Positions 1 through 64,000 of a stretch of 64,000 nt of DNA are shown piece after piece. The first letter of the stretch is position 1. The number at the start of each line of letters is the position of its first letter. The stretch is from a virus: positions 11,524 through 75,523 of the IMG/VR virus record IMGVR_UViG_3300044912_000492. The stretch is one strand, 5' to 3'. The translations under genes were made by a program, and so were the position numbers. The notes under the pieces were generated by a model. That model made no database searches. It was not told the DNA's origin and saw nothing but the letters and a program-made list of their open reading frames with translations.

Positions 1-39
1 CTATAAATTGTAATAGTCAATATATAAACGATTAGTGTT

Positions 40-67
40 TTGACTGCTTTAAACACAACACTATAAG
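40..67 (+). promoter_or_regulatory. candidate sigma70-type promoter (TTGACT-16 nt-TATAAG) upstream of XRE-like gene
   Basis: TTGACT at 40-45 and TATAAG at 62-67, read by eye. Confidence 0.3.
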
Positions 68-128
68 CAAAAGCTATATAATTTGTAACAGCTATAGATT
101 ATAATACAAGCAGTTTACGGACAAGGAG

Positions 129-335
129 ATGATACTAAGGCTTAAGGAACTAAGAGAGCGTAACGGATTAACTCAAGTACAACTATCTGAATCAACCAAA
201 ATCGGAGTGCAAAACATTGCCAAGATGGAACAAGGACGATCCGAATTCTTTCGTCGCAAGCACATTGATATTTTTTGCAGTGCGCTTAATTGTAGTGCTG
301 GTGAACTTATAGAGGCGGAAAAGATTAAATTATGA
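129..335 (+). CDS. XRE-family helix-turn-helix transcriptional regulator
   Basis: 68 aa; 'LKELRERNGLTQVQLSESTKIGVQNIAKMEQG' is a classic HTH_3/Cro-CI pattern. Confidence 0.75.
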   Translation: MILRLKELRERNGLTQVQLSESTKIGVQNIAKMEQGRSEFFRRKHIDIFCSALNCSAGELIEAEKIKL

Positions 336-484
336 GTGACACAGAAAAACAACCCACACCGCAAACCCGTATACCGATCGTTGTCACGTCGCAACGTGTA
401 GAAGATCGGTATAGAGTGGATGCATCAAAGACTAAGGCTAAAGATATGGGTGCTAGTTCTAGGATTTTGAGGTTGTTTGAGTAA
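332..484 (+). CDS. small hypothetical protein (50 aa), translationally coupled
   Basis: ATGA start/stop overlap with the XRE gene; below the ORF-track size cutoff; translated by hand. Confidence 0.35.
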   Translation: MSDTEKQPTPQTRIPIVVTSQRVEDRYRVDASKTKAKDMGASSRILRLFE

Positions 485-501
485 AATTACAAGGCAAAAC
501 A

Positions 502-696
502 ATGTATAGATTTTTAACTAACTTTCGATGGATTCGCAAATCAGCAGGAAAGAATTGGAGGCTTTTGGATTCTTCTTTTTTGGTTGATGGCAGTAAGCCT
601 ACTTGGTACAACTGGGATATTGTTGCAGCAGATCCTACCATGATGAAAATGATCAATGTTGGATATATCACCATTTTGAAGAGTGAGAGTTATTGA
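502..696 (+). CDS. hypothetical protein (64 aa)
   Basis: Stop TGA (694-696) overlaps ATG (696-698) of the next gene, suggesting coupling; no recognisable motif. Confidence 0.25.
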   Translation: MYRFLTNFRWIRKSAGKNWRLLDSSFLVDGSKPTWYNWDIVAADPTMMKMINVGYITILKSESY

Positions 697-1331
697 TGAC
701 GCTAGTTGATTGGGAGATACAGCACAGATGCGGCGATCGCTCTTACGTTCCGCAATGGTGGAATTTAAAGGCATTGGCTTATAAATACTTTGTGCCATGC
801 CCTAAAAATCCAATGATTGCACCATACGATCCAAGCTTAGTTAATGCTGCTAGCTATGATTTGGAGTTGGGCGACACATTAAAAATCGCTAGAATTGTCG
901 AATACAAGACTGAGTATTTTGCTGTCAATGGCGTTACTCACTCAATGCGAGTCCCTCTAAAGCCTACGGAATGGATAGACATTGATTTATCAACTGGCTT
1001 TGAATATTGGATGCAAGATAACGATTTTATCTTGAGTGAAACAGAGCCGATCTTTCACATTCCCAGAAATGTATCCGCACAATTTGCACTCAAATCGTCA
1101 AGAGGTAGAGAAGGTTACGAACATGCATTAGCAGGATACATAGATCCCGCTTGGCATGACAGTAAGCTGACTGTTGAGCTTCACAAGATTAATCCTAATC
1201 CTGTGGTTTTGTACAAAGGCTTAAAGATTGGTCAAATCATTTTCACTAAAACTAATTCACAGCCGATCCATGCCTATGATGTGCGTGGTAGATATAACAA
1301 AGACAGTCAAGTACAGGTGAGTAAGGGATGA
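696..1331 (+). CDS. dcd: dCTP deaminase / dUTPase-superfamily enzyme
   Basis: 'AASYDLELGD' and 'GYIDPAWHDSKLTVELHKINPNPVVLYKGLKIGQIIF' match the Dcd pattern G-IDxG..G..TLE..N...P..L..G..IGQ..F; ATG at 696 preferred over TTG at 693. Confidence 0.75.
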   Translation: MTLVDWEIQHRCGDRSYVPQWWNLKALAYKYFVPCPKNPMIAPYDPSLVNAASYDLELGDTLKIARIVEYKTEYFAVNGVTHSMRVPLKPTEWIDIDLSTGFEYWMQDNDFILSETEPIFHIPRNVSAQFALKSSRGREGYEHALAGYIDPAWHDSKLTVELHKINPNPVVLYKGLKIGQIIFTKTNSQPIHAYDVRGRYNKDSQVQVSKG

Positions 1332-1570
1332 GCAAATGGACGTATCGAATCTCAAAGCAAACTCTCGCAAACGGTGATGAGGTGTTTGCTATTCGTGAAT
1401 TTTATCCCAATAGCAAGGGAGAGTTAACAAGCTGGAGTGCTAACGAGATTACGCCTGTGGGTTTGACGCTGGAGGATCTAAAAGGTGAGTTAGCGCTGAT
1501 TATGCAATGTTTGGATAAGGAAGTGATTGATATTGGAGGTGAAGATAATGGCACAGGACGAGTGGCTTAA
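1328..1570 (+). CDS. hypothetical protein (80 aa)
   Basis: ATGA overlap with dcd stop; operon context. Confidence 0.5.
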   Translation: MSKWTYRISKQTLANGDEVFAIREFYPNSKGELTSWSANEITPVGLTLEDLKGELALIMQCLDKEVIDIGGEDNGTGRVA

Positions 1571-2132
1571 CATTGGACTATGCGGCGCACATGGCACAGG
1601 CAAAACGACATTAGCGATCGCTTTGTCGCAAAAGCTAGGGATTCCGTATATTCCCATTGATGCGAGTGAAGTATTTACAGATCATGGTTTTCACCCGTCC
1701 GATAAGCTTGATATTCGCACTCGCTTATTTTTGCAACAAAAGATTTTAGAGAAAGCTGAGAATATCTGGTTTGATGTTGATGAGCCTAGTTTTATCTGCG
1801 ATCGCACACCTCTTGATATGGCTGCTTATTTGCTTGCTGATGTTGGCAATGGTGAGTTAGATAAGCGCACTCAAATTGAGATTATGGACTATTTGCAAGA
1901 TTGCTTTAATGTCACGATTCAGTTTTTTGACAAAATTGTATTAGTCCCTCCTGCGATCGCTTTTGTTGAGCGTGAGTACAAAGCGGCGATCAATCAGCCG
2001 TTAATCTTTAAGCTTCACGCTTTGCTTTTAGGAATGCTTAACACTTTGGATGTGTCTTACAAGGTGTTGCCACAAGACTGCTTAGAGATAAGCGATCGCG
2101 TCCAGTTTGTTGAAGATTTTATGAGAGAGTAA
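1548..2132 (+). CDS. P-loop NTPase, probable nucleotide/nucleoside kinase (NadR/AAA_28-like)
   Basis: Walker A 'GAHGTGKTT'; 'FICDRTPLDMAAYLL' resembles the kinase substrate-lid region; GGAGG sits 8 nt upstream of ATG 1548. Confidence 0.6.
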   Translation: MAQDEWLNIGLCGAHGTGKTTLAIALSQKLGIPYIPIDASEVFTDHGFHPSDKLDIRTRLFLQQKILEKAENIWFDVDEPSFICDRTPLDMAAYLLADVGNGELDKRTQIEIMDYLQDCFNVTIQFFDKIVLVPPAIAFVEREYKAAINQPLIFKLHALLLGMLNTLDVSYKVLPQDCLEISDRVQFVEDFMRE

Positions 2133-2134
2133 CT

Positions 2135-3115
2135 ATGTTTCAGCCACAAGCCAAAATTATCGCTGATTCCGTTAATCCTTGCGGCGATCGCTTAACTACT
2201 TTTGTATTAACCTATCACCGTCTAGTGCATAGTGAATTTCTCACACATAGAATGCTAAGCAAGAATAGCTCTAGCAGCCGTGCGATACCAGTAGAAAAGA
2301 TGATCGCTAAAGTTATTGAAGACAATGTATTCCCACTAGAATTTGGCAAAAATCAAAAGGGGATGACTGCAAAAGAATCCGTAGATGATGCAGCGATCGC
2401 CGCATCTATGAAGACATGGCAAAAAGCGCGGCTAGATGCTATTGACCACGCATGGGCATTACATAAACAAGGTGTTCACAAACAAGTCGTAAATCGCCTA
2501 TTAGAGCCATTCTCTAGCATTACCGTAATCTGCACTGCTACCGAGTATCAAAACTTCTTTGCTCAGCGTTGCCATCCTGATGCTCAGCCTGAAATACAAG
2601 CTTTGGCGATCGCCATGCGTGAAGCCTATGAAGCAAGCGAACCAGACCAATTAGAAGACGGAGACTGGCATATACCATTTTTGGGTGAAGACGAAAAAAA
2701 CGATGATGGAGAATTTGTTGCTAGTGAAGCTGAATTGCAATGGCATAAAAACTTGATTGGCAAGGTCACAGACAATGATTTTATCAAAATCGCAACTGGG
2801 CGGTGTGCTAGAGTTTCCTATCTCAATCATGATGGCATTCGCAACATTCAAGACGATATCAAACTGCATGATCGCCTACTTAGCTCTAAACCACCGCACC
2901 TATCACCATTTGAGCATTGTGCTATGGCATTAGGTGAGAGCGAGGCAAGAGCTAACTTTGTTGGCTTTGAGTCATATCGGTATCAGTTAGAGCATAACTA
3001 CGAACCGACAGAAGCAGAAATAGCTATTTTGTCCGCTACTGAAGAAGAGATTTTGCAAATGCAAAGTAGATTTAAAGATATTTCAATTGAAACATTACCA
3101 AGGCGCAAAAGATGA
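2135..3115 (+). CDS. thyX: ThyX-like flavin-dependent thymidylate synthase
   Basis: 'THRMLSKNSSSSRA' fits the ThyX signature (R)HRx7SxR; 326 aa, longer than typical ThyX. Confidence 0.65.
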   Translation: MFQPQAKIIADSVNPCGDRLTTFVLTYHRLVHSEFLTHRMLSKNSSSSRAIPVEKMIAKVIEDNVFPLEFGKNQKGMTAKESVDDAAIAASMKTWQKARLDAIDHAWALHKQGVHKQVVNRLLEPFSSITVICTATEYQNFFAQRCHPDAQPEIQALAIAMREAYEASEPDQLEDGDWHIPFLGEDEKNDDGEFVASEAELQWHKNLIGKVTDNDFIKIATGRCARVSYLNHDGIRNIQDDIKLHDRLLSSKPPHLSPFEHCAMALGESEARANFVGFESYRYQLEHNYEPTEAEIAILSATEEEILQMQSRFKDISIETLPRRKR

Positions 3116-3354
3116 AAAAATCTGAACTAAGAGAAGGCGCTAGAGTGTTTGTCGCTAATGTTGTTTATATTCAGCAAACACGGATTGATCAAGTAACTCA
3201 AGGTAAAAGGCTAGGGATTATTTTTGATGCTAACGTGATTACGCAAGATCGCGTTAGCAAGATACTTGTTAAATTTGATGATTGCGAAAAACCTCAACTA
3301 GTAGTTTTGCAAAGGTTGCGATTAGAAAAAACAATGGAGCATAACAATGACTAA
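3112..3354 (+). CDS. hypothetical protein (80 aa)
   Basis: ATGA overlap with thyX stop. Confidence 0.5.
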   Translation: MKKSELREGARVFVANVVYIQQTRIDQVTQGKRLGIIFDANVITQDRVSKILVKFDDCEKPQLVVLQRLRLEKTMEHNND

Positions 3355-3460
3355 TGAAGAAATTAATCTTGCTGTTGCCTTGATCTCAGGATGAACACAG
3401 ATTGAGCGGTATGGCTTTATAGGGTAAAATAAAAACACCGTAGATGTACGAGAAATATTT

Positions 3461-3982
3461 ATGTATGGGATAGAAACTGAAGACAAAACTACAGCTTTAG
3501 CTAGTGCGCTTAGTTACTGGATTTTTCGCTGTAGGGATAAGGCTAAAAGCCCTGCGATGGGACTTAAAACATGGGAATACTTTCAGAGCAGTATCCAAAA
3601 TGCTGCTATTCCCTCAAGAAGTATTGACGATTACATTGAGAATCTAGCCAAAAAACTAATCGTTGCACACCTCAATCCAAAAGAATGGACTCGCATAATT
3701 GCGCCTAATCAGGTGATTTTACGCGCTTCTCTTAATCCTGATGGCAGCATGGGAGACATTCAGCAAATTGATAGCGATCAACATTTGCAGTGGCTAGGAT
3801 GGCAAGACATTCTCAATTCGCTTAAGCCTGAAGGAATAGGCGATCGCCATATTCTCAATTTGTGCAAATCAAAACCGCATATTATTACTACCTATTGTCG
3901 CGTTCGATTTGAATGCGATCGCGCTTTGAATATTCCCGATGAACCAGAAAACACTCTAGATGTAGAGGCTAACAATGCTTAA
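3461..3982 (+). CDS. hypothetical protein; positional candidate for a Cas11-like small subunit
   Basis: 173 aa; 8-nt overlap with the Cas7-like gene start. cas11 precedes csf2 in type IV-B loci. No sequence motif recognised. Confidence 0.45.
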   Translation: MYGIETEDKTTALASALSYWIFRCRDKAKSPAMGLKTWEYFQSSIQNAAIPSRSIDDYIENLAKKLIVAHLNPKEWTRIIAPNQVILRASLNPDGSMGDIQQIDSDQHLQWLGWQDILNSLKPEGIGDRHILNLCKSKPHIITTYCRVRFECDRALNIPDEPENTLDVEANNA

Positions 3983-5153
3983 TTACAATCCCCACGATCG
4001 CCATAATATCAAGCTACATTTGCAGATTACTTTGCTACAGCCACTCTCACATATCAGTGAATCGGTAGGCAATCAGACGAATTTACGCACGATGAAAGTG
4101 ACAGACTTAGAGGGGAATCCCTCTGAGGTGTTTTGCCTATCTGGCAACTCCCTACGCAATCGTATTTTAAGGCGATGCGGTATTGATTCCTTCCTATCTC
4201 AAATCGGTGTACAAGTATCGCCAACGATGCACCATGCTTTATTTTGTGGCGGCGCGATTGATGGAGGCACGGGCAACGATTTGGATTTGGATAAAAAGAT
4301 CCGTCAGCTTTTGCCATGCCTATCAGTACTAGGAACTGCAAAACCAAAAGGCTTGTTTGGTGTTGGTGATGCTCAGATGGTGCATGGTCGGATCGCCGTT
4401 GGTGATGCGTATCTTGCCTGTGTAGAGAGCGCTGAATACATCTATCGACAATTTCCACCTGCGTTACCCATTGATGTTATTTCGGCGTTAGAGCAGATCG
4501 TTGATGGCAAGGATTTACAGCACTCGCAACGGGTTAATCAATGGCTAGGGATTGATACTAAAGTCAATCAATACGATCTCAAGGCTTTGCTTGATGAGTG
4601 GCTCCCATACTTAGGTGAGAAGTTGCGATATTACTCCGATTGGCTTACCTACAGCCAAAAAACGCGGCGCGATTCTCTTCACGATCCTAACTTTGCTAAG
4701 CACTTGATTGGTGCTAGTCCACAGCCAAAAATCGGACAGGGCGATCTTTTTGTAGTAGCTGATGATTCCCCCAAAAAGAAGCCAGAAAAAGAGAAATCGC
4801 AACAAATGATCATGGGTAATTGGCTACTCCAAACAGGTGCTACCTTATACAGCTATTGGAGCGCAAACGTCACCAGAATCGAAGAAGGATTTATTGCTGA
4901 TGCGTTACTCAAGTTTGCTGAATCGCCATATTTAGGCGGTCAATCTGGAACAGGTTGCGGATTATGCTCTATGCAATTTTGGTTTGAGACTGCTGACGGT
5001 GATCGCGGCGAGTTTATGACAATTACACCTCACGCGCAAAAACTAAGCGATCGCGCTTCTGAATCTCATGCAAGGTATAAAGAATATCTTGAAGATTACA
5101 AAGGGTTTCTAGCTGATTCCAAGAGCGATATCAGGAGTTTACTTAATGGGTAG
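3975..5153 (+). CDS. csf2: Cas7-family RAMP protein (Csf2-like, type IV)
   Basis: 'SHISESVGNQTNLRTMKV...FCLSGNSLRNRILRRCG...LFCGGAIDGG' resembles the Cas7 N-terminal pattern (ESVGN.T..RT ... SG.SLR..LR ... GG). Confidence 0.55.
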   Translation: MLNYNPHDRHNIKLHLQITLLQPLSHISESVGNQTNLRTMKVTDLEGNPSEVFCLSGNSLRNRILRRCGIDSFLSQIGVQVSPTMHHALFCGGAIDGGTGNDLDLDKKIRQLLPCLSVLGTAKPKGLFGVGDAQMVHGRIAVGDAYLACVESAEYIYRQFPPALPIDVISALEQIVDGKDLQHSQRVNQWLGIDTKVNQYDLKALLDEWLPYLGEKLRYYSDWLTYSQKTRRDSLHDPNFAKHLIGASPQPKIGQGDLFVVADDSPKKKPEKEKSQQMIMGNWLLQTGATLYSYWSANVTRIEEGFIADALLKFAESPYLGGQSGTGCGLCSMQFWFETADGDRGEFMTITPHAQKLSDRASESHARYKEYLEDYKGFLADSKSDIRSLLNG

Positions 5154-5155
5154 TA

Positions 5156-5205
5156 CAAACTATTTTAATTTATGTATTGCATAAATTAAAATAGTTTGCT
5201 ATATT
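5156..5205 (+). promoter_or_regulatory. perfect 19-bp inverted repeat overlapping a candidate promoter
   Basis: caaactattttaatttatg (5156-5174) / cataaattaaaatagtttg (5180-5198), 5-nt spacer. TTGCAT 5177-5182, 17-nt spacer, TATATT 5200-5205. Lies directly after the csf2-like stop. Confidence 0.45.
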
Positions 5206-5264
5206 GATATTCATGAGGCAAGGGCAGCCACCCAAACCTCACTCAAACCCACTAACACAAAGCC

Positions 5265-5810
5265 ATGAACACCAGCCAAATCGCACAAATCGCAACCTCA
5301 CTCAATGTCTCCCCAAACCAAATCAAAAGAGCCGAAGAATGGGCAAACGTTTTGTTCGTTGTGGTTGTTGGCAAGGGCTCTCGATTCGTATCCAAAAAGG
5401 TATTAAAAATGGAAATGACCCAAATGACCCGTTCGCAATTAGCCAAGAAGATCGCTGCCGATCTAGATTGTACTACCAAAATCTGGGAAAAAGGCGGCAA
5501 AGTCCGAGTTTATCTTTCCCATCGCGGCAAAGATTACGGATTTGTTGAAATCACCGCTAAGGGCGTAGAATTTGCGCTCACGGGCTATGCAAATAACGCT
5601 TATGGCTCCGATATCCGCAATTCGGCTGAGGGCATTGAAATCAACGAACCATCAGCAGTTGTAGGCGATGTCCGCCGCCTTACCAGTGAAGAAGCCGACC
5701 AACTAGCGGCAATGTCTCGCGGCAAAGCTAACGACACCGAACGCGCTCTAAATGCCATGTATGGCAGAGGCGGATGGGATCATTGGGATCGTGAAGATTA
5801 CGAAGGTTAG
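5265..5810 (+). CDS. hypothetical protein (181 aa)
   Basis: Long ORF downstream of the candidate promoter; no motif recognised. Confidence 0.55.
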   Translation: MNTSQIAQIATSLNVSPNQIKRAEEWANVLFVVVVGKGSRFVSKKVLKMEMTQMTRSQLAKKIAADLDCTTKIWEKGGKVRVYLSHRGKDYGFVEITAKGVEFALTGYANNAYGSDIRNSAEGIEINEPSAVVGDVRRLTSEEADQLAAMSRGKANDTERALNAMYGRGGWDHWDREDYEG

Positions 5811-5869
5811 AGACGAAGCGCCGCCCGTAGCGTCTAATACGGATAGTAAATATTATTCAAACAAAAAAA

Positions 5870-6040
5870 ATGAAAAGCTATCAAGAAGTACAGACTGAAG
5901 CAATTGCAATCTATGGATCTAATATTGCAGTTTTGCCAAAAGGTAGAAATGTTTTTGCATCCCGCGCCCAAGCATTCCTTTCATATTTAGGAGAGATCCA
6001 AGATGGTGAAGGGCATTCATATTTAATCTATAAAAAATAA
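5870..6040 (+). CDS. small hypothetical protein (56 aa)
   Basis: Hand-translated; TAATG stop/start overlap with the next gene at 6040; below ORF-track cutoff. Confidence 0.4.
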   Translation: MKSYQEVQTEAIAIYGSNIAVLPKGRNVFASRAQAFLSYLGEIQDGEGHSYLIYKK

Positions 6041-6237
6041 TGCCAGACCCTACCCCTCGCAATCCCAAAGGGGCAGGGCGCAAGCCTAGCCCCGACGAAC
6101 CGAAACCCACCCAGAGTTTTCGCTCCGATCCAGACATCAAAACCTATCTTGCCACCATCCCTACAGGCGAAAAAACCAGAATCATCAATCAAGCAATCAG
6201 AGAGTATATATTGAGGCAAAACCAATCACATGATTAA
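6040..6237 (+). CDS. small DNA-binding protein, ribbon-helix-helix-like
   Basis: Basic N-terminus 'NPKGAGRKPSP' and 'EKTRIINQAIREYIL' (CopG/Arc-like helix); overlaps the Cas5-like start by 8 nt. Confidence 0.45.
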   Translation: MPDPTPRNPKGAGRKPSPDEPKPTQSFRSDPDIKTYLATIPTGEKTRIINQAIREYILRQNQSHD

Positions 6238-6913
6238 TCTTCAAATAATCGCGCACATGGCAACGCCTCTCTTTGCCTATGATGATTGGTCGCCTAGCTT
6301 TGATGCTCTCATTGAATATCAATTGCTCGACTCACTAGGATTGATAGAGCCTAATCCCACAGAGGCAAGCATTATTAAAAATCTGCCATTGCTATTTGAG
6401 CAAATGCCGATCGCCCGAAAGATGCTAAATGGTGAATGGTATTGGGCGGTAAGCTCACCTCATTACATTGAAAATCATCAGCAAATTTCGCAATATGTAA
6501 AGCGCTGGGATAAGCAAGAATTACACCTTGATTTAAAAGGGAAACGCGGTAAATTTAGTGGTAGTGAAGGGCATTTTAAAGCTTATAAACTACCTAAATA
6601 CAACCGCGAAATGCAGACTATCCACTGGTTTTGTATTGGCGATGCAAATAAGATTAGTCAACTGATTCTAAATGTTTCGCACCTTGGCAAGAAGCGATCG
6701 CAAGGGTGCGGACAAGTCCATAAATGGGAGGTGCTACCGTTTGAGCATGATTGGCATTTGTGGCGCGGCGATAGTTTAGCCAGACCTATACCAGTTGGGA
6801 TGATTGAGCCGCCTCAAGCTATTAATATGATGAACTGGGGATGGCGACCGCCTACATGGTTGGCTGCTAATAAATCTATGTGCTATATGCCAACGGACAA
6901 CGTATGTCGATAA
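6230..6913 (+). CDS. csf3: Cas5-family RAMP protein (Csf3-like, type IV)
   Basis: N-terminal 'IIAHMATPLFAYDDWSPSFDALIEYQL' and C-terminal glycine-rich loop 'HLGKKRSQGCGQVHKWEV', typical of RAMPs. Confidence 0.55.
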   Translation: MINLQIIAHMATPLFAYDDWSPSFDALIEYQLLDSLGLIEPNPTEASIIKNLPLLFEQMPIARKMLNGEWYWAVSSPHYIENHQQISQYVKRWDKQELHLDLKGKRGKFSGSEGHFKAYKLPKYNREMQTIHWFCIGDANKISQLILNVSHLGKKRSQGCGQVHKWEVLPFEHDWHLWRGDSLARPIPVGMIEPPQAINMMNWGWRPPTWLAANKSMCYMPTDNVCR

Positions 6914-7653
6914 CTTTTGGTAGTGGACTAAATGCTAGATGGCTAACACGTAAACGCGACAATGCGATCGCCCTAATTACTGAATGGTTAAAGCTTTGCG
7001 ATTATCAAGTTTACGGCTCTATTTCGGGCGGCAAAGATTCGCTAGTTATGGCGCATCTGATTAGAGAAGTTTATCCAGATTGTCCGTTTCTATGGGTAAA
7101 TCAAGGACATTTAGCCGAATGGGATGATTGCGTAGAATTGCTTTATTACCTACGAGATGAACTCAAATGGAACATCATAGAACTATGCCCACCATTGGGA
7201 TTGATGCAGCTTTACCGCAAATTAGGTATGAGTTTTGATGGTCAGTTCAATGCTCTTGATAAAAAACAATGTCATGAACTTTTGCTATATCCGCTAAATG
7301 AATGGGCGGAAATGCATAACGCAAAAGGCTATGCATGGGGACTAAGGCAAGAGTCTAGAGGGCGCAAAGAATATTTGCGGTCTAACGGTTTGCTTTACAC
7401 AAAGAAAGATGGAATCGTTATTTGCTCTCCTATTGGCTTTTGGAAAACTGAGGATATTTGGCATTACATAGATTGGCAAAAGCTACCCTATGCCACTATT
7501 TACGATGTCGAAGGGCGCATGACTTTCCGTAATGGATGCCCTATCGATACAGCGCTTTCTAACTGGGGGCGTATGGCACACCTAAGAAAGAATTACCCCA
7601 AGATTTATTTTGAATTTGCTGAGCTATTTCCAGAGGTAAAAAACTATGCTTAA
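6904..7653 (+). CDS. PAPS reductase / CysH-like PP-loop enzyme
   Basis: PP-loop 'SISGGKDSLVMAHL'; ATG 6904 overlaps the csf3-like stop (the ORF track starts at 6880). Confidence 0.75.
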   Translation: MSITFGSGLNARWLTRKRDNAIALITEWLKLCDYQVYGSISGGKDSLVMAHLIREVYPDCPFLWVNQGHLAEWDDCVELLYYLRDELKWNIIELCPPLGLMQLYRKLGMSFDGQFNALDKKQCHELLLYPLNEWAEMHNAKGYAWGLRQESRGRKEYLRSNGLLYTKKDGIVICSPIGFWKTEDIWHYIDWQKLPYATIYDVEGRMTFRNGCPIDTALSNWGRMAHLRKNYPKIYFEFAELFPEVKNYA

Positions 7654-8287
7654 TTTTGACGATATCTCTATTGTGATTCGTACCGTATCAGCACATAGAA
7701 TGCACTTACTGCAAAGATTGCAACAACAATTGAAGCCTCTTGATTTTGTCATTTCTGATAGGTCGGACAGACAAAACACCTATGCTGATGATTGGTTTAA
7801 TGCAATGCGTAAAGGTCAAGATCAATCTAAAAAATGGCTAATCCATCTAGAAGATGACGCTTTTCTGTCACCTGATTGGAAGGTAAGCGTATTAAACCTT
7901 TTAAATCAAATCCCTTTAGATATTAAGGTCTGTTCGTTTTATTCTGGGAAAAGAATGAAGCAAGAATTTGAACATTTATCTAAACCACATTGGGAATACT
8001 TGCGTGGATCGTCTTTCTTTATGCACCAATGCACGACTTGGAAAATGGAGTACGTTGATTATTTTGTTGATGGAATAAAAAGCCAATGGGCTTCACATCC
8101 TGAATACAGAAAAATTGATTTTATTGATCAAGCCTTAATGGATTTTATGGTACAAAAAAAAGAAAAGTTTGCGCGAGTTTTCCCTAGTTTAGTCCAACAC
8201 ACAGGCGACAAAAGTTTGATTGGTCATGCAAACAGTAAAAGTCGTCAATCATCTAGTTTCACCTATTTTTATGGAGATACACCTTAA
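7646..8287 (+). CDS. glycosyltransferase-like protein (GT-A type, 'EDD' motif)
   Basis: 'ISIVIRT...' N-terminus and 'WLIHLEDDAFLSPDW' resemble the GT2/GT25 DxD region; weak. Confidence 0.3.
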   Translation: MLNFDDISIVIRTVSAHRMHLLQRLQQQLKPLDFVISDRSDRQNTYADDWFNAMRKGQDQSKKWLIHLEDDAFLSPDWKVSVLNLLNQIPLDIKVCSFYSGKRMKQEFEHLSKPHWEYLRGSSFFMHQCTTWKMEYVDYFVDGIKSQWASHPEYRKIDFIDQALMDFMVQKKEKFARVFPSLVQHTGDKSLIGHANSKSRQSSSFTYFYGDTP

Positions 8288-8760
8288 TGCCATTCATTAA
8301 AAAAGGAACATTGCTAGAAGATTGGCAGACAGCTAATCCTATAACTTTATTAGGCGATTTAGAATTGCCAGAATTGCCATCACTAAATAATTTTATTCAA
8401 AAAGAATATGGCGATCGCAACGGTGTAAAAGCAATCAATTACAACCGCAAAGACAAGAGCGCTCCTTATTTTGTTTGTTGCCGTGGCGCATGGAGAATGC
8501 ACACAGATCCAGGGTACAACCGATATGCACATCATGTAGTTTTAATGACTTGTAATGCAAAACTAACGGGCTATGCCGATAATTATGTTGTTAGAGTAGG
8601 ACAAGCTTTAATTATTGATTCTCATTCTCCCCACGCTTTAATGTCAATCGATCCTACTGAAGAAACATTTTTTTTATCTTTAGCTCAAGATTTAACAGAA
8701 AAAAATACTAATTTCATTAAAACAATTGACATTGAGAAATATTTAAATGAAATCAAATAA
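8287..8760 (+). CDS. hypothetical protein; possible HxD...H metal-binding (cupin/dioxygenase-like) fold
   Basis: 'RMHTDPG' ... 'DSHSPHAL' spacing resembles a 2-His-1-carboxylate triad; speculative. Confidence 0.4.
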   Translation: MPFIKKGTLLEDWQTANPITLLGDLELPELPSLNNFIQKEYGDRNGVKAINYNRKDKSAPYFVCCRGAWRMHTDPGYNRYAHHVVLMTCNAKLTGYADNYVVRVGQALIIDSHSPHALMSIDPTEETFFLSLAQDLTEKNTNFIKTIDIEKYLNEIK

Positions 8761-9421
8761 CTGCTATCTTTGCGCCGCCCCTAACGCGACAAAACCTTTA
8801 GCCCTTAAGAACACCTTTACAAGTCATAATGCCGCTAGATGTCCTGATTCTAAGTATCTATGCGATCGCTGTGCATGGTGTATTCCGTTAAGGGCTTTTT
8901 ATTGGAATGAAACCAAGGGTAAGTACAGCGCGATCTATTCCCGCAACTGGTCATGGTTACTTTCTGCTAATGATGCTTACGGCTCTTATCCTAAATTTGG
9001 TAATCAACATACTGAAGGGAAAGACACGCTAGAGATAGTTGATCGCCTTCCTACTCGCTCTCAAATTAGGGCATGGTTGCTTGATCCACCAAAGCCGCCC
9101 TTCACTATTTGCATTGCCGAATCAGGGCAAAAGCATATATTACCGTGGGCACTAGAAGCCAATAATCGCGATTATTTTCCAGTGCAATTTGAGCTTGATA
9201 CTTTGCACATTTATCGATCTGCTTTTACCCATTTGCTCACACGATATGAAGAGCTTATGGCTATGGGATTTAGCAAAACTGAAATCAATAGCGGTAACTA
9301 TCGAAGCGACAAATTAGCTAAGTGCATCAGTGAATATGCATCATGTGAGGCTGTGATTGCTGCTAAACGTGGTAATCGGTTGCTGGATTTGGTAAGCTAT
9401 GTCGCAAAAGTATCAGAGTAA
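8747..9421 (+). CDS. Cys-rich protein, Csf1-like (type IV large-subunit analogue) candidate
   Basis: N-terminal 'CYLC...(22 aa)...CPDSKYLCDRCAWC' zinc-finger pattern; ~224 aa; lies in the locus with Cas7/Cas5/CysH-like genes. Confidence 0.45.
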   Translation: MKSNNCYLCAAPNATKPLALKNTFTSHNAARCPDSKYLCDRCAWCIPLRAFYWNETKGKYSAIYSRNWSWLLSANDAYGSYPKFGNQHTEGKDTLEIVDRLPTRSQIRAWLLDPPKPPFTICIAESGQKHILPWALEANNRDYFPVQFELDTLHIYRSAFTHLLTRYEELMAMGFSKTEINSGNYRSDKLAKCISEYASCEAVIAAKRGNRLLDLVSYVAKVSE

Positions 9422-9440
9422 GATATGGCAGACAGTAAAC

Positions 9441-10154
9441 ATGAAAAACTGTATATTTTGCAAGAAAGAATTTGATGAAGCTAAAACAAAACGGCTTTGC
9501 TGTACTAGATCATGTGCAGCAAAGTTTTCCACAGAAAAGAAAGGCGGATCAGCATGGAAACAAGAAGAGATCGAATATCTTGAAGATAATCTTGGTGTTT
9601 TACCTTTTCCTGTATTGGTTAAATCCTTTAAGAAATGGTCTAAAAAACAAGGCTACTCAGAACGGACAGATACTGCGATAGAAGTTCAAATCCATCGCAT
9701 GACATCTAACTCGCCCTTAAGCCGCAAATGCACTGAAGACAATTTTACTGTGTACGAACTGTCGAGAGGGTTAGGCTTATCAATGGATCGGGTTCGCTTA
9801 TTTGTCCGCAATGGGAAATTGCAACCCCGCAAAATTGCCAGAAATCAGAATGCAGTTAAACGTAAAGACGCGATCGCCTTGGTACTAAACAATCCATCGT
9901 ATTTTGCTAACTGCGATCGCGATAATCTGTTTTGGCTATTGGAAGATAACAAACTGGTTGAGAAAGTGAAAAGTGTGGAACCATCAACTAGAGGTTTTCG
10001 CCGTGCTGTACGTTGTTATGCTCCTGATGGAATTAGAGAATATTCAGGCGTAAAAGAAGCAGCTAGGGCTAATTTTGTTACGCATAACTGTATATCCCAA
10101 GCGATCGCTAGGGGTGGCAAAAGCGCTGGTATAAAATGGGAATGGGTGGAGTGA
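9441..10154 (+). CDS. DNA-binding protein (Zn-ribbon N-terminus, HTH, NUMOD-like C-terminus)
   Basis: 'CIFCKKEF...CCTRSC'; 'YELSRGLGLSMDRVRLFVRNGKL' (MerR/excisionase-like HTH); C-terminal 'EYSGVKEAARANFVTHNCISQAIARGGKSAGIKWEW' resembles the NUMOD1 motif of homing-endonuclease DNA-binding modules. Confidence 0.5.
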   Translation: MKNCIFCKKEFDEAKTKRLCCTRSCAAKFSTEKKGGSAWKQEEIEYLEDNLGVLPFPVLVKSFKKWSKKQGYSERTDTAIEVQIHRMTSNSPLSRKCTEDNFTVYELSRGLGLSMDRVRLFVRNGKLQPRKIARNQNAVKRKDAIALVLNNPSYFANCDRDNLFWLLEDNKLVEKVKSVEPSTRGFRRAVRCYAPDGIREYSGVKEAARANFVTHNCISQAIARGGKSAGIKWEWVE

Positions 10155-10193
10155 TTATTGCTAAACTATTAGCAAAATTACACTCACAAAATT

Positions 10194-10484
10194 ATGGCAG
10201 CTAAAAAAGATCCGCGCCTTGCTAAAGCTGGAGTTGATGGCTATAACAAACCAAAGCGCACTCCTAAGCATCCTACTAAGTCTCATGTAGTTGTCGCTAA
10301 AGAAGGTACAGAAGTGAAATTAATTCGTTTTGGTGAACAAAGTGCAGAGACAGCAGGGAAACCCAAAGAAGGTGAATCTGAAGCGATGAAAGCTAAACGA
10401 GAAGCATTTAAAGCGCGTCATGCCAAGAATATCGCTAAAGGTAAGATGAGTGCAGCTTGGTGGTCTTCGGTTACGAAATGGTGA
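10194..10484 (+). CDS. conserved small basic phage protein
   Basis: 'YNKPKRTPKHPTKSHVVVAK...FKARHAKNIAKGKMSAAWW' resembles a widespread viral family; own terminator downstream. Confidence 0.5.
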   Translation: MAAKKDPRLAKAGVDGYNKPKRTPKHPTKSHVVVAKEGTEVKLIRFGEQSAETAGKPKEGESEAMKAKREAFKARHAKNIAKGKMSAAWWSSVTKW

Positions 10485-10490
10485 TCAAAA

Positions 10491-10529
10491 AAAAGGAGTT
10501 ATTACGGATTGTAATAACTCCTTTTTTTT
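10491..10529 (+). terminator. rho-independent terminator
   Basis: 15-bp perfect stem aaaaggagttattac / gtaataactcctttt, loop ggatt, followed by a T-run. Confidence 0.8.
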
Positions 10530-10648
10530 GATTCTGGTAATGCACTGAAAGCTATATGTATTAACAGATTGAGGCGAAAAAGTGGTAAAATATTAGAAGC
10601 GAATCGCAAGGTTTGAAGGTGCGATCGCTGAATCCACATTACCTAAAC

Positions 10649-11542
10649 ATGGTAGATAACATGGCTAAAGATATTATTACATTAGATCGTAACGGAGTTC
10701 AGGTTGAGATCGAAGGGATCAAGGTTGACTTACCTATCAAAGCTATAAGGGATCTCCCTTTGGCTGGGGATGTCTATTTGATTAAATGCTGTCAGTTTTA
10801 CAAAATTGGCGCGTCTGCACAGATTAAAAAGAGGATCGCCGCTATCCAGTCTATCGTCCCGTTTGATGTTCAGATCATTGATTCTTTTCTTTCGTGTGAT
10901 GTTTTCCAAGACGAGAAAAAGATACATCGTTTATGTTCTGAGTTTAATGTCAAAAATGAGTGGTTTCTTTTGCCAGATTCTTTTGTTAAAAATAGGGCAA
11001 GATGGTTTAAACCGTCTGTATCTCCAATCCCACAAATCAAACAAGGGATCGCCAAATATATGAAAGCGGTTGACGATGAAAGCGGCGTTTTCTCAGAGCT
11101 AACAGGAAGTTTAATTTATAGACCTAAGCCCGACAAAGAACTCATGAGAAATTGTTTTTTACTAAACACTGAGATTAGTACTCAGATTATTGCGGCTCAT
11201 TTCAATGTTGATGTAGCCGAAGTCCATAACAATCGCTATCGTGGCTTGTATCGCAAAAACGCAACTCAACTCAGAGAAGAAGCAGGGCTTAAAAAGTCTG
11301 AGACTCCTCTGGATCGCCTATCTGCTTATGACTTGAATTTAAACAGCTTGGCTAACCAAATGGCTTTGATGTCTGGTGATTCTGGTAAGGTGTTAGATGC
11401 GGCGATCGGGTTGCGTCAATTGCATGAGCAAACTGTCGGCAAACCATTAGAGCCAACATGGGAAGAAAAGCATTTAAGACCTAATCAAGCTAAAGCGATC
11501 GCCTATTCCCCTGAATACCAAACTGAGCTACCAGTAAGCTAA
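10649..11542 (+). CDS. T5orf172 (MUG113/GIY-YIG-like) domain protein
   Basis: 'GDVYLIKCCQFYKIGASAQIKKRIAAIQSIVPFDV...DEKKIHRLCSEFNVKNEWFLLP' fits the T5orf172 pattern; start uncertain (10613 TTG, 10649 or 10661 ATG). Confidence 0.55.
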   Translation: MVDNMAKDIITLDRNGVQVEIEGIKVDLPIKAIRDLPLAGDVYLIKCCQFYKIGASAQIKKRIAAIQSIVPFDVQIIDSFLSCDVFQDEKKIHRLCSEFNVKNEWFLLPDSFVKNRARWFKPSVSPIPQIKQGIAKYMKAVDDESGVFSELTGSLIYRPKPDKELMRNCFLLNTEISTQIIAAHFNVDVAEVHNNRYRGLYRKNATQLREEAGLKKSETPLDRLSAYDLNLNSLANQMALMSGDSGKVLDAAIGLRQLHEQTVGKPLEPTWEEKHLRPNQAKAIAYSPEYQTELPVS

Positions 11543-11548
11543 AATCAT

Positions 11549-11582
11549 TCGCGCTCTGTGATAGCGATATCACAGAGCGCGA
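11549..11582 (+). terminator. 15-bp perfect hairpin after the T5orf172 gene (terminator-like, no strong T-run)
   Basis: tcgcgctctgtgata / tatcacagagcgcga with loop gcga. Confidence 0.4.
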
Positions 11583-11618
11583 TAATGCTAGAATCGCTGT
11601 AAATTCGTATGTTGATTT

Positions 11619-12266
11619 ATGCCAAAGAAAAAAGCTAAGCTCTCAGATTTTCGTATTCAAGAAAAAAATCTCAATAAACACAAACCCCGTGGTATGGGAC
11701 AGCTATCCAATATCATCTCAAAGGAAGGATGGCAGTCTGCAATCACTGTCGCGAACGACAATCAAGCATTTAGCGGTAGTGCAAGATTAGAGACAGCACA
11801 AGAGCTATTTGGTGATGAAGCAGAGCCTATCGTATTTGATATTGATGGTACACGCCCCGTAATCCTTAGACGGGTTGATATTCCCACTGCTGACGATCCA
11901 AGGGCTATCAGATTAGGCATTGCAGATAATCGCATTAGTGAGGTTAACTACGATTTAGATATTGATCTACTACAAGAGACAGCGCAAATAATCGACATCA
12001 GCGATCTATATTTTGACGATGAACTTGCAAAATTAGCAGAGCAAAAGCAGGAAATCATCGACTATCAAGAGCCTGATTTTCTCAAGTTTTCAGATAACAA
12101 TGACTTACCAGCATACGCAACCGATCGCAGTGGTGGCAATAAGCAACCTATACCCATAGTCGTTGGTAGTCGCACTATGCAAAGATGGAATGAATATAAG
12201 GAAAGTATTGGGATAAAAAATGATACGGCGGCGTTTGAAATGCTGCTAGAATCTCAAGAGATCTAA
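11619..12266 (+). CDS. ParB-like nuclease/N-terminal domain protein
   Basis: 'NLNKHKPRGMGQLSNIISKEGWQSAITV...FSGSARLETAQEL' and 'LGIADNRISEVNYDLDIDLL' resemble the ParBc domain seen in phage ParB-methylase fusions; no methylase domain present. Confidence 0.5.
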   Translation: MPKKKAKLSDFRIQEKNLNKHKPRGMGQLSNIISKEGWQSAITVANDNQAFSGSARLETAQELFGDEAEPIVFDIDGTRPVILRRVDIPTADDPRAIRLGIADNRISEVNYDLDIDLLQETAQIIDISDLYFDDELAKLAEQKQEIIDYQEPDFLKFSDNNDLPAYATDRSGGNKQPIPIVVGSRTMQRWNEYKESIGIKNDTAAFEMLLESQEI

Positions 12267-12276
12267 GGTGATTATT

Positions 12277-12702
12277 ATGCTGCGATCGCTAGACAACAGT
12301 AATGGTATTCAATATTACGGTGGGAATGATCCCGCAAAGATGAGTGGTAGATTCAAGAAGGGAGGATCAACGGGGGGGGGATCTAACTCGGTAGGCAAAT
12401 CAAAAACGAGTAATTTTGTTTTAGGATTAAAAAAACAGGTTTCTGATACTGCTAAATATATTGGAAGTCGTACTAATAAGCCTGAATTAATTAGAATGGC
12501 AGTTCAAAATACTAAGAATAATTTGATTGACAAAGCGACAACTGATATTAAGCGCGGAAATCAAAGATTGACTACAAAGACTAAGATTGATTCTAATATT
12601 CGCAGACAAAAACGCGCCATGACTTCAGGTGATATTTCTCGTAATGCTAGTATTCAATCCGCTAGACTTGAGACGCAAGGTCAACTCAATCTTTTGAGAT
12701 AA
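12277..12702 (+). CDS. Gly-rich basic protein, paralog 1
   Basis: N-terminus 'MLRSLDNSNGIQYYGGNDPAKMSGRFKKGGSTGGG' is near-identical to the N-terminus of the 13928 gene; ATG 12277 chosen by paralog alignment. Confidence 0.6.
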   Translation: MLRSLDNSNGIQYYGGNDPAKMSGRFKKGGSTGGGSNSVGKSKTSNFVLGLKKQVSDTAKYIGSRTNKPELIRMAVQNTKNNLIDKATTDIKRGNQRLTTKTKIDSNIRRQKRAMTSGDISRNASIQSARLETQGQLNLLR

Positions 12703-12705
12703 AAC

Positions 12706-13950
12706 ATGGACGGATTAAAGCCTCTCTACGGTGGTTTACTCAAGATACCCGCGCCATTAGAACTTAGTGGTAATTGGTGTTCAACTAATTGTCCCTATTG
12801 CTTCGCGAATCTTAACGCCCCTACTCGTACACTTGACGTTAACGGTGTTTCAAGACTATTAGCTGACTATCAAAACAGAAATACCATCGAGGGGTATTTA
12901 CTACGTGATGGCTATCCTGTAATTGTCAGCAATCATATTGATCCGTTTAGCGCCTCAAACTATCGTCAGATGATTCCTTTTATGGAAACCATGACAGAGC
13001 TTGGTATACCTTACTCTGTGCAAACCAAGGGTGGAAAAGGATGGGAAAAGGTACTTGAGTTTATGCCGATCGGTGTTTGGTATGTGTCGATATCATTCTC
13101 CGATGATGAGACACGCAAATCTATAGAGCCTAGCGCACCGCCTTTAGAGCATCGCTATGAGTTGCTAGAAGCATTGATATCAAAAGGGCATACGGTAATT
13201 GTCGGATGCAACCCATGTGAACCAGATTGGCTGTTAGACCCTATTCCGTTCTTTGACAATCTAAAAGAGATTGGCGTATTTGGTACATGGATGGAAAATC
13301 TGCACATTAATACCAAGCAAAAAAAAGTAATGTCAGATCGCGATCGCAAGTTGTTAGGCGAAGACTTAATCAGTGATTGCCTCAAGAAGAAACATAGCGA
13401 TCCTTACAGGAAAGAATTTGTCGAGATGTGTAGGGAATACTCGCGATCAATAGGGTTAGAGAATTACAGCATTGCTAATGGTAGGTATTCAAACTTTTTT
13501 GATGCTTACAAGATGTATCCGAAATTATTCCCAGTAGTTCAGCAATTTATTAATCGGTGCGCTACGTTAAATCGTGAGTTTTTCACACAACGAGAATGGG
13601 TAGAGTTTTTTACCCCGTTACTACCTACATTCGTAACATCGCAAAATTATCACTATATTGATAGCAATGTCAGAATGTGTCCTGAAAAGGCGCTAGGCTT
13701 TAAAGTACCAAAGAATCCAACGTTTGAGACAATCTTGAAATGCTCTTTGAAGTCTCATAATGTACCGTTTCATCCAGTTAACAAAGCTGCTTTCAGTTAT
13801 GCTGTAGATAGTAATGGTAATTATTTATTAGACGATGTAGATAAATTGCCTATACTATGTTATGGCGCGGATGGGTGGACTCATACTATGATTGAGTATG
13901 ATGACAATGAGATTAATGAGGTCGATTATGTTGGAATCATTAGACAATAG
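12706..13950 (+). CDS. radical SAM enzyme
   Basis: CxxxCxxC cluster 'CSTNCPYCF' near the N-terminus; 414 aa. Confidence 0.65.
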   Translation: MDGLKPLYGGLLKIPAPLELSGNWCSTNCPYCFANLNAPTRTLDVNGVSRLLADYQNRNTIEGYLLRDGYPVIVSNHIDPFSASNYRQMIPFMETMTELGIPYSVQTKGGKGWEKVLEFMPIGVWYVSISFSDDETRKSIEPSAPPLEHRYELLEALISKGHTVIVGCNPCEPDWLLDPIPFFDNLKEIGVFGTWMENLHINTKQKKVMSDRDRKLLGEDLISDCLKKKHSDPYRKEFVEMCREYSRSIGLENYSIANGRYSNFFDAYKMYPKLFPVVQQFINRCATLNREFFTQREWVEFFTPLLPTFVTSQNYHYIDSNVRMCPEKALGFKVPKNPTFETILKCSLKSHNVPFHPVNKAAFSYAVDSNGNYLLDDVDKLPILCYGADGWTHTMIEYDDNEINEVDYVGIIRQ

Positions 13951-14338
13951 CGACGGTGTTCAGTATTACGGTGGTAACGATCCATCTAAGATGAGTGGTA
14001 GATTCAAGAAGGGCGGAGGCGGTGGAGGCTCTAGTGGTAGTGCTAAACGTAGCGCTGTAGGACAGCGTAGTAGTGTTGAGTCTAAGTTTGGTGCATTAGC
14101 AGGTAATATTGCTAAAAATCAAGCTATTCTTAAAAATCCCAGTTCAACGCCAGAACAACGGGCGATCGCGACACGCAAAATTATGGCTAACACAAGGACT
14201 GCGACGGGATCTATACAAAGAAATGTTGGAAGCGAGCAAATAACCTCTCGTTTTGGATTGCAATCTAGGGCGCAACAAGCGAGATCGGCGGCGCAAGCAC
14301 CTTCTGTTTACGGTAATTCTCTTGGAATAATAAAATAA
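13928..14338 (+). CDS. Gly-rich basic protein, paralog 2
   Basis: 'MLESLDNSDGVQYYGGNDPSKMSGRFKKGGGGGGS'; GAGG 6 nt upstream of ATG 13928; overlaps the radical SAM gene 3' end. Confidence 0.6.
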   Translation: MLESLDNSDGVQYYGGNDPSKMSGRFKKGGGGGGSSGSAKRSAVGQRSSVESKFGALAGNIAKNQAILKNPSSTPEQRAIATRKIMANTRTATGSIQRNVGSEQITSRFGLQSRAQQARSAAQAPSVYGNSLGIIK

Positions 14339-14342
14339 AATA

Positions 14343-14378
14343 AGTAAGTTATATAGGGGCATCCCTATATAACTTACT
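14343..14378 (+). promoter_or_regulatory. perfect 16-bp hairpin/palindrome between paralog 2 and terminase small subunit
   Basis: agtaagttatataggg / ccctatataacttact with loop gcat; no T-run. Confidence 0.4.
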
Positions 14379-14404
14379 AGGAATAAAGTAGACTACTTGA
14401 CATT

Positions 14405-15022
14405 ATGGCAGCACCAACAAAACATGATTGGGCAAAAATTAGCAAGGAATACATAGAAGCGCCTAGTGATGATTTGCGACCTTCATTAGTTGCTTTAGCA
14501 TTAAAATATGGTGTAAGCATTAAATACATTGAACAGAAATGTTCAAAAGAAAAATGGGTGGAGCAATCCAAGATCTTTCTAAGGCGCGTCTCTCAAGAGT
14601 CAAAGCAAGAGAAAGTGTCAAGCCTAGCGGGTGAACAAACTAAGTTTGATGCTGATATTCTGACTGTTGCGAGAGCATTGCAAGGGCAAATCATAGGTCA
14701 TCTTAATGAAGCTAAGCAATCAAAAACGCTATTACCTCCAAAGGATATAAGCCTGTTATCGGGTTCGTTATCCACTATTCAACGCATTGGACGGACAGCA
14801 TTAGATTTTGATTCATGGACACCTGACAAAATCGTAAATGAGGCATTAAAACTTGGCTACCTTCTCACCGATCCTCGAACTCTTACCAGCGACACAGGCT
14901 CGGATGGAAAGAGCTTGGGAAAAGGTAGAGACTCAGATAGCACAGAAGCAAACCCGTTCGCAGACATACTCGCAACAACAGAAGATACAACTACACCCGC
15001 TACAGCAAACGATCGCGAATAG
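14405..15022 (+). CDS. terminase small subunit (putative)
   Basis: Lies immediately upstream of and overlapping the large terminase; N-terminal HTH-like 'LVALALKYGVSIKYIEQKCSKEKW'. Confidence 0.5.
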   Translation: MAAPTKHDWAKISKEYIEAPSDDLRPSLVALALKYGVSIKYIEQKCSKEKWVEQSKIFLRRVSQESKQEKVSSLAGEQTKFDADILTVARALQGQIIGHLNEAKQSKTLLPPKDISLLSGSLSTIQRIGRTALDFDSWTPDKIVNEALKLGYLLTDPRTLTSDTGSDGKSLGKGRDSDSTEANPFADILATTEDTTTPATANDRE

Positions 15023-16304
15023 CCAAGCTAAGTACACGATTGCAGTGTCAGGACGGCGCTTTGGTAAAACTGTATTGCAAATATACAAAGCCCTAGAACG
15101 TGTTGCGATTGGTGCGCCATATAATCCCGTTTCGCCGCCTGTGGTAGTGTTGGCTGCCCCTACCTTGGTTATGGCTCGTAGATTACTATGGAAGCAATTA
15201 CAGAACATTCTACGCAATCACAAAGCAGTCGAGAATGTCAGCAAATCTGAGTTTACAATCACCTTTAAGAATCCTGATCCGTATAAGTTCTATATGCCTG
15301 ATTTAATGATCATGGGTTTGAATGATGGTGATGGTGATCGCGCCCGTGGTTTGCGTCTATGGCATTTTGGCGGTGATGAGTGGCAAGACTGGAAAGCAAG
15401 TATTTTCCCAGAAATTATTCAGCCAGCATTGTCTGATACGCAAGGGAGTACAGCGCTATTCACCTATACACCCAAAGGCAAAAGCAATCATACCTATGAT
15501 GCTTACGAAAATGCACTTGTAGCCGATCCGATGGTATGGCAAGCGTTTAAATATAAGAGTGTGGATAATCCGCACCTTAAGCCAGAAGATATTGAGTTGC
15601 TTAGGCAGAGCTTGTCTCCAAGGCTATTCCGTCAAGAGATGGAAGCATCATTTGAAATGTTTGAGGGACAATTCTTTGAGACGTTAAGCGCTAGGCATAT
15701 CATCAGCGACCGCGATTTACCTAGTGAGTTTGCGTATCGTATCTTATCGGTTGATTGGGGCGCGGTTAATCCAAGAGCCTTAGTGGTTTGCGCCTTTATC
15801 AAAGATGGCTTTTATCATTGGTTTGTAGTTGATGAGTGGCGCGTACCTAGGACGATGCAAGGTCAGGCAATATTAGAAGATGACTTTATTTACGAATGCC
15901 ATAAGTTAGCGATGAAGTGGCAAGTTAACAGAGCCTTTGGTGATCCCTCTAGACCTGATGCAATCAAATCATTACGGGTGTGGAAACCCAAAGAGGGGCA
16001 AATATTCAAGGAAACATTCAAAAATTACTGCTCAGAAGTTAGGGGCGCGGTCAATGATTTTATTAAGGGCATTGACTTAATGAGCAGTGACTTCTATCAC
16101 GAACGGATCAAGATCGTAGACACATTGCCTCAATTCTTTGAAGAGTGCCAATCGTATCACCGCAAAAAAGATAAGTATGGCAACATCACAGAAGAAGAAG
16201 CAGGTAATCAAGTGACGCATGGTATCGACTGCCTACGCTATGCGATCGCGTCAATGCCGCCCGTTAATCGTCAATCAAGCTTTGGTAGTAGTAGAGCTAT
16301 GTAG
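14853..16304 (+). CDS. terminase large subunit
   Basis: 'LHPLQQ...YTIAVSGRRFGKT' Walker A; size 483 aa; start uncertain (14853 or 14904), both overlap the small subunit by more than 100 nt. Confidence 0.75.
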   Translation: MATFSPILELLPATQARMERAWEKVETQIAQKQTRSQTYSQQQKIQLHPLQQTIANSQAKYTIAVSGRRFGKTVLQIYKALERVAIGAPYNPVSPPVVVLAAPTLVMARRLLWKQLQNILRNHKAVENVSKSEFTITFKNPDPYKFYMPDLMIMGLNDGDGDRARGLRLWHFGGDEWQDWKASIFPEIIQPALSDTQGSTALFTYTPKGKSNHTYDAYENALVADPMVWQAFKYKSVDNPHLKPEDIELLRQSLSPRLFRQEMEASFEMFEGQFFETLSARHIISDRDLPSEFAYRILSVDWGAVNPRALVVCAFIKDGFYHWFVVDEWRVPRTMQGQAILEDDFIYECHKLAMKWQVNRAFGDPSRPDAIKSLRVWKPKEGQIFKETFKNYCSEVRGAVNDFIKGIDLMSSDFYHERIKIVDTLPQFFEECQSYHRKKDKYGNITEEEAGNQVTHGIDCLRYAIASMPPVNRQSSFGSSRAM

Positions 16305-16309
16305 ACAAC

Positions 16310-16339
16310 AAAAAGCGCCATATCACTACAGCGCTTTTT
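16310..16339. terminator. bidirectional terminator between convergent terminase and scaffold genes
   Basis: aaaaagcgc / gcgcttttt stem flanked by an A-run and a T-run. Confidence 0.55.
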
Positions 16340-16357
16340 GTTGATTGAGTCAGCTAA

Positions 16358-17110
16358 TTAGCTAAGTCCTAACCCTTTCTTCACTAAATCCATCGGATCG
16401 GCTGTGCGATTGAAATCACTGGTTTGACGCTTACCACTGCCATTAGGGATATTGTCGCCACTAGCGCGATTAAGTGGCTTTGCTGCTGATGGTTTCTTAG
16501 CTGCAATCTCGTTAGCCCAATCCTCAATCGTAAAGGGTACAGTCTTTTTATCCACAACCTTAAAGCGCTGGGTGCGATCCTTGACGGATTCAACCACAAT
16601 CACCTCATACTCACCATCTTCATTTTCGATCGCTTCTAGTTGCTTAGCATATGCAGGGTTATTGGTTAAATCATCAAGAAATTCAGATCTAAAAACTTGA
16701 GCAAAAGCGGCTTTAATTTCTTTTTTAATGAATTGCTGCTTAACCTTTGCATCTTTCTCTTCTAGCCTTTGCAGTGCCTCTTCTTCGCGCTTCTTGGCTG
16801 CTGCTTTTTCGGCTGCTGTTTCGGTCAAAAGTTGCTCTTTGAGCTTTGCAAAATCACCTGTCCGTTTTGCTCTCTCTTCTTCATCTAAGCGCTCTTTTTC
16901 CTTGAGTTGCTCATCCTTTTGTTTAACCAATGCTTGAGCGGCGTTCAATTCATCGCGCAATTTTTTAAGAGTGCGCTTTACCGTGTCATCTTCTTCTGGT
17001 TTTGCGGGTGCTTTTACCTCATCTGTAGCACTTCCACTGCTAACGCCATCGGTAGAGTCAGCGCCGCTTTCTTCATTCTGGTAGAAATAGTTTCTAAATT
17101 TAAATCGCAT
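16358..17110 (-). CDS. scaffolding protein (putative)
   Basis: 250 aa, highly charged K/E-rich predicted coiled coil; located downstream of the portal. Confidence 0.5.
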   Translation of the reverse strand: MRFKFRNYFYQNEESGADSTDGVSSGSATDEVKAPAKPEEDDTVKRTLKKLRDELNAAQALVKQKDEQLKEKERLDEEERAKRTGDFAKLKEQLLTETAAEKAAAKKREEEALQRLEEKDAKVKQQFIKKEIKAAFAQVFRSEFLDDLTNNPAYAKQLEAIENEDGEYEVIVVESVKDRTQRFKVVDKKTVPFTIEDWANEIAAKKPSAAKPLNRASGDNIPNGSGKRQTSDFNRTADPMDLVKKGLGLS

Positions 17111-17112
17111 AT

Positions 17113-17481
17113 TTAAGCTCTAGTGTGTTTTCCTGATAGACTCGCACAATTCTGTAGTTGCAAATTGTCGATAAGCCATTGCCGATCGCCATTGTATAAA
17201 GTCATTGTAGCTCTTAGATCAGAGCCGCTTTGCTTAGTAATACTGTAAAACGATGGGACAGATTGACTGGTTACTCCAAGGCTACCATCGGTCATCTGAG
17301 TATCGATAGTAGTTTTGTATGCGTCTAATCCGTCAAGCTTTGATTGTACCTCAGTTATAGCACTCACTCCATAGGTGTCTTCATAGGTTGTGAGGGTGCT
17401 TTCAATCAATGCGTAGTAATCGCGTGTGAGATTGAGGTACTTAACAATGCGATCGCGATCGTTGGTTGTCCATGTACTCAT
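17113..17481 (-). CDS. hypothetical head-module protein (122 aa)
   Basis: Coupled between the portal and scaffold genes. Confidence 0.5.
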   Translation of the reverse strand: MSTWTTNDRDRIVKYLNLTRDYYALIESTLTTYEDTYGVSAITEVQSKLDGLDAYKTTIDTQMTDGSLGVTSQSVPSFYSITKQSGSDLRATMTLYNGDRQWLIDNLQLQNCASLSGKHTRA

Positions 17482-19127
17482 GATTCCGCCTCCGTTTCAT
17501 TTTCTTCATCTTCATCTTCGCTATCGTCTTCTTCTTCGTCGTCAATCTCAGTCTCTACCGATTGGCTTTGATTAGCATTAGCAACCATCTCAACAGGCGG
17601 CGCGATCGCCACAATTTTCTGATCTTTGGGTAAGAAATTAATTCTATGCAAAATCTCAGTAGCTGCTTCTTCGGTTAATCCTTTATTGATTACCTCAAAG
17701 ATAGTGCGAATCAAGTTCACATCAGCAGGGGCAAGAATAAAGCTCAAATCTACGTCAATTGTACCGTGATCAGCCCTTACGTCTTCACCTTCCCACATTG
17801 CCCAATGGCAAAAGACTTGCTGAGAGCATGATTCTTTATTGACTTCATACTCTTGCAATCCTGCTTCATTTTGCCCTGCCTTGATGCTCACCTCAGTAGC
17901 AGATTGTTGGACAAATGATTCACCCAAAAAGTTGAAAACAGTTTGTTTAATCAGTGATTCTAATCGGTCTAGAGCCTCAATCATAGGCGCGACACTATTA
18001 GCATCAGCTTGCAAATAGTAAACCTTAGCGGCTCCGATCTGGGTTAGCACTGTCTCAATAACAGCAGCACCGCCTGTTGACAAAGGATTAAGCTTTTCTG
18101 GAATAAAGTCAATGTGTTCACGAACAGCAGTCGGTTGCATCTTGCGAACTGTTGCAAGCCAATCGCTAAATACTTGGTAATAAGTATGATTCTTTTGCTG
18201 TAAATCAAGTAAAGGCGGTATCGTATCCCAAGGGTTAGCACTGGTTACTGAGTACAGCACAAAAGGGATTTGACTTAGTGGCTTACCATTGGTATCTAAC
18301 AATGGCTTAGGTGCTTCTACCTCTCGATATTCTTTTTCGCCTTTGTCGTTGGTTTCAATGCAAGTTACCGATCGCATCACAGCATAATAAATACGATCCT
18401 CCTCTTGTACTTTGATTAGCTCGTATTCCCAGCAATAGTTTTTCATTGACTGCTTATAACGAGTTTCGCTAATCACCTCACTCCGATCAATGGTGACGTG
18501 CTTGAGTAGTACCGATCCGTCATTGGTGTATTCGTAATCCTTAATATCAATATCAAGCCTAGGGATTAGCACCGAATAGGGGCGCAAATCTAATTGCTGT
18601 TCAACCGCACGATTAGGAATTTCGCCAAAATTAGGATAGAGGGTAAGCACTCCCACAAAGCCATCACGTACAGCCATGCGATCGGCTTCAAGAAAGAATG
18701 CTCTTATTGATGTACCGCGCTTATCAAAATTTTTAGAGGCATTGACAACTGATTCGGGTACATTGCCACTAAGCACCCATTTACTTAGCAGACTAGATAC
18801 AATTTTGACGGCTGGCTTAAAAAAGTTAACAAATAGCGATCGCCTTAATCTGAAATACCACTCTTTTGGTGTTTCGCTTGGCATGAGTGGTAAATACTCC
18901 TCAGCCAAATTATCGATAATCTGATCAAGGTTCTCGCCATAAATCCAAGCGCTTTGCCCCTCATAGAAGTCAATACAACGCCTTACATTAGCTTGCTGCC
19001 TTTGGTACGCAATGCTCTTTAATGTTGGATTGTTATCATCGCCAAGTATGTTACCGCCTCGATAGCCTTTAGCGATCGCCTCTGGTAATTGATTTGGCTG
19101 TAGCGTGATTAAAGTTTCTGTTGTCAT
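17478..19127 (-). CDS. portal protein (putative)
   Basis: 549 aa; position in the head module; strongly acidic C-terminal tail 'DDEEEDDSEDEDEENETEAES'. Confidence 0.5.
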   Translation of the reverse strand: MTTETLITLQPNQLPEAIAKGYRGGNILGDDNNPTLKSIAYQRQQANVRRCIDFYEGQSAWIYGENLDQIIDNLAEEYLPLMPSETPKEWYFRLRRSLFVNFFKPAVKIVSSLLSKWVLSGNVPESVVNASKNFDKRGTSIRAFFLEADRMAVRDGFVGVLTLYPNFGEIPNRAVEQQLDLRPYSVLIPRLDIDIKDYEYTNDGSVLLKHVTIDRSEVISETRYKQSMKNYCWEYELIKVQEEDRIYYAVMRSVTCIETNDKGEKEYREVEAPKPLLDTNGKPLSQIPFVLYSVTSANPWDTIPPLLDLQQKNHTYYQVFSDWLATVRKMQPTAVREHIDFIPEKLNPLSTGGAAVIETVLTQIGAAKVYYLQADANSVAPMIEALDRLESLIKQTVFNFLGESFVQQSATEVSIKAGQNEAGLQEYEVNKESCSQQVFCHWAMWEGEDVRADHGTIDVDLSFILAPADVNLIRTIFEVINKGLTEEAATEILHRINFLPKDQKIVAIAPPVEMVANANQSQSVETEIDDEEEDDSEDEDEENETEAES

Positions 19128-19181
19128 TTTTGCAACATTAATTATTAATATGATATTATCAGCTTAATCTGAGTTAATGGG

Positions 19182-19252
19182 GCGTGATGCCCTAATTAAT
19201 AAAAGATTGCGGAAAAGATTAGAAGTGATTTCTAACTTTGAGCGTGATGCCC
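19182..19252 (+). repeat. two copies of GCGTGATGCCC, 60 bp apart, in the portal/capsid divergent intergenic region
   Basis: 19182-19192 and 19242-19252; each can form a short hairpin (gggc-gtgat-gccc). Confidence 0.5.
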
Positions 19253-19295
19253 CCCGCTACACAGCAAAGCACTCAAAGTTTAGGAAATCATAAAT

Positions 19296-20249
19296 ATGGC
19301 AGCTTTAACACTATTAGAAATGGCGAAGCAAGCCCGTGAGATGGGAGACATCTTAAAGGCTGGCATTGTTGAACAATATGCGGGTAATTCTCCGATCCTT
19401 GACGTAATTACGTTTGAAGAGCGTGCAGGTGGTGTTGTTGAGTGGCTACAAGAGAAGCGACTTCCTGTAATGGCTAACCGTGCGATCAATGAAGGCTTCA
19501 CAGCAGATATCGGTGAAGTTGAGCGACGGATCGAGAAAGTCGTTATCGCTGGTGGTGAAATTAAGATCGATACGGCTGGCTTAAAGCTGTATGGCGAAAA
19601 CGTCCTAACCACTCAAATCTCTATGGCGCTTAAGTCTTTACAACTTAAATGGCATGGTGATTTCTTTAACGGCGATCATGCTGCTAACCCTAAAGAATTT
19701 TCAGGACTTAAAACCCGCGCTGGTGGTACTCAGCTAGTACAAGCTGGTAGCGCTTCGGGTGGTGATGCATTGTCTCTCAGTGCATTGCGTCGAGCGATCG
19801 CTAAAGTACGCCCTGTAAATCCACGCGCTCAACTACGCATTTACTCTAATCTTGAGCTAGCTTTGCGCTACCAAGATGCAATCAGCAACCCTTCGATTTC
19901 TGGTTACGTTGTGCAAACCAAGAATGATGTAGGCGTAGAAGCTCCTACCTTCAAAGGTATCCCTTGGTACGCAATTGAAGAAGATGCAGAGGGCGATCAA
20001 ATCCTTGGCTTTACCGAAACTGGAAGCGGCGGCGGATCGGCGGTTTGCTCTTCGATCTACGTTGTTGCGTTCAGCCCTGAAGATCTTACAGGTATCCAAA
20101 CAGGCGGTATCGATGTTCGCGACATGGGTGAGATGCAAACTGAAACTAAGCGCTTGATCCGTATGGATTGGTTGAACAATTTCGCAACCTATAACCCTCG
20201 CTCCTTTGTTCGCCTTGCTGGTGTAAAGGACGCTGCTTTTACTGCTTAA
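19296..20249 (+). CDS. major capsid protein (putative)
   Basis: 317 aa; first gene of the rightward structural operon opposite the portal; N-terminal pattern resembles phage capsid families. Confidence 0.55.
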   Translation: MAALTLLEMAKQAREMGDILKAGIVEQYAGNSPILDVITFEERAGGVVEWLQEKRLPVMANRAINEGFTADIGEVERRIEKVVIAGGEIKIDTAGLKLYGENVLTTQISMALKSLQLKWHGDFFNGDHAANPKEFSGLKTRAGGTQLVQAGSASGGDALSLSALRRAIAKVRPVNPRAQLRIYSNLELALRYQDAISNPSISGYVVQTKNDVGVEAPTFKGIPWYAIEEDAEGDQILGFTETGSGGGSAVCSSIYVVAFSPEDLTGIQTGGIDVRDMGEMQTETKRLIRMDWLNNFATYNPRSFVRLAGVKDAAFTA

Positions 20250-20316
20250 TTCAATTCTGTGAATTTACAGGATTGATATTTATCAAGGCTTTTAGCCACA
20301 TTATCTGGAGAAAATT

Positions 20317-20763
20317 ATGGTCTACTCAGGCGCTTTTAAATCTACATTGCCCCGTCGCGCTAATACCGCGCAAGTTGACGCTCTTACTGTTTTGCGTGAT
20401 TACACGGCGGCGGCTCTCAGTGCAACTACTAATGGCACTCCTATCGAATATCCTTTTACTGCTGAAGAATCGGTAAAGGTGATCATTAATCAGGCTGCTT
20501 ACTCTAGCTATTCGGCTGGTTCGGTTAGCTGGACTCTATCTCTTGAAGTTTGCGACACTGTTGGCGGTACTTATAGGCAAGTCGCCTCTATTGCCCCCAC
20601 CGTAGCGGCTGGCGCGGCTCTCAATGGTCAAGAGGTCTTTTTGAGCGGTGAACAAATCAACAAAACTTTTGCTAATGCAAGGTTTTTACGAATTGTCGCA
20701 ACTAAACTCAGCACAGCAGGAAACCTCACTTTCGGTGCATACCTCGTTCCTTCTGGTTGCTAA
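20317..20763 (+). CDS. hypothetical virion protein (148 aa)
   Basis: Directly downstream of the capsid gene. Confidence 0.5.
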   Translation: MVYSGAFKSTLPRRANTAQVDALTVLRDYTAAALSATTNGTPIEYPFTAEESVKVIINQAAYSSYSAGSVSWTLSLEVCDTVGGTYRQVASIAPTVAAGAALNGQEVFLSGEQINKTFANARFLRIVATKLSTAGNLTFGAYLVPSGC

Positions 20764-20954
20764 TCATGAAAATGAATCTTTATCATCCTGAAACGGGTGA
20801 GCTATTCCGTATTCATCATCATGATGTTGATGGCTGGATCGCAAACGGGTTTCTAACCTCACCGCCTGATCTGAATCCGATTGCTACTGAAGAAACAGAA
20901 GCGATCGCACCAAAACCCAAAGCAAAGAAATCCGCACCTGTGGAACCCGAATAA
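20757..20954 (+). CDS. hypothetical protein (65 aa)
   Basis: Operon context. Confidence 0.4.
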   Translation: MLIMKMNLYHPETGELFRIHHHDVDGWIANGFLTSPPDLNPIATEETEAIAPKPKAKKSAPVEPE

Positions 20955-20999
20955 ATCTAAACGGAATAGGCGATCGCAAGGTCGCCTATTTTAATAAAA

Positions 21000-21941
21000 A
21001 TGACAGTACAAACTGATTTACAAACAAATTTAGACGCTTACATACAAGCTAATTTCTCTGGTAGTTTAGCTGAAGTTTCGGCTACCAAAAAACCGTTAGA
21101 GGATTTGCTAGACATACAGCAATCACTAAGCAGTGGCGGCGGTTCTGGTGGCGTTGCTGATACGACTGCAACAGGTACAATTACCACTCAAAATCTAGTT
21201 CCCGCTGGCGTTGCAACGGCTGGCTCCGCTGTATCTATAGACCTTGATAGCAAAGGTACAGTTACAATCCAAGTAACTGGAACTTATACAGGCGCTCTAT
21301 CAGCGCAAATCACGACCGATGGGACTAATTGGATTACTCCAACAAATACCGTATTTAAAGATATGACCACAGGTGCGAATAAGGCAGCTATTCCAAGCGC
21401 ATCTGTGGGGATTTGGCAGATTGAAGTTATAGGGCATGCAAAATTTAGATTGAGCGCTCTTGCAGCCGTCACAGGTACAGCTACTATTGCTCTAAGAGCA
21501 GCGGCAAATACTTCACAAGTAAGCGTTGCGGGTGTATCTACAGCAGCGAATCAAACAACTGGAAATGATTCTCTAACGAGTATTGACACTAAACTCCCTG
21601 CGAGTTTGGGCGCAAAAGCTCCTTCTGCTTCGCTATCAGTTACCCAAGCTTTTGCGGCAACTTCCACCCTAGCGAACGTGGCTAGTAGTGCGACATCGGT
21701 TAGTTTATTAGCTGCAAATAACAATCGAAAAACAGCGATTATTATTAATGATTCAACTTCAGATTTATACGTTACCCTTAATGCAAGCGCCGCAAGCACA
21801 ACAAACTATTCATTATTTTTAGCCGCCAAAGTTGGTAACACGCCATCATTTTTAGCTATAAATGGTGATGATTATTCGGGTGAAATTAGAGGGATTTGGA
21901 GTAGTGCCAATGGCTTCGCAAGAATTACGGAGGTCGTGTAA
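21000..21941 (+). CDS. Ala/Thr/Ser/Gly-rich structural (fibre-like) protein
   Basis: 313 aa; low-complexity beta-rich composition typical of fibres or decoration proteins. Confidence 0.5.
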   Translation: MTVQTDLQTNLDAYIQANFSGSLAEVSATKKPLEDLLDIQQSLSSGGGSGGVADTTATGTITTQNLVPAGVATAGSAVSIDLDSKGTVTIQVTGTYTGALSAQITTDGTNWITPTNTVFKDMTTGANKAAIPSASVGIWQIEVIGHAKFRLSALAAVTGTATIALRAAANTSQVSVAGVSTAANQTTGNDSLTSIDTKLPASLGAKAPSASLSVTQAFAATSTLANVASSATSVSLLAANNNRKTAIIINDSTSDLYVTLNASAASTTNYSLFLAAKVGNTPSFLAINGDDYSGEIRGIWSSANGFARITEVV

Positions 21942-22909
21942 TGATTATTGTTAATAATCCTGCTGCTAGTGCTGCTAGTGCTGCTGGTATTGGGAAAAAC
22001 TATTTTAAAAACCCTAACTTCGCAGTAATTCAAGGCACTGCATCAGGCACTTTAGCTAATTCCACAGCGCTGCCAACAGCATCACTTGGTTATTTAGGAG
22101 AAACAGAGTGGTGTATTGCTGCTAGTGGTGGTACTCCTGCTTATGCTTTTAGCTCAGCAAATGAATCTGTGACCTTTACAGGAGCCGCTTCTACTACAGC
22201 AATTTATTTGCTACAAAGGCTTGAAAGTAGAGATACTAATAGAATTAAAAGCAAAACAGTAACTTTCTCTTGTGAGATTTCTAACTCACTTCTCACATCA
22301 GTAATTTGGGAAGTGTTTAGACCAACAACCAGTAATGATACTCATGGTACTATTGCAACACCAACACAGACATTGATTGCTAGCGGTACTTTCACTGTAA
22401 GTAGCACACTTACTAGATACAGTGCTACTTTTACACTGCCTGATTTAGTTTCTAGAGGATTAGAAGTAAGGTTAAGAGTAGGGACGCAAACATCAGGTAC
22501 TTGGATAGTTGCAAGATTGCAGTTGGAAGAGGGTAGTTTAGCTACTAACTTTAATTGTGGGGATTTTAGCCAAGAGTTGGAAAGATGCCAGAGATATTAC
22601 TGGAAGCAATCCCCTTACGGTGTTGCACCAAAAGCAACTTTTACAGTTGGATTAACGGGAAGTTATTTGGGTGGTGGCTCTAATGGCGGTGGGTATTGTA
22701 TCGTTAACGCTTCTTTCCCCAGAATGTTTGCTATTCCTATTGTTACAACCTCAGATGCATTAGGAGCGAGTGGCGTTTGGACTACAGATGCTGGTAATGG
22801 GCAGGGAGTTTTTCTTAACGGTATTTCGGATAATTCTATAACCTTCTCTGGGTGGGCTTCTGCTAATTACGGCTATTTGAGATATGAATGTTTTGCACAC
22901 ATCCCCTAA
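21941..22909 (+). CDS. fibre/receptor-binding-like structural protein
   Basis: 322 aa; ATGA-type coupling to the previous gene; composition similar to tail-fibre tips. Confidence 0.45.
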
Positions 22910-22931
22910 AAATAAACTAATAAATAAAACA

Positions 22932-23366
22932 ATGGAATTTACATATAAACTAATACAAAATCAACCAAACTCCATCTTAAGACTTGAAGATGGAGCAATT
23001 ATTCCAGAAGGAAATAATGGCGATTGGCAACTATATGAAGCTTGGCTTGCTGATGGCAATACGCCTGAACCCGCTGATATTTTGTCTGTTGCGCCTCCTA
23101 ATTGGGATGCGCTTTATGGTCGCTTACTTGCCTACGACCTTAATCCGATTTTTGAAAGCGTTAAGGCGATCGCAAAAACTGACACTGCTATTAATTGGGA
23201 TCTAACGGCGCTTTCGACAGCGCTTTCGACAGTGAGAACTGAACAGGCTTTAAAGGACTGCTTAGATGAGTTGATTGCAGATGGATATGTGGTTAGTGAT
23301 GCTCATAAAGTGTTGTGGAATAGCGCGATCGCTGAATTAAACTTTAGCGAGTTGGTGAAATTATGA
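22932..23366 (+). CDS. hypothetical protein (144 aa)
   Basis: ATG 22932 follows the stop of the preceding gene. Confidence 0.45.
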
Positions 23367-23530
23367 TCCGCAAAATAACCCTGACCGCGAACGCCGACAC
23401 GATCCTGACGGCGTTCCCAGTGCCTTTCCACAAGTTGCCTTTCTAGTTGCGATCGAGATAATCTAAATATTTCTATCAATACGATCTCCACTAAGCAACC
23501 TAAAAAGCAAACCAAAAAAAATTTAATAAA

Positions 23531-23896
23531 ATGCCTTGTAGTACTCCTCTCCCAATAAACAAATTTACAAATAATCCTATTTTAATTGGGTTCCCTTGGA
23601 AGGATTCGCTCGTATTTGCTACGGGTACTCTAGCCAGCCCTACCTATTTAAACCTGAGTTTGTACGATGTTTATTTTGCGATCGCCCCTTCATTTACATC
23701 AGCTATCAGCCTAGCTCCTACGATTACTAAATTATCTAACGGGCTTGCAACGTTTGAGTTTACTGATGTGCAAACAGCAACTATGACGGCTGGTACATGG
23801 GTGGGACATGTTTTTTTGCAACTTATTGCGGGCGGCGCTCCTGATTTTAAAATGCAACTTGAGATCCCTGTAATTGACCCAGTACCAACGCCATGA
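23531..23896 (+). CDS. hypothetical protein (121 aa)
   Basis: ORF only. Confidence 0.4.
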   Translation: MPCSTPLPINKFTNNPILIGFPWKDSLVFATGTLASPTYLNLSLYDVYFAIAPSFTSAISLAPTITKLSNGLATFEFTDVQTATMTAGTWVGHVFLQLIAGGAPDFKMQLEIPVIDPVPTP

Positions 23897-24002
23897 CGCA
23901 AATAATTAAATTCACAGAGCCTCTATTGCAGATTATTCAGCGCAACAATCAACCAACTTTAATTGTGCAATATTTAGTGCAGCGCCACCGCCTGATACGT
24001 AG

Positions 24003-24560
24003 CTAAATAGTTACGGACACATTGCCAAGATGATTGCAGCAAGCCTTGATTTGCTTAGGTGTATAGTCCACACCAAAATAAAATAAAGTCTGTCCTTTGG
24101 GATTGCCAGAATCTTTCTTTAGTCCATCGTTTTTAGGGTTTGTGAACTCAACACGATGATTAATGGTCAAATGGCACACGGAATAATTTTGAGCGTCTAT
24201 AAACCAATTACTAGACGTGTTTGAGTTTACCAATAAAAAACTATTACCGATATGGGCATAGCTTAGAACTAATTCTACTGCTCTATCAATGTTGCCCTTG
24301 GAATATGGTGGATTAAACCACTTGTTATAAAAATCGGTTAAATCTTTACTAAAAGCGTCATCAGTTTTAGTCCAGTATGTTTTCGCTTGTATGATTGTGT
24401 TAGCTCTAGCACACGAAAAAGCGTCAAGATCAAAGCCTCCAACTAAATCGCGAAATGGCTTTACATATTTTTCAGGCGTGTAATTTTCATCGTTATCCTT
24501 GTCTTCATCGGTGACAACTAAATGCATTGAGAAGAGATTAGGCTGTGTAATTAGCATCAT
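24003..24560 (-). CDS. dam: DNA N6-adenine methyltransferase (phage Dam family)
   Basis: Motif IV 'WFNPPYS'; size (185 aa) typical of the small phage Dam family. Confidence 0.75.
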   Translation of the reverse strand: MMLITQPNLFSMHLVVTDEDKDNDENYTPEKYVKPFRDLVGGFDLDAFSCARANTIIQAKTYWTKTDDAFSKDLTDFYNKWFNPPYSKGNIDRAVELVLSYAHIGNSFLLVNSNTSSNWFIDAQNYSVCHLTINHRVEFTNPKNDGLKKDSGNPKGQTLFYFGVDYTPKQIKACCNHLGNVSVTI

Positions 24561-24733
24561 TTTAAATCTCCAAAAAATGTCCCTTTGCCCATTTTGATCA
24601 TTACCGCTTGCTGTCCTAGGTAAAGCATGTGCAATTCAGTAAGTAGCTGCTTAGCTGTTTCTAAATCAATGTTTTGAATTTGCTGGCAAAACATCATGTG
24701 AGTAAATTCTTTTTCGGGCGGTAAGTTACTCAT
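24557..24733 (-). CDS. nblA: NblA-like phycobilisome degradation protein (58 aa)
   Basis: Hand-translated 'MSNLPPEKEFTHMMFCQQIQNIDLETAKQLLTELHMLYLGQQAVMIKM...'. It fits the NblA pattern L..EQEF....F..Q....s.E.AK.LL..L. ATGA overlap with dam. Confidence 0.5.
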   Translation of the reverse strand: MSNLPPEKEFTHMMFCQQIQNIDLETAKQLLTELHMLYLGQQAVMIKMGKGTFFGDLK

Positions 24734-24881
24734 TCCACTTTACCCACTCATTACAAGCTTGATTTAGCGATCGCCAATGATTACGAGTAGCGCTCTTGTC
24801 GCAAGTCTCACGCAGTTTACATGTAGCGCACAGAGTAGCGGACTCCATTTCTGTTATGATTTTGTCGATTGTTTTAGTCAT
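24726..24881 (-). CDS. small Cys-containing protein (51 aa)
   Basis: Hand-translated 'MTKTIDKIITEMESATLCATCKLRETCDKS...'; overlaps both neighbouring genes (coupling). Confidence 0.4.
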   Translation of the reverse strand: MTKTIDKIITEMESATLCATCKLRETCDKSATRNHWRSLNQACNEWVKWNE

Positions 24882-25209
24882 GATAAATACTCTTTTTTTT
24901 TACATTGATTACAGCATCTTGCTGTCTTTGTGTATGGCGTTTTAGTTCATACTCGGAGATGATTTCAATCGCTTTTAAGATGGTTTCAATAGAACTTTCT
25001 GCAATATCCCAATAGACCATCTCAGAGTAAAAAAGCAATGCAATATATTCTTTCTGTATTGCCACAATCCAAGAGCCAATTTCGCAAATATTGTCAAAAT
25101 CATCAGCGTCAAATTCGATAGGCTCAAAATCGCCTTGATGCTTAAATCCTAGATTGGATAAAGCTTTATGAAGATCTTCTTGTTTCATAATCCCTTTAAC
25201 TCCTTCCAC
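24874..25209 (-). CDS. hypothetical protein (111 aa)
   Basis: ORF in leftward operon. Confidence 0.5.
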   Translation of the reverse strand: MEGVKGIMKQEDLHKALSNLGFKHQGDFEPIEFDADDFDNICEIGSWIVAIQKEYIALLFYSEMVYWDIAESSIETILKAIEIISEYELKRHTQRQQDAVINVKKKSIYHD

Positions 25210-25388
25210 TCAGTAACTAACATCCGATACGCCGCCAAATCCTGATTAATTTGCGCGTTTACCATTGGCTTATCAAAGCTGTGATCCGTCATGCGATCGC
25301 CTATCGACTCCACAAGCTTGTCAATGGCTTGCTCTGTACCTGCGATCGCGTCTTGCTTGATTTGTGGTGTCATCATAATTTTATACAC
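25185..25388 (-). CDS. hypothetical protein (67 aa)
   Basis: ORF in leftward operon. Confidence 0.4.
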   Translation of the reverse strand: MYKIMMTPQIKQDAIAGTEQAIDKLVESIGDRMTDHSFDKPMVNAQINQDLAAYRMLVTEWKELKGL

Positions 25389-25654
25389 GTCGCTTTAGGT
25401 TTGCCTCTAGATGTCAGGGTAACCGTTCCTTCCATCTCCAATAGGTCGAGAAAATCACTGGTAAAGTCACGGGCTTGAGTAAAGCTAACTGTTGAGAATT
25501 GACCATCAATTAGCTTCGTAAGTCTAAAGATAGGCTTACCGTAATCCTTCACGATTACATCGCGATTGTTCACTCTTACCGATCGGCATAGCGTCGTTAA
25601 GCTATGCCGAAAATTTGTGATTGATGTTGATTCTGTTTGTTGTGTGTTACTCAT
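25373..25654 (-). CDS. Phd/YefM-like antitoxin-fold protein
   Basis: 'SITNFRHSLTTLCRSVRVNNRDVIVKDYGKPIFRLTKL' resembles the Phd/YefM N-terminal pattern; ATG 25654 overlaps the upstream gene stop. Confidence 0.4.
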   Translation of the reverse strand: MSNTQQTESTSITNFRHSLTTLCRSVRVNNRDVIVKDYGKPIFRLTKLIDGQFSTVSFTQARDFTSDFLDLLEMEGTVTLTSRGKPKATCIKL

Positions 25655-25883
25655 GGCGTGAGTTTTTCCTGTAATAAACTCGATTTGGAGGGTTACCAGA
25701 TTGGACAACACCGTTAATTCTTACAGGGAAAGAGCCTTGAATGAATGGAGTCTCTCCGCATTGCTTGTAAAATTCGCGTGACTTTTCAGTGTCTTCCCCA
25801 CGAGAATCGTATGGAACCCAAACCCCATCAACAAAGATCTCTTTTGTGGTTTTTTCTTCATTCAACATGGTAATTACTCTCAT
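25647..25883 (-). CDS. hypothetical protein (78 aa)
   Basis: First ATG at 25883; the ORF-track start at 25955 is TTG. Confidence 0.4.
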   Translation of the reverse strand: MRVITMLNEEKTTKEIFVDGVWVPYDSRGEDTEKSREFYKQCGETPFIQGSFPVRINGVVQSGNPPNRVYYRKNSRHE

Positions 25884-25948
25884 CTTTCCTAATGCGATCG
25901 CGCCTACTCTTGATCGCGTGATGTGGCTTCTAGCAGGAGAAGTGTGGG

Positions 25949-26092
25949 TTACCAATACGTGTTTGCATAACGCTTTAGCCAGTCAAAGAAAACTGCTAAT
26001 CCAACTACGCCACTAGCTACAAGCGCCCAGTTAAAACCGATAGAACATAAATAGCAGCCATAAAAAACCACGATGATAGTTACAAATTGCAT
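25949..26092 (-). CDS. small membrane protein (47 aa, two hydrophobic segments)
   Basis: Hand-translated 'MQFVTIIVVFYGCYLCSIGFNWALVASGVVGLAVFFDWLKRYANTYW'; AAGGAG 6 nt upstream. Confidence 0.45.
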   Translation of the reverse strand: MQFVTIIVVFYGCYLCSIGFNWALVASGVVGLAVFFDWLKRYANTYW

Positions 26093-26212
26093 TGTTTACT
26101 CCTTGTTTCTTGTTACTTGTTTCTTGTTTAACAGTTAATAATATACACGAATTGAACGAATAGTACAACACCAAAATCATAGCTGTTACGCCGCAAAATC
26201 ATAAGCAAAAAT

Positions 26213-27004
26213 CTATGATTGAATATCGCGCCAAATATCAGAGTAGTTAAGCAGCTTGTTATCCAAGTCCCCCATTTCTTTCCTTGGTTTAAAGCTAATT
26301 CCATACTGAGTTAGAACCTTTGTGCTAGCTTCGCCTAATGCTTTCTTGGTAAATGGGTAGTCGCGGCTCTGAGCTAATTTAAAAGCCATGTTGAGAGATA
26401 AAAGATCACACTCAATCTCAGTAGCTTGGATTCGTGAATATAAAGCTGCATCATGCAACCCTTTAGGAGCCTTAAATATCTCATGAGTACTAGCGCGATT
26501 ATTTAATAAATCTTCTGTTTGTGGAAGAGTAAGGTTTACACCCATATCTCTAAACCTTTTGGCGATTGTACTGATATCTAGCCATGTATCAGTTAAAGCT
26601 TGCTGTAGCTGTTCTGTAGTCACAATCCGAACGCTTTCAAGCTTTATCCCCTTTGTTGTCTTCTTTTGTTTGGGATTACTCTTTGATTTAGAATCTTTTA
26701 CATTTTTAGGCGGCTTAGTCGGGCGATCGCTCTTAGGCTTAGGCGGTGGTGTCGCAATCTCACTAATCTGAACAATTTGGCGATCTAGTAGGTATTGCCA
26801 CAATACGCCCCACTGCTTTTTGCTTGCGTTCCAATTGGCAAAGGAAAGCGCACTATATGCAATCTTCTCGTATGGGTATAGATTCTCATCGTTGCGCTCT
26901 CGTTCAGCGATCGCACTCAAGATCGGCGCAATTTGTTGCCATAGTGCGGGGCTAGTGTCAGGGGATGGGAGCGAGGGGATGCAGATGGGTAGTGTGGGTT
27001 TCAT
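26213..27004 (-). CDS. hypothetical protein (263 aa) with a basic Pro/Lys-rich linker
   Basis: ORF only. Confidence 0.5.
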   Translation of the reverse strand: MKPTLPICIPSLPSPDTSPALWQQIAPILSAIAERERNDENLYPYEKIAYSALSFANWNASKKQWGVLWQYLLDRQIVQISEIATPPPKPKSDRPTKPPKNVKDSKSKSNPKQKKTTKGIKLESVRIVTTEQLQQALTDTWLDISTIAKRFRDMGVNLTLPQTEDLLNNRASTHEIFKAPKGLHDAALYSRIQATEIECDLLSLNMAFKLAQSRDYPFTKKALGEASTKVLTQYGISFKPRKEMGDLDNKLLNYSDIWRDIQS

Positions 27005-27006
27005 GA

Positions 27007-27516
27007 TTAAAAAATCTCGTTGTAATCTTTACCTAGTGGCAATGTTGCCAGAATCTTGTTAAACGATCGCACAATGCAAAGCTCTCGGATTGGTGCTGGT
27101 ACATCCTGAATGAAATGACGATATTCTGGTGTGTCTTCTTTGTGCAAATGTCGATTGAGTGCGATCGCTTCTACCCATCTATCAATCAACTCATCAGATA
27201 CCAGAGCGCAATCATCCATCCAATACCATTGTCCTGTACGAGTATCCGCGTCCCATTCATGCCATAGCCTAGCTTTGCCTGTTTCCTTGTCTCTAGTGCG
27301 ATGTTGCACCGTAAAAACATCATAGTTATAGGCGACTACTTGACCAATTTCGGGCGGCATAGCGATCGCCATTGCGGGAAAGTTTTCCTTCCAAGGTTCG
27401 CACTCAATAACGGGAAAAATAGCACCCTTTTCTGTACGGTATTTAGTCTTCTTTTCGTTCTGTTTGACACTCAAAAATAGCGTGTTACTTGGCTTGTGAA
27501 TTAGTGTTTCTGGCAT
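27007..27516 (-). CDS. hypothetical protein (169 aa)
   Basis: Coupled to the helicase gene. Confidence 0.5.
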   Translation of the reverse strand: MPETLIHKPSNTLFLSVKQNEKKTKYRTEKGAIFPVIECEPWKENFPAMAIAMPPEIGQVVAYNYDVFTVQHRTRDKETGKARLWHEWDADTRTGQWYWMDDCALVSDELIDRWVEAIALNRHLHKEDTPEYRHFIQDVPAPIRELCIVRSFNKILATLPLGKDYNEIF

Positions 27517-29882
27517 TACATATCATCCCATTGTTCATCTTCTTCGGTGTCTTGTGGAATTGGAGCTACTGGTAATTGTTGAGGCGGTACATAATCCGCT
27601 TTTTGTTGATCTAGAATTGACACAAAAGCGTTACCTATGCGACTTCTAGCGCCATCAAATACAGGTTTAACTATCCATCCTGCTTCATAATCGCGATTCT
27701 TTTCGCACCCAATCTCAATCAATCCCCTATCGTTAGATTGTGGATTGTACCGATCATCACGGTAGAGATACAAACCAATATCGACAATTTGGCGCGTCAT
27801 ACTAGTTTCTTTACTGTCAGCAAGTTTTGGGCGTTTGTCTTGCCTTGATTCAACAGCCCCTGTTGGTTGCAAAAGTAGAAACATGGTGATCTTAAGTTCC
27901 TTGCGTAGGTTATCCAATGTGACTAAGCAATGGTCAAGATCACGGCGCGGATCGTTAGTTCTTTTTAACGGGGAAAGTAACTGTAAGTAATCGATAAATA
28001 CAGCCCCTATCGTGCCATTTTGAGTAACAAATGATTTAATTTCATTACAAATATCTTCAACGACAGGACTAGAATCATAGACATAGATCCGACCTCCTTC
28101 ATAAGCTTGTACCACTGCTTCAAAAGTGTTTTTATCTTGTGGTACAAAGAAAGTATTTTGCTTAATCATGCGATTGGTAAAACCTGTTTCCATCTGAGCA
28201 AACTTAGTGGCGGCGCGACTTTTACCAACTTCAAGAGAGCAAATTAAAACAGTTTCCTTGAGAAATACTGCAATGTGTTGAGCGATGTAAAAAGCTGTTG
28301 TGGTTTTCCCATGACTAGAGACAGCGATTATCCCTACCATTGATCCGCGCTCCATTTCTAGCTTTTCATCTACTTCTGGAATACCAGTGCTTAAGTATTT
28401 CTGCTCTAATGTTTCACGCTCTGATTTCTCTTGCTCAACTCTATCAATCTGCTTTCTAAGGATTTCACCAGCATTAACAAAACCTTCAGACAATGAGTTT
28501 TTATTAGCAAACTCAGCTAATTTCTTCTGAGACTCAGCGATAGCCGCCTTAACGTCGCCACTTTCTGCATAAAGCTTAGCTACATCATTACCAAGTTTTT
28601 CACCTAATTTCAAGGTATAGCGATCGCTGATGATTTGCGCTTGGTATGCGATATCAATGTCACCAAATTGGTTAGCCCGATCCTTGAGTGAGACTAAGTA
28701 TTTTTGACTGATCTTGTCGCCTAACCCCTTATCTGTAAGGATTTTATGCACACTTAACACATCGATCGGTTGATTCTTTTGGTTAAGCTCATACAAAGCT
28801 ACGCAAATTTCGCGGCTTAAAGGGTCTTGAAAAGCGTCAGGGGATGCAATGATACCTGTGATAGTAGTAACGTGTCTTGGCGCTAGCAAAACTGAGCCAA
28901 TGATAAAACTTTCAGCGTCAATATCTTCTGTAGGATCGCTAGCAAGATCTAAAAGTCCACTACCTCGGAAAAAATCTAGCCAATCACTAGGCGATCGCAA
29001 TTGGTATTTATCAAAAGCATCAGTCCCAAATGTTTCATCGCAATCACCCTTAGTTTTATCTTGCCACTGTCCCCAGTCAGCAAATAGCACTGTAGGCACG
29101 TTTACCGCTAAGCGCTTGTAAGCTGTCAGGATATTTAGCTTTTTCTCATCCTGTGTATTAGCATCGCAAAGCAATGTATGGGCGATCGCTTTTGGGTATT
29201 TCTGGAAGATGCGATTTAGTCCATTCTTGCCAAATATGCCAGCAGCAGCACCAATTAAAACCACATTGTCGTTAGTTTTCCACTCAAAAAACGCTCTCAC
29301 AAGCGACTTTAAAGCGCCTTCTGTGTACTTAATCTCGTAGGGTTTAGAGCTATCAAAACGTGGTGACACCCATAGGAACAAAGGATTTTCACCTGTTTCT
29401 TTAAGTTTGTTGTCTCCCGAAAATACGCCCCATGTATACTTTGCAGTTGAGCGATCATCATTGGCTTTCTGTGCGCCGCAAAACATGCCTGTGATTGGGT
29501 CAATCGCAGATATCCCGTAGCCATTATCAAGGGCAAATAACCATAGTTTGCTAATGGCATAGGCTATCTGCTTATCGGTTAGACCTCGTTCTAGCAAATT
29601 GGCAATTTGGCGATCGCTTAACTTTGATTCACAGGATCGGATCTTTGCGTCGCGTTGTTGGATGCTCAGTACTGGGATTCTTTCACCACGATTCTGAGTA
29701 CCATCTTGAATAGGGGCATACATTGCAAAGCCAAGAGCATCGTCTTTGATTTTTTTGTATCCTAGGGGCGCTTCATTGTGCGATCGGCAATGAATTCGAT
29801 CGCCATTTTGCCTACAGCTTTTATGCTCACCATGACACACAGGGCAATCGCTATTTTTGAAAAGTTCAAACTCAGATTTCAT
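27516..29882 (-). CDS. DnaB-type replicative helicase with N-terminal Zn-finger/primase-like domain
   Basis: 'CPVCHGEHKSCRQNGDRIHCRSH'; DnaB N-domain-like 'AESFIIGSVLLAPRHV...PIDVLSVHKILTDKG'; Walker A 'SSHGKTT'; 'VFIDYLQLL'. Confidence 0.8.
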   Translation of the reverse strand: MKSEFELFKNSDCPVCHGEHKSCRQNGDRIHCRSHNEAPLGYKKIKDDALGFAMYAPIQDGTQNRGERIPVLSIQQRDAKIRSCESKLSDRQIANLLERGLTDKQIAYAISKLWLFALDNGYGISAIDPITGMFCGAQKANDDRSTAKYTWGVFSGDNKLKETGENPLFLWVSPRFDSSKPYEIKYTEGALKSLVRAFFEWKTNDNVVLIGAAAGIFGKNGLNRIFQKYPKAIAHTLLCDANTQDEKKLNILTAYKRLAVNVPTVLFADWGQWQDKTKGDCDETFGTDAFDKYQLRSPSDWLDFFRGSGLLDLASDPTEDIDAESFIIGSVLLAPRHVTTITGIIASPDAFQDPLSREICVALYELNQKNQPIDVLSVHKILTDKGLGDKISQKYLVSLKDRANQFGDIDIAYQAQIISDRYTLKLGEKLGNDVAKLYAESGDVKAAIAESQKKLAEFANKNSLSEGFVNAGEILRKQIDRVEQEKSERETLEQKYLSTGIPEVDEKLEMERGSMVGIIAVSSHGKTTTAFYIAQHIAVFLKETVLICSLEVGKSRAATKFAQMETGFTNRMIKQNTFFVPQDKNTFEAVVQAYEGGRIYVYDSSPVVEDICNEIKSFVTQNGTIGAVFIDYLQLLSPLKRTNDPRRDLDHCLVTLDNLRKELKITMFLLLQPTGAVESRQDKRPKLADSKETSMTRQIVDIGLYLYRDDRYNPQSNDRGLIEIGCEKNRDYEAGWIVKPVFDGARSRIGNAFVSILDQQKADYVPPQQLPVAPIPQDTEEDEQWDDM

Positions 29883-30627
29883 TGTCAGTTCCCTCTAAGT
29901 TTTTGAGATACAAACGAGCGCGATCGTGTAGCCATTGCAAGTTAGGTCTTGCGTAATGTTCCCAATAGTTTGGGACATCGTTGTCAGCTTTTGCGTGAAT
30001 GCCATCAACTAGCCTTAAGTTTTTGGCGGCGTAGTTGTCTAGGTAAATCACAATCCAGTGATCTTTGACTTCTTTGGGGATGTCATCGGTAAAAGCTTCA
30101 TGAAGGTAAACTTTGCGCCATCTAGTCTCAATTTGTTGGGTTACCTTGTTTCGTTTTGTGCCAATCGGTAAAAAGCTCCACTCCCTTGTTTCTTCTACAG
30201 GTGCTAGTAAAGCAATCGGATCAGGTATCTCAAAATCTTCACGCTTTGCGCCTTTAGCATGGCGGCAATACGATTCAATAAAATCCTTACGAGCGATCGC
30301 TGGTTGTGTGCATTGGTTTTTGATGTACCACCATCCGCCGATCGCGTTTAGTGCTTTCAAGCCAACTACTGAAAACGGGGTGTCGATGTCTTGCCATTCG
30401 CGCTCGGCTCGTTCTTCGATTGTGCCAATAGCCAAGCCAATTAACTCATCAGGGGTAGGAAAGTATTTGCCAATCAATGCGATTGACACTGCATCAATAA
30501 ACTCCTTTTCGTTAATTTGAGATGAAATTTGCTTGTAATAGTTTTGGACTGCTTTATCTGGTAAGGACTTATCGAATGTTGCCATTAATTCAGTCATGTA
30601 CTCAATAAATACTGAAACTTCAATCAT
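29872..30627 (-). CDS. hypothetical replication protein; possible helicase loader (SPP1 G39P-like position)
   Basis: Lies between the initiator-like and helicase genes; N-terminal 'FIDAVSIALIGKYFPTPDELI' resembles the loader family. Confidence 0.3.
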   Translation of the reverse strand: MIEVSVFIEYMTELMATFDKSLPDKAVQNYYKQISSQINEKEFIDAVSIALIGKYFPTPDELIGLAIGTIEERAEREWQDIDTPFSVVGLKALNAIGGWWYIKNQCTQPAIARKDFIESYCRHAKGAKREDFEIPDPIALLAPVEETREWSFLPIGTKRNKVTQQIETRWRKVYLHEAFTDDIPKEVKDHWIVIYLDNYAAKNLRLVDGIHAKADNDVPNYWEHYARPNLQWLHDRARLYLKNLEGTDNEI

Positions 30628-31745
30628 GATGCTAATCCCATTGCTTGCTGTAGTCGGATGTAGGTTTGCGCTTTTTTAACCTCGGTACTAGACATCAGGA
30701 CATCGCCTTGTGCCGATTCTTTTTTGGGTGATTGCTCGTATTTCTCAAAGTTTTGATACGGCTTATCATTGCTGAGATATTGCTCTAAGCTCCAACGCTT
30801 CAAAACTTTTTTGTGAAACGGATCGCTTTGCGCGTACCAAAGGCTTTTCTGAAAAATCTCCATAGCGCGATCGCCATGTGTTGCAGTAAACGTCTCCAGT
30901 TTTGAGATGGCAGTCTTTGATAGCGACTCATGGTTTACCCAGTCTTCAACCTTGTCTTGTACCCACACATCAAGAAATGGCTGATACTTACCTCGCTTCG
31001 CTTCAAAGCTTGGCTTTTTGGCTTTAGCGCCAGTCGCGAAACTTTCGGGCGGCAAAAGGGAAAGGGGGGTAGGGGGGATTGGGTTTTCTTTTTGATCTGC
31101 CATGCAATCAATCAAAACTTGCTTTGCTGGTAAATCTGAATTAGAAATTAATACAGCCTCAGAAGCAAATAAATCACGCGGATGCGTTTCTTTATTGATC
31201 TCCTTATTAGTTTTTTTATTAATTTCTTTTATATTGATCATTTCGACTTGAGGTCGATCTCTCATTTCGACTTGAGGTCGATCTCTCATTTCGACTTGAG
31301 GTCGATCTCTCATTTCGACTTGAGGTCGATCTCTCATTTCGACTTGAGGTCGATCTCTAAGTTGCTCCACGTCGCCTTTAATCGTGCTTTTTAAGGGGCG
31401 CTCAAATTTGCTTAAACCCTCATAATTGACTCGATACCATTTAGTTTGATCGCGCCTGTTAGAGTCTGGTTGGCAAGAAACGATAATATTTTGTGTCTCA
31501 AGTCTGGCAAACATTCTAGAAATACCGTCTACAGTCATCCACTGAAGCTTGTCTTGCCATTGCTTTAATGAGTATTTACACCATAAAAATCCTTGGTAGA
31601 GTGTGCGATCATCAGAATGCTCTTCCTTGATTTCAACAAACCAGTGGATTTGTTGGACTGCGATAGATCCGTTAATACCTATCAATTTCGCAAGACTTGG
31701 TAAAACCATTAAAGGTTTTTCATTCAGTAAAAGATGTGTACTCAT
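30624..31745 (-). CDS. replication initiator / replisome-organizer-like protein containing a 5 x 8-aa repeat
   Basis: N-terminal winged-helix-like region; internal (RDRPQVEM)x5 encoded by 24-bp iterons; position upstream of loader and helicase. Confidence 0.5.
   Translation of the reverse strand: MSTHLLLNEKPLMVLPSLAKLIGINGSIAVQQIHWFVEIKEEHSDDRTLYQGFLWCKYSLKQWQDKLQWMTVDGISRMFARLETQNIIVSCQPDSNRRDQTKWYRVNYEGLSKFERPLKSTIKGDVEQLRDRPQVEMRDRPQVEMRDRPQVEMRDRPQVEMRDRPQVEMINIKEINKKTNKEINKETHPRDLFASEAVLISNSDLPAKQVLIDCMADQKENPIPPTPLSLLPPESFATGAKAKKPSFEAKRGKYQPFLDVWVQDKVEDWVNHESLSKTAISKLETFTATHGDRAMEIFQKSLWYAQSDPFHKKVLKRWSLEQYLSNDKPYQNFEKYEQSPKKESAQGDVLMSSTEVKKAQTYIRLQQAMGLAS
31239..31358. repeat. five perfect tandem 24-bp direct repeats (catttcgacttgaggtcgatctct); candidate origin iterons
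   Basis: Units at 31239, 31263, 31287, 31311 and 31335; each contains GATC; an AT-rich tract lies immediately adjacent at 31180-31238. Confidence 0.9.
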
Positions 31746-31960
31746 TAATGACTCTCCCTATTAAAAGCGCTGATTCCAAAACGTTGTTCATGTATAGCAG
31801 TATTGTGATGCTTAATAGATTCGTTACTGTTTGTCCTACAGTAGTCGGTCAGATCGGAAATTATTTGACTAACTTCCTTGTGGGTTAAAAGCCATCCGCC
31901 GTAATCACGCAAAATACGTTGTGTTTCAATAGGGTATTTTTCAACGCTAATAATTGCCAT
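31745..31960 (-). CDS. hypothetical protein (71 aa)
   Basis: Coupled upstream of the initiator gene. Confidence 0.45.
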   Translation of the reverse strand: MAIISVEKYPIETQRILRDYGGWLLTHKEVSQIISDLTDYCRTNSNESIKHHNTAIHEQRFGISAFNRESH

Positions 31961-32118
31961 TATTTCACTCCCGCCTCAGAGATAACTTTCTCAAGAGCCT
32001 CAACACAGACATCAACCATTTTGCGATCAAGGGTTGCACAAGCAATCTTTGCGTCACGGTGCAACTTGCGAGGTATACGCGCTTTAAATTGCGCCCATTC
32101 AATTTCTTGGTTTTCCAT
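31960..32118 (-). CDS. ribbon-helix-helix protein (52 aa)
   Basis: Hand-translated 'MENQEIEWAQFKARIPRKLHRDAKIACATLDRKMVDVCVEALEKVISEAGVK'; TAATG overlap with the downstream gene. Confidence 0.5.
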   Translation of the reverse strand: MENQEIEWAQFKARIPRKLHRDAKIACATLDRKMVDVCVEALEKVISEAGVK

Positions 32119-32233
32119 AAATCACCTTGCATTACTCAATAAGTATAGTATTTTTGTACCAAATTAAATCACTTTATTTCTAATGAAAAGCCCAAAATAC
32201 ATAAGCAAAACTTTATGTATTTTGGGCGATCGC

Positions 32234-33811
32234 TTAACTCATGAATTTGCAATGCAAAAACAATCCTTCAGAAGCTCGTGAACTTGCCACATAAAGCAGT
32301 TGATTTCGTACCGTGACATCTTGGCAGCCAAAGATATTTGATTCGTCACTAAACACTTGGTTAAATGTAGACCCTTGCGACTGATGCACGGTCAATGCAA
32401 AGGCATACTGTAGCTGTCTCATAAAGCTATTGCCTTTAGCCGTAAAGCCAATCCAGTGCATTTGTTGGTAAAATCGCGCCCACTCAACTTTGCGGATTTT
32501 GCGCTGAGCATCGGTTTGATTTGGTAAAGCAATGATATTTTTTTTCCACTTGCCAAAATATTCCTTGATATGCTCTTTTTCTGAATCATCCGCTATGTTA
32601 ACGATCGCCACATCGCCTAAATCAGTTTCGATCTCAAGCTCCCAAAGTTTCCAGTAATCACCGTTAAGCATTACCTCACGAAAGTTTGCATCTCTTACCG
32701 TGCATTCAGCGCTAGAGTACATCAAAATTGAAGTACTTCCAGTCGCCCATTTTTCATCGTCTTCGCGTTTGTACGGTGAATCAGGCGCTTCGTAATCAGG
32801 ATTAAGTTTTGATTGGCAAGTGTCAAAATCCCATTCAACCAAATCCTTAGCAACTAATCTTTCACCAACTTGGTAAGGTTCAGAATTAGCTCCGTAAATC
32901 GCCTCACGAATCATTAAGTTAAGCGATTGGACACGGTTATTAGTCCACGCTAAAGCTCGGATTGCGTCAGGATTTTGACTGTCTCCATACTTAAAGCTGT
33001 TGATTAAATCACGATGCCACTCATTACTTGATAATCCTTCAAATTTACCTCTAGCAAATTGCTTGCGAGGTAAAGATTTTTGAGAGATGTTATTCCTGAT
33101 ATCAGTGCAGTAACTTAATACCGCGCCGCTATTTCGGACTACATCGGTTAAGGTCCAATACAAGGCGATGCTTGTGAATGTTGGGGATAAGTTTGTAAAT
33201 GGAGTTTCTTCGCCATTAGGCGCTTCATTTTCAACTGGCGGTAATTGGCAAGGATCACCAGTAAACAGAAATTTAGTATCAGTGCGCTGTGGAATAAATC
33301 CCATGAGTTGCGCGGTAATCATCGAGCATTCATCAACCACAATTAAATCGTATTTGTAGCTATTGTCGCTGCCATTAGATTGCAATACTTGACGACCATC
33401 ATGATTTCGCTCTATAGACAATCCTAAAAGCTTATGAATGGTCATGCAAGTGACTGAGATGTCTAAATCGTTGGACATCCGCTTCAGTACCTGTACCGCT
33501 TTGTGGGTAGGGGCTGTAAAGCAGACTTTTTTACGCTTTGACAGCAAATATTGGGCAACCCTTTGTAACGTGAATGTTTTACCAGTACCAGCAAACCCAA
33601 ATAGCCCTGCTAGTGACAAATAAATCGGGTTTTTAGCTTGATTTTCGTCTTCGCAAGCAGTCCCAGCCATTACCCATGACGTAATACCACTAAACGCTTT
33701 GCGTTGTTGCGCGTTCAATCCTTTGGTGTAAAGCTCAGCACTGAAATCAACAATATTTGTTTCAGGTAAAACAATGGATTGAGATGATTCTAGTAAGAAT
33801 GATTTACTCAC
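32234..33811 (-). CDS. SF1 DNA helicase (RecD/Dda-like)
   Basis: Walker A 'GFAGTGKTFT', Walker B 'LIVVDECSMI', motif 'ALTVHQSQGSTF'. Confidence 0.8.
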   Translation of the reverse strand: MSKSFLLESSQSIVLPETNIVDFSAELYTKGLNAQQRKAFSGITSWVMAGTACEDENQAKNPIYLSLAGLFGFAGTGKTFTLQRVAQYLLSKRKKVCFTAPTHKAVQVLKRMSNDLDISVTCMTIHKLLGLSIERNHDGRQVLQSNGSDNSYKYDLIVVDECSMITAQLMGFIPQRTDTKFLFTGDPCQLPPVENEAPNGEETPFTNLSPTFTSIALYWTLTDVVRNSGAVLSYCTDIRNNISQKSLPRKQFARGKFEGLSSNEWHRDLINSFKYGDSQNPDAIRALAWTNNRVQSLNLMIREAIYGANSEPYQVGERLVAKDLVEWDFDTCQSKLNPDYEAPDSPYKREDDEKWATGSTSILMYSSAECTVRDANFREVMLNGDYWKLWELEIETDLGDVAIVNIADDSEKEHIKEYFGKWKKNIIALPNQTDAQRKIRKVEWARFYQQMHWIGFTAKGNSFMRQLQYAFALTVHQSQGSTFNQVFSDESNIFGCQDVTVRNQLLYVASSRASEGLFLHCKFMS

Positions 33812-34281
33812 GCCGCTACCTCATCAGACTTAGCGATCGCCATATCTTGCAAGCCGTCTAAAACCAGTTCTTCCAACACATCACAAGGTTTGCAACCACG
33901 TTCAACAGCCCAATGAAATAAGCGCTTTTTAACTTCTGGTGACATCATGATTGTCATCTGTTTCCTTTTATCACCATTGTCAGGAACAGGAGAACGATTT
34001 AATAATGGCTTAAACCATTCAATAAAAGTATTTTCCGTGCTTGCCAGTAAATCACAATCTAATGACAAATAGGCGATACGAATGCCTTCAATAGATGCAA
34101 ATTGGTTAAACCTATTATGGTTAACCCATCTTTGCCTTATGTTAGCTGACTGCCCTATATATTGAATGACCCCAAGGGAATCAATCACAAAATAAATGGC
34201 GGAGCGACTAGGCAAATATGCCTTCATGTTTAATGCCACACTTGGCAAGGATGATAGATCTAATGTTTCTGGATTAATCAT
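33808..34281 (-). CDS. GIY-YIG domain protein with RHH-like C-terminus, paralog A
   Basis: 'SAIYFVIDSLGVIQYIGQSANIRQRWVNH'; C-terminal 'MTIMMSPEVKKRLFHWAVERG'. Confidence 0.6.
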   Translation of the reverse strand: MINPETLDLSSLPSVALNMKAYLPSRSAIYFVIDSLGVIQYIGQSANIRQRWVNHNRFNQFASIEGIRIAYLSLDCDLLASTENTFIEWFKPLLNRSPVPDNGDKRKQMTIMMSPEVKKRLFHWAVERGCKPCDVLEELVLDGLQDMAIAKSDEVAA

Positions 34282-34739
34282 GCTGCTACTCCATCATTGG
34301 ATTTAGCAATTGCTGCTTCTCTCTTCAAAGCACGAGTAACAAAAGCCTTGAGAGTACGATCTTCCTGTTTAGCAAGATCTTTAAGTGTTTGCATTAGCTC
34401 AGCATCTATCTCAATAATTAGCTGAACTATACCCGTCTTTTCTAACGCAGAGCGGTTTAAAGGAGGATTGAAATACTTGATTAATGCAAATTCAACTTCT
34501 CTTAGCAAGTCAGTATCTAAAGTCAAATAGGCAATCCTAACTCCTCCTAAAGCTTTAAGAGCTTTAGTCCTATGATGCCCTTGCCATCTTTGATTCACAT
34601 TTACAGATTGTCCAATATACTGAATAGTCCCTTGAGAATCAATCGCAAAGTAAATAGCTGACTGAGTAGGTAGATCAGATTTCGCTTCTAATGCCACGCT
34701 TGGCAGTGTGGATAAATCCAAAGTTTCTGGGTTAATCAT
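34278..34739 (-). CDS. GIY-YIG domain protein with RHH-like C-terminus, paralog B
   Basis: 'SAIYFAIDSQGTIQYIGQSVNVNQRWQGH'; start set at MINPETL (34739) by alignment with paralog A. Confidence 0.6.
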   Translation of the reverse strand: MINPETLDLSTLPSVALEAKSDLPTQSAIYFAIDSQGTIQYIGQSVNVNQRWQGHHRTKALKALGGVRIAYLTLDTDLLREVEFALIKYFNPPLNRSALEKTGIVQLIIEIDAELMQTLKDLAKQEDRTLKAFVTRALKREAAIAKSNDGVAA

Positions 34740-34881
34740 TTCTTCCCTCACGTTTTGCAATCGCTTCTAGTAGCAAGATATCTAATGTGTCCTGAATAGT
34801 TCGGCAATCGCTTGACGCTACCTTGTCTAACTCCTTTTTTGTGTCAACATGCATCCGAACCATAACTGTAGGTTTTGCCAT
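34732..34881 (-). CDS. ribbon-helix-helix protein (49 aa)
   Basis: Hand-translated 'MAKPTVMVRMHVDTKKELDKVASSDCRTIQDTLDILLLEAIAKREGRND'; overlaps the start of GIY-YIG paralog B. Confidence 0.5.
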   Translation of the reverse strand: MAKPTVMVRMHVDTKKELDKVASSDCRTIQDTLDILLLEAIAKREGRND

Positions 34882-34994
34882 AACGCTCCTTTAACTTGTG
34901 TATACCTATTGTATACTAACTCGCTGACAAACTAACACAAACTTTCTAATCCAAAACACAAAACACATAGACTCGCATCTATACATCCGCGCAC

Positions 34995-35025
34995 AAAAAA
35001 GCCGTCATTTTCAGGCGGCTTTTTT
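34995..35025. terminator. bidirectional terminator
   Basis: aaaaaagccg / cggctttttt stem with A-run and T-run; downstream of the secreted-protein gene. Confidence 0.5.
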
Positions 35026-35071
35026 GTGTCAATTCATGTCTAATTTTTTCTCAACTTAGGATTAGCATGGT

Positions 35072-35377
35072 TTACTTAACCTTTTTGAAACAGTCCCAAG
35101 CTCGATCCTCGTCTGGTACAGCAATGAGGTGAGTTCCGCCCCATGAGTGACATAAGCGCTTTGCATCGGTTTCGTACTGAGTTCTAATGGTGTCGCCTAG
35201 CTTCACCATATTGGGAGCTACATCTTGACGCTGTGACATCCTAGGAGCGCACATAGTACCGTTAGGGGTTTGAATCGGTGTGCATGGTTCAGAGATGATT
35301 GGAGGTGTAAGCACAGTGGCGGCGATCGCAGGTACGGGAATAGCAAGCAATGCGAAAGTGATGATTAGGTTTTTCAT
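35072..35377 (-). CDS. small secreted protein (signal peptide)
   Basis: 'MKNLIITFALLAIPVPAIAA' signal-like N-terminus; 4 Cys in the mature part. Confidence 0.55.
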   Translation of the reverse strand: MKNLIITFALLAIPVPAIAATVLTPPIISEPCTPIQTPNGTMCAPRMSQRQDVAPNMVKLGDTIRTQYETDAKRLCHSWGGTHLIAVPDEDRAWDCFKKVK

Positions 35378-35439
35378 GATTTAATTAGTTAGTGAATGCA
35401 GTTGTTCAGCGATCGCTTGTCAGGGGCGATCGCTGATTT

Positions 35440-35628
35440 TTATTTGAGTTGATTGGCAACTACAGCAAGAGCAAGATTAATTAGATCGTCTCGCGATTCG
35501 TAGCCTAACTCTTGCCATCTATTTAGGAGTGGTAGATTCGCTAGCGTTGCCTTGAATCGAAAAACAGTTTTCACTTTACCTGTGTTTGGTCTAGCGCCGC
35601 CACGTCCGATTCCTTTGGATTTAGTCAT
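35440..35628 (-). CDS. small basic DNA-binding-like protein (62 aa)
   Basis: 'GIGRGGARPNTGK' basic N-terminus, as in the 6040 gene. Confidence 0.4.
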   Translation of the reverse strand: MTKSKGIGRGGARPNTGKVKTVFRFKATLANLPLLNRWQELGYESRDDLINLALAVVANQLK

Positions 35629-36197
35629 TTTGCCCTCGCTAGTTTTCTGCTTACAAGTTCGTGAGCTTCATTCAGCACTGCATTTATATCCTTACGATAA
35701 GCCCTAGCATCACATTGTTTTTGCTCTACATGAGTGCGAACACGGTCTAAATGCTTGCGTACAGTAGGATTGCTTACTCCAATAATTTCAGCAGTTTTTG
35801 CAACGCTAAAACCCATGCTGTAAACTTCTTGGCATAAAAGTTTAGTCTTTTGCGCCTTGATTGCATTGCCTTCACGATCACGGTTTTTAATACCAAATTT
35901 ATCGAGAATCTCACAAACAGCAGGGACACTAATATTTACTTGATTAGCAATCTTTTGAATAGTCAATCCTGCGTTCCATAGGCTTTTAATTAGCCTGTTA
36001 CGGGCTTCTCTTTCGTGGGCATACATTAAGCGCCCTCCACCTTGAGATTTGCCACCAGGGGATCGGCGCTTAATACCCGATTCTCTAATAATCTTTCCGA
36101 TTGCTGTATGGCTACATCCAAGCTTGTCGCTTATTTGTTGATAGCTCATGTTCCGATCGCGATAAAAACCGATGATCTGTTCTTGATCTAAATTCAT
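35625..36197 (-). CDS. DNA-binding protein with three HTH repeats
   Basis: 'YQQISDKLGCSHTAIGKIIRESGI', 'TIQKIANQVNISVPAVCEILDKFGI', 'SVAKTAEIIGVSNPTVRKHLDRV'. Confidence 0.65.
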   Translation of the reverse strand: MNLDQEQIIGFYRDRNMSYQQISDKLGCSHTAIGKIIRESGIKRRSPGGKSQGGGRLMYAHEREARNRLIKSLWNAGLTIQKIANQVNISVPAVCEILDKFGIKNRDREGNAIKAQKTKLLCQEVYSMGFSVAKTAEIIGVSNPTVRKHLDRVRTHVEQKQCDARAYRKDINAVLNEAHELVSRKLARAK

Positions 36198-36200
36198 GTT

Positions 36201-36560
36201 TTACTCTTCTACCTCTTGCGGATAATCAATGATTTCATCCTCGATTTTGTAGCCAGTTAAAATGTTTGCATCGCTATAAGCATCAATGGTTATAGCTTTT
36301 ACTTCTATTGCAGATCGGCGATCGTGTGTTGTGTTGAGATAGTATTGCAAATCAACTTTTTCAGGGAGTAAATCGCAATGATTTAAGACAAATTCTTTGG
36401 AATATGTTGAGCGCTTTTTGGAATCCTTTAAGGAACAAAAAACAATCCAATCATCTAAAATGCCTACAATTTCTTCTAATGCAGAAGAAGGAAATTGTAG
36501 TATATCTCCAGACCTCAGATTTGATTTGATTGCCATAGAAAGCGGGTAGCGAACCCGCAA
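36201..36560 (-). CDS. hypothetical protein (119 aa)
   Basis: ORF only. Confidence 0.45.
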   Translation of the reverse strand: MRVRYPLSMAIKSNLRSGDILQFPSSALEEIVGILDDWIVFCSLKDSKKRSTYSKEFVLNHCDLLPEKVDLQYYLNTTHDRRSAIEVKAITIDAYSDANILTGYKIEDEIIDYPQEVEE

Positions 36561-36572
36561 AACGTTAATTAA

Positions 36573-37025
36573 TTAATATTCAATGCGATCCGCAAGAGAT
36601 TCGTTTACTTCTTCCAAGTAAGCGGTAATCCACTCATCTCCATCAAAAGCATCATCAAAATCTTTCTGTGCTGATTCAACCAGTTCAATTACTTTGGGGC
36701 TATCGGACTCTTTAGCCCAAGACTCAACTTCTTTGCGATTACCGCCGTATTCGCAGTCTTGATCGGCTTCAAAAGCTAGAACGATTTGATTCCACTGAGA
36801 TGAAAGATGTAATTCATTCTCTCCAGCAAAATTATCAGCATGATCGCGGACTTGAACACCATCAGCGAAAAACTCAAATCCATCCAATACTCCACCATTC
36901 TCGAATTGACGCTGACCGTAACGGGCTTGTGAATCTGCGGTAAATTTACCGTCAATCAATTTAGCCCATATACCCCATGAAGAGTCGTATGAAATGTTGC
37001 TTGCGAGTTCTTGTAAAGTAGCCAT
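36573..37025 (-). CDS. strongly acidic hypothetical protein (150 aa)
   Basis: Dense D/E content throughout; early-operon position. Confidence 0.5.
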   Translation of the reverse strand: MATLQELASNISYDSSWGIWAKLIDGKFTADSQARYGQRQFENGGVLDGFEFFADGVQVRDHADNFAGENELHLSSQWNQIVLAFEADQDCEYGGNRKEVESWAKESDSPKVIELVESAQKDFDDAFDGDEWITAYLEEVNESLADRIEY

Positions 37026-37154
37026 TGTCTTAATCCCTTTTTGTTACTTGTGTTTGCGGCTTTCTCTCTCAGCCATGAATACATAATAAACCCTATCCCT
37101 TTGAATGTCAATTAATTCATAGAGATAGGGTTTAATCTTAATATTTAGTTACGA

Positions 37155-37406
37155 TTACTTTTTCTTTTTCAACCTACCACCCATAGCTTTAGGCGGCAAA
37201 TCATACATAAAGCTAGCTTGCGAAACAGTGAGATCTAACAACCATTCGCGATCACTGCAATGTGGGCAAGCTTTAAGCTCTCTAACTTCTTGCTGTGCTA
37301 GATCTATAGGAAGATCGCATTTTAGGCAAGTGACAAACTGGGTTTTACCTTTTCGCCTAGGTGCTTTTAGCTGTTCAAAATCAATGGTTAATTGGATTTT
37401 ACTCAC
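37155..37406 (-). CDS. zinc-ribbon protein (83 aa)
   Basis: 'CLKCDLP...(16 aa)...CPHCSD'. Confidence 0.5.
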   Translation of the reverse strand: MSKIQLTIDFEQLKAPRRKGKTQFVTCLKCDLPIDLAQQEVRELKACPHCSDREWLLDLTVSQASFMYDLPPKAMGGRLKKKK

Positions 37407-37675
37407 TGCCTTAACTCTTCCATCTCAAACTCATACGGCTTAATCTCTTCACTAATCTCACCTTGCGACGATCCGCCTTTAGCAAGGTAGTCAAATTGGC
37501 GCTCTGATACTGTCGCCTCTTGTGGTAATGCATACACCTTATTGGCAATGTATGCGTGTAAATGCGTGACGTGTGCATCAGCGTATCCCATTTCACGCAA
37601 AGCAAGAGCGATCGGTGAGTTTCTGGGGTACTTAGCGGCGGCTATGTGTGCGGCGGTGACGGTGACTTTGATCAT
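37403..37675 (-). CDS. hypothetical protein (90 aa)
   Basis: Coupled ORF. Confidence 0.45.
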   Translation of the reverse strand: MIKVTVTAAHIAAAKYPRNSPIALALREMGYADAHVTHLHAYIANKVYALPQEATVSERQFDYLAKGGSSQGEISEEIKPYEFEMEELRQ

Positions 37676-37860
37676 TAATCTTTTCTCCCAAAACTTTGAT
37701 AAGTTCTAATTGTGAAGCAAAGCCAAATTATAAAAGGTTCACCATAATTCCATTCGCAATACGGTTTAATTCGCCATCTTGATAAATGTAAATGGAACAA
37801 AATTGAAAAGCCGTCAATTGGTAATCCGTTGTATTTACCTTTTGGGAATTTCATACGCAA
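37675..37860 (-). CDS. hypothetical protein (61 aa)
   Basis: Coupled ORF. Confidence 0.35.
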   Translation of the reverse strand: MRMKFPKGKYNGLPIDGFSILFHLHLSRWRIKPYCEWNYGEPFIIWLCFTIRTYQSFGRKD

Positions 37861-38105
37861 TTTTTCAACCTCTTCTGTACTAATTGTTTATACGCTGCTT
37901 CTTTGCGCTCTTTCGCTGACATAGTAGCGATCGCAAAGTCTTCAATCTGAACGGGATTACCTAGGCTATCGACAATGCAAAACTCATCGTCTGGATGTTG
38001 CTTTTCTAGCCTTTGTTTTAGCTCTGCTAGTATCTGTAATCGAGTTGTCAGCGCTGATGCTATTGTTGTTTCCTTGTGGGTTCTTAAGATTCTGAATTGC
38101 TTCAC
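37851..38105 (-). CDS. hypothetical protein (84 aa), GTG start
   Basis: GGAG 4 nt upstream of GTG 38105; overlaps the 3' end of the 37984-38283 gene. Confidence 0.45.
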   Translation of the reverse strand: MKQFRILRTHKETTIASALTTRLQILAELKQRLEKQHPDDEFCIVDSLGNPVQIEDFAIATMSAKERKEAAYKQLVQKRLKNCV

Positions 38106-38283
38106 GTTTCTCCTGTACCTTGTTAATCAATTCTGTGAGTGTGACAACGCCCTCTTTACTTGTGAATACGTCGCGATACTCCCATGAGTCAGGCGATCGC
38201 AGTTGCCAGCCAACATAGAAGCAAGCGCGACGTATTAGGTCGGGGTTACTGTCTAGGGTTGTTAGTTGTTCTAGCTTCTCCAT
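37984..38283 (-). CDS. hypothetical protein (99 aa)
   Basis: ORF; the C-terminal ~40 aa are low-complexity and overlap the next gene. Confidence 0.4.
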   Translation of the reverse strand: MEKLEQLTTLDSNPDLIRRACFYVGWQLRSPDSWEYRDVFTSKEGVVTLTELINKVQEKREAIQNLKNPQGNNNSISADNSITDTSRAKTKARKATSRR

Positions 38284-38536
38284 TGATTAGCTCCTTTGCT
38301 CGATTAAAAACTGAGAGATAAAACGGATTACTACTAGATGGATTTTGCATTGTTTTTGCATCATCAACAGCTAGTAAGGCAATACCCATTATTTGAAAGT
38401 TGGAATTTTCTGGGATTCCCTCAGCGATTATATTTTGAGCCAAGCTATTGATTACTGATTCGGTTTCAGAGTTGAGTAAAAATTCAATAATCGGATCAAT
38501 GTTTTTATCCATGATTTTAATGTTAAGGCGACGCAA
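38246..38536 (-). CDS. hypothetical protein (96 aa)
   Basis: ORF only. Confidence 0.45.
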   Translation of the reverse strand: MRRLNIKIMDKNIDPIIEFLLNSETESVINSLAQNIIAEGIPENSNFQIMGIALLAVDDAKTMQNPSSSNPFYLSVFNRAKELINGEARTTNNPRQ

Positions 38537-38621
38537 TCGCGCCGCCTGTGTATGTGGGTTAGTAGCTAAAATGGAATTAGGTCATAGTCAATCGCGCCGC
38601 TACTTTGCGACGATTGACGGG

Positions 38622-39185
38622 CTAAAAATCCTCATCTACTACAGGTGTATCTGCACTTTCGCTTGTAGAGAAAGGATTAGCGCCCTCAAATAGCGCCAAA
38701 AGGTTTACAGGTGTATTTGCGCTAGCAATCGCCACATCTTCAGATAAGGGCTTAGGAGGCATTGCAATTACCTGATACTTAGTCTCAAGCGCTTTACCTG
38801 TGCGGGTTACCTTAAGCCCGTAGTTACGCAAATCGCCATACTCTTCATCCTTCCAGTAACCCCAAAGAGCATCACGGATCGAAGCTTGTGTAATCTCCCA
38901 AATCTCGACTTGATTGGTTGTGTAGTTCCACACCTTGAAAGCCCAGAAATGCTTTTGCTTGTCACCTTCACGGATATTTGGAGTAGACTCAAAACGCAAT
39001 TCGGATCGGACGCATTTATTGTCAGCAGTCCAGTAGCTGTAACCAACAATTGCTTCTGACAAAATACGAAGCTTTGCTGGTTCGCCTTCCTTAATTTTGG
39101 TGTAGCTACCGCCTTCAGAATTAGAAGCGGGTGGTTCGTAATTAGATGGAAACATGTTTTTTAGATCCTGCCTTAATAACGGCAA
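38622..39185 (-). CDS. ssDNA-binding protein (T7 gp2.5-like) candidate
   Basis: 187 aa; acidic C-terminal tail ending 'TPVVDEDF', comparable to the acidic, Phe-terminated tail of T7 gp2.5; replication-module context. Confidence 0.45.
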   Translation of the reverse strand: MPLLRQDLKNMFPSNYEPPASNSEGGSYTKIKEGEPAKLRILSEAIVGYSYWTADNKCVRSELRFESTPNIREGDKQKHFWAFKVWNYTTNQVEIWEITQASIRDALWGYWKDEEYGDLRNYGLKVTRTGKALETKYQVIAMPPKPLSEDVAIASANTPVNLLALFEGANPFSTSESADTPVVDEDF

Positions 39186-39261
39186 TAGGGATAATTGTTT
39201 TGCCTTGTTTTACACTCACGCTATGCAAGCAACCTACACTATCGCAGTAGGGGCGGGATGA

Positions 39262-39420
39262 TTAAGCGTAATACTTAGTGATACCGTCAAATGCTTCTTG
39301 GATTTCGGGATCAGCGATAAATTCAATCAGCAATTTATCAGCTTCAATATGTGCAATTTCGGGATCTATATCAGTATCTGATAAAGCTTCAAGCTTACTG
39401 ATTAGTTCTTGTTTAGTCAT
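39262..39420 (-). CDS. small acidic protein (52 aa)
   Basis: Start set at MTKQELISK (39420). Confidence 0.4.
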   Translation of the reverse strand: MTKQELISKLEALSDTDIDPEIAHIEADKLLIEFIADPEIQEAFDGITKYYA

Positions 39421-39427
39421 GATGCTT

Positions 39428-39541
39428 TTACCTGTGACTAGAGTTAATAATGATCGCCGCCGCAATGGGCGACAGGAACGCGATACACAGCAAATAGATT
39501 AGCTGTTGATGCAAGTGGTAGTAGTAATCAGATGGTGTCAT
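39428..39541 (-). CDS. small hydrophobic peptide (37 aa)
   Basis: Hand-translated 'MTPSDYYYHLHQQLIYLLCIAFLSPIAAAIIINSSHR'; weak. Confidence 0.25.
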   Translation of the reverse strand: MTPSDYYYHLHQQLIYLLCIAFLSPIAAAIIINSSHR

Positions 39542-39552
39542 TCTTTCCACCA

Positions 39553-39894
39553 TTACGCATTGATACGCTTGCTACATGTTAGATCTTTAGCTGTAGGCAG
39601 CCATTGATCGATTTCTGGTGGTAGTGAGTCTTCTTGAGTGGATTCCTTGGGTTCTGTAAATCCTTTTACCTCTAACGCTCTACGCTCAAATGATTTGATG
39701 GCGGCTTTAATCTCATCAGGTTTTGTGATGGCGATTGTGTTGGTTGAGTCTCCTGTCTTGACTGTGATGATGAATTGATCGGGTAATCTTAAATAACCTT
39801 CAATTACTAAGCCCCAATTTTCTACAAATACTTTTGGTGTGATTTGAATCATTGCCTTGTTAATAATGTTTGTGAGTTGAGCAGTTTTCGCCAT
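39553..39894 (-). CDS. hypothetical protein (113 aa)
   Basis: ORF only. Confidence 0.5.
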   Translation of the reverse strand: MAKTAQLTNIINKAMIQITPKVFVENWGLVIEGYLRLPDQFIITVKTGDSTNTIAITKPDEIKAAIKSFERRALEVKGFTEPKESTQEDSLPPEIDQWLPTAKDLTCSKRINA

Positions 39895-39908
39895 GCTCAG
39901 GGCATTGG

Positions 39909-40127
39909 TTAAACGTAATCCCTTGCTATATCGGTCATTGATTCTATATACGCCTCAATGATGCAAATCAAATTATCTGCCATTTCATAAGGAATATCAG
40001 CGACAGATTTAAAACCATGATTGCGACATATTTCTGACCTATATTTTTTTACGGAATCGCCATCAATTTGGCTAGCCCTTAATTTGAATTGCCAGTCTTC
40101 TAGTTTCATTAGATCAGCGCTCCACAT
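39909..40127 (-). CDS. hypothetical protein (72 aa)
   Basis: ORF only. Confidence 0.45.
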   Translation of the reverse strand: MWSADLMKLEDWQFKLRASQIDGDSVKKYRSEICRNHGFKSVADIPYEMADNLICIIEAYIESMTDIARDYV

Positions 40128-40675
40128 CTATATCTTGCTGACATCGCAAAGTTAGCAGCGCGATCGCTGTCACGATCCATCATGCGATCCATGCGTTGAC
40201 GTTCTAGACAAACATTAACCGACTCATCAGGATCGTAAAACCATGATGGCTCTTGAATCCTGACTGCCTTAGCGTAGTGACATTGTGGAATATCACGAAT
40301 TACAGCCGTAATTCTAGACTCCATAACAGGATCGTATTGAACCTCTAGCGCCGATTCAACATGAATGTCATGAGCGTTTTGATGGCGCTCTGCTTCGAGA
40401 TATGCACGCACATCAAACAACGCTAATCCACCGCCATACTGATTAGATGGAATCATTACCCCATCTCGAAGCAAACGAAACATGGGCTTTTTAGTTGTTC
40501 CCATGTTGATAATTTGATAGCCAAGACTAGCGGCTAATACTTCTACCTCATCAAAATCCACAACGGGGGCGCTGTATGGTGTAGCGCATTCGTGCGCTAC
40601 ATGAGCAGGTAGATTGTGTGGGTTGCGATTGTCGTAAACCGCGGTGACGGGAATAAAAAACTTGTCAGTGGTCAT
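40109..40675 (-). CDS. hypothetical protein (188 aa), first gene of the leftward early operon
   Basis: ORF only. Confidence 0.5.
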   Translation of the reverse strand: MTTDKFFIPVTAVYDNRNPHNLPAHVAHECATPYSAPVVDFDEVEVLAASLGYQIINMGTTKKPMFRLLRDGVMIPSNQYGGGLALFDVRAYLEAERHQNAHDIHVESALEVQYDPVMESRITAVIRDIPQCHYAKAVRIQEPSWFYDPDESVNVCLERQRMDRMMDRDSDRAANFAMSARYRCGALI

Positions 40676-40764
40676 TGCGCTTGCCTTGTTGCTTGTGTTT
40701 TATCTGTATGTGAAACAGTATAACATGAATAACTCAAAATAAAACATAAAAATAAATTTTCTTT

Positions 40765-40793
40765 TTGACTCAAAGTATGATACTTTGTAAATG
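40765..40793 (+). promoter_or_regulatory. candidate rightward promoter with a palindromic operator in the spacer
   Basis: TTGACT 40765-40770; the spacer caaagtat-g-atactttg (40771-40787) is a perfect 8-bp inverted repeat; weak -10 (gtaaat/taaatg). Confidence 0.35.
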
Positions 40794-40813
40794 TAGTAAT
40801 TAGTAAGGCATAC

Positions 40814-40981
40814 ATGGCTATTGAAACTAAACAAGTTATAACTGGTAATCGCAAAACCCTGTCTATTCAGGAAGAGGATCTGGAAACTTTAAAAAGGTTA
40901 AAGCAGGGCAAAGAGAGTCTTGCTGTTACATTTCATCGGATCGTGGAAGCTGCTGACTTGCAATCATCGGTAAAGAATTAG
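40814..40981 (+). CDS. small regulator-like protein (55 aa)
   Basis: Hand-translated 'MAIETKQVITGNRKTLSIQEEDLETLKRLKQGKESLAVTFHRIVEAADLQSSVKN' (RHH-like beta strand plus helices); followed by a strong terminator. Confidence 0.4.
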   Translation: MAIETKQVITGNRKTLSIQEEDLETLKRLKQGKESLAVTFHRIVEAADLQSSVKN

Positions 40982-41033
40982 GAGGTAAGGCATATGCACT
41001 CAGTAAAACGTGGTAGACCGTTTAAGCAAATAT

Positions 41034-41068
41034 AAAAAAAGCTGGTAGAGAATATCTACCAGCTTTTT
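41034..41068 (+). terminator. rho-independent terminator
   Basis: gctggtaga / tctaccagc stem, loop gaata, A-run before and T-run after. Confidence 0.7.
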
Positions 41069-41184
41069 GCTTTTAAGCACCTTTGGTTTGTTCGCTTCAA
41101 GCCTCAAATCCTTGCTAGTAAAACTTTTATGGATTCTTGTAAGTCATTCGTTTCAGGCTTTTTTCTTAAAACCTGGTTTTGCTT

Positions 41185-41388
41185 TTAAGCACTTTTGCTC
41201 TGCCAATCATGGCAATCATTAGCAGCGTAAAAGTTCGCTGTTTCCTGTGATGGGACTTCAGTGCAGAGATTGCGTGAGTTGAATCTGCAATTCTCGCAGC
41301 TACGGCGCGATCGCCTGTCTTGTGTGGCTGCAAGTAGCTCTGCGAACTGTGTCTGTATCTGATATTCGGTAGGTTGTGTTAATCGCAT
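41185..41388 (-). CDS. hypothetical Cys-containing protein (67 aa)
   Basis: ORF only. Confidence 0.4.
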   Translation of the reverse strand: MRLTQPTEYQIQTQFAELLAATQDRRSRRSCENCRFNSRNLCTEVPSQETANFYAANDCHDWQSKSA

Positions 41389-41452
41389 GTTTTATTTTTT
41401 ATATTAAAAGCTATACTAAAAGAGCCTTGTTAACTTTGTTACTTTCTGAACT

Positions 41453-41491
41453 AAAGGCGGATCGCACCACTCTACAGCGATCCGCCTTTTT
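41453..41491. terminator. terminator hairpin built on a HIP1 site
   Basis: aaaggcggatcgc / gcgatccgccttt, 13-bp stem, T-run on the plus strand; lies directly after the 41491-41763 gene. Confidence 0.6.
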
Positions 41492-41763
41492 TATTGCTGA
41501 TCTTTTTGCTCTATATCGTAATCGCGATCCGATTCTAATCGCGCCTCAATGCCGCTTACTTGTTGCTCTAATTTGGTGACGCGGCTATTTAGTCTATCCC
41601 AAATATGTATAGGCATTTGCAATCTTAGAGACTCATTAATTAGCTTGGTAATGTCGATATCTTCACCATTAGCTTTTCGCGCCGCTACGCATTGGATAAG
41701 TGCGCTGTAGATATCATCATCAATACGGATAGATCGGGGCGTTCCTGCCATAAGGTTACTCAA
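41491..41763 (-). CDS. ribbon-helix-helix regulator with coiled-coil C-terminus (repressor candidate)
   Basis: 'GTPRSIRIDDDIYSALIQCVAARK' RHH pattern; C-terminal 'VTKLEQQVSGIEARLE'. Confidence 0.55.
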   Translation of the reverse strand: MSNLMAGTPRSIRIDDDIYSALIQCVAARKANGEDIDITKLINESLRLQMPIHIWDRLNSRVTKLEQQVSGIEARLESDRDYDIEQKDQQ

Positions 41764-41784
41764 AAATAATATTTAGCATAACAC

Positions 41785-41814
41785 TTGACAGTATTTACTA
41801 CAGACCTGTAGTAT
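41785..41814 (+). promoter_or_regulatory. candidate rightward promoter TTGACA-18 nt-TAGTAT with an overlapping operator palindrome
   Basis: TTGACA 41785-41790; TAGTAT 41809-41814; inverted repeat tactacag-ac-ctgtagta at 41796-41813. Confidence 0.5.
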
Positions 41815-41881
41815 TTTGTTAATGTCTCATCAGACATCCAATGGACATCCCATCAGACACTAGCGTTAAGGAGGTAAAACA

Positions 41882-42109
41882 ATTGAAATAGAGCAGTCTT
41901 TAAGGGCTTGGGCGGATTATTTTGGCATACCTTTTGGGACTTTTAAGAACAGAGCTAGCCAAATAAAAATCAAAGCCCCATTTACTGAATCAAAAGCAAG
42001 ACTAATAGCGGCTCACGCTGCTGGCAAAGCTTTAAAAGCCAGAGGTTTTACAGCCTTAGCAGGAAAGAAAAATTACACAAATATTATGGAGAAACTAACA
42101 AGTGACTGA
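41882..42109 (+). CDS. HTH-like protein (75 aa) with probable non-canonical ATT start
   Basis: 76-codon open frame with no ATG/GTG/TTG near its 5' end; AAGGAGG 7 nt upstream of ATT 41882; 'SLRAWADYFGIPFGTFKNRAS' is HTH-like; the 3' end overlaps the GTG start of the next gene. Confidence 0.35.
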   Translation: MEIEQSLRAWADYFGIPFGTFKNRASQIKIKAPFTESKARLIAAHAAGKALKARGFTALAGKKNYTNIMEKLTSD

Positions 42110-42470
42110 TCAAGAAAAAGAAGTGATGAGACAAGCGCAATCTAACGCTCCTAGTACAGCACCTAAATCAGACAAGAAAAGCAAAAACACTAAGAGCGTG
42201 TCTTTAACTGCTGATGAACTAAAGCAACAAACATCAGAACAGATCGGGGCTTTGGCTACATCGGTTACTAATCCCATGATGGCGGCTGTAAAAAAGACGG
42301 CATCACAAAAAATCATGCTTGAAACAGTTCAGTCCATGCCTGATATTTTGGCGGATGCTAACGCAGGGTTAGAGGATTTTTTCGGTTCCTTCGAGCCAGA
42401 GACGCTGGCTTTCGATTTGACGATGAACCAATTACCCCAATCAGCACAACTTCAACTCAAGGCGGCGTAA
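42102..42470 (+). CDS. hypothetical protein (122 aa)
   Basis: GTG start; first of a rightward cluster. Confidence 0.5.
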   Translation: MTDQEKEVMRQAQSNAPSTAPKSDKKSKNTKSVSLTADELKQQTSEQIGALATSVTNPMMAAVKKTASQKIMLETVQSMPDILADANAGLEDFFGSFEPETLAFDLTMNQLPQSAQLQLKAA

Positions 42471-42475
42471 ACACC

Positions 42476-43180
42476 ATGTACGAAGTACCCACTGACACTA
42501 TTGTTGATTCTCAACAATTCACCGCACAACCAAATACAGCAGCCCCTATTGTTGCGATTAATCACGGTGGTGAAGTTAATCAATATCAGTGGGTAAGCCC
42601 TCGCAATATCGCTTTGATTGCTGGTGGATTGGTTGTGTTAGTCATTGGCGCGATCGCCATGCGTAGCACTGCGATAACTACTGATCAAGTGATTAAGGTT
42701 GAGCCGTTAGCTCAACCTACCGTAAAAGCCGAAGAAGTCAATAAAGCCATTCTTGAAAGAAGTATCGAAGATTTAAACACATTAATCTTTTTGACTAACG
42801 AAAGACTAGCAAAAGATAAGCCAGCGCTTCAAAACGAACGAGCGAAAGAGATTACTGCATGGGGTAACAAACTAGTTACCGACAGAAACAGTAGTTGCTA
42901 TAAAAGCGTTTATCAGCGCAAATGCTTTATTAGTATTTTCCTTAAAGAGCAAATTGAGCGATATAAAGACGCTTACCGTTCTCGCAAATGGGAAGAAGCA
43001 AACAAAGCTTTGTTCCAGATTGAATCAGCGAGAATTGCTTGGGTTGGATCTGGTGATCTTCCTTTGGATGGTGACGCAACTGTTTCAGCAATACGGAATG
43101 AACTTGAAAGACGAATTGAAGTTGAGCAACAAAGCGACAACGCGATCGCCGCCGAAATGTTTGGAGGTAAGCAACAGTGA
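42476..43180 (+). CDS. membrane-anchored protein (234 aa, one TM)
   Basis: Hydrophobic segment 'IALIAGGLVVLVIGAIAM'. Confidence 0.55.
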   Translation: MYEVPTDTIVDSQQFTAQPNTAAPIVAINHGGEVNQYQWVSPRNIALIAGGLVVLVIGAIAMRSTAITTDQVIKVEPLAQPTVKAEEVNKAILERSIEDLNTLIFLTNERLAKDKPALQNERAKEITAWGNKLVTDRNSSCYKSVYQRKCFISIFLKEQIERYKDAYRSRKWEEANKALFQIESARIAWVGSGDLPLDGDATVSAIRNELERRIEVEQQSDNAIAAEMFGGKQQ

Positions 43181-44235
43181 AAGCTTTACCTTACGCTCTG
43201 AGCTTTGTCTCTAACTGTATTGCTACTGCACTCTTGGCTAATCCTATGCCCTATGTGGTGCAAAATCAGGCTGAGATAGGGCTAGTATTACAGAAATATG
43301 CAATCGACAAGGAGGGCTTAGAGCTTAATTATCGCAGCTATAACAATCCTGTGGCGATGGGAATAACTGGAGCGATCGCGTTAGTTTCTTTTGGTTTTAT
43401 GGTCAAAGAGCTTAGCGATAAGCCATTGATTCAAATGCCTACACAGTCAGCACAAAGCACTCAAGCGCCGCAATTTGTGAATAATGTTAATGTTCGCAAT
43501 GTTGCTGTTAGCCGTCCTAGTCAAGAGCGCACTCAATCAAAGCAAGAATACACGCCTGATTTGGTTCCAACAGATAGCGATCCATATGCATGGATGGAAA
43601 CATTGCATGAAGTGAATTGCTTACTGATTTATGGTGAACAAGGCGCTGGTAAAACAACCTATGTTGAGTATGAAGTGAAATGCAGAAAAGAGCTAAGACA
43701 TCAGATCTTAGTACTTGATCCTCATCGTGAATATGGCGCTTGGGACGGATTGGAAGTGGTTGGCGACGGCATGAATTATCAAGCAATTGATGATGAGCTT
43801 GGCAATATTAACGCCTTGATTAAAAGTCGTTATGAGCAACGCGCTACCATTCCAAACTTTAACCCTCAACCAATGACAATCATTTGCGAAGAGTTCACAA
43901 AATGGAGTGCTAAATGCCCTAATTCAGATGATTTCTTTTCAGCCTCTTTGTCGGATTGCCGAAAAGTTAGAGTTCATGTTGTGTATGTTGCACACGCCCG
44001 AACAATGGGAGCTTTAACCAAAAAAGTAGGCATGTCTGCAATGTTTGAAAATGGCTCTACCAAGTTAGAAATCTTAGGCAAAAAGAATGAACTTGGCAAA
44101 ACTATCCCTAGCGGTTTTGCTGACTTGTACGATTCAAGAGATAGCAAACCCAAACGAGTTGCTATTCCAGATTTATCAAAATCTGAACCGCTACCAGAAA
44201 ACGTAATCGATTTAAACAAAAGGAGAACTGCATAA
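43177..44235 (+). CDS. membrane-anchored P-loop ATPase (FtsK/HerA/VirB4-superfamily-like)
   Basis: Two N-terminal hydrophobic segments; Walker A 'GEQGAGKTT'; 'VLDPHREYG' resembles the HerA/DUF87 DPHGEY motif; Walker B-like 'TIICEEF'. Confidence 0.6.
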   Translation: MKALPYALSFVSNCIATALLANPMPYVVQNQAEIGLVLQKYAIDKEGLELNYRSYNNPVAMGITGAIALVSFGFMVKELSDKPLIQMPTQSAQSTQAPQFVNNVNVRNVAVSRPSQERTQSKQEYTPDLVPTDSDPYAWMETLHEVNCLLIYGEQGAGKTTYVEYEVKCRKELRHQILVLDPHREYGAWDGLEVVGDGMNYQAIDDELGNINALIKSRYEQRATIPNFNPQPMTIICEEFTKWSAKCPNSDDFFSASLSDCRKVRVHVVYVAHARTMGALTKKVGMSAMFENGSTKLEILGKKNELGKTIPSGFADLYDSRDSKPKRVAIPDLSKSEPLPENVIDLNKRRTA

Positions 44236-44705
44236 TGAGCAACCTTACACGCTACGCAAACCAAGCAAAAAATACCCGTGATATTGATCGTGATGGCGAC
44301 GGGCAAATTGACGGATTTAACTCGCACGATCGCCCTCGCTATAACATCGATTGCAATACAAGATCGTCTATCTGGGTTTGGTTTAAGTCTGGATTTAAGC
44401 TGGCTTGGTTTTACCCTATAAGCTTTACAATGTTTTGCCTTTGCATGTGGTTTGTAGTCCGTCCTATCTTATTTACAGCGCCCGTCGCATTACTCAGAAA
44501 TAACCCCAAGCAGCTTACAACGGCTGAAGCTGGCGGCGAACTTAACGCGCTTACTAATAATGTAGTTGTTGGAGTTCGAGGCTTTGCTGGTACTTCACTG
44601 GAAGCTGTACAAGAGTCCCAAATCAAAGCTAATACTGAGAACAGTGATCGCCGCCCTGCCGAAAGCTTGATTCCTAAAGCTAAAGTAACCTTTGTAGATA
44701 ACTAA
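44235..44705 (+). CDS. membrane protein (156 aa)
   Basis: 'LAWFYPISFTMFCLCMWFVVRPILFTAPVAL'. Confidence 0.5.
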   Translation: MSNLTRYANQAKNTRDIDRDGDGQIDGFNSHDRPRYNIDCNTRSSIWVWFKSGFKLAWFYPISFTMFCLCMWFVVRPILFTAPVALLRNNPKQLTTAEAGGELNALTNNVVVGVRGFAGTSLEAVQESQIKANTENSDRRPAESLIPKAKVTFVDN

Positions 44706-44710
44706 ACGAT

Positions 44711-45217
44711 ATGCGTAAATCAGCATTTCTCACTACAGGCGGATTTATTTTGTCTGTAGTGATTTTTTTAGGAGATATGACTAAGCAAGGCTATTGGGCT
44801 TTTACCGATGCAAACGACATTAAAAAAGCGCTTCCTACCTTTAACTCACAGCAATTCGCACAGCTACTCACAGGCAACGATCAAGGGTGCTTAATTAAGG
44901 GCGCACAGACTCAAAAAGTAACTCGTAGCCAAATCAACACACTACGAAAACTAACAGACTTAGAACAAGCTAAAAACCTACTAGGAAATGCGTATTGTCA
45001 AACAGCCACAGGGCTTGTGTACCTAACAGAATCAGGAAAAAGATTAACGGTAAGAATAGATAAGGCATTGGATTATGACTTTGATTCAGAATCGAAATCG
45101 CTCACCAACAAAGAGCGCTCACCCTCAAAAACAGATGGAAGCGCTGATTACTTACTGCACAGAAGATTATCAACACCAAGTCCTAAGCCAGAAAGAAAAC
45201 CAACTCAAAACCAATAA
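44711..45217 (+). CDS. exported/membrane-anchored protein (168 aa)
   Basis: N-terminal 'SAFLTTGGFILSVVIFLG'. Confidence 0.5.
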   Translation: MRKSAFLTTGGFILSVVIFLGDMTKQGYWAFTDANDIKKALPTFNSQQFAQLLTGNDQGCLIKGAQTQKVTRSQINTLRKLTDLEQAKNLLGNAYCQTATGLVYLTESGKRLTVRIDKALDYDFDSESKSLTNKERSPSKTDGSADYLLHRRLSTPSPKPERKPTQNQ

Positions 45218-46268
45218 CTTTATCCGTTTGGTTGCGTCTGGTATTTTGCTCTCATTTGTGGTGATAAAACCTTTTAATTCTGTTGGTGAATGGGGATGGA
45301 GACTCGCTTCCATCCCTACTTTTGACCCTACTGGAATAGAGAAAAACTTCTCACAACTTAATGAAGACAAGGGCTTTAACCGTACATTTAAGCAAGGCGA
45401 CAAAATCTTGCAATGGGAGATAACGTCACCATTTGGAGATCGCGTTCATCCTGTGACTGGCGAGATCAAAAAGCATACAGGTGTAGACGTAAGTACACCA
45501 ATAGGCACTCCGATCTATGCAGTAGGAAGACCTCGCAACGCCTTCGATATTGGCAAGATGTTTGACGATGAGATTATTAGAGTTGAATGCCAAGATCGTG
45601 AAGGAGTAACGGCTGGAGGTACTACAGCGATCGCCACTAGTTCGCTAATGCCAGAACATCGTTTTCATTACTATCACTTGGATACATGTAATGAAGGCGG
45701 CTTTGCTAGCGGCGCGATAATTGGTACTACTGGCAATAGCGGCACATCAACAACAGGCGCACATCTTCATTTTGGTGTTGAATTCAAGGGTCAATTCATT
45801 GATCCGCCTAGTGGTTTTTTGCGATGGACTCTTGAGGGCAAACAACCGCAACAAACGGAAACAAAGCCAATTGTTGAGAAGTTACGCAATGCGATCGCTG
45901 GTCAAGAATCGAACCATGATCCAAGCGCTGTCAATCCCCATAGCAACGCCCTTGGTTATGGTCAAGTCATGCCAGAAAATATCAAGGAGTGGTCAACTCA
46001 ATGTCTTGGTAAGCCACTAACTGAAGATGAGTTTATTAAGTCCAAAGAGAAGCAGGTCAAGATCATTGATTGCAAGCTTACAGAGTATTTGGAGTCAACT
46101 AAAAACGCTCCTGATTTTGATACTCAAATCCGCAAAGTAGCATCAATGTGGTATAGCGGCGATCCTACCCTGTACGACAATCCTAGACCGCAAACCTATG
46201 GCGCTGGTGATTATCCAAGTATTCGAGATTACACAACTACGGTATTAGGGAGATTTAAAAAGCAATGA
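45075..46268 (+). CDS. bifunctional murein hydrolase: M23 peptidase plus SLT-type lytic transglycosylase
   Basis: M23 'HTGVDVSTPIGTPIYAV' and 'GNSGTSTTGAHLHFGV'; SLT 'IAGQESNHDPSAVNPHSNALGYGQVM'; TM segment 'LVASGILLSFVVI'; true start uncertain because it overlaps the previous gene. Confidence 0.8.
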   Translation: MTLIQNRNRSPTKSAHPQKQMEALITYCTEDYQHQVLSQKENQLKTNNFIRLVASGILLSFVVIKPFNSVGEWGWRLASIPTFDPTGIEKNFSQLNEDKGFNRTFKQGDKILQWEITSPFGDRVHPVTGEIKKHTGVDVSTPIGTPIYAVGRPRNAFDIGKMFDDEIIRVECQDREGVTAGGTTAIATSSLMPEHRFHYYHLDTCNEGGFASGAIIGTTGNSGTSTTGAHLHFGVEFKGQFIDPPSGFLRWTLEGKQPQQTETKPIVEKLRNAIAGQESNHDPSAVNPHSNALGYGQVMPENIKEWSTQCLGKPLTEDEFIKSKEKQVKIIDCKLTEYLESTKNAPDFDTQIRKVASMWYSGDPTLYDNPRPQTYGAGDYPSIRDYTTTVLGRFKKQ

Positions 46269-46759
46269 TCTACCTAATTTTGATCTTAATCCTCATATAT
46301 TGCTACTTCTACTATTGGCGATCGCCATACAAAATAATCAAGCATTGCGATGGCGACACCTCATGGGTAAAGCCACTATTCGGGCGTAAATTCAAAGTTC
46401 GATATGCTGTAATTGATGCCAACGAATCTAGACAAGCTGGAGGGAAAGAAGCGACTCAATATCTAAATAGAATCTTGCCGATAGGTTCTAGAGTTGCCAT
46501 CGTTCCCACATCAAAGCACAAAAGCTACGATCGCGACATGATTGGCACTGTATACCACAACTTTAGGAACATTAATCTAGCTATGCTAAAAGCTGGCTAT
46601 GCAGTGATTGACCCGCGATACTTGACTGCTGATATACAAGAGCAGTACACCAAGGCTCAAAACAGGGCAAAAGCTCATAGGCTTGGCAGATGGGGGCATC
46701 CCTCGCAGTATGCGGAAATGCCTTGGCAATTTAGAAAAAGAACAATGTGCAGAAGATGA
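46265..46759 (+). CDS. membrane-anchored staphylococcal-nuclease (SNase/thermonuclease)-like protein
   Basis: N-terminal TM 'IYLILILILIYCYFYYW'; 'CDGDTSWV', 'VRYAVIDANESRQ', 'YDRDMIGTVY...NINLAMLKAGYAV', 'RLGRWG' match SNase core motifs. Confidence 0.6.
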   Translation: MIYLILILILIYCYFYYWRSPYKIIKHCDGDTSWVKPLFGRKFKVRYAVIDANESRQAGGKEATQYLNRILPIGSRVAIVPTSKHKSYDRDMIGTVYHNFRNINLAMLKAGYAVIDPRYLTADIQEQYTKAQNRAKAHRLGRWGHPSQYAEMPWQFRKRTMCRR

Positions 46760-46914
46760 CGATGGAAACCCCAATAACGCCCGCGCAAGCCTTAAAGCTG
46801 TATCTCCGCTTACAGGAAATACCAAACCCGCAAAACATAGTAATAACGCCAAAAACTAGCCATTATTACTACAACAAAAAGACCGATAAATATTATTTAG
46901 GACAAATGCCATGA
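46756..46914 (+). CDS. small hypothetical protein (52 aa)
   Basis: ATGA overlap with the nuclease stop; hand-translated. Confidence 0.3.
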   Translation: MTMETPITPAQALKLYLRLQEIPNPQNIVITPKTSHYYYNKKTDKYYLGQMP

Positions 46915-46980
46915 CAAACCAAAACGGCGCTATTTATTTGATTAAGCGCGTAATTTATGAGCAGATTTGTAGGCTCGATC

Positions 46981-47673
46981 CTAGCCAGTCTCTTTAGCTT
47001 TTAAAGCTCTTCTCAACTCCAAAAAAGCAGACGCAAATTCTTCTTTGACCTGAGTTGAGAAGAGCTTTTGATTTTTCTCAATCCTATCAAGGCGATCATC
47101 CAATAAGTCCAACGCCACTCGAAATTCAGCAGCGTAAACTTCAATCACTGAAGCTGTCTCTTTCGGGATACTGGCGATCGCTTCCTTCAAAGCTTTTAAA
47201 GCTTCGCTATTATGCGTTGTAGCTTTGATTAAATCCTCAGTTGCTTGTACCTGTGATTCGCTTGCCCTTGATAATGCTTGTGTAGAGTGAGCATTTGCTG
47301 TTGAGGATTGGATTGCATCGCCTACTAAATGCAATAAGTCTTTGATTACAAATTCTGAGGAATCTGCGCTGTGCTTTGCAATCTGGGAAATCGTATCGGC
47401 TAACCCTTGATTAATATCAATCTCCGCTTCCAGTTCTTGTCCTTTGCGGTTTTCAGCTTGCAATACTTTGCTAGTTCTTACCCCTGCAAATTGCTTAGCT
47501 ATTTCGCCCCATGGCATCCATTTCCCTATCAAAATACTTACAAGGGAAATAACCACACCTGCACCACCTAAGCCAACAATAGGAACGTCATTACTATTAG
47601 AGTTAGCTCCGCTATTTGGCGTAGGCTGTGACTGTGTAGCAGGGGCTACAGCGATATAAGATTTCATTATCAA
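46981..47673 (-). CDS. single-pass membrane protein with a long helical domain (230 aa)
   Basis: TM 'IVGLGGAGVVISLVSILIG'; rest helical. Confidence 0.5.
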   Translation of the reverse strand: MIMKSYIAVAPATQSQPTPNSGANSNSNDVPIVGLGGAGVVISLVSILIGKWMPWGEIAKQFAGVRTSKVLQAENRKGQELEAEIDINQGLADTISQIAKHSADSSEFVIKDLLHLVGDAIQSSTANAHSTQALSRASESQVQATEDLIKATTHNSEALKALKEAIASIPKETASVIEVYAAEFRVALDLLDDRLDRIEKNQKLFSTQVKEEFASAFLELRRALKAKETG

Positions 47674-47694
47674 AGCAATAGGGAAAGTATTACA

Positions 47695-47880
47695 ATGATT
47701 ATGGCACTTTTTGAGGATTTTCGCATGAATAGCACATCATGGCTAACTGTTTTGGGCGCTGTCGCTGGAGCTTCTGAGATTGCAATCTCTAAGAATATTC
47801 AACCCGAAATAGCATCTGTTGTTTTTGGAATGAGTTTGCTAGGGATGGGGATTTTAGGTAAAGGAATCGAGAAAAAATAG
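47695..47880 (+). CDS. small two-TM protein (holin-like candidate)
   Basis: 61 aa, two hydrophobic segments and a basic C-terminus 'GKGIEKK'; own terminator. Confidence 0.35.
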   Translation: MIMALFEDFRMNSTSWLTVLGAVAGASEIAISKNIQPEIASVVFGMSLLGMGILGKGIEKK

Positions 47881-47884
47881 ACAC

Positions 47885-47913
47885 AAAAAAGCGGCAATTA
47901 ACGCCGCTTTTTT
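47885..47913. terminator. bidirectional terminator
   Basis: aaaaaagcggc / gccgctttttt. Confidence 0.6.
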
Positions 47914-47979
47914 GTGTGTTAGTTGATTTTGCTGATATAAAACCCAATCTGAGAATGCAACGAAATGTAACCGTTTTAA

Positions 47980-49431
47980 TTAAACTTGCAGCCAAGTAGA
48001 ACCAGTTTCGCGCTTAAACTGCAAAGTAAAATTTAAATCCTCTCCAAACAAAACAAAATTAACGCTACCTTCGCTATCTGAAAAATCTTCTATGTAAAGA
48101 TCTTCAGTTGTTTCAGGATCTGAGCCGATCGTGTAAGTGTTATTTACTAGAATCCGCTCAGAATCAATCAGTCCGTATCGAGCAAAAAGATCAATCCAAT
48201 AACCAAAAGCAGAAAATTGTAAGAAGACTTCTATTCTTCTTACAATTCCAAGAGGTGACACGGAGCCTGTCAATCCAGATATAGCTAAATCTGCACTAGT
48301 AGCGGTAGCATCTACAAATTCGTAAGGATCGGTATCTAAATCGCTATAGCGATAATACCCAGTTGCAGATAAAGTATCTATTGGTGGGGCGTAAGGATCT
48401 GGATCGCTAAAATCAAAAATATTAATTATTACAATATAGTATAAATGCTGATTACTCTTTAGGGTTTTCATCTCCAAAAAGTTATTTTTTTTGATAATTT
48501 TTCCTTTTTGCTTGTTATTTGTTTTTAGCTTAAAAGTTAGCAAATCTGTTGTAGGGGGTATACCTCCTACAAAACGAATTAACCCGTATTGAGGTAGTCT
48601 TGTAAATTTTGCGGTGATTTTCTCTAGGCTTGTAAAAGCAGGGGAATCTCCTCCCACGGTGTCTACACTTAGAAGCATGTAGCTCCTAAATGAATTATTT
48701 GATTCAAGAGAAATATCTATTTGGGATTTTAAAGATCTCGATTCGTTAAATTTAGTTATTGTTTCGCCATCAAGAAAACTGACAAGATCGCGCCCTTTTA
48801 CGCCGCAAACTAAATGAGCGTAAGATGATATAAGCGAACTAAAAGAACCATTAACAGCATTTGAAATCGTTACAAAAACCACTGCTTTTTTTTGTGATTC
48901 TCTATGATATTCAATGGCAAAGTTACCAAATGTTACCCATACAAAAGTAAAAGTATTATCAATGAGTTCATAAGTGATTTCGCCATCTCCGATAAAAGCT
49001 CTAATCGTTAGATCGGTAATCGTGTCTCCTTCTAAAATAATTTCTTGCTCTAAGGAATAATCCTCAATTGCAGCTCCAACAAAATACATGTAGTTCAACC
49101 CCAAATAATATTCGGCAACATCAGGGGGGATGTCAGCAATTGGGGTTTCTGGGGGATTGTTTTTAGCGTCTACTCGTTGTAAAGCACCTTGGTTAGATCG
49201 CAAAAATACACGCTCACCAATTGACAAAGAAGCATTACTAATCAAATTAAATCCGCTATTCGTTTCGCCATTGATCGCTACTCTATCAGTACCATCAACA
49301 GGATCAATCCCCTGATAGGTTGCAAATGGGTTTAGTAGCCCGTCACGTTTTTCTTTTGCGTATTGATTACGCAATCGGTCAATTTGTGATTGGCTAGCCT
49401 TGCCAGCTACTGCATCAAAAAAATCTGTCAT
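47980..49431 (-). CDS. tail fibre / distal tail structural protein (483 aa)
   Basis: Last gene of the tail operon; its N-terminus 'FFDAVAGKASQSQIDRL' is similar to that of the upstream 91-aa gene. Confidence 0.5.
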   Translation of the reverse strand: MTDFFDAVAGKASQSQIDRLRNQYAKEKRDGLLNPFATYQGIDPVDGTDRVAINGETNSGFNLISNASLSIGERVFLRSNQGALQRVDAKNNPPETPIADIPPDVAEYYLGLNYMYFVGAAIEDYSLEQEIILEGDTITDLTIRAFIGDGEITYELIDNTFTFVWVTFGNFAIEYHRESQKKAVVFVTISNAVNGSFSSLISSYAHLVCGVKGRDLVSFLDGETITKFNESRSLKSQIDISLESNNSFRSYMLLSVDTVGGDSPAFTSLEKITAKFTRLPQYGLIRFVGGIPPTTDLLTFKLKTNNKQKGKIIKKNNFLEMKTLKSNQHLYYIVIINIFDFSDPDPYAPPIDTLSATGYYRYSDLDTDPYEFVDATATSADLAISGLTGSVSPLGIVRRIEVFLQFSAFGYWIDLFARYGLIDSERILVNNTYTIGSDPETTEDLYIEDFSDSEGSVNFVLFGEDLNFTLQFKRETGSTWLQV

Positions 49432-49703
49432 TGAGGCGCTCTAAAGTCTGCAAAAGTTGTGTAACTATTCTTAGTACTAGACAAAGAAACTTGCGATGGC
49501 GGCGCTCCAAAATTACCGAGATTTGCGGCTTGTATGCCGCCGTCAGCAGTGGTAACAATAAATTCACCTGTATTAGAATCAAATCCTGTTACCGAGCCAA
49601 TCTGTATTGGCTGTGGCAAAGATGATTTCTCGGATACAGACTTTAATCGATTGATTTGCGCTTGAGTCGCGCTTGCGATGACAGAAGTAAAAAAATTAGA
49701 CAT
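49428..49703 (-). CDS. small tail protein (91 aa)
   Basis: 'FFTSVIASATQAQINRL' shared N-terminal motif; coupled. Confidence 0.45.
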   Translation of the reverse strand: MSNFFTSVIASATQAQINRLKSVSEKSSLPQPIQIGSVTGFDSNTGEFIVTTADGGIQAANLGNFGAPPSQVSLSSTKNSYTTFADFRAPQ

Positions 49704-50523
49704 TTCCTAAACTCACTCTAAAATTACCAGCAGGGATTATAAGCTCTTGACCAACAGCAATATTTTGAGTTGACACTGAACTAAAAACAATTAGATTAGT
49801 GGAATTAAATAAAGCGACAGAATTAAAGCCAGTAGCGGCGGCGATCGCATTGCCATAATCTATATTATTTGTAGCCTGAATTTGGCGCGTATTGCCTACA
49901 GTGCTGATCGAACTCCATCCACTACTAGGGATTGAAAATCTTCCACCTGTAGCAACTGTAGATGTAATTTCAGTGATTGTGCCATCGGCGGCGATCGCTG
50001 TTGCAAGCGCTAATTGATTGCTAGTTGGAGCCGTACCCGCGCTAGTGCCAGTAAGCCATCCTAGTTGTAAATCTCTTGCGTAAATACTCCAGAATAGAAT
50101 ATCTAAATCAATGATTACATTGCCAGCCGCCCTTGAAACACTATCACCATTGCCAAAACTTAGAAGCTCAGCAATGCCCAAACTATTGCGAAAAGGGAAT
50201 CCGCCTAAAAAATTGCCACTGGTTGAGGCATCCCAAAACCCAAAATAAGGCAGATTGGAGCCAGCCGCGATCGATGTCCCAAAATTTAAAGATGCTGTGC
50301 TAGCAATCCTTCGATTATTCCCTACAGTAGCAGGGGCGCTAAAGTTACTAGAAGTGTACGAAGCTCTACCACTAAAGTAAGTACCTGTTACCTCATTAGC
50401 ACCTGTGAGAGCAGGATCGGCGCTGTGTATGCTTGCGTATAAAGTGGTAGGGGCTGTACCCGCGTTGGCTCCCTTAAAATGATGATTAAGGAATTTGTCG
50501 ATAAAGTAGCTGGAAAGTCCCAT
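49696..50523 (-). CDS. tail fibre-like protein (275 aa)
   Basis: G/S/T/A/N-rich beta-type composition. Confidence 0.5.
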   Translation of the reverse strand: MGLSSYFIDKFLNHHFKGANAGTAPTTLYASIHSADPALTGANEVTGTYFSGRASYTSSNFSAPATVGNNRRIASTASLNFGTSIAAGSNLPYFGFWDASTSGNFLGGFPFRNSLGIAELLSFGNGDSVSRAAGNVIIDLDILFWSIYARDLQLGWLTGTSAGTAPTSNQLALATAIAADGTITEITSTVATGGRFSIPSSGWSSISTVGNTRQIQATNNIDYGNAIAAATGFNSVALFNSTNLIVFSSVSTQNIAVGQELIIPAGNFRVSLGNV

Positions 50524-50533
50524 GATTTTTCAC

Positions 50534-52411
50534 CTATAAAGTAGCTAACCCGATCATTGTATCTGGCTTGATTGGATTGTAATTAATATACAAATCTGAT
50601 AAGCCGATCATTATGGAAGGGGCGATCGGGTTGAAACTTATACGTAAATCTGCAAGCCCGATCATATTAAAGCTGCCTAGCGTAATCGCAACGGGGCGGG
50701 ATATCACCGTAGGGGTGCTAGCGGGGGCTGTACCAACTTCGATACCGTTAAAAACTAACCATGCTTCTGTCCCATTTAATCCCCATTTAATGCAATCTAA
50801 TTTTAAGTAATAAATTAAATCTGTATCAGTAACAGCTACATCCGCAAAAGGCTTAAAAGCATTGCCCAAAGCCGTGTCAGTAATCGCGCCGCCAAATTGT
50901 TGACCATAAGCACGCCCTGATAATATGCGATTAAATCGAGAGCCATAATCAACTAATTGAGACTGTTCTACTGTGTAGGGTACATCTATTGTTTTTTGCC
51001 TAGGACGGTACGGATCGGCGGCTAATTGCTGTGCAAATATTTCTGCTTTTAGTTGCACTTCTCCCGTAGTATTTATGCTTGCATCACCAAAATTTGTAAG
51101 TGGACCAGATGTGTCTGGCTCGGTAATATCAGATTTTCTTGCAAGAAACGTTCGTGGATTTGATGGATTCTGATCTGGATAAGTTACCCCGTAAGATTCA
51201 TCAATTATTGTCCTTTTACTCCATAACCCATCTTTTATTTTTGTCCATACTATTGTTGTGATTCTGAACAAAACGGGAAACGTTCGTGGATTCTCTGGCT
51301 GCTGATCTGGGAATAGTACCCCATAAGCTGAAATCTCTCTGTATTCAGTCTTGTAAACAATTCCTTTATCAAGAAAATAAATAGTTGTATTTTTTGTTTT
51401 TTGAACTAAAAACGTTTGTGGATTTGATGGATTCTGATCTGGATAAGTTACCCCGTAAGCCTCGTTAATTATTTCTGTTTTTGTGACAAGGTTCCCATTA
51501 GTTGCGACATCAAAAACAAGGATAGTTTGAGATTCCAAAACGGGAAACGTTCGTGGATTCTCTGGTTGCTGATCTGGAAATAGTACCCCATAAGCCTTAA
51601 TGCTAGTTGTAATTTTAGGATCGGTATCAATAGGTGTAATCGTTTTTACCGTACCTGTGACGATCAATTTCTCGACTGGCTGCTCAGCAATATCACCAAT
51701 AGAATCCCACGATCTCTCGTCAGCCCCGATCGCATAAGAAGCGATCGCACTACCAGAATAGATGGCACTGATAGGCTCTGCGATTACCGTACCAGCGCTA
51801 TTGCACCGCAAATAGTACCCTGCACTATCAGCGATCGCCCCTGCAAATCCAATAAAATTACCAGTCTGTTTAGGCAGTGGATAAGGAATAGGATAGGGCA
51901 TAGAACTTATGCTGTGGCTTACCCCAATGTAATCCAAGATGTTGCCAATAATCACACTGCGATTAAGCGGCGTTCCTGCGGTGATTCCTGATATATCCTG
52001 ATTTGGCTCTGGTGGAAAGTTTTCCAAAGCTAATCTACAGCCAATTTCTAGGAATAGTTCTAATATGCCATCCATATTCCTTTTTGGCTTTTGAGGCATT
52101 TTTAGCAAATACAAAGCTTGCCCACTACAAGGCAGATAAGTAAGCGTTCCTGATGTATTTGCAATTCGGATCGTGACTAGTTGACCCCGTTTCCATTGGC
52201 TAGGGTTAAGTCTAGGATTGGGTGAACTTGGTACTGTTGAATCGTAGCGAGAAATCTTAAGATTAATGGAGCCTGTGACTGGCATTAATCCAGTTCCAAC
52301 CTCATATTCTGGATAACCCAAAATTATTCCAGAATCAAAGCTAATCCAATTAGTCCAATTTTGCGATCCTATAATTAATTCGCATCTACGTGAGGTGAGA
52401 TTAACTGTCAT
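50534..52411 (-). CDS. large distal tail/baseplate protein with internal ABAB domain repeats (625 aa)
   Basis: Position downstream of the Dit-like gene; repeats 'AYGVLFPDQQPENPRTFPVL' x2 and 'YGVTYPDQNPSNP(Q/R)TFL' x2. Confidence 0.55.
   Translation of the reverse strand: MTVNLTSRRCELIIGSQNWTNWISFDSGIILGYPEYEVGTGLMPVTGSINLKISRYDSTVPSSPNPRLNPSQWKRGQLVTIRIANTSGTLTYLPCSGQALYLLKMPQKPKRNMDGILELFLEIGCRLALENFPPEPNQDISGITAGTPLNRSVIIGNILDYIGVSHSISSMPYPIPYPLPKQTGNFIGFAGAIADSAGYYLRCNSAGTVIAEPISAIYSGSAIASYAIGADERSWDSIGDIAEQPVEKLIVTGTVKTITPIDTDPKITTSIKAYGVLFPDQQPENPRTFPVLESQTILVFDVATNGNLVTKTEIINEAYGVTYPDQNPSNPQTFLVQKTKNTTIYFLDKGIVYKTEYREISAYGVLFPDQQPENPRTFPVLFRITTIVWTKIKDGLWSKRTIIDESYGVTYPDQNPSNPRTFLARKSDITEPDTSGPLTNFGDASINTTGEVQLKAEIFAQQLAADPYRPRQKTIDVPYTVEQSQLVDYGSRFNRILSGRAYGQQFGGAITDTALGNAFKPFADVAVTDTDLIYYLKLDCIKWGLNGTEAWLVFNGIEVGTAPASTPTVISRPVAITLGSFNMIGLADLRISFNPIAPSIMIGLSDLYINYNPIKPDTMIGLATL
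51146..51595 (-). repeat. intragenic near-identical DNA repeats (A1 51146-51195 / A2 51410-51459; B1 51269-51328 / B2 51536-51595)
   Basis: A pair differs at 1 of 50 nt, B pair at 2 of 60 nt; periods of 264 and 267 nt (in-frame). Confidence 0.85.
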
Positions 52412-53142
52412 TAGATCTTCACCCCAGTCTCTTGCAACTCAATGATCGCAGTCACGTTACCTACACCTGTATCCACCCCGAATGTAGGCTCTGTAGGCAT
52501 GTAGACTTGCAGTTTTGGATAGTAATTAACACCGCCGTTTTGTTGAGTAACAGTGCCTACGGATGATCTGGTTTTAGTCGCTGATGTTTTGCCCTCTTCA
52601 AAGTACAGAGTAATCTCATCAGTAAGTTCCATGTATGGCGATCCTGTTACCGTCTGCAATTCGCGACGCATCTTATCAGCAGTTGCCCACATAGCCTTAA
52701 GCTTTAGATGATCAACAATCGACACCTTGCTTTGAATGTTGTACGTTTGCGGATCTTCAAAGCTAATGCCTGAAATCTGGAAAGCACCATTTACGCTAAA
52801 ACTCCCATTACCTGAAAGTCGAGAGCTTTCCCGTGGCGGCTTGTCTTCTAAGAACTTGCGAAACACAACAGACATCACAACGCGGATCGAGTGCGTACCA
52901 GATCCGCCACTTAGGCTTATTGGTGTTCCTGCTTCACTAGTGGCGACTGCGATCGTAGAGCCAATACTCACAACATAGTAATCAGTATTAAGCGCTAATC
53001 CCGTTGGCAGCGTGCCTGTAGTCGTAAATCGCACAATATCATCAACTGCAAAAACTTGAGTTGATGGGGTAATGGCGCTACCACTAAACGTAAAGGTGTA
53101 GGAGCGTCCAAAATATCGTAATGTGAGATCGCTGATCGCCAT
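52411..53142 (-). CDS. distal tail protein (Dit-like) candidate (243 aa)
   Basis: First tail gene after the tape-measure block (ignoring the inserted island); coupled to the 625-aa gene. Confidence 0.4.
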   Translation of the reverse strand: MAISDLTLRYFGRSYTFTFSGSAITPSTQVFAVDDIVRFTTTGTLPTGLALNTDYYVVSIGSTIAVATSEAGTPISLSGGSGTHSIRVVMSVVFRKFLEDKPPRESSRLSGNGSFSVNGAFQISGISFEDPQTYNIQSKVSIVDHLKLKAMWATADKMRRELQTVTGSPYMELTDEITLYFEEGKTSATKTRSSVGTVTQQNGGVNYYPKLQVYMPTEPTFGVDTGVGNVTAIIELQETGVKI

Positions 53143-53305
53143 GTTGTGAGACTAGGGATTTTGCTTAATTATCGCACATTGATTTGTGCTACATTCTAGA
53201 TGAGTAAAGAAATTGAACAAAGAGTAAATTTTAAAGAGGTGTAGCGGCTAGAGATTTTTTATGGTTGTGTTTAACTACTTTGATTTTTTATGAGAATTTG
53301 TGTAA

Positions 53306-53329
53306 GGCGATCGAGAGGTCGTCTTTTTT
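53306..53329 (+). terminator. rho-independent terminator, copy 1 of a duplicated ~25-nt element
   Basis: ggcgatc-gaga-ggtcgtc (7-bp stem with two G-U pairs) plus T6; no ORF longer than 14 aa upstream. Confidence 0.5.
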
Positions 53330-53354
53330 GTTGGAAAACTTGCAACTAAATTGG

Positions 53355-53383
53355 TTGACAAATAATCGATATCAAGTGATAAT
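53355..53383 (+). promoter_or_regulatory. candidate promoter TTGACA-17 nt-GATAAT for the plus-strand island
   Basis: TTGACA 53355-53360; GATAAT 53378-53383; flanked by inverted repeat aactaaatt / aatttagtt. Confidence 0.5.
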
Positions 53384-53427
53384 TAGATATCAGCTAATTT
53401 AGTTACATTTATTAACGAGTACAAGTC

Positions 53428-53736
53428 ATGACAGCCCTATGCGATCGCCCAAACCTAACCGCTGATAAGTTGCGCCACATGCTCTCATTGGCTATGCCAT
53501 CGCTAGAGTGGGCAGGCGGCTTTGATTACGTTACTAATAATGGTGATTTTATCAAGTACTATCCCGATGCTTTACCACAACACAGATGGCAATTGACAGA
53601 GATTTTACTTGACTGTGCTAACTATCGTCACACTCGCAAAGATGGTAGCCAAGGGCGCAAAACTAAGCGTGTTAGCAAGCGGTTTGAAACCTTGCTAGAT
53701 GCAATTACTTATTATGAAACGGAGATTAAAAAATGA
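53428..53736 (+). CDS. hypothetical protein (102 aa)
   Basis: ORF. Confidence 0.5.
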   Translation: MTALCDRPNLTADKLRHMLSLAMPSLEWAGGFDYVTNNGDFIKYYPDALPQHRWQLTEILLDCANYRHTRKDGSQGRKTKRVSKRFETLLDAITYYETEIKK

Positions 53737-53921
53737 ATATCAACTGGAATCAAGAAGCAACAAAAGAAAAAGAGGCGATCGTCAAAGTTCTATGGCGCGA
53801 CTACCTCAAAGCCAATCCAAACCTAAATAGCGAAGAAAAAGAATCTCGCTTAATCGGTTTCCGCGCCGCCTTGCTTGCCAGCGAATCTATTACCTACCCT
53901 TGGATGGAAACAAATGAATAA
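53733..53921 (+). CDS. hypothetical protein (62 aa)
   Basis: ATGA coupling. Confidence 0.45.
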   Translation: MNINWNQEATKEKEAIVKVLWRDYLKANPNLNSEEKESRLIGFRAALLASESITYPWMETNE

Positions 53922-54099
53922 TTCCGTGAAAAACACTTTGATTTCTGAAATCAAAGATCTACAAGATGCTTTGACCTTGATCTTGTCAAGACTCGAAAAT
54001 AATGCAGCAATCGGTAAAAACATGGTTGTTGATGCCAACAAAATAAACAACGCTTTAGGAAGATATCAAGCTTTAACTGAGGAAATTAATCATGATTGA
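53914..54099 (+). CDS. hypothetical protein (61 aa)
   Basis: ATG 53914 overlaps the previous stop. Confidence 0.4.
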   Translation: MNNSVKNTLISEIKDLQDALTLILSRLENNAAIGKNMVVDANKINNALGRYQALTEEINHD

Positions 54100-54168
54100 G
54101 AATACACCATGCGATGGCTGTGGTACTACCACTGGCGGCTATACCACAAAAGAAATGGATTGAAGAAG

Positions 54169-54369
54169 ATGAGTAAAATCGTCTGTAACTGCGGTCACTA
54201 CTACGTCAAAAACGGCAAAAACAAACATGGCGATCAAAAGTATCTATGCAAAAAGTGCGGCTCTAGTTTTACTGACAGCGATCGCAAAGTTGGAAGACCG
54301 TGTTTGTTTGATATTCCATTGACAGGGGCGGAAAGATCAGAGCGTAGCAGGGCAAAAGCTAAGATTTGA
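54169..54369 (+). CDS. transposase-type zinc-ribbon domain protein (66 aa), paralog 1
   Basis: 'CNCGHYYVKNGKNKHGDQKYLCKKCGSSF' resembles the IS1/IS1595 InsA-type Zn ribbon; C-terminal 'GRPCLFDIPLTGAERSERSRAKAK'. Confidence 0.5.
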   Translation: MSKIVCNCGHYYVKNGKNKHGDQKYLCKKCGSSFTDSDRKVGRPCLFDIPLTGAERSERSRAKAKI

Positions 54370-54378
54370 TGTACCGAT

Positions 54379-54403
54379 GGCGATCGCGAGGTCGTCTTTT
54401 TTT
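54379..54403 (+). terminator. rho-independent terminator, copy 2 of the duplicated element
   Basis: ggcgatc-gcga-ggtcgtc plus T7. Confidence 0.6.
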
Positions 54404-54421
54404 GTGTGCAAAATTACTTTT

Positions 54422-54622
54422 ATGACGCTATGCGATTGCAAAAATCAAGATGGGACATACAATCTTGAGAAACTGACTATTTGGGCTAAAAATAATAAAA
54501 TCCCAATCAATCCCAAAAAGCCTAAAATCCCCCGTATGGAAATACGCCCGAATAATCGCGTATTTGTCCAATGGACAGCAGATCACGCTTTTACGGTGAA
54601 CTATGCCAAATTGTTACGCTAA
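54422..54622 (+). CDS. hypothetical protein (66 aa)
   Basis: First ATG after the terminator. Confidence 0.35.
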   Translation: MTLCDCKNQDGTYNLEKLTIWAKNNKIPINPKKPKIPRMEIRPNNRVFVQWTADHAFTVNYAKLLR

Positions 54623-54895
54623 AAAATCTTGAATATTCTTTTTTGCTTCGGTGAATGTATATCCCATATATTCACCTTTTTCATCGAATGTGCGCGGTAT
54701 ATCAGGGAATACATACCATCCTTTGTGTGGTACATATCTAGCCGTCCAGTCATAATGAATTGGCTTTTTTATTTGATTGATTAAACAATTTAATCGCTCT
54801 GTTTGAGTCGCAGCCATGTTTTGAAAATTATCAAATTTGAATTTAATTGTATGCCAAAACTTAACCCCGCAAATCCCTATCACAGCGATCGCCAT
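54614..54895 (-). CDS. hypothetical protein (93 aa; alternative start 54817)
   Basis: Only minus-strand ORF inside the island. Confidence 0.35.
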   Translation of the reverse strand: MAIAVIGICGVKFWHTIKFKFDNFQNMAATQTERLNCLINQIKKPIHYDWTARYVPHKGWYVFPDIPRTFDEKGEYMGYTFTEAKKNIQDFLA

Positions 54896-54913
54896 TTCTG
54901 TGTTAAGTGTTGG

Positions 54914-55159
54914 ATGATCGCTGTGATGCTAATACCAATAAACCTTAAATATGCAATTTGGGTTTTAGCTAACCTCTTGTATTTAAGACGCAATGGTGTA
55001 CAAGCCAAATCAGGAGCAGTGCAATATCGTTGCAAATGTGGCTTTACTTGCACCGATGGCGATCGCCCCGCACATCGCCCCCTATTAGGTGATCAACCTT
55101 TGTCACAAGTTGAGCGCAATCGTAGGTATAGAGCTAGGAAGAAAGCTGAAAAATGCTAA
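54914..55159 (+). CDS. zinc-ribbon-like protein, paralog 2
   Basis: 'GAVQYRCKCGFTCTDGDRPAHRPLLGDQPLSQVERNRRYRARKK' is colinear with paralog 1. Confidence 0.45.
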   Translation: MIAVMLIPINLKYAIWVLANLLYLRRNGVQAKSGAVQYRCKCGFTCTDGDRPAHRPLLGDQPLSQVERNRRYRARKKAEKC

Positions 55160-55165
55160 AATGTT

Positions 55166-55246
55166 AAGGCGACCGCTATTTATCACTGCGATCGCCTAAA
55201 GCTTGTTATCACGCAAGCTATCCACATACCTAAAGAGACTAGATAT
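55166..55246 (+). promoter_or_regulatory. conserved double-hairpin leader cassette, copy 1
   Basis: Hairpin 1 at 55168-55196 (HIP1-like arms); hairpin 2 agcttg-ttatcacg-caagct at 55200-55219; then ATCCACATA. Confidence 0.5.
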
Positions 55247-55849
55247 ATGTCTGAACTTATTGTATCAATCAAAAACGACATTTCAGATCTATTAGATCAA
55301 TGGCTAAATGCTGAACGCAATGGTGAACAATTCCCAGTACCATTTGACTCTTACCCTGAATACGGGTTTACTAATGCTTTGCTAGCTTTGTCTCGTATCA
55401 ATGAATTATCTCGAAAAGTAAAAACAGGTGAAAAAGAAGCTTTTCGCCGTTTATCTAGAAAGGTTTATGAAATAGAGGTTTGGCGGCGTAGTTTTGTCAT
55501 GCAATCCGAAACACACCACAATATTTTGATCGAGATGTGTGATGCGGTTCGCTGTTCTATTAATCATTCTCAGAGTATTAGTCCTACAAAACCTTTAAAT
55601 GGTCACGTTTACTTTCTGTTTGATCGTGAAGTAAATATCGTAAAAATTGGATGGTCTACCGATTGGATGAGTCGAGTTTCAACTATTAGAGGTTCTTACC
55701 CTAGAGGTCTTGAGGTTGTAAAAATCATTGAATCTACAAGCTCTAAATTAGAGTCGGATTTTCACAAAAAATTTAAGGTTTATCGACTTAACGGAGAATG
55801 GTTTAAGAACGAAGGAAAACTTAATAGTTTTTTGTTCCCTAAAAAATAA
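55247..55849 (+). CDS. T5orf172 (MUG113/GIY-YIG-like) domain protein
   Basis: 'GHVYFLFDREVNIVKIGWSTDWMSRVSTIRGSYPRGLEVV...ESDFHKKFKVYRLNGEWF'. Confidence 0.55.
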   Translation: MSELIVSIKNDISDLLDQWLNAERNGEQFPVPFDSYPEYGFTNALLALSRINELSRKVKTGEKEAFRRLSRKVYEIEVWRRSFVMQSETHHNILIEMCDAVRCSINHSQSISPTKPLNGHVYFLFDREVNIVKIGWSTDWMSRVSTIRGSYPRGLEVVKIIESTSSKLESDFHKKFKVYRLNGEWFKNEGKLNSFLFPKK

Positions 55850-55889
55850 AATGACAGTAACCGCCAAAAGTGGATAGGTGAGTGACATC

Positions 55890-56054
55890 ATGGAACAATT
55901 CGACATCACGCAAATACTACCAAGGGCAGATCCCAAAGCCCAAAGCCCAAAGCCCAAAGTACACAACCCATTCCCATTCGACACAAAGCGGCTAACTCAG
56001 CGCTTGATTCGTGAGCATTATCCAGAGTTGGAACATCGGTTAAATGGGGATTAG
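55890..56054 (+). CDS. small hypothetical protein (54 aa) containing a heptanucleotide repeat
   Basis: Hand-translated 'MEQFDITQILPRADPKAQSPKPKVHNPF...'. Confidence 0.3.
   Translation: MEQFDITQILPRADPKAQSPKPKVHNPFPFDTKRLTQRLIREHYPELEHRLNGD
55932..55959 (+). repeat. (CCCAAAG)x4 heptanucleotide tandem repeat (STRR-like)
   Basis: Four perfect tandem 7-mers. Confidence 0.9.
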
Positions 56055-56075
56055 TGCAAAACTATGTAATAATTA

Positions 56076-56154
56076 AAAGCGATCGCCTTTATCACAGCGA
56101 TCGCCCGATTCGGTTATCAGTCGAATCTATCCACATAACCTAGTAAGAGGTCAT
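56076..56154 (+). promoter_or_regulatory. conserved double-hairpin leader cassette, copy 2
   Basis: Hairpin 1 gcgatcgc-ctttatcaca-gcgatcgc at 56079-56104; hairpin 2 gattcg-gttatcagt-cgaatc at 56107-56127; then ATCCACATA. Confidence 0.5.
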
Positions 56155-56349
56155 ATGTCTGACAGTATTTTACTCTCATCTGCAATCTATAAATTCACTC
56201 TTAATAAGATTGGCTATCATCTTGATTACAATCCTAATTCTGAGTTTCCTTATGTTGTTTCCGCAAAAGATTCTACAGGTGCTATTCACTCTAAAGCTAA
56301 TACTGATTTAGCGATCGCGCTCAATGAGTTGTTTGAGGTGGTGAAGTAA
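56155..56349 (+). CDS. hypothetical protein (64 aa)
   Basis: ORF downstream of cassette copy 2. Confidence 0.45.
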   Translation: MSDSILLSSAIYKFTLNKIGYHLDYNPNSEFPYVVSAKDSTGAIHSKANTDLAIALNELFEVVK

Positions 56350-56738
56350 TGGGAGAAGCTAAAAGACGCAAGTTGATTGATCCTAATTATGGGAAAGCAA
56401 AAAGCCATCTAGAATTCAATGGTTTCTATGAGATCAAAGAGTTGCCTGATCTTTCAGATGCTATTAAAAATCATCCATCCGCGCAAAAAATCAAATGGTT
56501 TTGTTTTATTCCTTTTTGCAACATTCAAACACCTGATGTCATAGGATTTGTTTTGTACACTAAAGATCTTAAACAATCATGCCTTATTTCAATTAATGAC
56601 GGATCTTGGTTGTCACTTTTTGGATTTGATGAGCAAAGCATAATAAATCAGGCTTTGCACTACAGAAGAGGACTATTAACAGATAGCTTGAGAGCTAAAT
56701 TTAATATGCCTCGCGATTCAGTTATCTGTTATGTATAA
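56349..56738 (+). CDS. hypothetical protein (129 aa)
   Basis: TAATG coupling. Confidence 0.5.
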   Translation: MGEAKRRKLIDPNYGKAKSHLEFNGFYEIKELPDLSDAIKNHPSAQKIKWFCFIPFCNIQTPDVIGFVLYTKDLKQSCLISINDGSWLSLFGFDEQSIINQALHYRRGLLTDSLRAKFNMPRDSVICYV

Positions 56739-56873
56739 GCTGTTAAAATAGAATCAATAAAACCCGCCAAGCCTCTAAACTATGCTCAAACTGGCGGGTT
56801 ACTCTTTTTAAGCTAAAATCATGAAGCAAGGTTAAACCCTATTCATTAGCGTTGAGTCAAACCCTTGCAACAC

Positions 56874-56908
56874 AAAAAAAGCCGATCAACAAGCGATCGG
56901 CTTTTTTT
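56874..56908. terminator. bidirectional terminator closing the island
   Basis: A7-gccgatc-aacaagc-gatcggc-T7. Confidence 0.7.
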
Positions 56909-57010
56909 GTGTTTATCATTTAAGCCATTTGCAGAGAGCTAGAGGGCGGCTTGATAAGTAGAAATTACCAGTAAATAGATGATTGCATGTTTACCGAATA
57001 ATTGCAATAC

Positions 57011-57322
57011 TCACTTCATCTTTGCGATCGCCTCTAGCAATGCATCGATCATCTTATCTTTCCTGTGCATTTGGTCACACAAAATGTTGATTTCATCAGT
57101 GCTTATCTCATCAGCAGTTTCTACTATTTGGCTTTGATTTTCAGGATGTGATTGAGTTTCAACCATGCTCAGCCATTGATCAAAGGTTATCTGCTTATCA
57201 GGATTCACAGCGCAAAATTCTGTATATAGCTGAATCATGTGACGGGTAATTGCAACGCGCTCCTTTGGATAAAGGTCTATCGTATAGATTTTATTTTCGA
57301 TTTGCAGATTAAAGAGCGTCAT
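57011..57322 (-). CDS. hypothetical tail-module protein (103 aa)
   Basis: Directly downstream of the tape measure gene. Confidence 0.5.
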   Translation of the reverse strand: MTLFNLQIENKIYTIDLYPKERVAITRHMIQLYTEFCAVNPDKQITFDQWLSMVETQSHPENQSQIVETADEISTDEINILCDQMHRKDKMIDALLEAIAKMK

Positions 57323-57347
57323 AGGTTAGTCCAAACTTTTAGATATA

Positions 57348-60300
57348 TTACATACTCAGCGCCATAGATCGCGCTAGCTCTTTCTGTACTTGTAACCCTA
57401 CCTCTACAGCATTAGTAGCAGCCGTGGTGACATTTACGTTAAAGGTTTTGTTACCTCCAGAATTGTTGTTCATGATCTGCTTAGTCTGATTCGCTGGTAG
57501 CACATTAGAGCCTCTAGGCAATGTCACAAGCTCAGCACCTTGTTCCCCTACCAGCGCTATACCGCCTTTAAAGTTGGTAACGCCACTCGCAAAAGCAGGA
57601 ACTTTACCCACGCCTACAGCGCCGCTAAGTGGTGATGCACCTTTTGCGACTGATAGAGCGCTGATAATCTGCTGTGCAGACTTACCAAGGATTTGCTGTA
57701 TCTCAATCGCAGACGCTTTATCTAGCGCCCTTTGTTGCTCCTTAAACGCTCTCTCACGTTCGATCTTTGCGTCTTCAAAGGCGCGATCCTTAGCTAGTTC
57801 AGCATCCTTTTGCTTGATTTTTAGCGCTTCTAACTCAGCATCAGCAGCTTTTTTGAGTGCATTGTCTTCATTAGTTTGCTGTAGTTGCAAAGCTCTCTCT
57901 TCGGCTGCTTGCTGCTTTTTGATTGCTGCAAGTTCACCCGTTTCAAAGGCTAACTTTTCGGCTCTCAGTTCAGCTTCGATCTTTTGCTTTTCAGGTTTTA
58001 GTACTGATGTTTCAAAGGTCAATGCCTCAGTTTTTTGTTGTGCATCAAAAGCTCGCTTAGCCTCTTGCTGTGCCAAATCAAAAGCTTTCTCACTTTCTTG
58101 CTGTGCTAATAGTCGTTTAGCGTCCTCAGCTTTGTCGAGTTCAGCTTGCTTGACTCTGTTAGCTTCAATCAAAGCATCTAGAGCTAGCTGTACTTTTGCC
58201 TGTTCCTCCTTAGTGGCAATTGCAGACACTTGGGCTAGCTGTTTAGCCTGTGCAACTAGCTGTTCTTGACTTTGCACACCGCCCTGACCTTGTTGCGCCG
58301 CCTGTGTTCTGATGCGATTTTCTTCTGCAAGTTGAGCCGCTAATTTGGCGCGATCCTCTGGGTTAGCAGTGGCGATCGCACCCTCATCGCTAATTAGCTG
58401 TTTAGCTCCTGATGTAGCTTCACTCGCTTTTTTGTCACGCTCTGCACGGGCGTTAGCAAACGCCTCATCCGCTTTACGTTGTTTTTCTGCACGCGCTTCT
58501 TTCTCAGAGTTGAGGCGATCCTCAAACGCCTGTTTAGCGTTTTGTTGCCTAGCCTCAAATGCTTGCTTACGGTTTTCTAGCGCTTGTTCAGCAGCTTGCT
58601 TACGCTCGTTTTGAGCGTCTTCAAAACTACGCTGTTTAGCTTGCAATGCTAAAGCCTGACGCTCTTTTAATGCCTCAGTTTCTAGCGCTTGTTTACGATC
58701 TAGTTCGCCTTTTTTGAGTGCGTTTTGTTCCTCGATGGCGGCGATCGCCTTTGCATTTTCGCGATCTTGCTTTACTTTTGCATCGTCAAAGGTGCGCTTG
58801 ATATTTTTCTCAGCGTCTTGGTTTTGGGTTTCTCGTAACTGTTTAGCTCTATCTCTCTCAGCTTCAGTAACACTTTTGATAGTGTCTTCTTCTTTTTTGA
58901 GAGCCGCAATTTTTTGATCTGATTGGGCGATCAATGTTTTCCTAGAATCAATTTCTAATTTATTGGCAGCTTGATCTACTCCTTTTTGTTTACCAATAGC
59001 CTCCAAATCAGATACTTCCTGCTTTAACCTAGCGCTGGTAGCTTCTAATTGTTTTTGATACTCTTTCTTCTCTTCTGTAGATAGTTTGGTAGCTTTACGC
59101 TCAAAATCTATGCCAGTGCCATATTTGCCAATAAGATTTACGGCTGGCTGAAAACCAGCGTTAAGGGTCGTAATCGCATTACCATAAGCGATCGCTGTTT
59201 TTTGGGCTTCTAATTGTTGCTGTGTAATAAAACCAAAACTACTACCAAACTTAGAAGCCCCTGACTCAGCGCCGATTAAGGCATTGCTTAAGTTTGTAAT
59301 GGCAAGCGCCGCCCCTTGGATCGGATTTTCTACTTTATCAAAACCTCCCCCTAGCTTGTCTGTAAACGATTGAGATGTAGCGGTCGTTTGTTTTAGTTTT
59401 TCGTCTACAGCCGTGCTTTTGTTTAGGATTTTATCGAATGCGTCCTCAGCTTTGTTACTGTTGATTTCTCCAAATAAATTAGCTGTATTACGTACTGATT
59501 CAAACGCAAGAAAGATCGCTCCCAAGGTAAGAGCTAATGGCGCGATCGCCACAATAATAGAGGTTATTGAGGCTACTGCTTTAATTGCTAAAGTGCCAAA
59601 TAAAGCACCTGTACCAACCAACAAACCACCTATGCCTTTTAAGGCGACTGTCAAACTAACTGAAGTGGTAGCAAAAGTAGTTAAAGAGGCTATTGATGCT
59701 TTAGTAGCGACAGCAAAAGCACTTGTAGCGATTGTTCCTGCGTTTGTGGCGGCTGTCGCTACCGTAGTCTTGGCGGCTGTCGCACTTGTAGCAACGCCTG
59801 CTAGTGTTACCTCTTTAGCTAAAACTGCATTAGCTGTGGCTGCGGTTCCTGTGGCTGTCGCAAATGCACCCGTAACAAGTGTATTTGTGGCGATCGCCGC
59901 ACCAATAGATTTAAAAGCTGCAATTGTAGGAGTGACAACAGTTAGCAAGCCTGTAACAGCCGCCGAAATTGCAACAAAGCTAGCTCCCAAACCAACTACG
60001 ATCGCGATAATATTTTGAATAGGTTCTGGCAAGGATTGAAACGCTGTTACTAAAAGTCTCGCGCCTACGATAACGGGGTTAAATATGGCTGTAGCGTTGA
60101 TTCTTTCCCCTAGTGTCGCAAGTGCATTTTGAGCTTCATTTGCAAAGCCTACGAGTGTTGATTTAGCTTTATCAAAGTTTTTCTGGGTTAGCCCCGCACT
60201 TTCGCCACTAGCCCTAATATTTGCCTCTAGCTTGCCTAAATCATTGATTGCTGGTTGAATCGCTGCTACAGCTTCAATACTGCCAAATAGCTTGCTAAAT

Positions 60301-61580
60301 GAGTCACCTGTAGCTAATCCCGAATTTTTAACATCAGCAAGAATGCCATTAAGTCCCTTGGTTCTTAATGCTGTCGCGTCAAACTGAATGCCTAATCTTT
60401 CGGCTTCCTTGGTTGCGTCGCTAGATGGTTTAATTGTTGATGCTAAAGCCTGTCTTAAGCCCGCAAAAGTAGACTCAACTGGAACGCCTGACGCTGTAGC
60501 AGTGGCAATAAAACCATTTAACTGATCCAACGAAACGCCAGCAGCAGCCGCTACAGGAGCAACTCGCGAAATCTGCGAAGCGTACTGATCGACCGTAATT
60601 AAGCCAGATTGTTGAACGGCGGTGAATTTATCGACTGTAGCAGCCGCTTGATCGGCGCTAAGTCCATAAGCATTAAGTACAGAAATAGTCGCCTTAGATA
60701 CTGTGGTTACGTCCGAAAATCCACCCACAGATCCTTTTAATGATGCGTCTAAAATCTTGACTGTATCCGCAGTTTTTGAGAAGCCTGCGGATTGAACTTC
60801 ATAAGCAGCCCCTGCTAACTGTGCTGTAGTTGCTTGGTTTGCATTTTCTTTGGCGACATTGCCTAGTGCCTTAACCAATCCGTTTGCATCATCACTAATA
60901 GTTGAAAGCTTTTTACGAGCCGTATCAAGCTCCAAAAATGCTGCTTGGGCGCTACCTTTAATCTCGTTTAGCTTACCTGCAAGCACTTGTAACTGTGCGC
61001 TTGCATCTTGCATATTGCCAATAAAGTTACGAGTGCCTACATTGGCTTGTGCAAATTCTTTCTCAATTTTCTGGACATTGATTTTGTTAATTGAGTTGGC
61101 AAATGCCTCGGCTTTAGCTCGATCTGCATCACTAAAAGCAGTGTTTTGGATGGCATTTAATTGCTGCTTAAGCCTAATTTGCTCCTCATAAAGCTTGGCA
61201 TTGCGAATAGCTACTTTGTCTTCTGTGCTATTGCCGTTTACATTGCCTTGAGTAAATCGTCGCTGACTGACTGCATCTTGCTTCTCAAGTTGAGCTAACA
61301 ACCTAGCGCCATTTTGCTCTTGCTTAGCAGCCACTTGATCCGCACGACTTAAGTCATTAGCGGCGCTTTGTGCTTTCTTTCGCTCTAATGCTTCTACTTC
61401 TAATTGCAGCTTTTTAACTGATGCTTCTGCGATTTTAGTCGCATCAGCACCGCCAAAACTTAAGACGGGTGCTTTGATATTACCAATGGCAGTTTGTAGA
61501 GTTTTGATATCTCCGATCGCTTTGTCAATGCCATCAAAACTAACTCTTATCGCATAATTCTCATCAGCCATATCAATCAC
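57348..61580 (-). CDS. tail tape measure protein
   Basis: 1410 aa; long Ala/Thr/Gly-rich hydrophobic central region plus extended K/E/A/Q coiled coil; preceded by G/GT chaperone genes. Confidence 0.8.
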   Translation of the reverse strand: MIDMADENYAIRVSFDGIDKAIGDIKTLQTAIGNIKAPVLSFGGADATKIAEASVKKLQLEVEALERKKAQSAANDLSRADQVAAKQEQNGARLLAQLEKQDAVSQRRFTQGNVNGNSTEDKVAIRNAKLYEEQIRLKQQLNAIQNTAFSDADRAKAEAFANSINKINVQKIEKEFAQANVGTRNFIGNMQDASAQLQVLAGKLNEIKGSAQAAFLELDTARKKLSTISDDANGLVKALGNVAKENANQATTAQLAGAAYEVQSAGFSKTADTVKILDASLKGSVGGFSDVTTVSKATISVLNAYGLSADQAAATVDKFTAVQQSGLITVDQYASQISRVAPVAAAAGVSLDQLNGFIATATASGVPVESTFAGLRQALASTIKPSSDATKEAERLGIQFDATALRTKGLNGILADVKNSGLATGDSFSKLFGSIEAVAAIQPAINDLGKLEANIRASGESAGLTQKNFDKAKSTLVGFANEAQNALATLGERINATAIFNPVIVGARLLVTAFQSLPEPIQNIIAIVVGLGASFVAISAAVTGLLTVVTPTIAAFKSIGAAIATNTLVTGAFATATGTAATANAVLAKEVTLAGVATSATAAKTTVATAATNAGTIATSAFAVATKASIASLTTFATTSVSLTVALKGIGGLLVGTGALFGTLAIKAVASITSIIVAIAPLALTLGAIFLAFESVRNTANLFGEINSNKAEDAFDKILNKSTAVDEKLKQTTATSQSFTDKLGGGFDKVENPIQGAALAITNLSNALIGAESGASKFGSSFGFITQQQLEAQKTAIAYGNAITTLNAGFQPAVNLIGKYGTGIDFERKATKLSTEEKKEYQKQLEATSARLKQEVSDLEAIGKQKGVDQAANKLEIDSRKTLIAQSDQKIAALKKEEDTIKSVTEAERDRAKQLRETQNQDAEKNIKRTFDDAKVKQDRENAKAIAAIEEQNALKKGELDRKQALETEALKERQALALQAKQRSFEDAQNERKQAAEQALENRKQAFEARQQNAKQAFEDRLNSEKEARAEKQRKADEAFANARAERDKKASEATSGAKQLISDEGAIATANPEDRAKLAAQLAEENRIRTQAAQQGQGGVQSQEQLVAQAKQLAQVSAIATKEEQAKVQLALDALIEANRVKQAELDKAEDAKRLLAQQESEKAFDLAQQEAKRAFDAQQKTEALTFETSVLKPEKQKIEAELRAEKLAFETGELAAIKKQQAAEERALQLQQTNEDNALKKAADAELEALKIKQKDAELAKDRAFEDAKIERERAFKEQQRALDKASAIEIQQILGKSAQQIISALSVAKGASPLSGAVGVGKVPAFASGVTNFKGGIALVGEQGAELVTLPRGSNVLPANQTKQIMNNNSGGNKTFNVNVTTAATNAVEVGLQVQKELARSMALSM

Positions 61581-62399
61581 CCGTTAATAATTCAATCGTC
61601 TCAAAATCGCAAATATCGATTACCCAATTCGGGATCTTGCCTTCCTTGAATAGCTTTGCGAATCTCTTAGCAAAGCCTACAGACATACGCTTTTTAGCTT
61701 GCATCCTACGCAATGCTTGCAATGATGGAGTAAGCGATTTAAAGGCTTTGTCACGGTCTTTAAAGTCGTTTGTTGCTAACGTATTTCGCGCCGCAATCAT
61801 CTCTAATTGTGCTGATTCTTGCAATTCCTGCTCTGTGATATAGGCAAGGTATCGCCTAACCACGCTTATTCGTTGCTGTCCAAATCCATCGCTAAATTTT
61901 GCGCCAAACTTACTTGATGCGAGTTTGAGGTAGATTTGGTTCCACTCTTCTTCGATGTCAGCGATGGTACGGTGTCGTCTGTTTCCTTTCCCTCAGTCAC
62001 GGGTTCATCAAGTTCATAGCTATCAGTAATACCTGATCTCTCTGCATCAAAGGTTAGCCATAAAGCCTCAATCAGTAGCACTGACTTGTAAAGCTGTGCG
62101 GTGATTTCACCTTTGATCTTTTGCTGTATTTTTGCGGTATCGATTACTGCATCAGGATCTTTTTCTCTAAGCTCAGAAATCGCCTTGTTTACCAAATTCA
62201 ACCGCACAATAAGCCATGCAGACACTTGCACAATTTTCCATTCAGTATTCGTGCTTTCTGGCTTAATATCAGTGACAATCGCCTTATCTACTGCGATCGC
62301 CTCATCAACTGTAAGCTCTCCCAAAAGTGGAATAGATACACCAAAAACGATTTGATTTTTATATGTTGGCTTTGTAGGGATATCAAAAATTAAGGGCAT
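61573..62399 (-). CDS. tail assembly chaperone GT fusion (about 275 aa) via -1 programmed frameshift
   Basis: The downstream frame is open from 61992 to 61573, is -1 relative to G, and is entered at G GGA AAG. Confidence 0.6.
61866..62399 (-). CDS. tail assembly chaperone (lambda gpG analogue)
   Basis: 177 aa; lies immediately upstream of the tape measure gene; acidic C-terminus. Confidence 0.65.
   Translation of the reverse strand: MPLIFDIPTKPTYKNQIVFGVSIPLLGELTVDEAIAVDKAIVTDIKPESTNTEWKIVQVSAWLIVRLNLVNKAISELREKDPDAVIDTAKIQQKIKGEITAQLYKSVLLIEALWLTFDAERSGITDSYELDEPVTEGKETDDTVPSLTSKKSGTKSTSNSHQVSLAQNLAMDLDSNE
61986..61992 (-). other. -1 ribosomal slippery heptamer G GGA AAG
   Basis: In zero-frame register X XXY YYZ; a TGA in the -1 frame lies immediately 5' (61993-61995). 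Confidence 0.65.
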
Positions 62400-62605
62400 A
62401 AAACTAAAGCTATATTTTGATGAGTGTTAATGTCTGTTTTGGGGATAAGTACAGTGGCAACTAAAACGCGATCGCCACTGTATAAGTCCACTTTCGTATC
62501 TTGCATAAACTCTTCCTTCAAATAAAGCATTTCGGCAATAAGCTGCTTACTGTCTAGCTTGCAGCCTATTGCATATGCTTTAGGAGAGATCAGATATTCA
62601 TGCAT
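62390..62605 (-). CDS. hypothetical tail protein (71 aa)
   Basis: ATG 62605 overlaps the major tail gene stop (TAATG). Confidence 0.4.
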   Translation of the reverse strand: MHEYLISPKAYAIGCKLDSKQLIAEMLYLKEEFMQDTKVDLYSGDRVLVATVLIPKTDINTHQNIALVLCP

Positions 62606-63384
62606 TAGGCAACGACAGCAGGATCGGTGTATACAGTGCCATTGACCTTGAATGGTAACGATTGCTTGGTAATCGCTCCAGCCTGTAGATCGATGGTCTG
62701 CTCTGTGCAATAGCAAATAGCACGTCTAACCACACCTGACGAATAAGCAGCAGATGGGGGAGGAGTTGTAACAACGACCCACATGTAACCGCCTGGAGTT
62801 GCGATCACAGTTGTACCGTCAATCTCTGTAGCACCGATAGTCAAGTTTGCGACGGTATTCAAACCAGCATTAATTGCACTGTAAGCGCCATCACAGCTAA
62901 ACTCACCCGCAGCGCCTACAATTTGACCTTGATCAAAGAGAGTGCTATCAAAGGTTCTCAATTGTTCATCGGAGAGGGTAACTGTACCTGTAGCAGTCGA
63001 ACGCGCTCCAAGGGGGATAAAGTTGCTGCTAGTGCTGTTGTCCGCCACTGCGAGATGATTCTCGTCAACATTGAGTGTCACAGTGGCGGTATATGGCCCC
63101 GAGCCTGTGGACAATGCAACATTCACATCACTAGTCAAAGTCACCATCACCTCATCACCTGTAAGGGGATCAGTAAATGGCAAAGCCGCACCAGATGGGA
63201 GCTTGAGTCTTTGCCCTGAAGTTGCGGTACTAGCCGAGCAAACGACAGTAGCGGCGTTTTTAAGCGATGGGTCAGTCGCTGTAATCGTGATCCGCTTGGG
63301 GTAAGCGGTGTCACCTTTTAGCAATGGCACGATCTCAACCTTTGCGCCATTGCCTGTTTCAAATACTGTTAGCTTCTCAGCCAT
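62605..63384 (-). CDS. major tail (tube) protein candidate
   Basis: 259 aa; first gene of the leftward tail operon, upstream of the chaperones; T/S/A/V/G-rich beta composition. Confidence 0.5.
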   Translation of the reverse strand: MAEKLTVFETGNGAKVEIVPLLKGDTAYPKRITITATDPSLKNAATVVCSASTATSGQRLKLPSGAALPFTDPLTGDEVMVTLTSDVNVALSTGSGPYTATVTLNVDENHLAVADNSTSSNFIPLGARSTATGTVTLSDEQLRTFDSTLFDQGQIVGAAGEFSCDGAYSAINAGLNTVANLTIGATEIDGTTVIATPGGYMWVVVTTPPPSAAYSSGVVRRAICYCTEQTIDLQAGAITKQSLPFKVNGTVYTDPAVVA

Positions 63385-63476
63385 GACTTTTAATCCTAGA
63401 TACTTTACCCTCTAGGATTGCATCAATAAATAGCTATAATTTAGATTAGGCACTCAATAGGGACTCAATAGGGACT

Positions 63477-63698
63477 ATGGCAAGCTTAGAGCCTAGCGTG
63501 ATAGTAATCAAAATCAGGATCGGCTCTGCAAAGCTTGAGAAGCTACTTGAACTTATGCCAGATCATGAAAAAGATGGACAAAACACAACGCCTATTTATT
63601 GGGCTATAGACGAGACTATTCGCGCAACTCTAGCCAAATCACAGCAAGAGCCGCGCCCGAATCATGGCAGTAATCGAGATTATTTAAAGAGGGGTTGA
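63477..63698 (+). CDS. hypothetical protein (73 aa)
   Basis: ORF divergent from the tail operon. Confidence 0.35.
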   Translation: MASLEPSVIVIKIRIGSAKLEKLLELMPDHEKDGQNTTPIYWAIDETIRATLAKSQQEPRPNHGSNRDYLKRG

Positions 63699-63701
63699 GA
63701 G

Positions 63702-64000
63702 ATGCAAAAGCGTGTTCTTTCTGAGTTCCGAGAAGCATACAACCATAACCATGACATCAAATTCTTTATACCTGAAATTATTGGATGGGAATTTGATTAT
63801 GAGTTTCGGAATCAAAGCTATTATTCTGTAGATAAAATCATTGTCCCTAGGCAATGTGGTTTTAATGGTGATCGCCTAAAAATTACTAAGAATGTTCCCC
63901 ACGATGGGCAGTCAATGGCTTTGCTAAGACTGGGTGATGTAGTTGAGTTTTGCGATGTTAAAGATAACTTGGTAATAGTTTACAAAGATGGTGAGTTCTT
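63702..64000 (+). CDS. hypothetical protein, 3' end truncated by the window edge
   Basis: Frame open from ATG 63702 to the end of the window. Confidence 0.4.
   Translation, partial: MQKRVLSEFREAYNHNHDIKFFIPEIIGWEFDYEFRNQSYYSVDKIIVPRQCGFNGDRLKITKNVPHDGQSMALLRLGDVVEFCDVKDNLVIVYKDGEF

Follow-up and report, generated by a model that had tools for sequence, protein, structure and literature searches.

Positions 3461-9421 of the window, by which the whole 64-kb stretch of DNA that was analysed is meant, very probably hold all the effector genes of a type IV-B CRISPR-Cas module (cas11-csf2, csf3-cysH-like and csf1). Type IV-B is a known system that is still without a function, to which the phage described here adds a further carrier. 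The features of the locus are listed in Table 1.

Table 1. Features of the type IV-B locus, in positions of the window
Feature	Position	Strand	Description
cas11	3461-3982	+	173 aa; type IV small subunit
csf2 (type IV Cas7)	3975-5153	+	392 aa
inverted repeat	5156-5198		perfect 19-bp AT-rich arms, 5-nt loop, directly 3' of the csf2 stop
p181	5265-5810	+	cargo cassette csf2/csf3
p56	5870-6040	+	cargo cassette csf2/csf3
p65	6040-6237	+	cargo cassette csf2/csf3
csf3 (type IV Cas5)	6230-6913	+	227 aa
cysH-like (CasCysH-type)	6904-7653	+	249 aa; PP-loop ATP pyrophosphatase homologue
GT-like	7646-8287	+	213 aa; cargo between cysH and csf1
p157	8287-8760	+	157 aa; cargo between cysH and csf1
csf1 (type IV large-subunit-like)	8747-9421	+	224 aa; N-terminal 4-Cys zinc ribbon

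The core genes and their products

A sequence-only reading of this DNA had proposed a Cas7/Csf2, a Cas5/Csf3, a PAPS-reductase/CysH homologue and a Csf1, as well as a gene in the place of cas11 upstream of the Cas7-like gene. All of its ORFs were found, on the + strand, and the motifs that it had quoted (ESVGNQTNLRTMKV, LSGNSLRNRILRR, CGGAIDGG, GKKRSQGCGQVHKWEV, SGGKDS and, in the 224-aa protein, CxxC...CxxC) are all present in the translations. Its assignments hold in the profile searches that it had suggested as a check, in which type IV models match Cas11, Csf2, Csf3 and Csf1, and PAPS_reduct matches the CysH-like protein, at E-values that chance does not explain; the similarity to Cas7 and Cas5, on which it had made the identification depend, is borne out for the 392-aa protein by the profile and structural matches and for the 227-aa protein by the profile matches given below. 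Neighbouring starts and stops overlap by 8 nt (cas11/csf2, p65/csf3 and cysH/GT), 10 nt (csf3/cysH), 1 nt (GT/p157) and 14 nt (p157/csf1), and the longest ORF of the cysH-like gene begins at GTG 6880. Csf2, Csf3 and Csf1 miss the NCBIfam equivalog cut-offs, which indicates that these Csf proteins are divergent.

Cas11 is matched by PADLOC typeIV_Cas11 (5.8e-14 and 1.2e-11) and by the ORF upstream of Cas7 on the Gloeobacter plasmid pGMOR1, and is present in all relatives, at 44-91% identity. Csf2 is matched by PADLOC typeIV_Cas7 (Csf2_0_IV, 6.7e-43) and, under the cut-off of the family, by NCBIfam TIGR03115 (7e-6), and a profile search of the PDB returned type IV Cas7 chains only (11fs 3e-8, 7jhy 6.9e-7, 8rc2 1.7e-6). 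A Foldseek search with its AlphaFold (AF2) model (pLDDT 83, pTM 0.80) retrieved first the Csf2 chains of 8rc2, 8s35, 8rc3 and the 7xg entries (to 1e-13), then Csm3 and then 7jhy. The protein is a long form of Csf2, with some 70-90 additional residues that form a helical insertion (about 155-230) and with a disordered loop at 247-275; canonical Csf2 proteins of ~300 aa align to it in two stretches only. The inverted repeat behind csf2, after which sequence inspection found no clean T-run, is possibly a weak terminator or an RNA processing site.

Csf3 is matched by PADLOC typeIV_Cas5 (Csf3_0_IV, 4.5e-40), by NCBIfam TIGR03116 over its full length (2.1e-15, under the cut-off) and, in the precomputed Pfam annotation, by PF27782 Csf3; with tblastn it finds pGMOR1 (3e-35) and also the IV-B plasmids of Rhodococcus and Mycobacterium sp. 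JS623. The CysH-like protein is matched by Pfam PAPS_reduct (1.5e-14) and by the E. coli PAPS reductase (1sur/2o8v, 5e-5). Its PP-loop, SISGGKDS, is intact; it lacks a C-terminal cysteine of the ECGLH type, and Cys213 is not conserved in one relative (L034). Every homologue found in viral contigs, with identities as low as 43%, lies inside a Csf locus; two different CysH clades share the same position, directly after csf3, and the clade of the window occurs only in Csf loci. Finally, Csf1 is matched by PADLOC typeIV_Cas8 (Csf1_0_IV, 1.5e-25), by NCBIfam TIGR03114 (1.3e-10, under the cut-off) and by an ORF of pGMOR1, and the cysteines of its zinc ribbon, C7/C10 and C39/C42, are conserved in the relatives and in the Csf1 of JS623.

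Purifying selection on the five core genes is strong, with dN/dS of 0.04-0.15 at dS 0.6-1.4 (cas11 0.08-0.14, csf2 0.04-0.07, csf3 0.11-0.15, cysH-like 0.045, csf1 0.12-0.14), and the genes are kept, in shuffled order, across phage lineages whose Cas7 identity falls to 43%. Selection and retention together indicate that all five are functional.

Genes between the cas genes

The five genes that lie between the cas genes are strain-specific cargo outside the conserved module. Profile searches gave no significant family match for p181, p56 and p65, a cassette that most relatives with Cas7 identities of 88-96% do not have and that in L023 (Cas7 96% identical) lies 3' of csf1 instead. Among the relatives the GT-like/p157 pair occurs only in L023, and the slot between cysH and csf1 is elsewhere empty (L007) or filled by Cas6 (L047), a cupin or a Coq4-like gene; in L043 the variable slot holds a SpoU methylase and a phosphatase. 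The GT-like protein is matched by the glucosyltransferase family phrog_854 (9.6e-10) and, under the cut-off, by Pfam GT2 (0.0085). Only 7 homologues of p157, one of them from Microcoleus, were found among 5.8 billion proteins; it carries an HxD...H motif. The atypical split architecture described in the sequence-only reading stems from this cargo and does not characterise the system itself, since the interspersed genes are missing or relocated in close relatives.

The phage and its cyanobacterial setting

The reconstructed genome, that of a tailed phage, totals ~75.4 kb, the ~11.4 kb beyond the window corresponding to L032:1-9384 and L001:4015-6026. That the locus is carried by a cyanophage, as had been claimed, is supported by phage hallmark genes, by a strong cyanobacterial signature in the DNA, an excess of HIP1 (GCGATCGC; 85 copies counted, 0.72 expected), by identical or near-identical proteins in Cyanobacteriota and Pseudanabaena MAG bins, and by the NblA and XisA/C-like genes of relatives. 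HIP1 sites also fall within the cas genes (3840, 3915, 5047, 6694, 6964 and 8862), at about the genome-wide density, which indicates a long residence of these genes in the phage. The module lies inside a 16-kb co-directional block that extends from a Cro-like HTH gene, by way of dcd, AAA_28 and thyX, to the terminase, so the nucleotide-metabolism genes noted earlier as neighbours do adjoin it; the HTH gene, of Cro/CI type, stands at a divergent switch region. The sole SF1 helicase of the genome (32234-33811; Dda/RecD-like) belongs to the replication module, 23 kb from the csf locus.

Arrays and Cas6 in the window phage and its siblings

No CRISPR array was found in the window with Tandem Repeats Finder, a repeat finder and a k-mer scan, nor in the remaining ~11.4 kb, and an HMM built from the Cas6 proteins of relatives found no match in the window, L001 or L032. 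Likewise, cas1, cas2, cas4 and dinG were found neither among the proteins scanned, which include part of the small ORFs, nor in the precomputed Pfam tables. The reported lack of array, cas1/cas2, cas6 and DinG therefore extends to the whole genome for array and Cas6, and to the genes scanned for the others.

Arrays and Cas6 do, however, occur in part of the phage clade to which this locus belongs, which bears on the mechanism. Cas6, a dedicated repeat-RNA endonuclease, is encoded by L030, L037, L043, L047 and L050/51 and on pGMOR1 (Pfam 1e-51 to 1e-53; PADLOC 1e-34 to 1e-56), as well as by a sister clade (L011/13/14/16/18/19/20/25); in L047, whose CysH is 93% identical to that of the window, it occupies the exact slot of GT-like and p157. 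No array was found within 10 kb of the locus in these siblings. The L028 lineage carries an array with a 37-nt repeat 0.85 kb from csf1, in which at least 4 different spacer sets, between flanks that are 89-98% identical, have a trailer-end spacer in common; this points to polarised spacer turnover. In viral and JGI metagenome collections the repeat was found in phage contigs only and in no host-like contig, and no protospacers were found for the spacers of the related arrays. Some relatives (L026/L027) keep only truncated fragments of Cas7 and Cas5. The natural variation among close relatives could help to work out the function of type IV-B.

Proposed mechanism and alternative explanations

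The best explanation overall, identity and mechanism taken together, has an even chance of being correct. Its mechanistic part, held a little more tentatively, is that a non-nucleolytic Csf ribonucleoprotein might be loaded with crRNAs that reach it in trans and might have the CysH-like ATP pyrophosphatase for its effector. We infer the following steps. Upon infection, Csf2 and Cas11 would build intertwined filaments on small RNA, like those of the solved IV-B structure, capped by Csf3 and Csf1. The natural ligand would be Cas6-processed crRNA, as suggested by near-identical Csf sets with a bona fide Cas6 in siblings and by the array of the L028 lineage; in the window phage it would have to be provided in trans, most plausibly scavenged from host CRISPR loci. 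Having neither nuclease nor helicase, the complex would bind complementary nucleic acid and leave it uncleaved, and the CysH-like protein, with its SGGKDS PP-loop and no catalytic cysteine, may hydrolyse ATP at the alpha position to adenylate or otherwise modify the complex or its target. The phage could benefit by depleting host effector complexes of crRNAs, or by silencing crRNA-specified targets such as rival phages.

Some observations count against crRNA use and at the same time favour a possible, if rather unlikely, alternative in which the Csf proteins would form filaments on non-CRISPR RNAs, heterogeneous or specific (transcripts of phage or host, or small RNAs), independently of any guide and, with the CysH-like protein, modify, protect or sequester RNA in phage RNA/nucleotide metabolism or host takeover. 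The only biochemical data on IV-B show that the JS623 complex bound heterogeneous small non-CRISPR RNAs and not the co-expressed I-E crRNAs (PMC7937560; summarised in PMC8175902). The window phage has neither array nor Cas6. The alternative is further favoured by the position of the csf locus next to dcd, AAA_28 and thyX and by the enzymes of the RNA or small-molecule type (SpoU methylase and phosphatase, cupin, Coq4-like) in the variable slot of relatives. The missing host-like contigs for the L028 repeat, the lack of protospacers and the absence of arrays near sibling Cas6 also speak against a crRNA mechanism. However, if crRNA were not used, it would be difficult to account for the recurrence of Cas6 in many siblings and for one live array, and heterologous expression may have given rise, as an artefact, to the RNA found with JS623 Csf.

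The remaining alternatives are improbable to different degrees. Type IV systems are generally regarded as weapons between mobile elements (PMC7038947, PMC8730458), and a resident phage might likewise express the module to protect its lysogen or exclude superinfection, as plasmid type IV systems act against rival plasmids. Such host-benefiting defence, which is improbable, would fit the XisA/C-like recombinases of some relatives, suggestive of temperate lifestyles, and the HTH gene at the switch region, but none of the proteins of the genome that were scanned was recognised as an integrase, the genes sit in a long rightward block leading to the terminase rather than in the position of a moron expressed during lysogeny, and a phage without an array lacks a target specificity that it could itself pass on. 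A considerably smaller chance is given to a DNA hypermodification cluster, in which the CysH-like and GT-like proteins, p157, dcd and thyX would jointly produce a modified base, the presence of the Cas-like proteins being incidental. PAPS-reductase homologues function in DNA phosphorothioation and BREX, the CysH-like protein has weak PADLOC matches to BrxP (1.3e-5) and SspD (6e-4), and the glucosyltransferase-like gene, dcd and thyX are close by; yet GT-like, p157 and thyX are missing from close relatives that keep csf3-cysH, the CysH-like protein lacks a conserved catalytic cysteine and was found only in Csf loci, and the AF2 model of p157 (pLDDT 37) assigns it no fold. The least credible reading sees in the module the non-functional remains of a CRISPR-Cas locus that was captured and is now in decay, as the missing array, Cas6 and adaptation genes and the truncated fragments of L026/L027 might suggest. 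None of the five ORFs is disrupted, their starts and stops overlap, the core genes are conserved over deeply diverged phages, and the dN/dS values contradict decay.

Comparison with known systems

Interference by type IV-A is crRNA-guided and non-nucleolytic, and its crRNAs are processed by Cas6, as would also apply to the sibling phages. Type IV-A structures (Csf1-3, Cas6/Csf5, DinG; PDB 8rc2, 8rc3, 7xg0) are the best structural matches of the window Cas7 model, whereas the window has no array and, among the genes scanned, no DinG, but has Cas11 and a CysH-like gene. Among viruses, the Bathyarchaeia 'Fuxivirus', compared by description, encodes a IV-B system in which a cysH-like gene adjoins csf3 and an adaptation module is missing, and for which a role in counter-defence or mobile-element conflict has been proposed (PMC10848311); unlike the window phage, it is an archaeal virus and has a two-repeat mini-array.

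The plasmid pMYCSM03 of Mycobacterium sp. JS623 (PDB 7JHY; PMC7937560) shares with the window csf1, cas11, csf2 and csf3, the CxxC...CxxC motif of Csf1, carriage on a mobile element and the lack of array, Cas6, helicase and nuclease; 7jhy was found by both profile search and Foldseek, and phmmer relates Csf2 (3e-7) and Csf3 (1.3e-9) of the two. It differs in being an actinobacterial plasmid rather than a tailed cyanophage, while the window has a Csf2 that is ~100 aa longer, with its helical insertion, proteins below the equivalog cut-offs and the order cas11-csf2 / csf3-cysH / csf1 with cargo between. The cysH-like gene is a signature of IV-B according to the literature; in JS623, an HMM search found none at up to 5 kb from the csf genes. 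Closest among cellular homologues of all five proteins is an unannotated Csf locus on pGMOR1 of Gloeobacter morelensis (NZ_CP063846.1, ~77.4-82.5 kb; phmmer cas11 2.7e-40, csf2 2.9e-98, csf3 1.1e-41, cysH-like 1e-10, csf1 4.5e-58), which likewise has a cyanobacterial host and in which no adjacent array was found. In contrast to the window, it is plasmid-borne, with Cas6 between csf2 and csf3, a cupin between cysH and csf1, and a CysH of the other clade, with the motif VSWGKDS.

Gene content of the locus

The genes of the locus lie exactly where the sequence-only reading had placed them, all on the + strand of the ORF map, and every peptide motif that it quoted is found in the translations. Start/stop codon overlaps join most genes across 3461-9421, with cas11 directly upstream of csf2 and overlapping it, and with the cysH-like gene overlapping the stop codon of csf3. 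The protein families proposed in that reading are borne out by profile searches, in which the Csf1, Csf2, Csf3, Cas11 and PAPS_reduct families were all matched significantly.

Genes of the type IV-B locus and their family matches
Gene	Window coordinates	Strand	Length (aa)	Family match
cas11 (type IV)	3461-3982	+	173	PADLOC typeIV_Cas11 5.8e-14
csf2 (type IV Cas7)	3975-5153	+	392	PADLOC Csf2_0_IV 6.7e-43
p181	5265-5810	+	181	
p56	5870-6040	+	56	
p65	6040-6237	+	65	
csf3 (type IV Cas5)	6230-6913	+	227	PADLOC Csf3_0_IV 4.5e-40
cysH-like, PAPS-reductase family	6904-7653	+	249	Pfam PAPS_reduct 1.5e-14
GT-like	7646-8287	+	213	
p157	8287-8760	+	157	
csf1	8747-9421	+	224	PADLOC Csf1_0_IV 1.5e-25

In precomputed Pfam tables, Csf3 is assigned to PF27782 and Csf1, faintly, to PF27781, and the four-cysteine CxxC...CxxC ribbon of Csf1 is conserved in the relatives and in Csf1 of JS623, the Mycobacterium sp. 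with a solved IV-B complex (PDB 7JHY). The NCBIfam models TIGR03114, TIGR03115 and TIGR03116 give 41.3, 25.5 and 57.0 bits, respectively, which indicates significant homology far short of the curated equivalog cut-off (130-140 bits); given the distance from that cut-off, the Csf proteins are divergent members, too divergent for automatic naming. Single-sequence phmmer searches reach the JS623 proteins (Csf2 at 3e-7, Csf3 at 1.3e-9) and connect all five proteins of the module with an unannotated Csf locus on pGMOR1, a Gloeobacter morelensis plasmid (E 1e-10 to 2.9e-98).

Further Csf3-like genes occur in some of the related viral contigs, which carry L-numbers here. L034/L035 (L034:12692-14711) have a second, divergent one of 207 aa that matches the PADLOC Csf3 model (4.9e-26) with its C-terminal half only and adjoins a thymidylate synthase-pterin-binding fusion, and L036 has another divergent second copy (7972-8697). 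The locus of L048 (172-7444) reads cas11-csf2-csf3-cysH-csf3-csf1 ... csf3-cysH-csf1, with Csf3 present three times and CysH and Csf1 twice each.

For Csf2, a profile made from a 28-sequence alignment of metagenomic homologues retrieves only type IV Cas7 chains from the PDB (11fs "Cas7c", 3e-8; 7JHY IV-B Csf2, 6.9e-7; 8RC2 IV-A Csf2, 1.7e-6). A structural comparison with an AlphaFold2 monomer model of Csf2 (pLDDT 83, pTM 0.80) puts type IV Csf2 structures first: the best 17 Foldseek matches are all of this kind, led by IV-A3/IV-A1 Csf2 (E down to 1e-13), followed by type III-A Csm3 and then by 7JHY. Homologues of this Cas7 form 187 clusters at 90% identity, nearly all on phage-size metagenomic contigs, and 863 matches come from an exhaustive search of 1.84 billion representatives with a profile, with the long form (380-415 aa) in only about 20 clusters; matches from the 50%-cluster and word-index searches come as proteins without genomic context. 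Canonical Csf2 proteins of about 300 aa align to that of the window in two stretches, which shows that Csf2 of this clade has a helical insertion.

The CysH-like protein

The sequence-only reading is also upheld in recognizing a CysH-like enzyme by its PP-loop. The protein aligns with E. coli PAPS reductase (1SUR and 2O8V, 5e-5) and keeps the canonical SISGGKDS motif, while an ECGLH-type C-terminal cysteine is absent, the only late cysteine (213) not being conserved in the nearest clade member. An intact PP-loop in combination with loss of the catalytic C-terminal cysteine has been proposed to define CasCysH (PMC8175902). Two CysH clades are found among the relatives, each directly after csf3: the window-type clade, every IMG/VR member of which found here sits inside a Csf locus, and a second one with a VSWGKDS motif, about 26% identical to that of the window, in a sister clade with 88-92% identical Cas7. 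This arrangement argues for a specific link between CysH and Csf, and not for a generic phage PAPS reductase.

Absence of an array and of other cas genes

The window, together with L032:1-9384 and L001:4015-6026, covers the full phage genome, and no CRISPR array is present in any part of these 75.4 kb, which extends to the whole genome what the sequence-only reading had reported. Searches for mini-arrays or solitary repeats with short seeds in 3000-10500 return chance-level pairs only, the repeat of the array in the related phage L028 does not occur in the window even with three mismatches allowed, and Rfam at gathering thresholds matches no RNA family in the locus, CRISPR repeats included. 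The sequence-only reading had also reported no cas6, cas1, cas2 or DinG; here, a Cas6 HMM has no match in the window, L001 or L032, PADLOC finds no Cas6/Csf5 in the locus, and cas1, cas2, cas4 and dinG are missing from about 50 scanned proteins and from the precomputed Pfam tables. DinG (IV-A/E), RecD (IV-D) and the Cas10-like HD protein (IV-C) are not found in 1-14000.

A Dda/RecD-like SF1 helicase (32234-33811, - strand) was considered as a type IV RecD and rejected; the typeIV_RecD match (1.3e-20) covers the helicase core only, other SF1 models and the PHROG Dda family (2.2e-82) score better, and the gene lies in the replication module.

The phage genome and its host

The window encodes a large terminase, portal, major head protein, tape measure protein, and DnaB-like and Dda-like helicases, as expected of a tailed phage. 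The portals of Synechococcus siphoviruses share about 23% identity with that of the window, and DNA (blastn) and protein (tblastn) searches with the locus and Cas7 give no match in 50,697 GenBank phage genomes. This phage is only remotely related to known phages and is without a close sequenced relative. The exact Cas7 of the window also occurs on a 75,667-bp JGI contig, for which a terminal overlap of about 271 bp can be deduced from how L001 and L032 line up with the window; the genome would then be circular or permuted and about 75.4 kb long. An exact search of IMG/VR with the end of the window gave no match.

The host was assigned from a sequence signature and metagenomic binning. The octamer HIP1 is a signature of cyanobacterial genomes. 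It occurs in the 64 kb 85 times as GCGATCGC, against 0.72 expected from shuffles, and is spread throughout the genome including the cas genes (for example at 733, 1614, 3840, 5047, 6694 and 8862). MAGs of Cyanobacteriota and Pseudanabaena include, among their binned sequences, identical or near-identical proteins, NblA and XisA/C-like genes are present in relatives, and the nearest cellular homologues come from Gloeobacter and from a Dolichospermum MAG contig. A cyanobacterial host is supported by these signals.

Other features of the genome were also noted. Just upstream of the terminase, a radical-SAM-like gene of 414 aa (12706-13950, CxxxCxxC) is found between two paralogous, small glycine-rich proteins (12268-12702 and 13892-14338) with the common N-terminal block LDNSxGxQYYGGNDPxKMSGRFKKGG, and the region 12268-14338 could be a peptide-modification cassette. 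In the replication region, ORF 30624-31745 (- strand) contains five perfect tandem copies (31238-31358) of the 24-nt unit TCATTTCGACTTGAGGTCGATCTC, which would encode an 8-aa repeat, and two GIY-YIG endonuclease-like genes lie beside the Dda/RecD-like helicase, with a Dam-type methyltransferase further along (33808-34760 and 24003-24560, both - strand). A full-length abiF RNA motif (Rfam RF03085, 56763-56799, + strand; 49.7 bits, gathering score 37) follows shortly after ORF 56349-56738 and neighbours a T5orf172/MUG113 gene (55247-55849). No tRNAs were found. Outside the window, L032:3367-3467 (= L001:548-648) holds, in an intergenic stretch, two 50-nt direct repeats in tandem that are 84% identical to each other and not CRISPR-like.

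Conserved core and variable cargo among related phages

About 15 distinct lineages were collected and scanned with HMMs built in this analysis, each locus being read within 10 kb on either side. Cas11, Cas7, Cas5, CysH and Csf1 are kept even where Cas7 identity falls to 43%, and their order varies from the compact cas11-csf2-186 aa-csf3-cysH-csf1 of L007 to the compact canonical csf3-cysH-csf1-cas11-csf2 of L034. The sequence-only reading had described an atypical split architecture in the window; genes do lie between the core genes, as it said, but relatives whose Cas7 is 88-96% identical lack p181/p56/p65 and GT-like/p157, and in L023 GT-like/p157 occupy the same site while p181/p56/p65 follow csf1 instead. 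The interspersed genes of the window are, on this comparison, cargo. Searches of PDB sequences with the GT-like protein and p181 give no meaningful match, and the structure prediction for p157 has a pLDDT of 37 (8 sequences). An HxD...H motif in p157 had pointed to a 2OG/cupin-type oxygenase; that idea is unsupported, and a cupin HMM from relatives gave no match to p157.

The gap between cysH and csf1 is a hot spot across lineages: it is empty in L007, holds Cas6 in L047 (where CysH is 93% identical to that of the window), and elsewhere holds a cupin or a Coq4-like gene. In L043 (12761-18964; Cas7 55% identical), an SpoU-type RNA methyltransferase and a tyrosine-phosphatase-like gene lie between csf3 and cysH, Cas6 follows cysH, and an AcrVA2-like gene is located between Cas6 and csf1. 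The sister clade with the other type of CysH also has a cupin or Coq4-like gene and Cas6, and no Csf1 within 10 kb. Close relatives thus exchange modules. All that L026/L027 (9881-11635) retain is a C-terminal fragment of Cas7 (residues 274-392, 97% identical) together with a truncated Cas5, and the module has apparently decayed in such lineages.

A 224/225-aa ORF that follows Cas6 in the sister clade was examined as a possible Csf1 and ruled out, being acidic and having neither the zinc ribbon nor a PADLOC match.

Cas6 and arrays in sibling phages

A genuine Cas6 (Pfam 1e-51 to 1e-53; PADLOC 1e-34 to 1e-56) is encoded in at least six phage lineages and on pGMOR1, with no array within 10 kb in any of them, and a homology search with Cas6 of L047 returns 11 metagenomic proteins only, none from a named host. 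An array does occur in L028, a 95-kb, NblA-bearing phage with 45% identical Cas7, where it lies 0.85 kb from csf1, its repeats being 37 nt and its spacers 33-37 nt long. In variants of L028 from other samples the position of the array is unchanged, at least four unrelated spacer sets occur, and the csf1-proximal spacer is common to L028 and L052, which together point to polarised spacer turnover in the lineage. The spacers of the L028, L040, L052 and L055 arrays have no significant match in any related locus collected, and three of the array spacers have none in an exact search of IMG/VR, so that no protospacer was found. The repeat occurs, within IMG/VR and JGI metagenomes, only in contigs of the L028 lineage. 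In L028 (15763-21131), the phycobilisome degradation protein NblA is encoded between csf1 and the array, and a TnpB/Cas12f-like protein about 4 kb further along. The repeat families flagged by a k-mer scan in L007 and L019 are not CRISPR arrays.

Possible mechanism and alternative explanations

The phage genome contains a complete IV-B set under selection, with neither array nor Cas6, and the cysH-like gene has an intact PP-loop and lacks the catalytic cysteine. In such a complex, as modelled on class 1 effectors and the 7JHY structure (PMC7937560), filaments of Csf2 and Cas11 would intertwine along a small RNA and be capped by Csf3 and Csf1. The bound RNA may be a Cas6-processed crRNA supplied in trans, a reading each step of which we infer and which we favour tentatively, since siblings encode near-identical complexes alongside Cas6 or, in one case, alongside a live array. 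Complementary nucleic acid would be bound by the complex but not cut, with the CysH-like ATP pyrophosphatase in the role of effector. For the phage, the gain might be that host crRNAs are drained away or that whatever those crRNAs specify as target is silenced. The main rival, doubtful in our judgement, is guide-independent RNA binding, which has been observed for the heterologously expressed JS623 complex. A pathway of DNA modification is a less likely role.

For all five core genes, dN/dS against close relatives is 0.04-0.14 (dS 0.6-1.4), and HIP1 density inside them is similar to that of the whole genome, so that the module is, by these measures, old, resident and functional; gene decay is a less likely account of it. 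The module lies within a 16-kb co-directional block that starts with a Cro-like HTH gene by a divergent cluster and continues through dcd, AAA_28 and thyX to the terminase, which suggests expression during lytic development; defence of a lysogen is a less likely function. A wider version of the preferred trans-crRNA reading, improbable as a whole, would hold that an undescribed IV-B clade, almost restricted to cyanophages and varying in the presence of Cas6, array and Csf1 and in which of the two CysH clades it carries, captures crRNAs from CRISPR loci of the host or of co-infecting elements. The phage Csf complex would then either act as a multi-subunit crRNA sponge that disarms the CRISPR immunity of the host or turn host immune memory against rival phages, with the CysH-like enzyme marking the bound nucleic acid. 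If true, trans-crRNA capture would be the first defined biological role for subtype IV-B.

Comparison with known type IV systems

Alone among the CRISPR-Cas subtypes, IV-B has no reported function in the literature searched, and both its RNA ligand and the role of its invariably linked CysH-like enzyme are described as unknown (PMC7038947, PMC8175902, PMC8730458). The sibling phages provide a natural experiment in this respect, as near-identical Csf proteins occur in loci that may have or lack Cas6 and Csf1, that use either of two CysH clades and that differ in the enzymes placed between cysH and csf1, and one lineage has a live array; this variation makes testable the loading of Cas6-processed crRNA, the source of the crRNA and the job of the CysH-like enzyme. 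It is for these natural contrasts that the wider clade is a more interesting lead than the window alone. The full IV-B set is under strong purifying selection in a widespread freshwater cyanophage lineage, and in cellular genomes the lineage is represented by one match, to its Cas7, among 185,579 species representatives and by one Gloeobacter plasmid. No paper on IV-B in cyanophages or on the clade of the window was found in the literature.

The type IV-B-like assignment of the sequence-only reading is sustained. A Csf2-type Cas7, the type-defining protein of type IV, is present, as are the Cas11 small-subunit gene typical of IV-B and an adjacent cysH-like gene with the traits of IV-B CasCysH; every compositional trait that could be scored is that of IV-B, save the NCBIfam equivalog cut-offs; for adaptation genes, none was seen among some 50 scanned proteins and in the Pfam tables. 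Plasmids, prophages, "some free phages" and an archaeal virus have already been described as carriers of type IV systems, IV-B among them (PMC7038947, PMC8730458, PMC10848311), so that a phage-borne IV-B locus is not new in kind. By its gene content, the locus is best described as a divergent, phage-borne addition to a known subtype, and not as a new kind of system.
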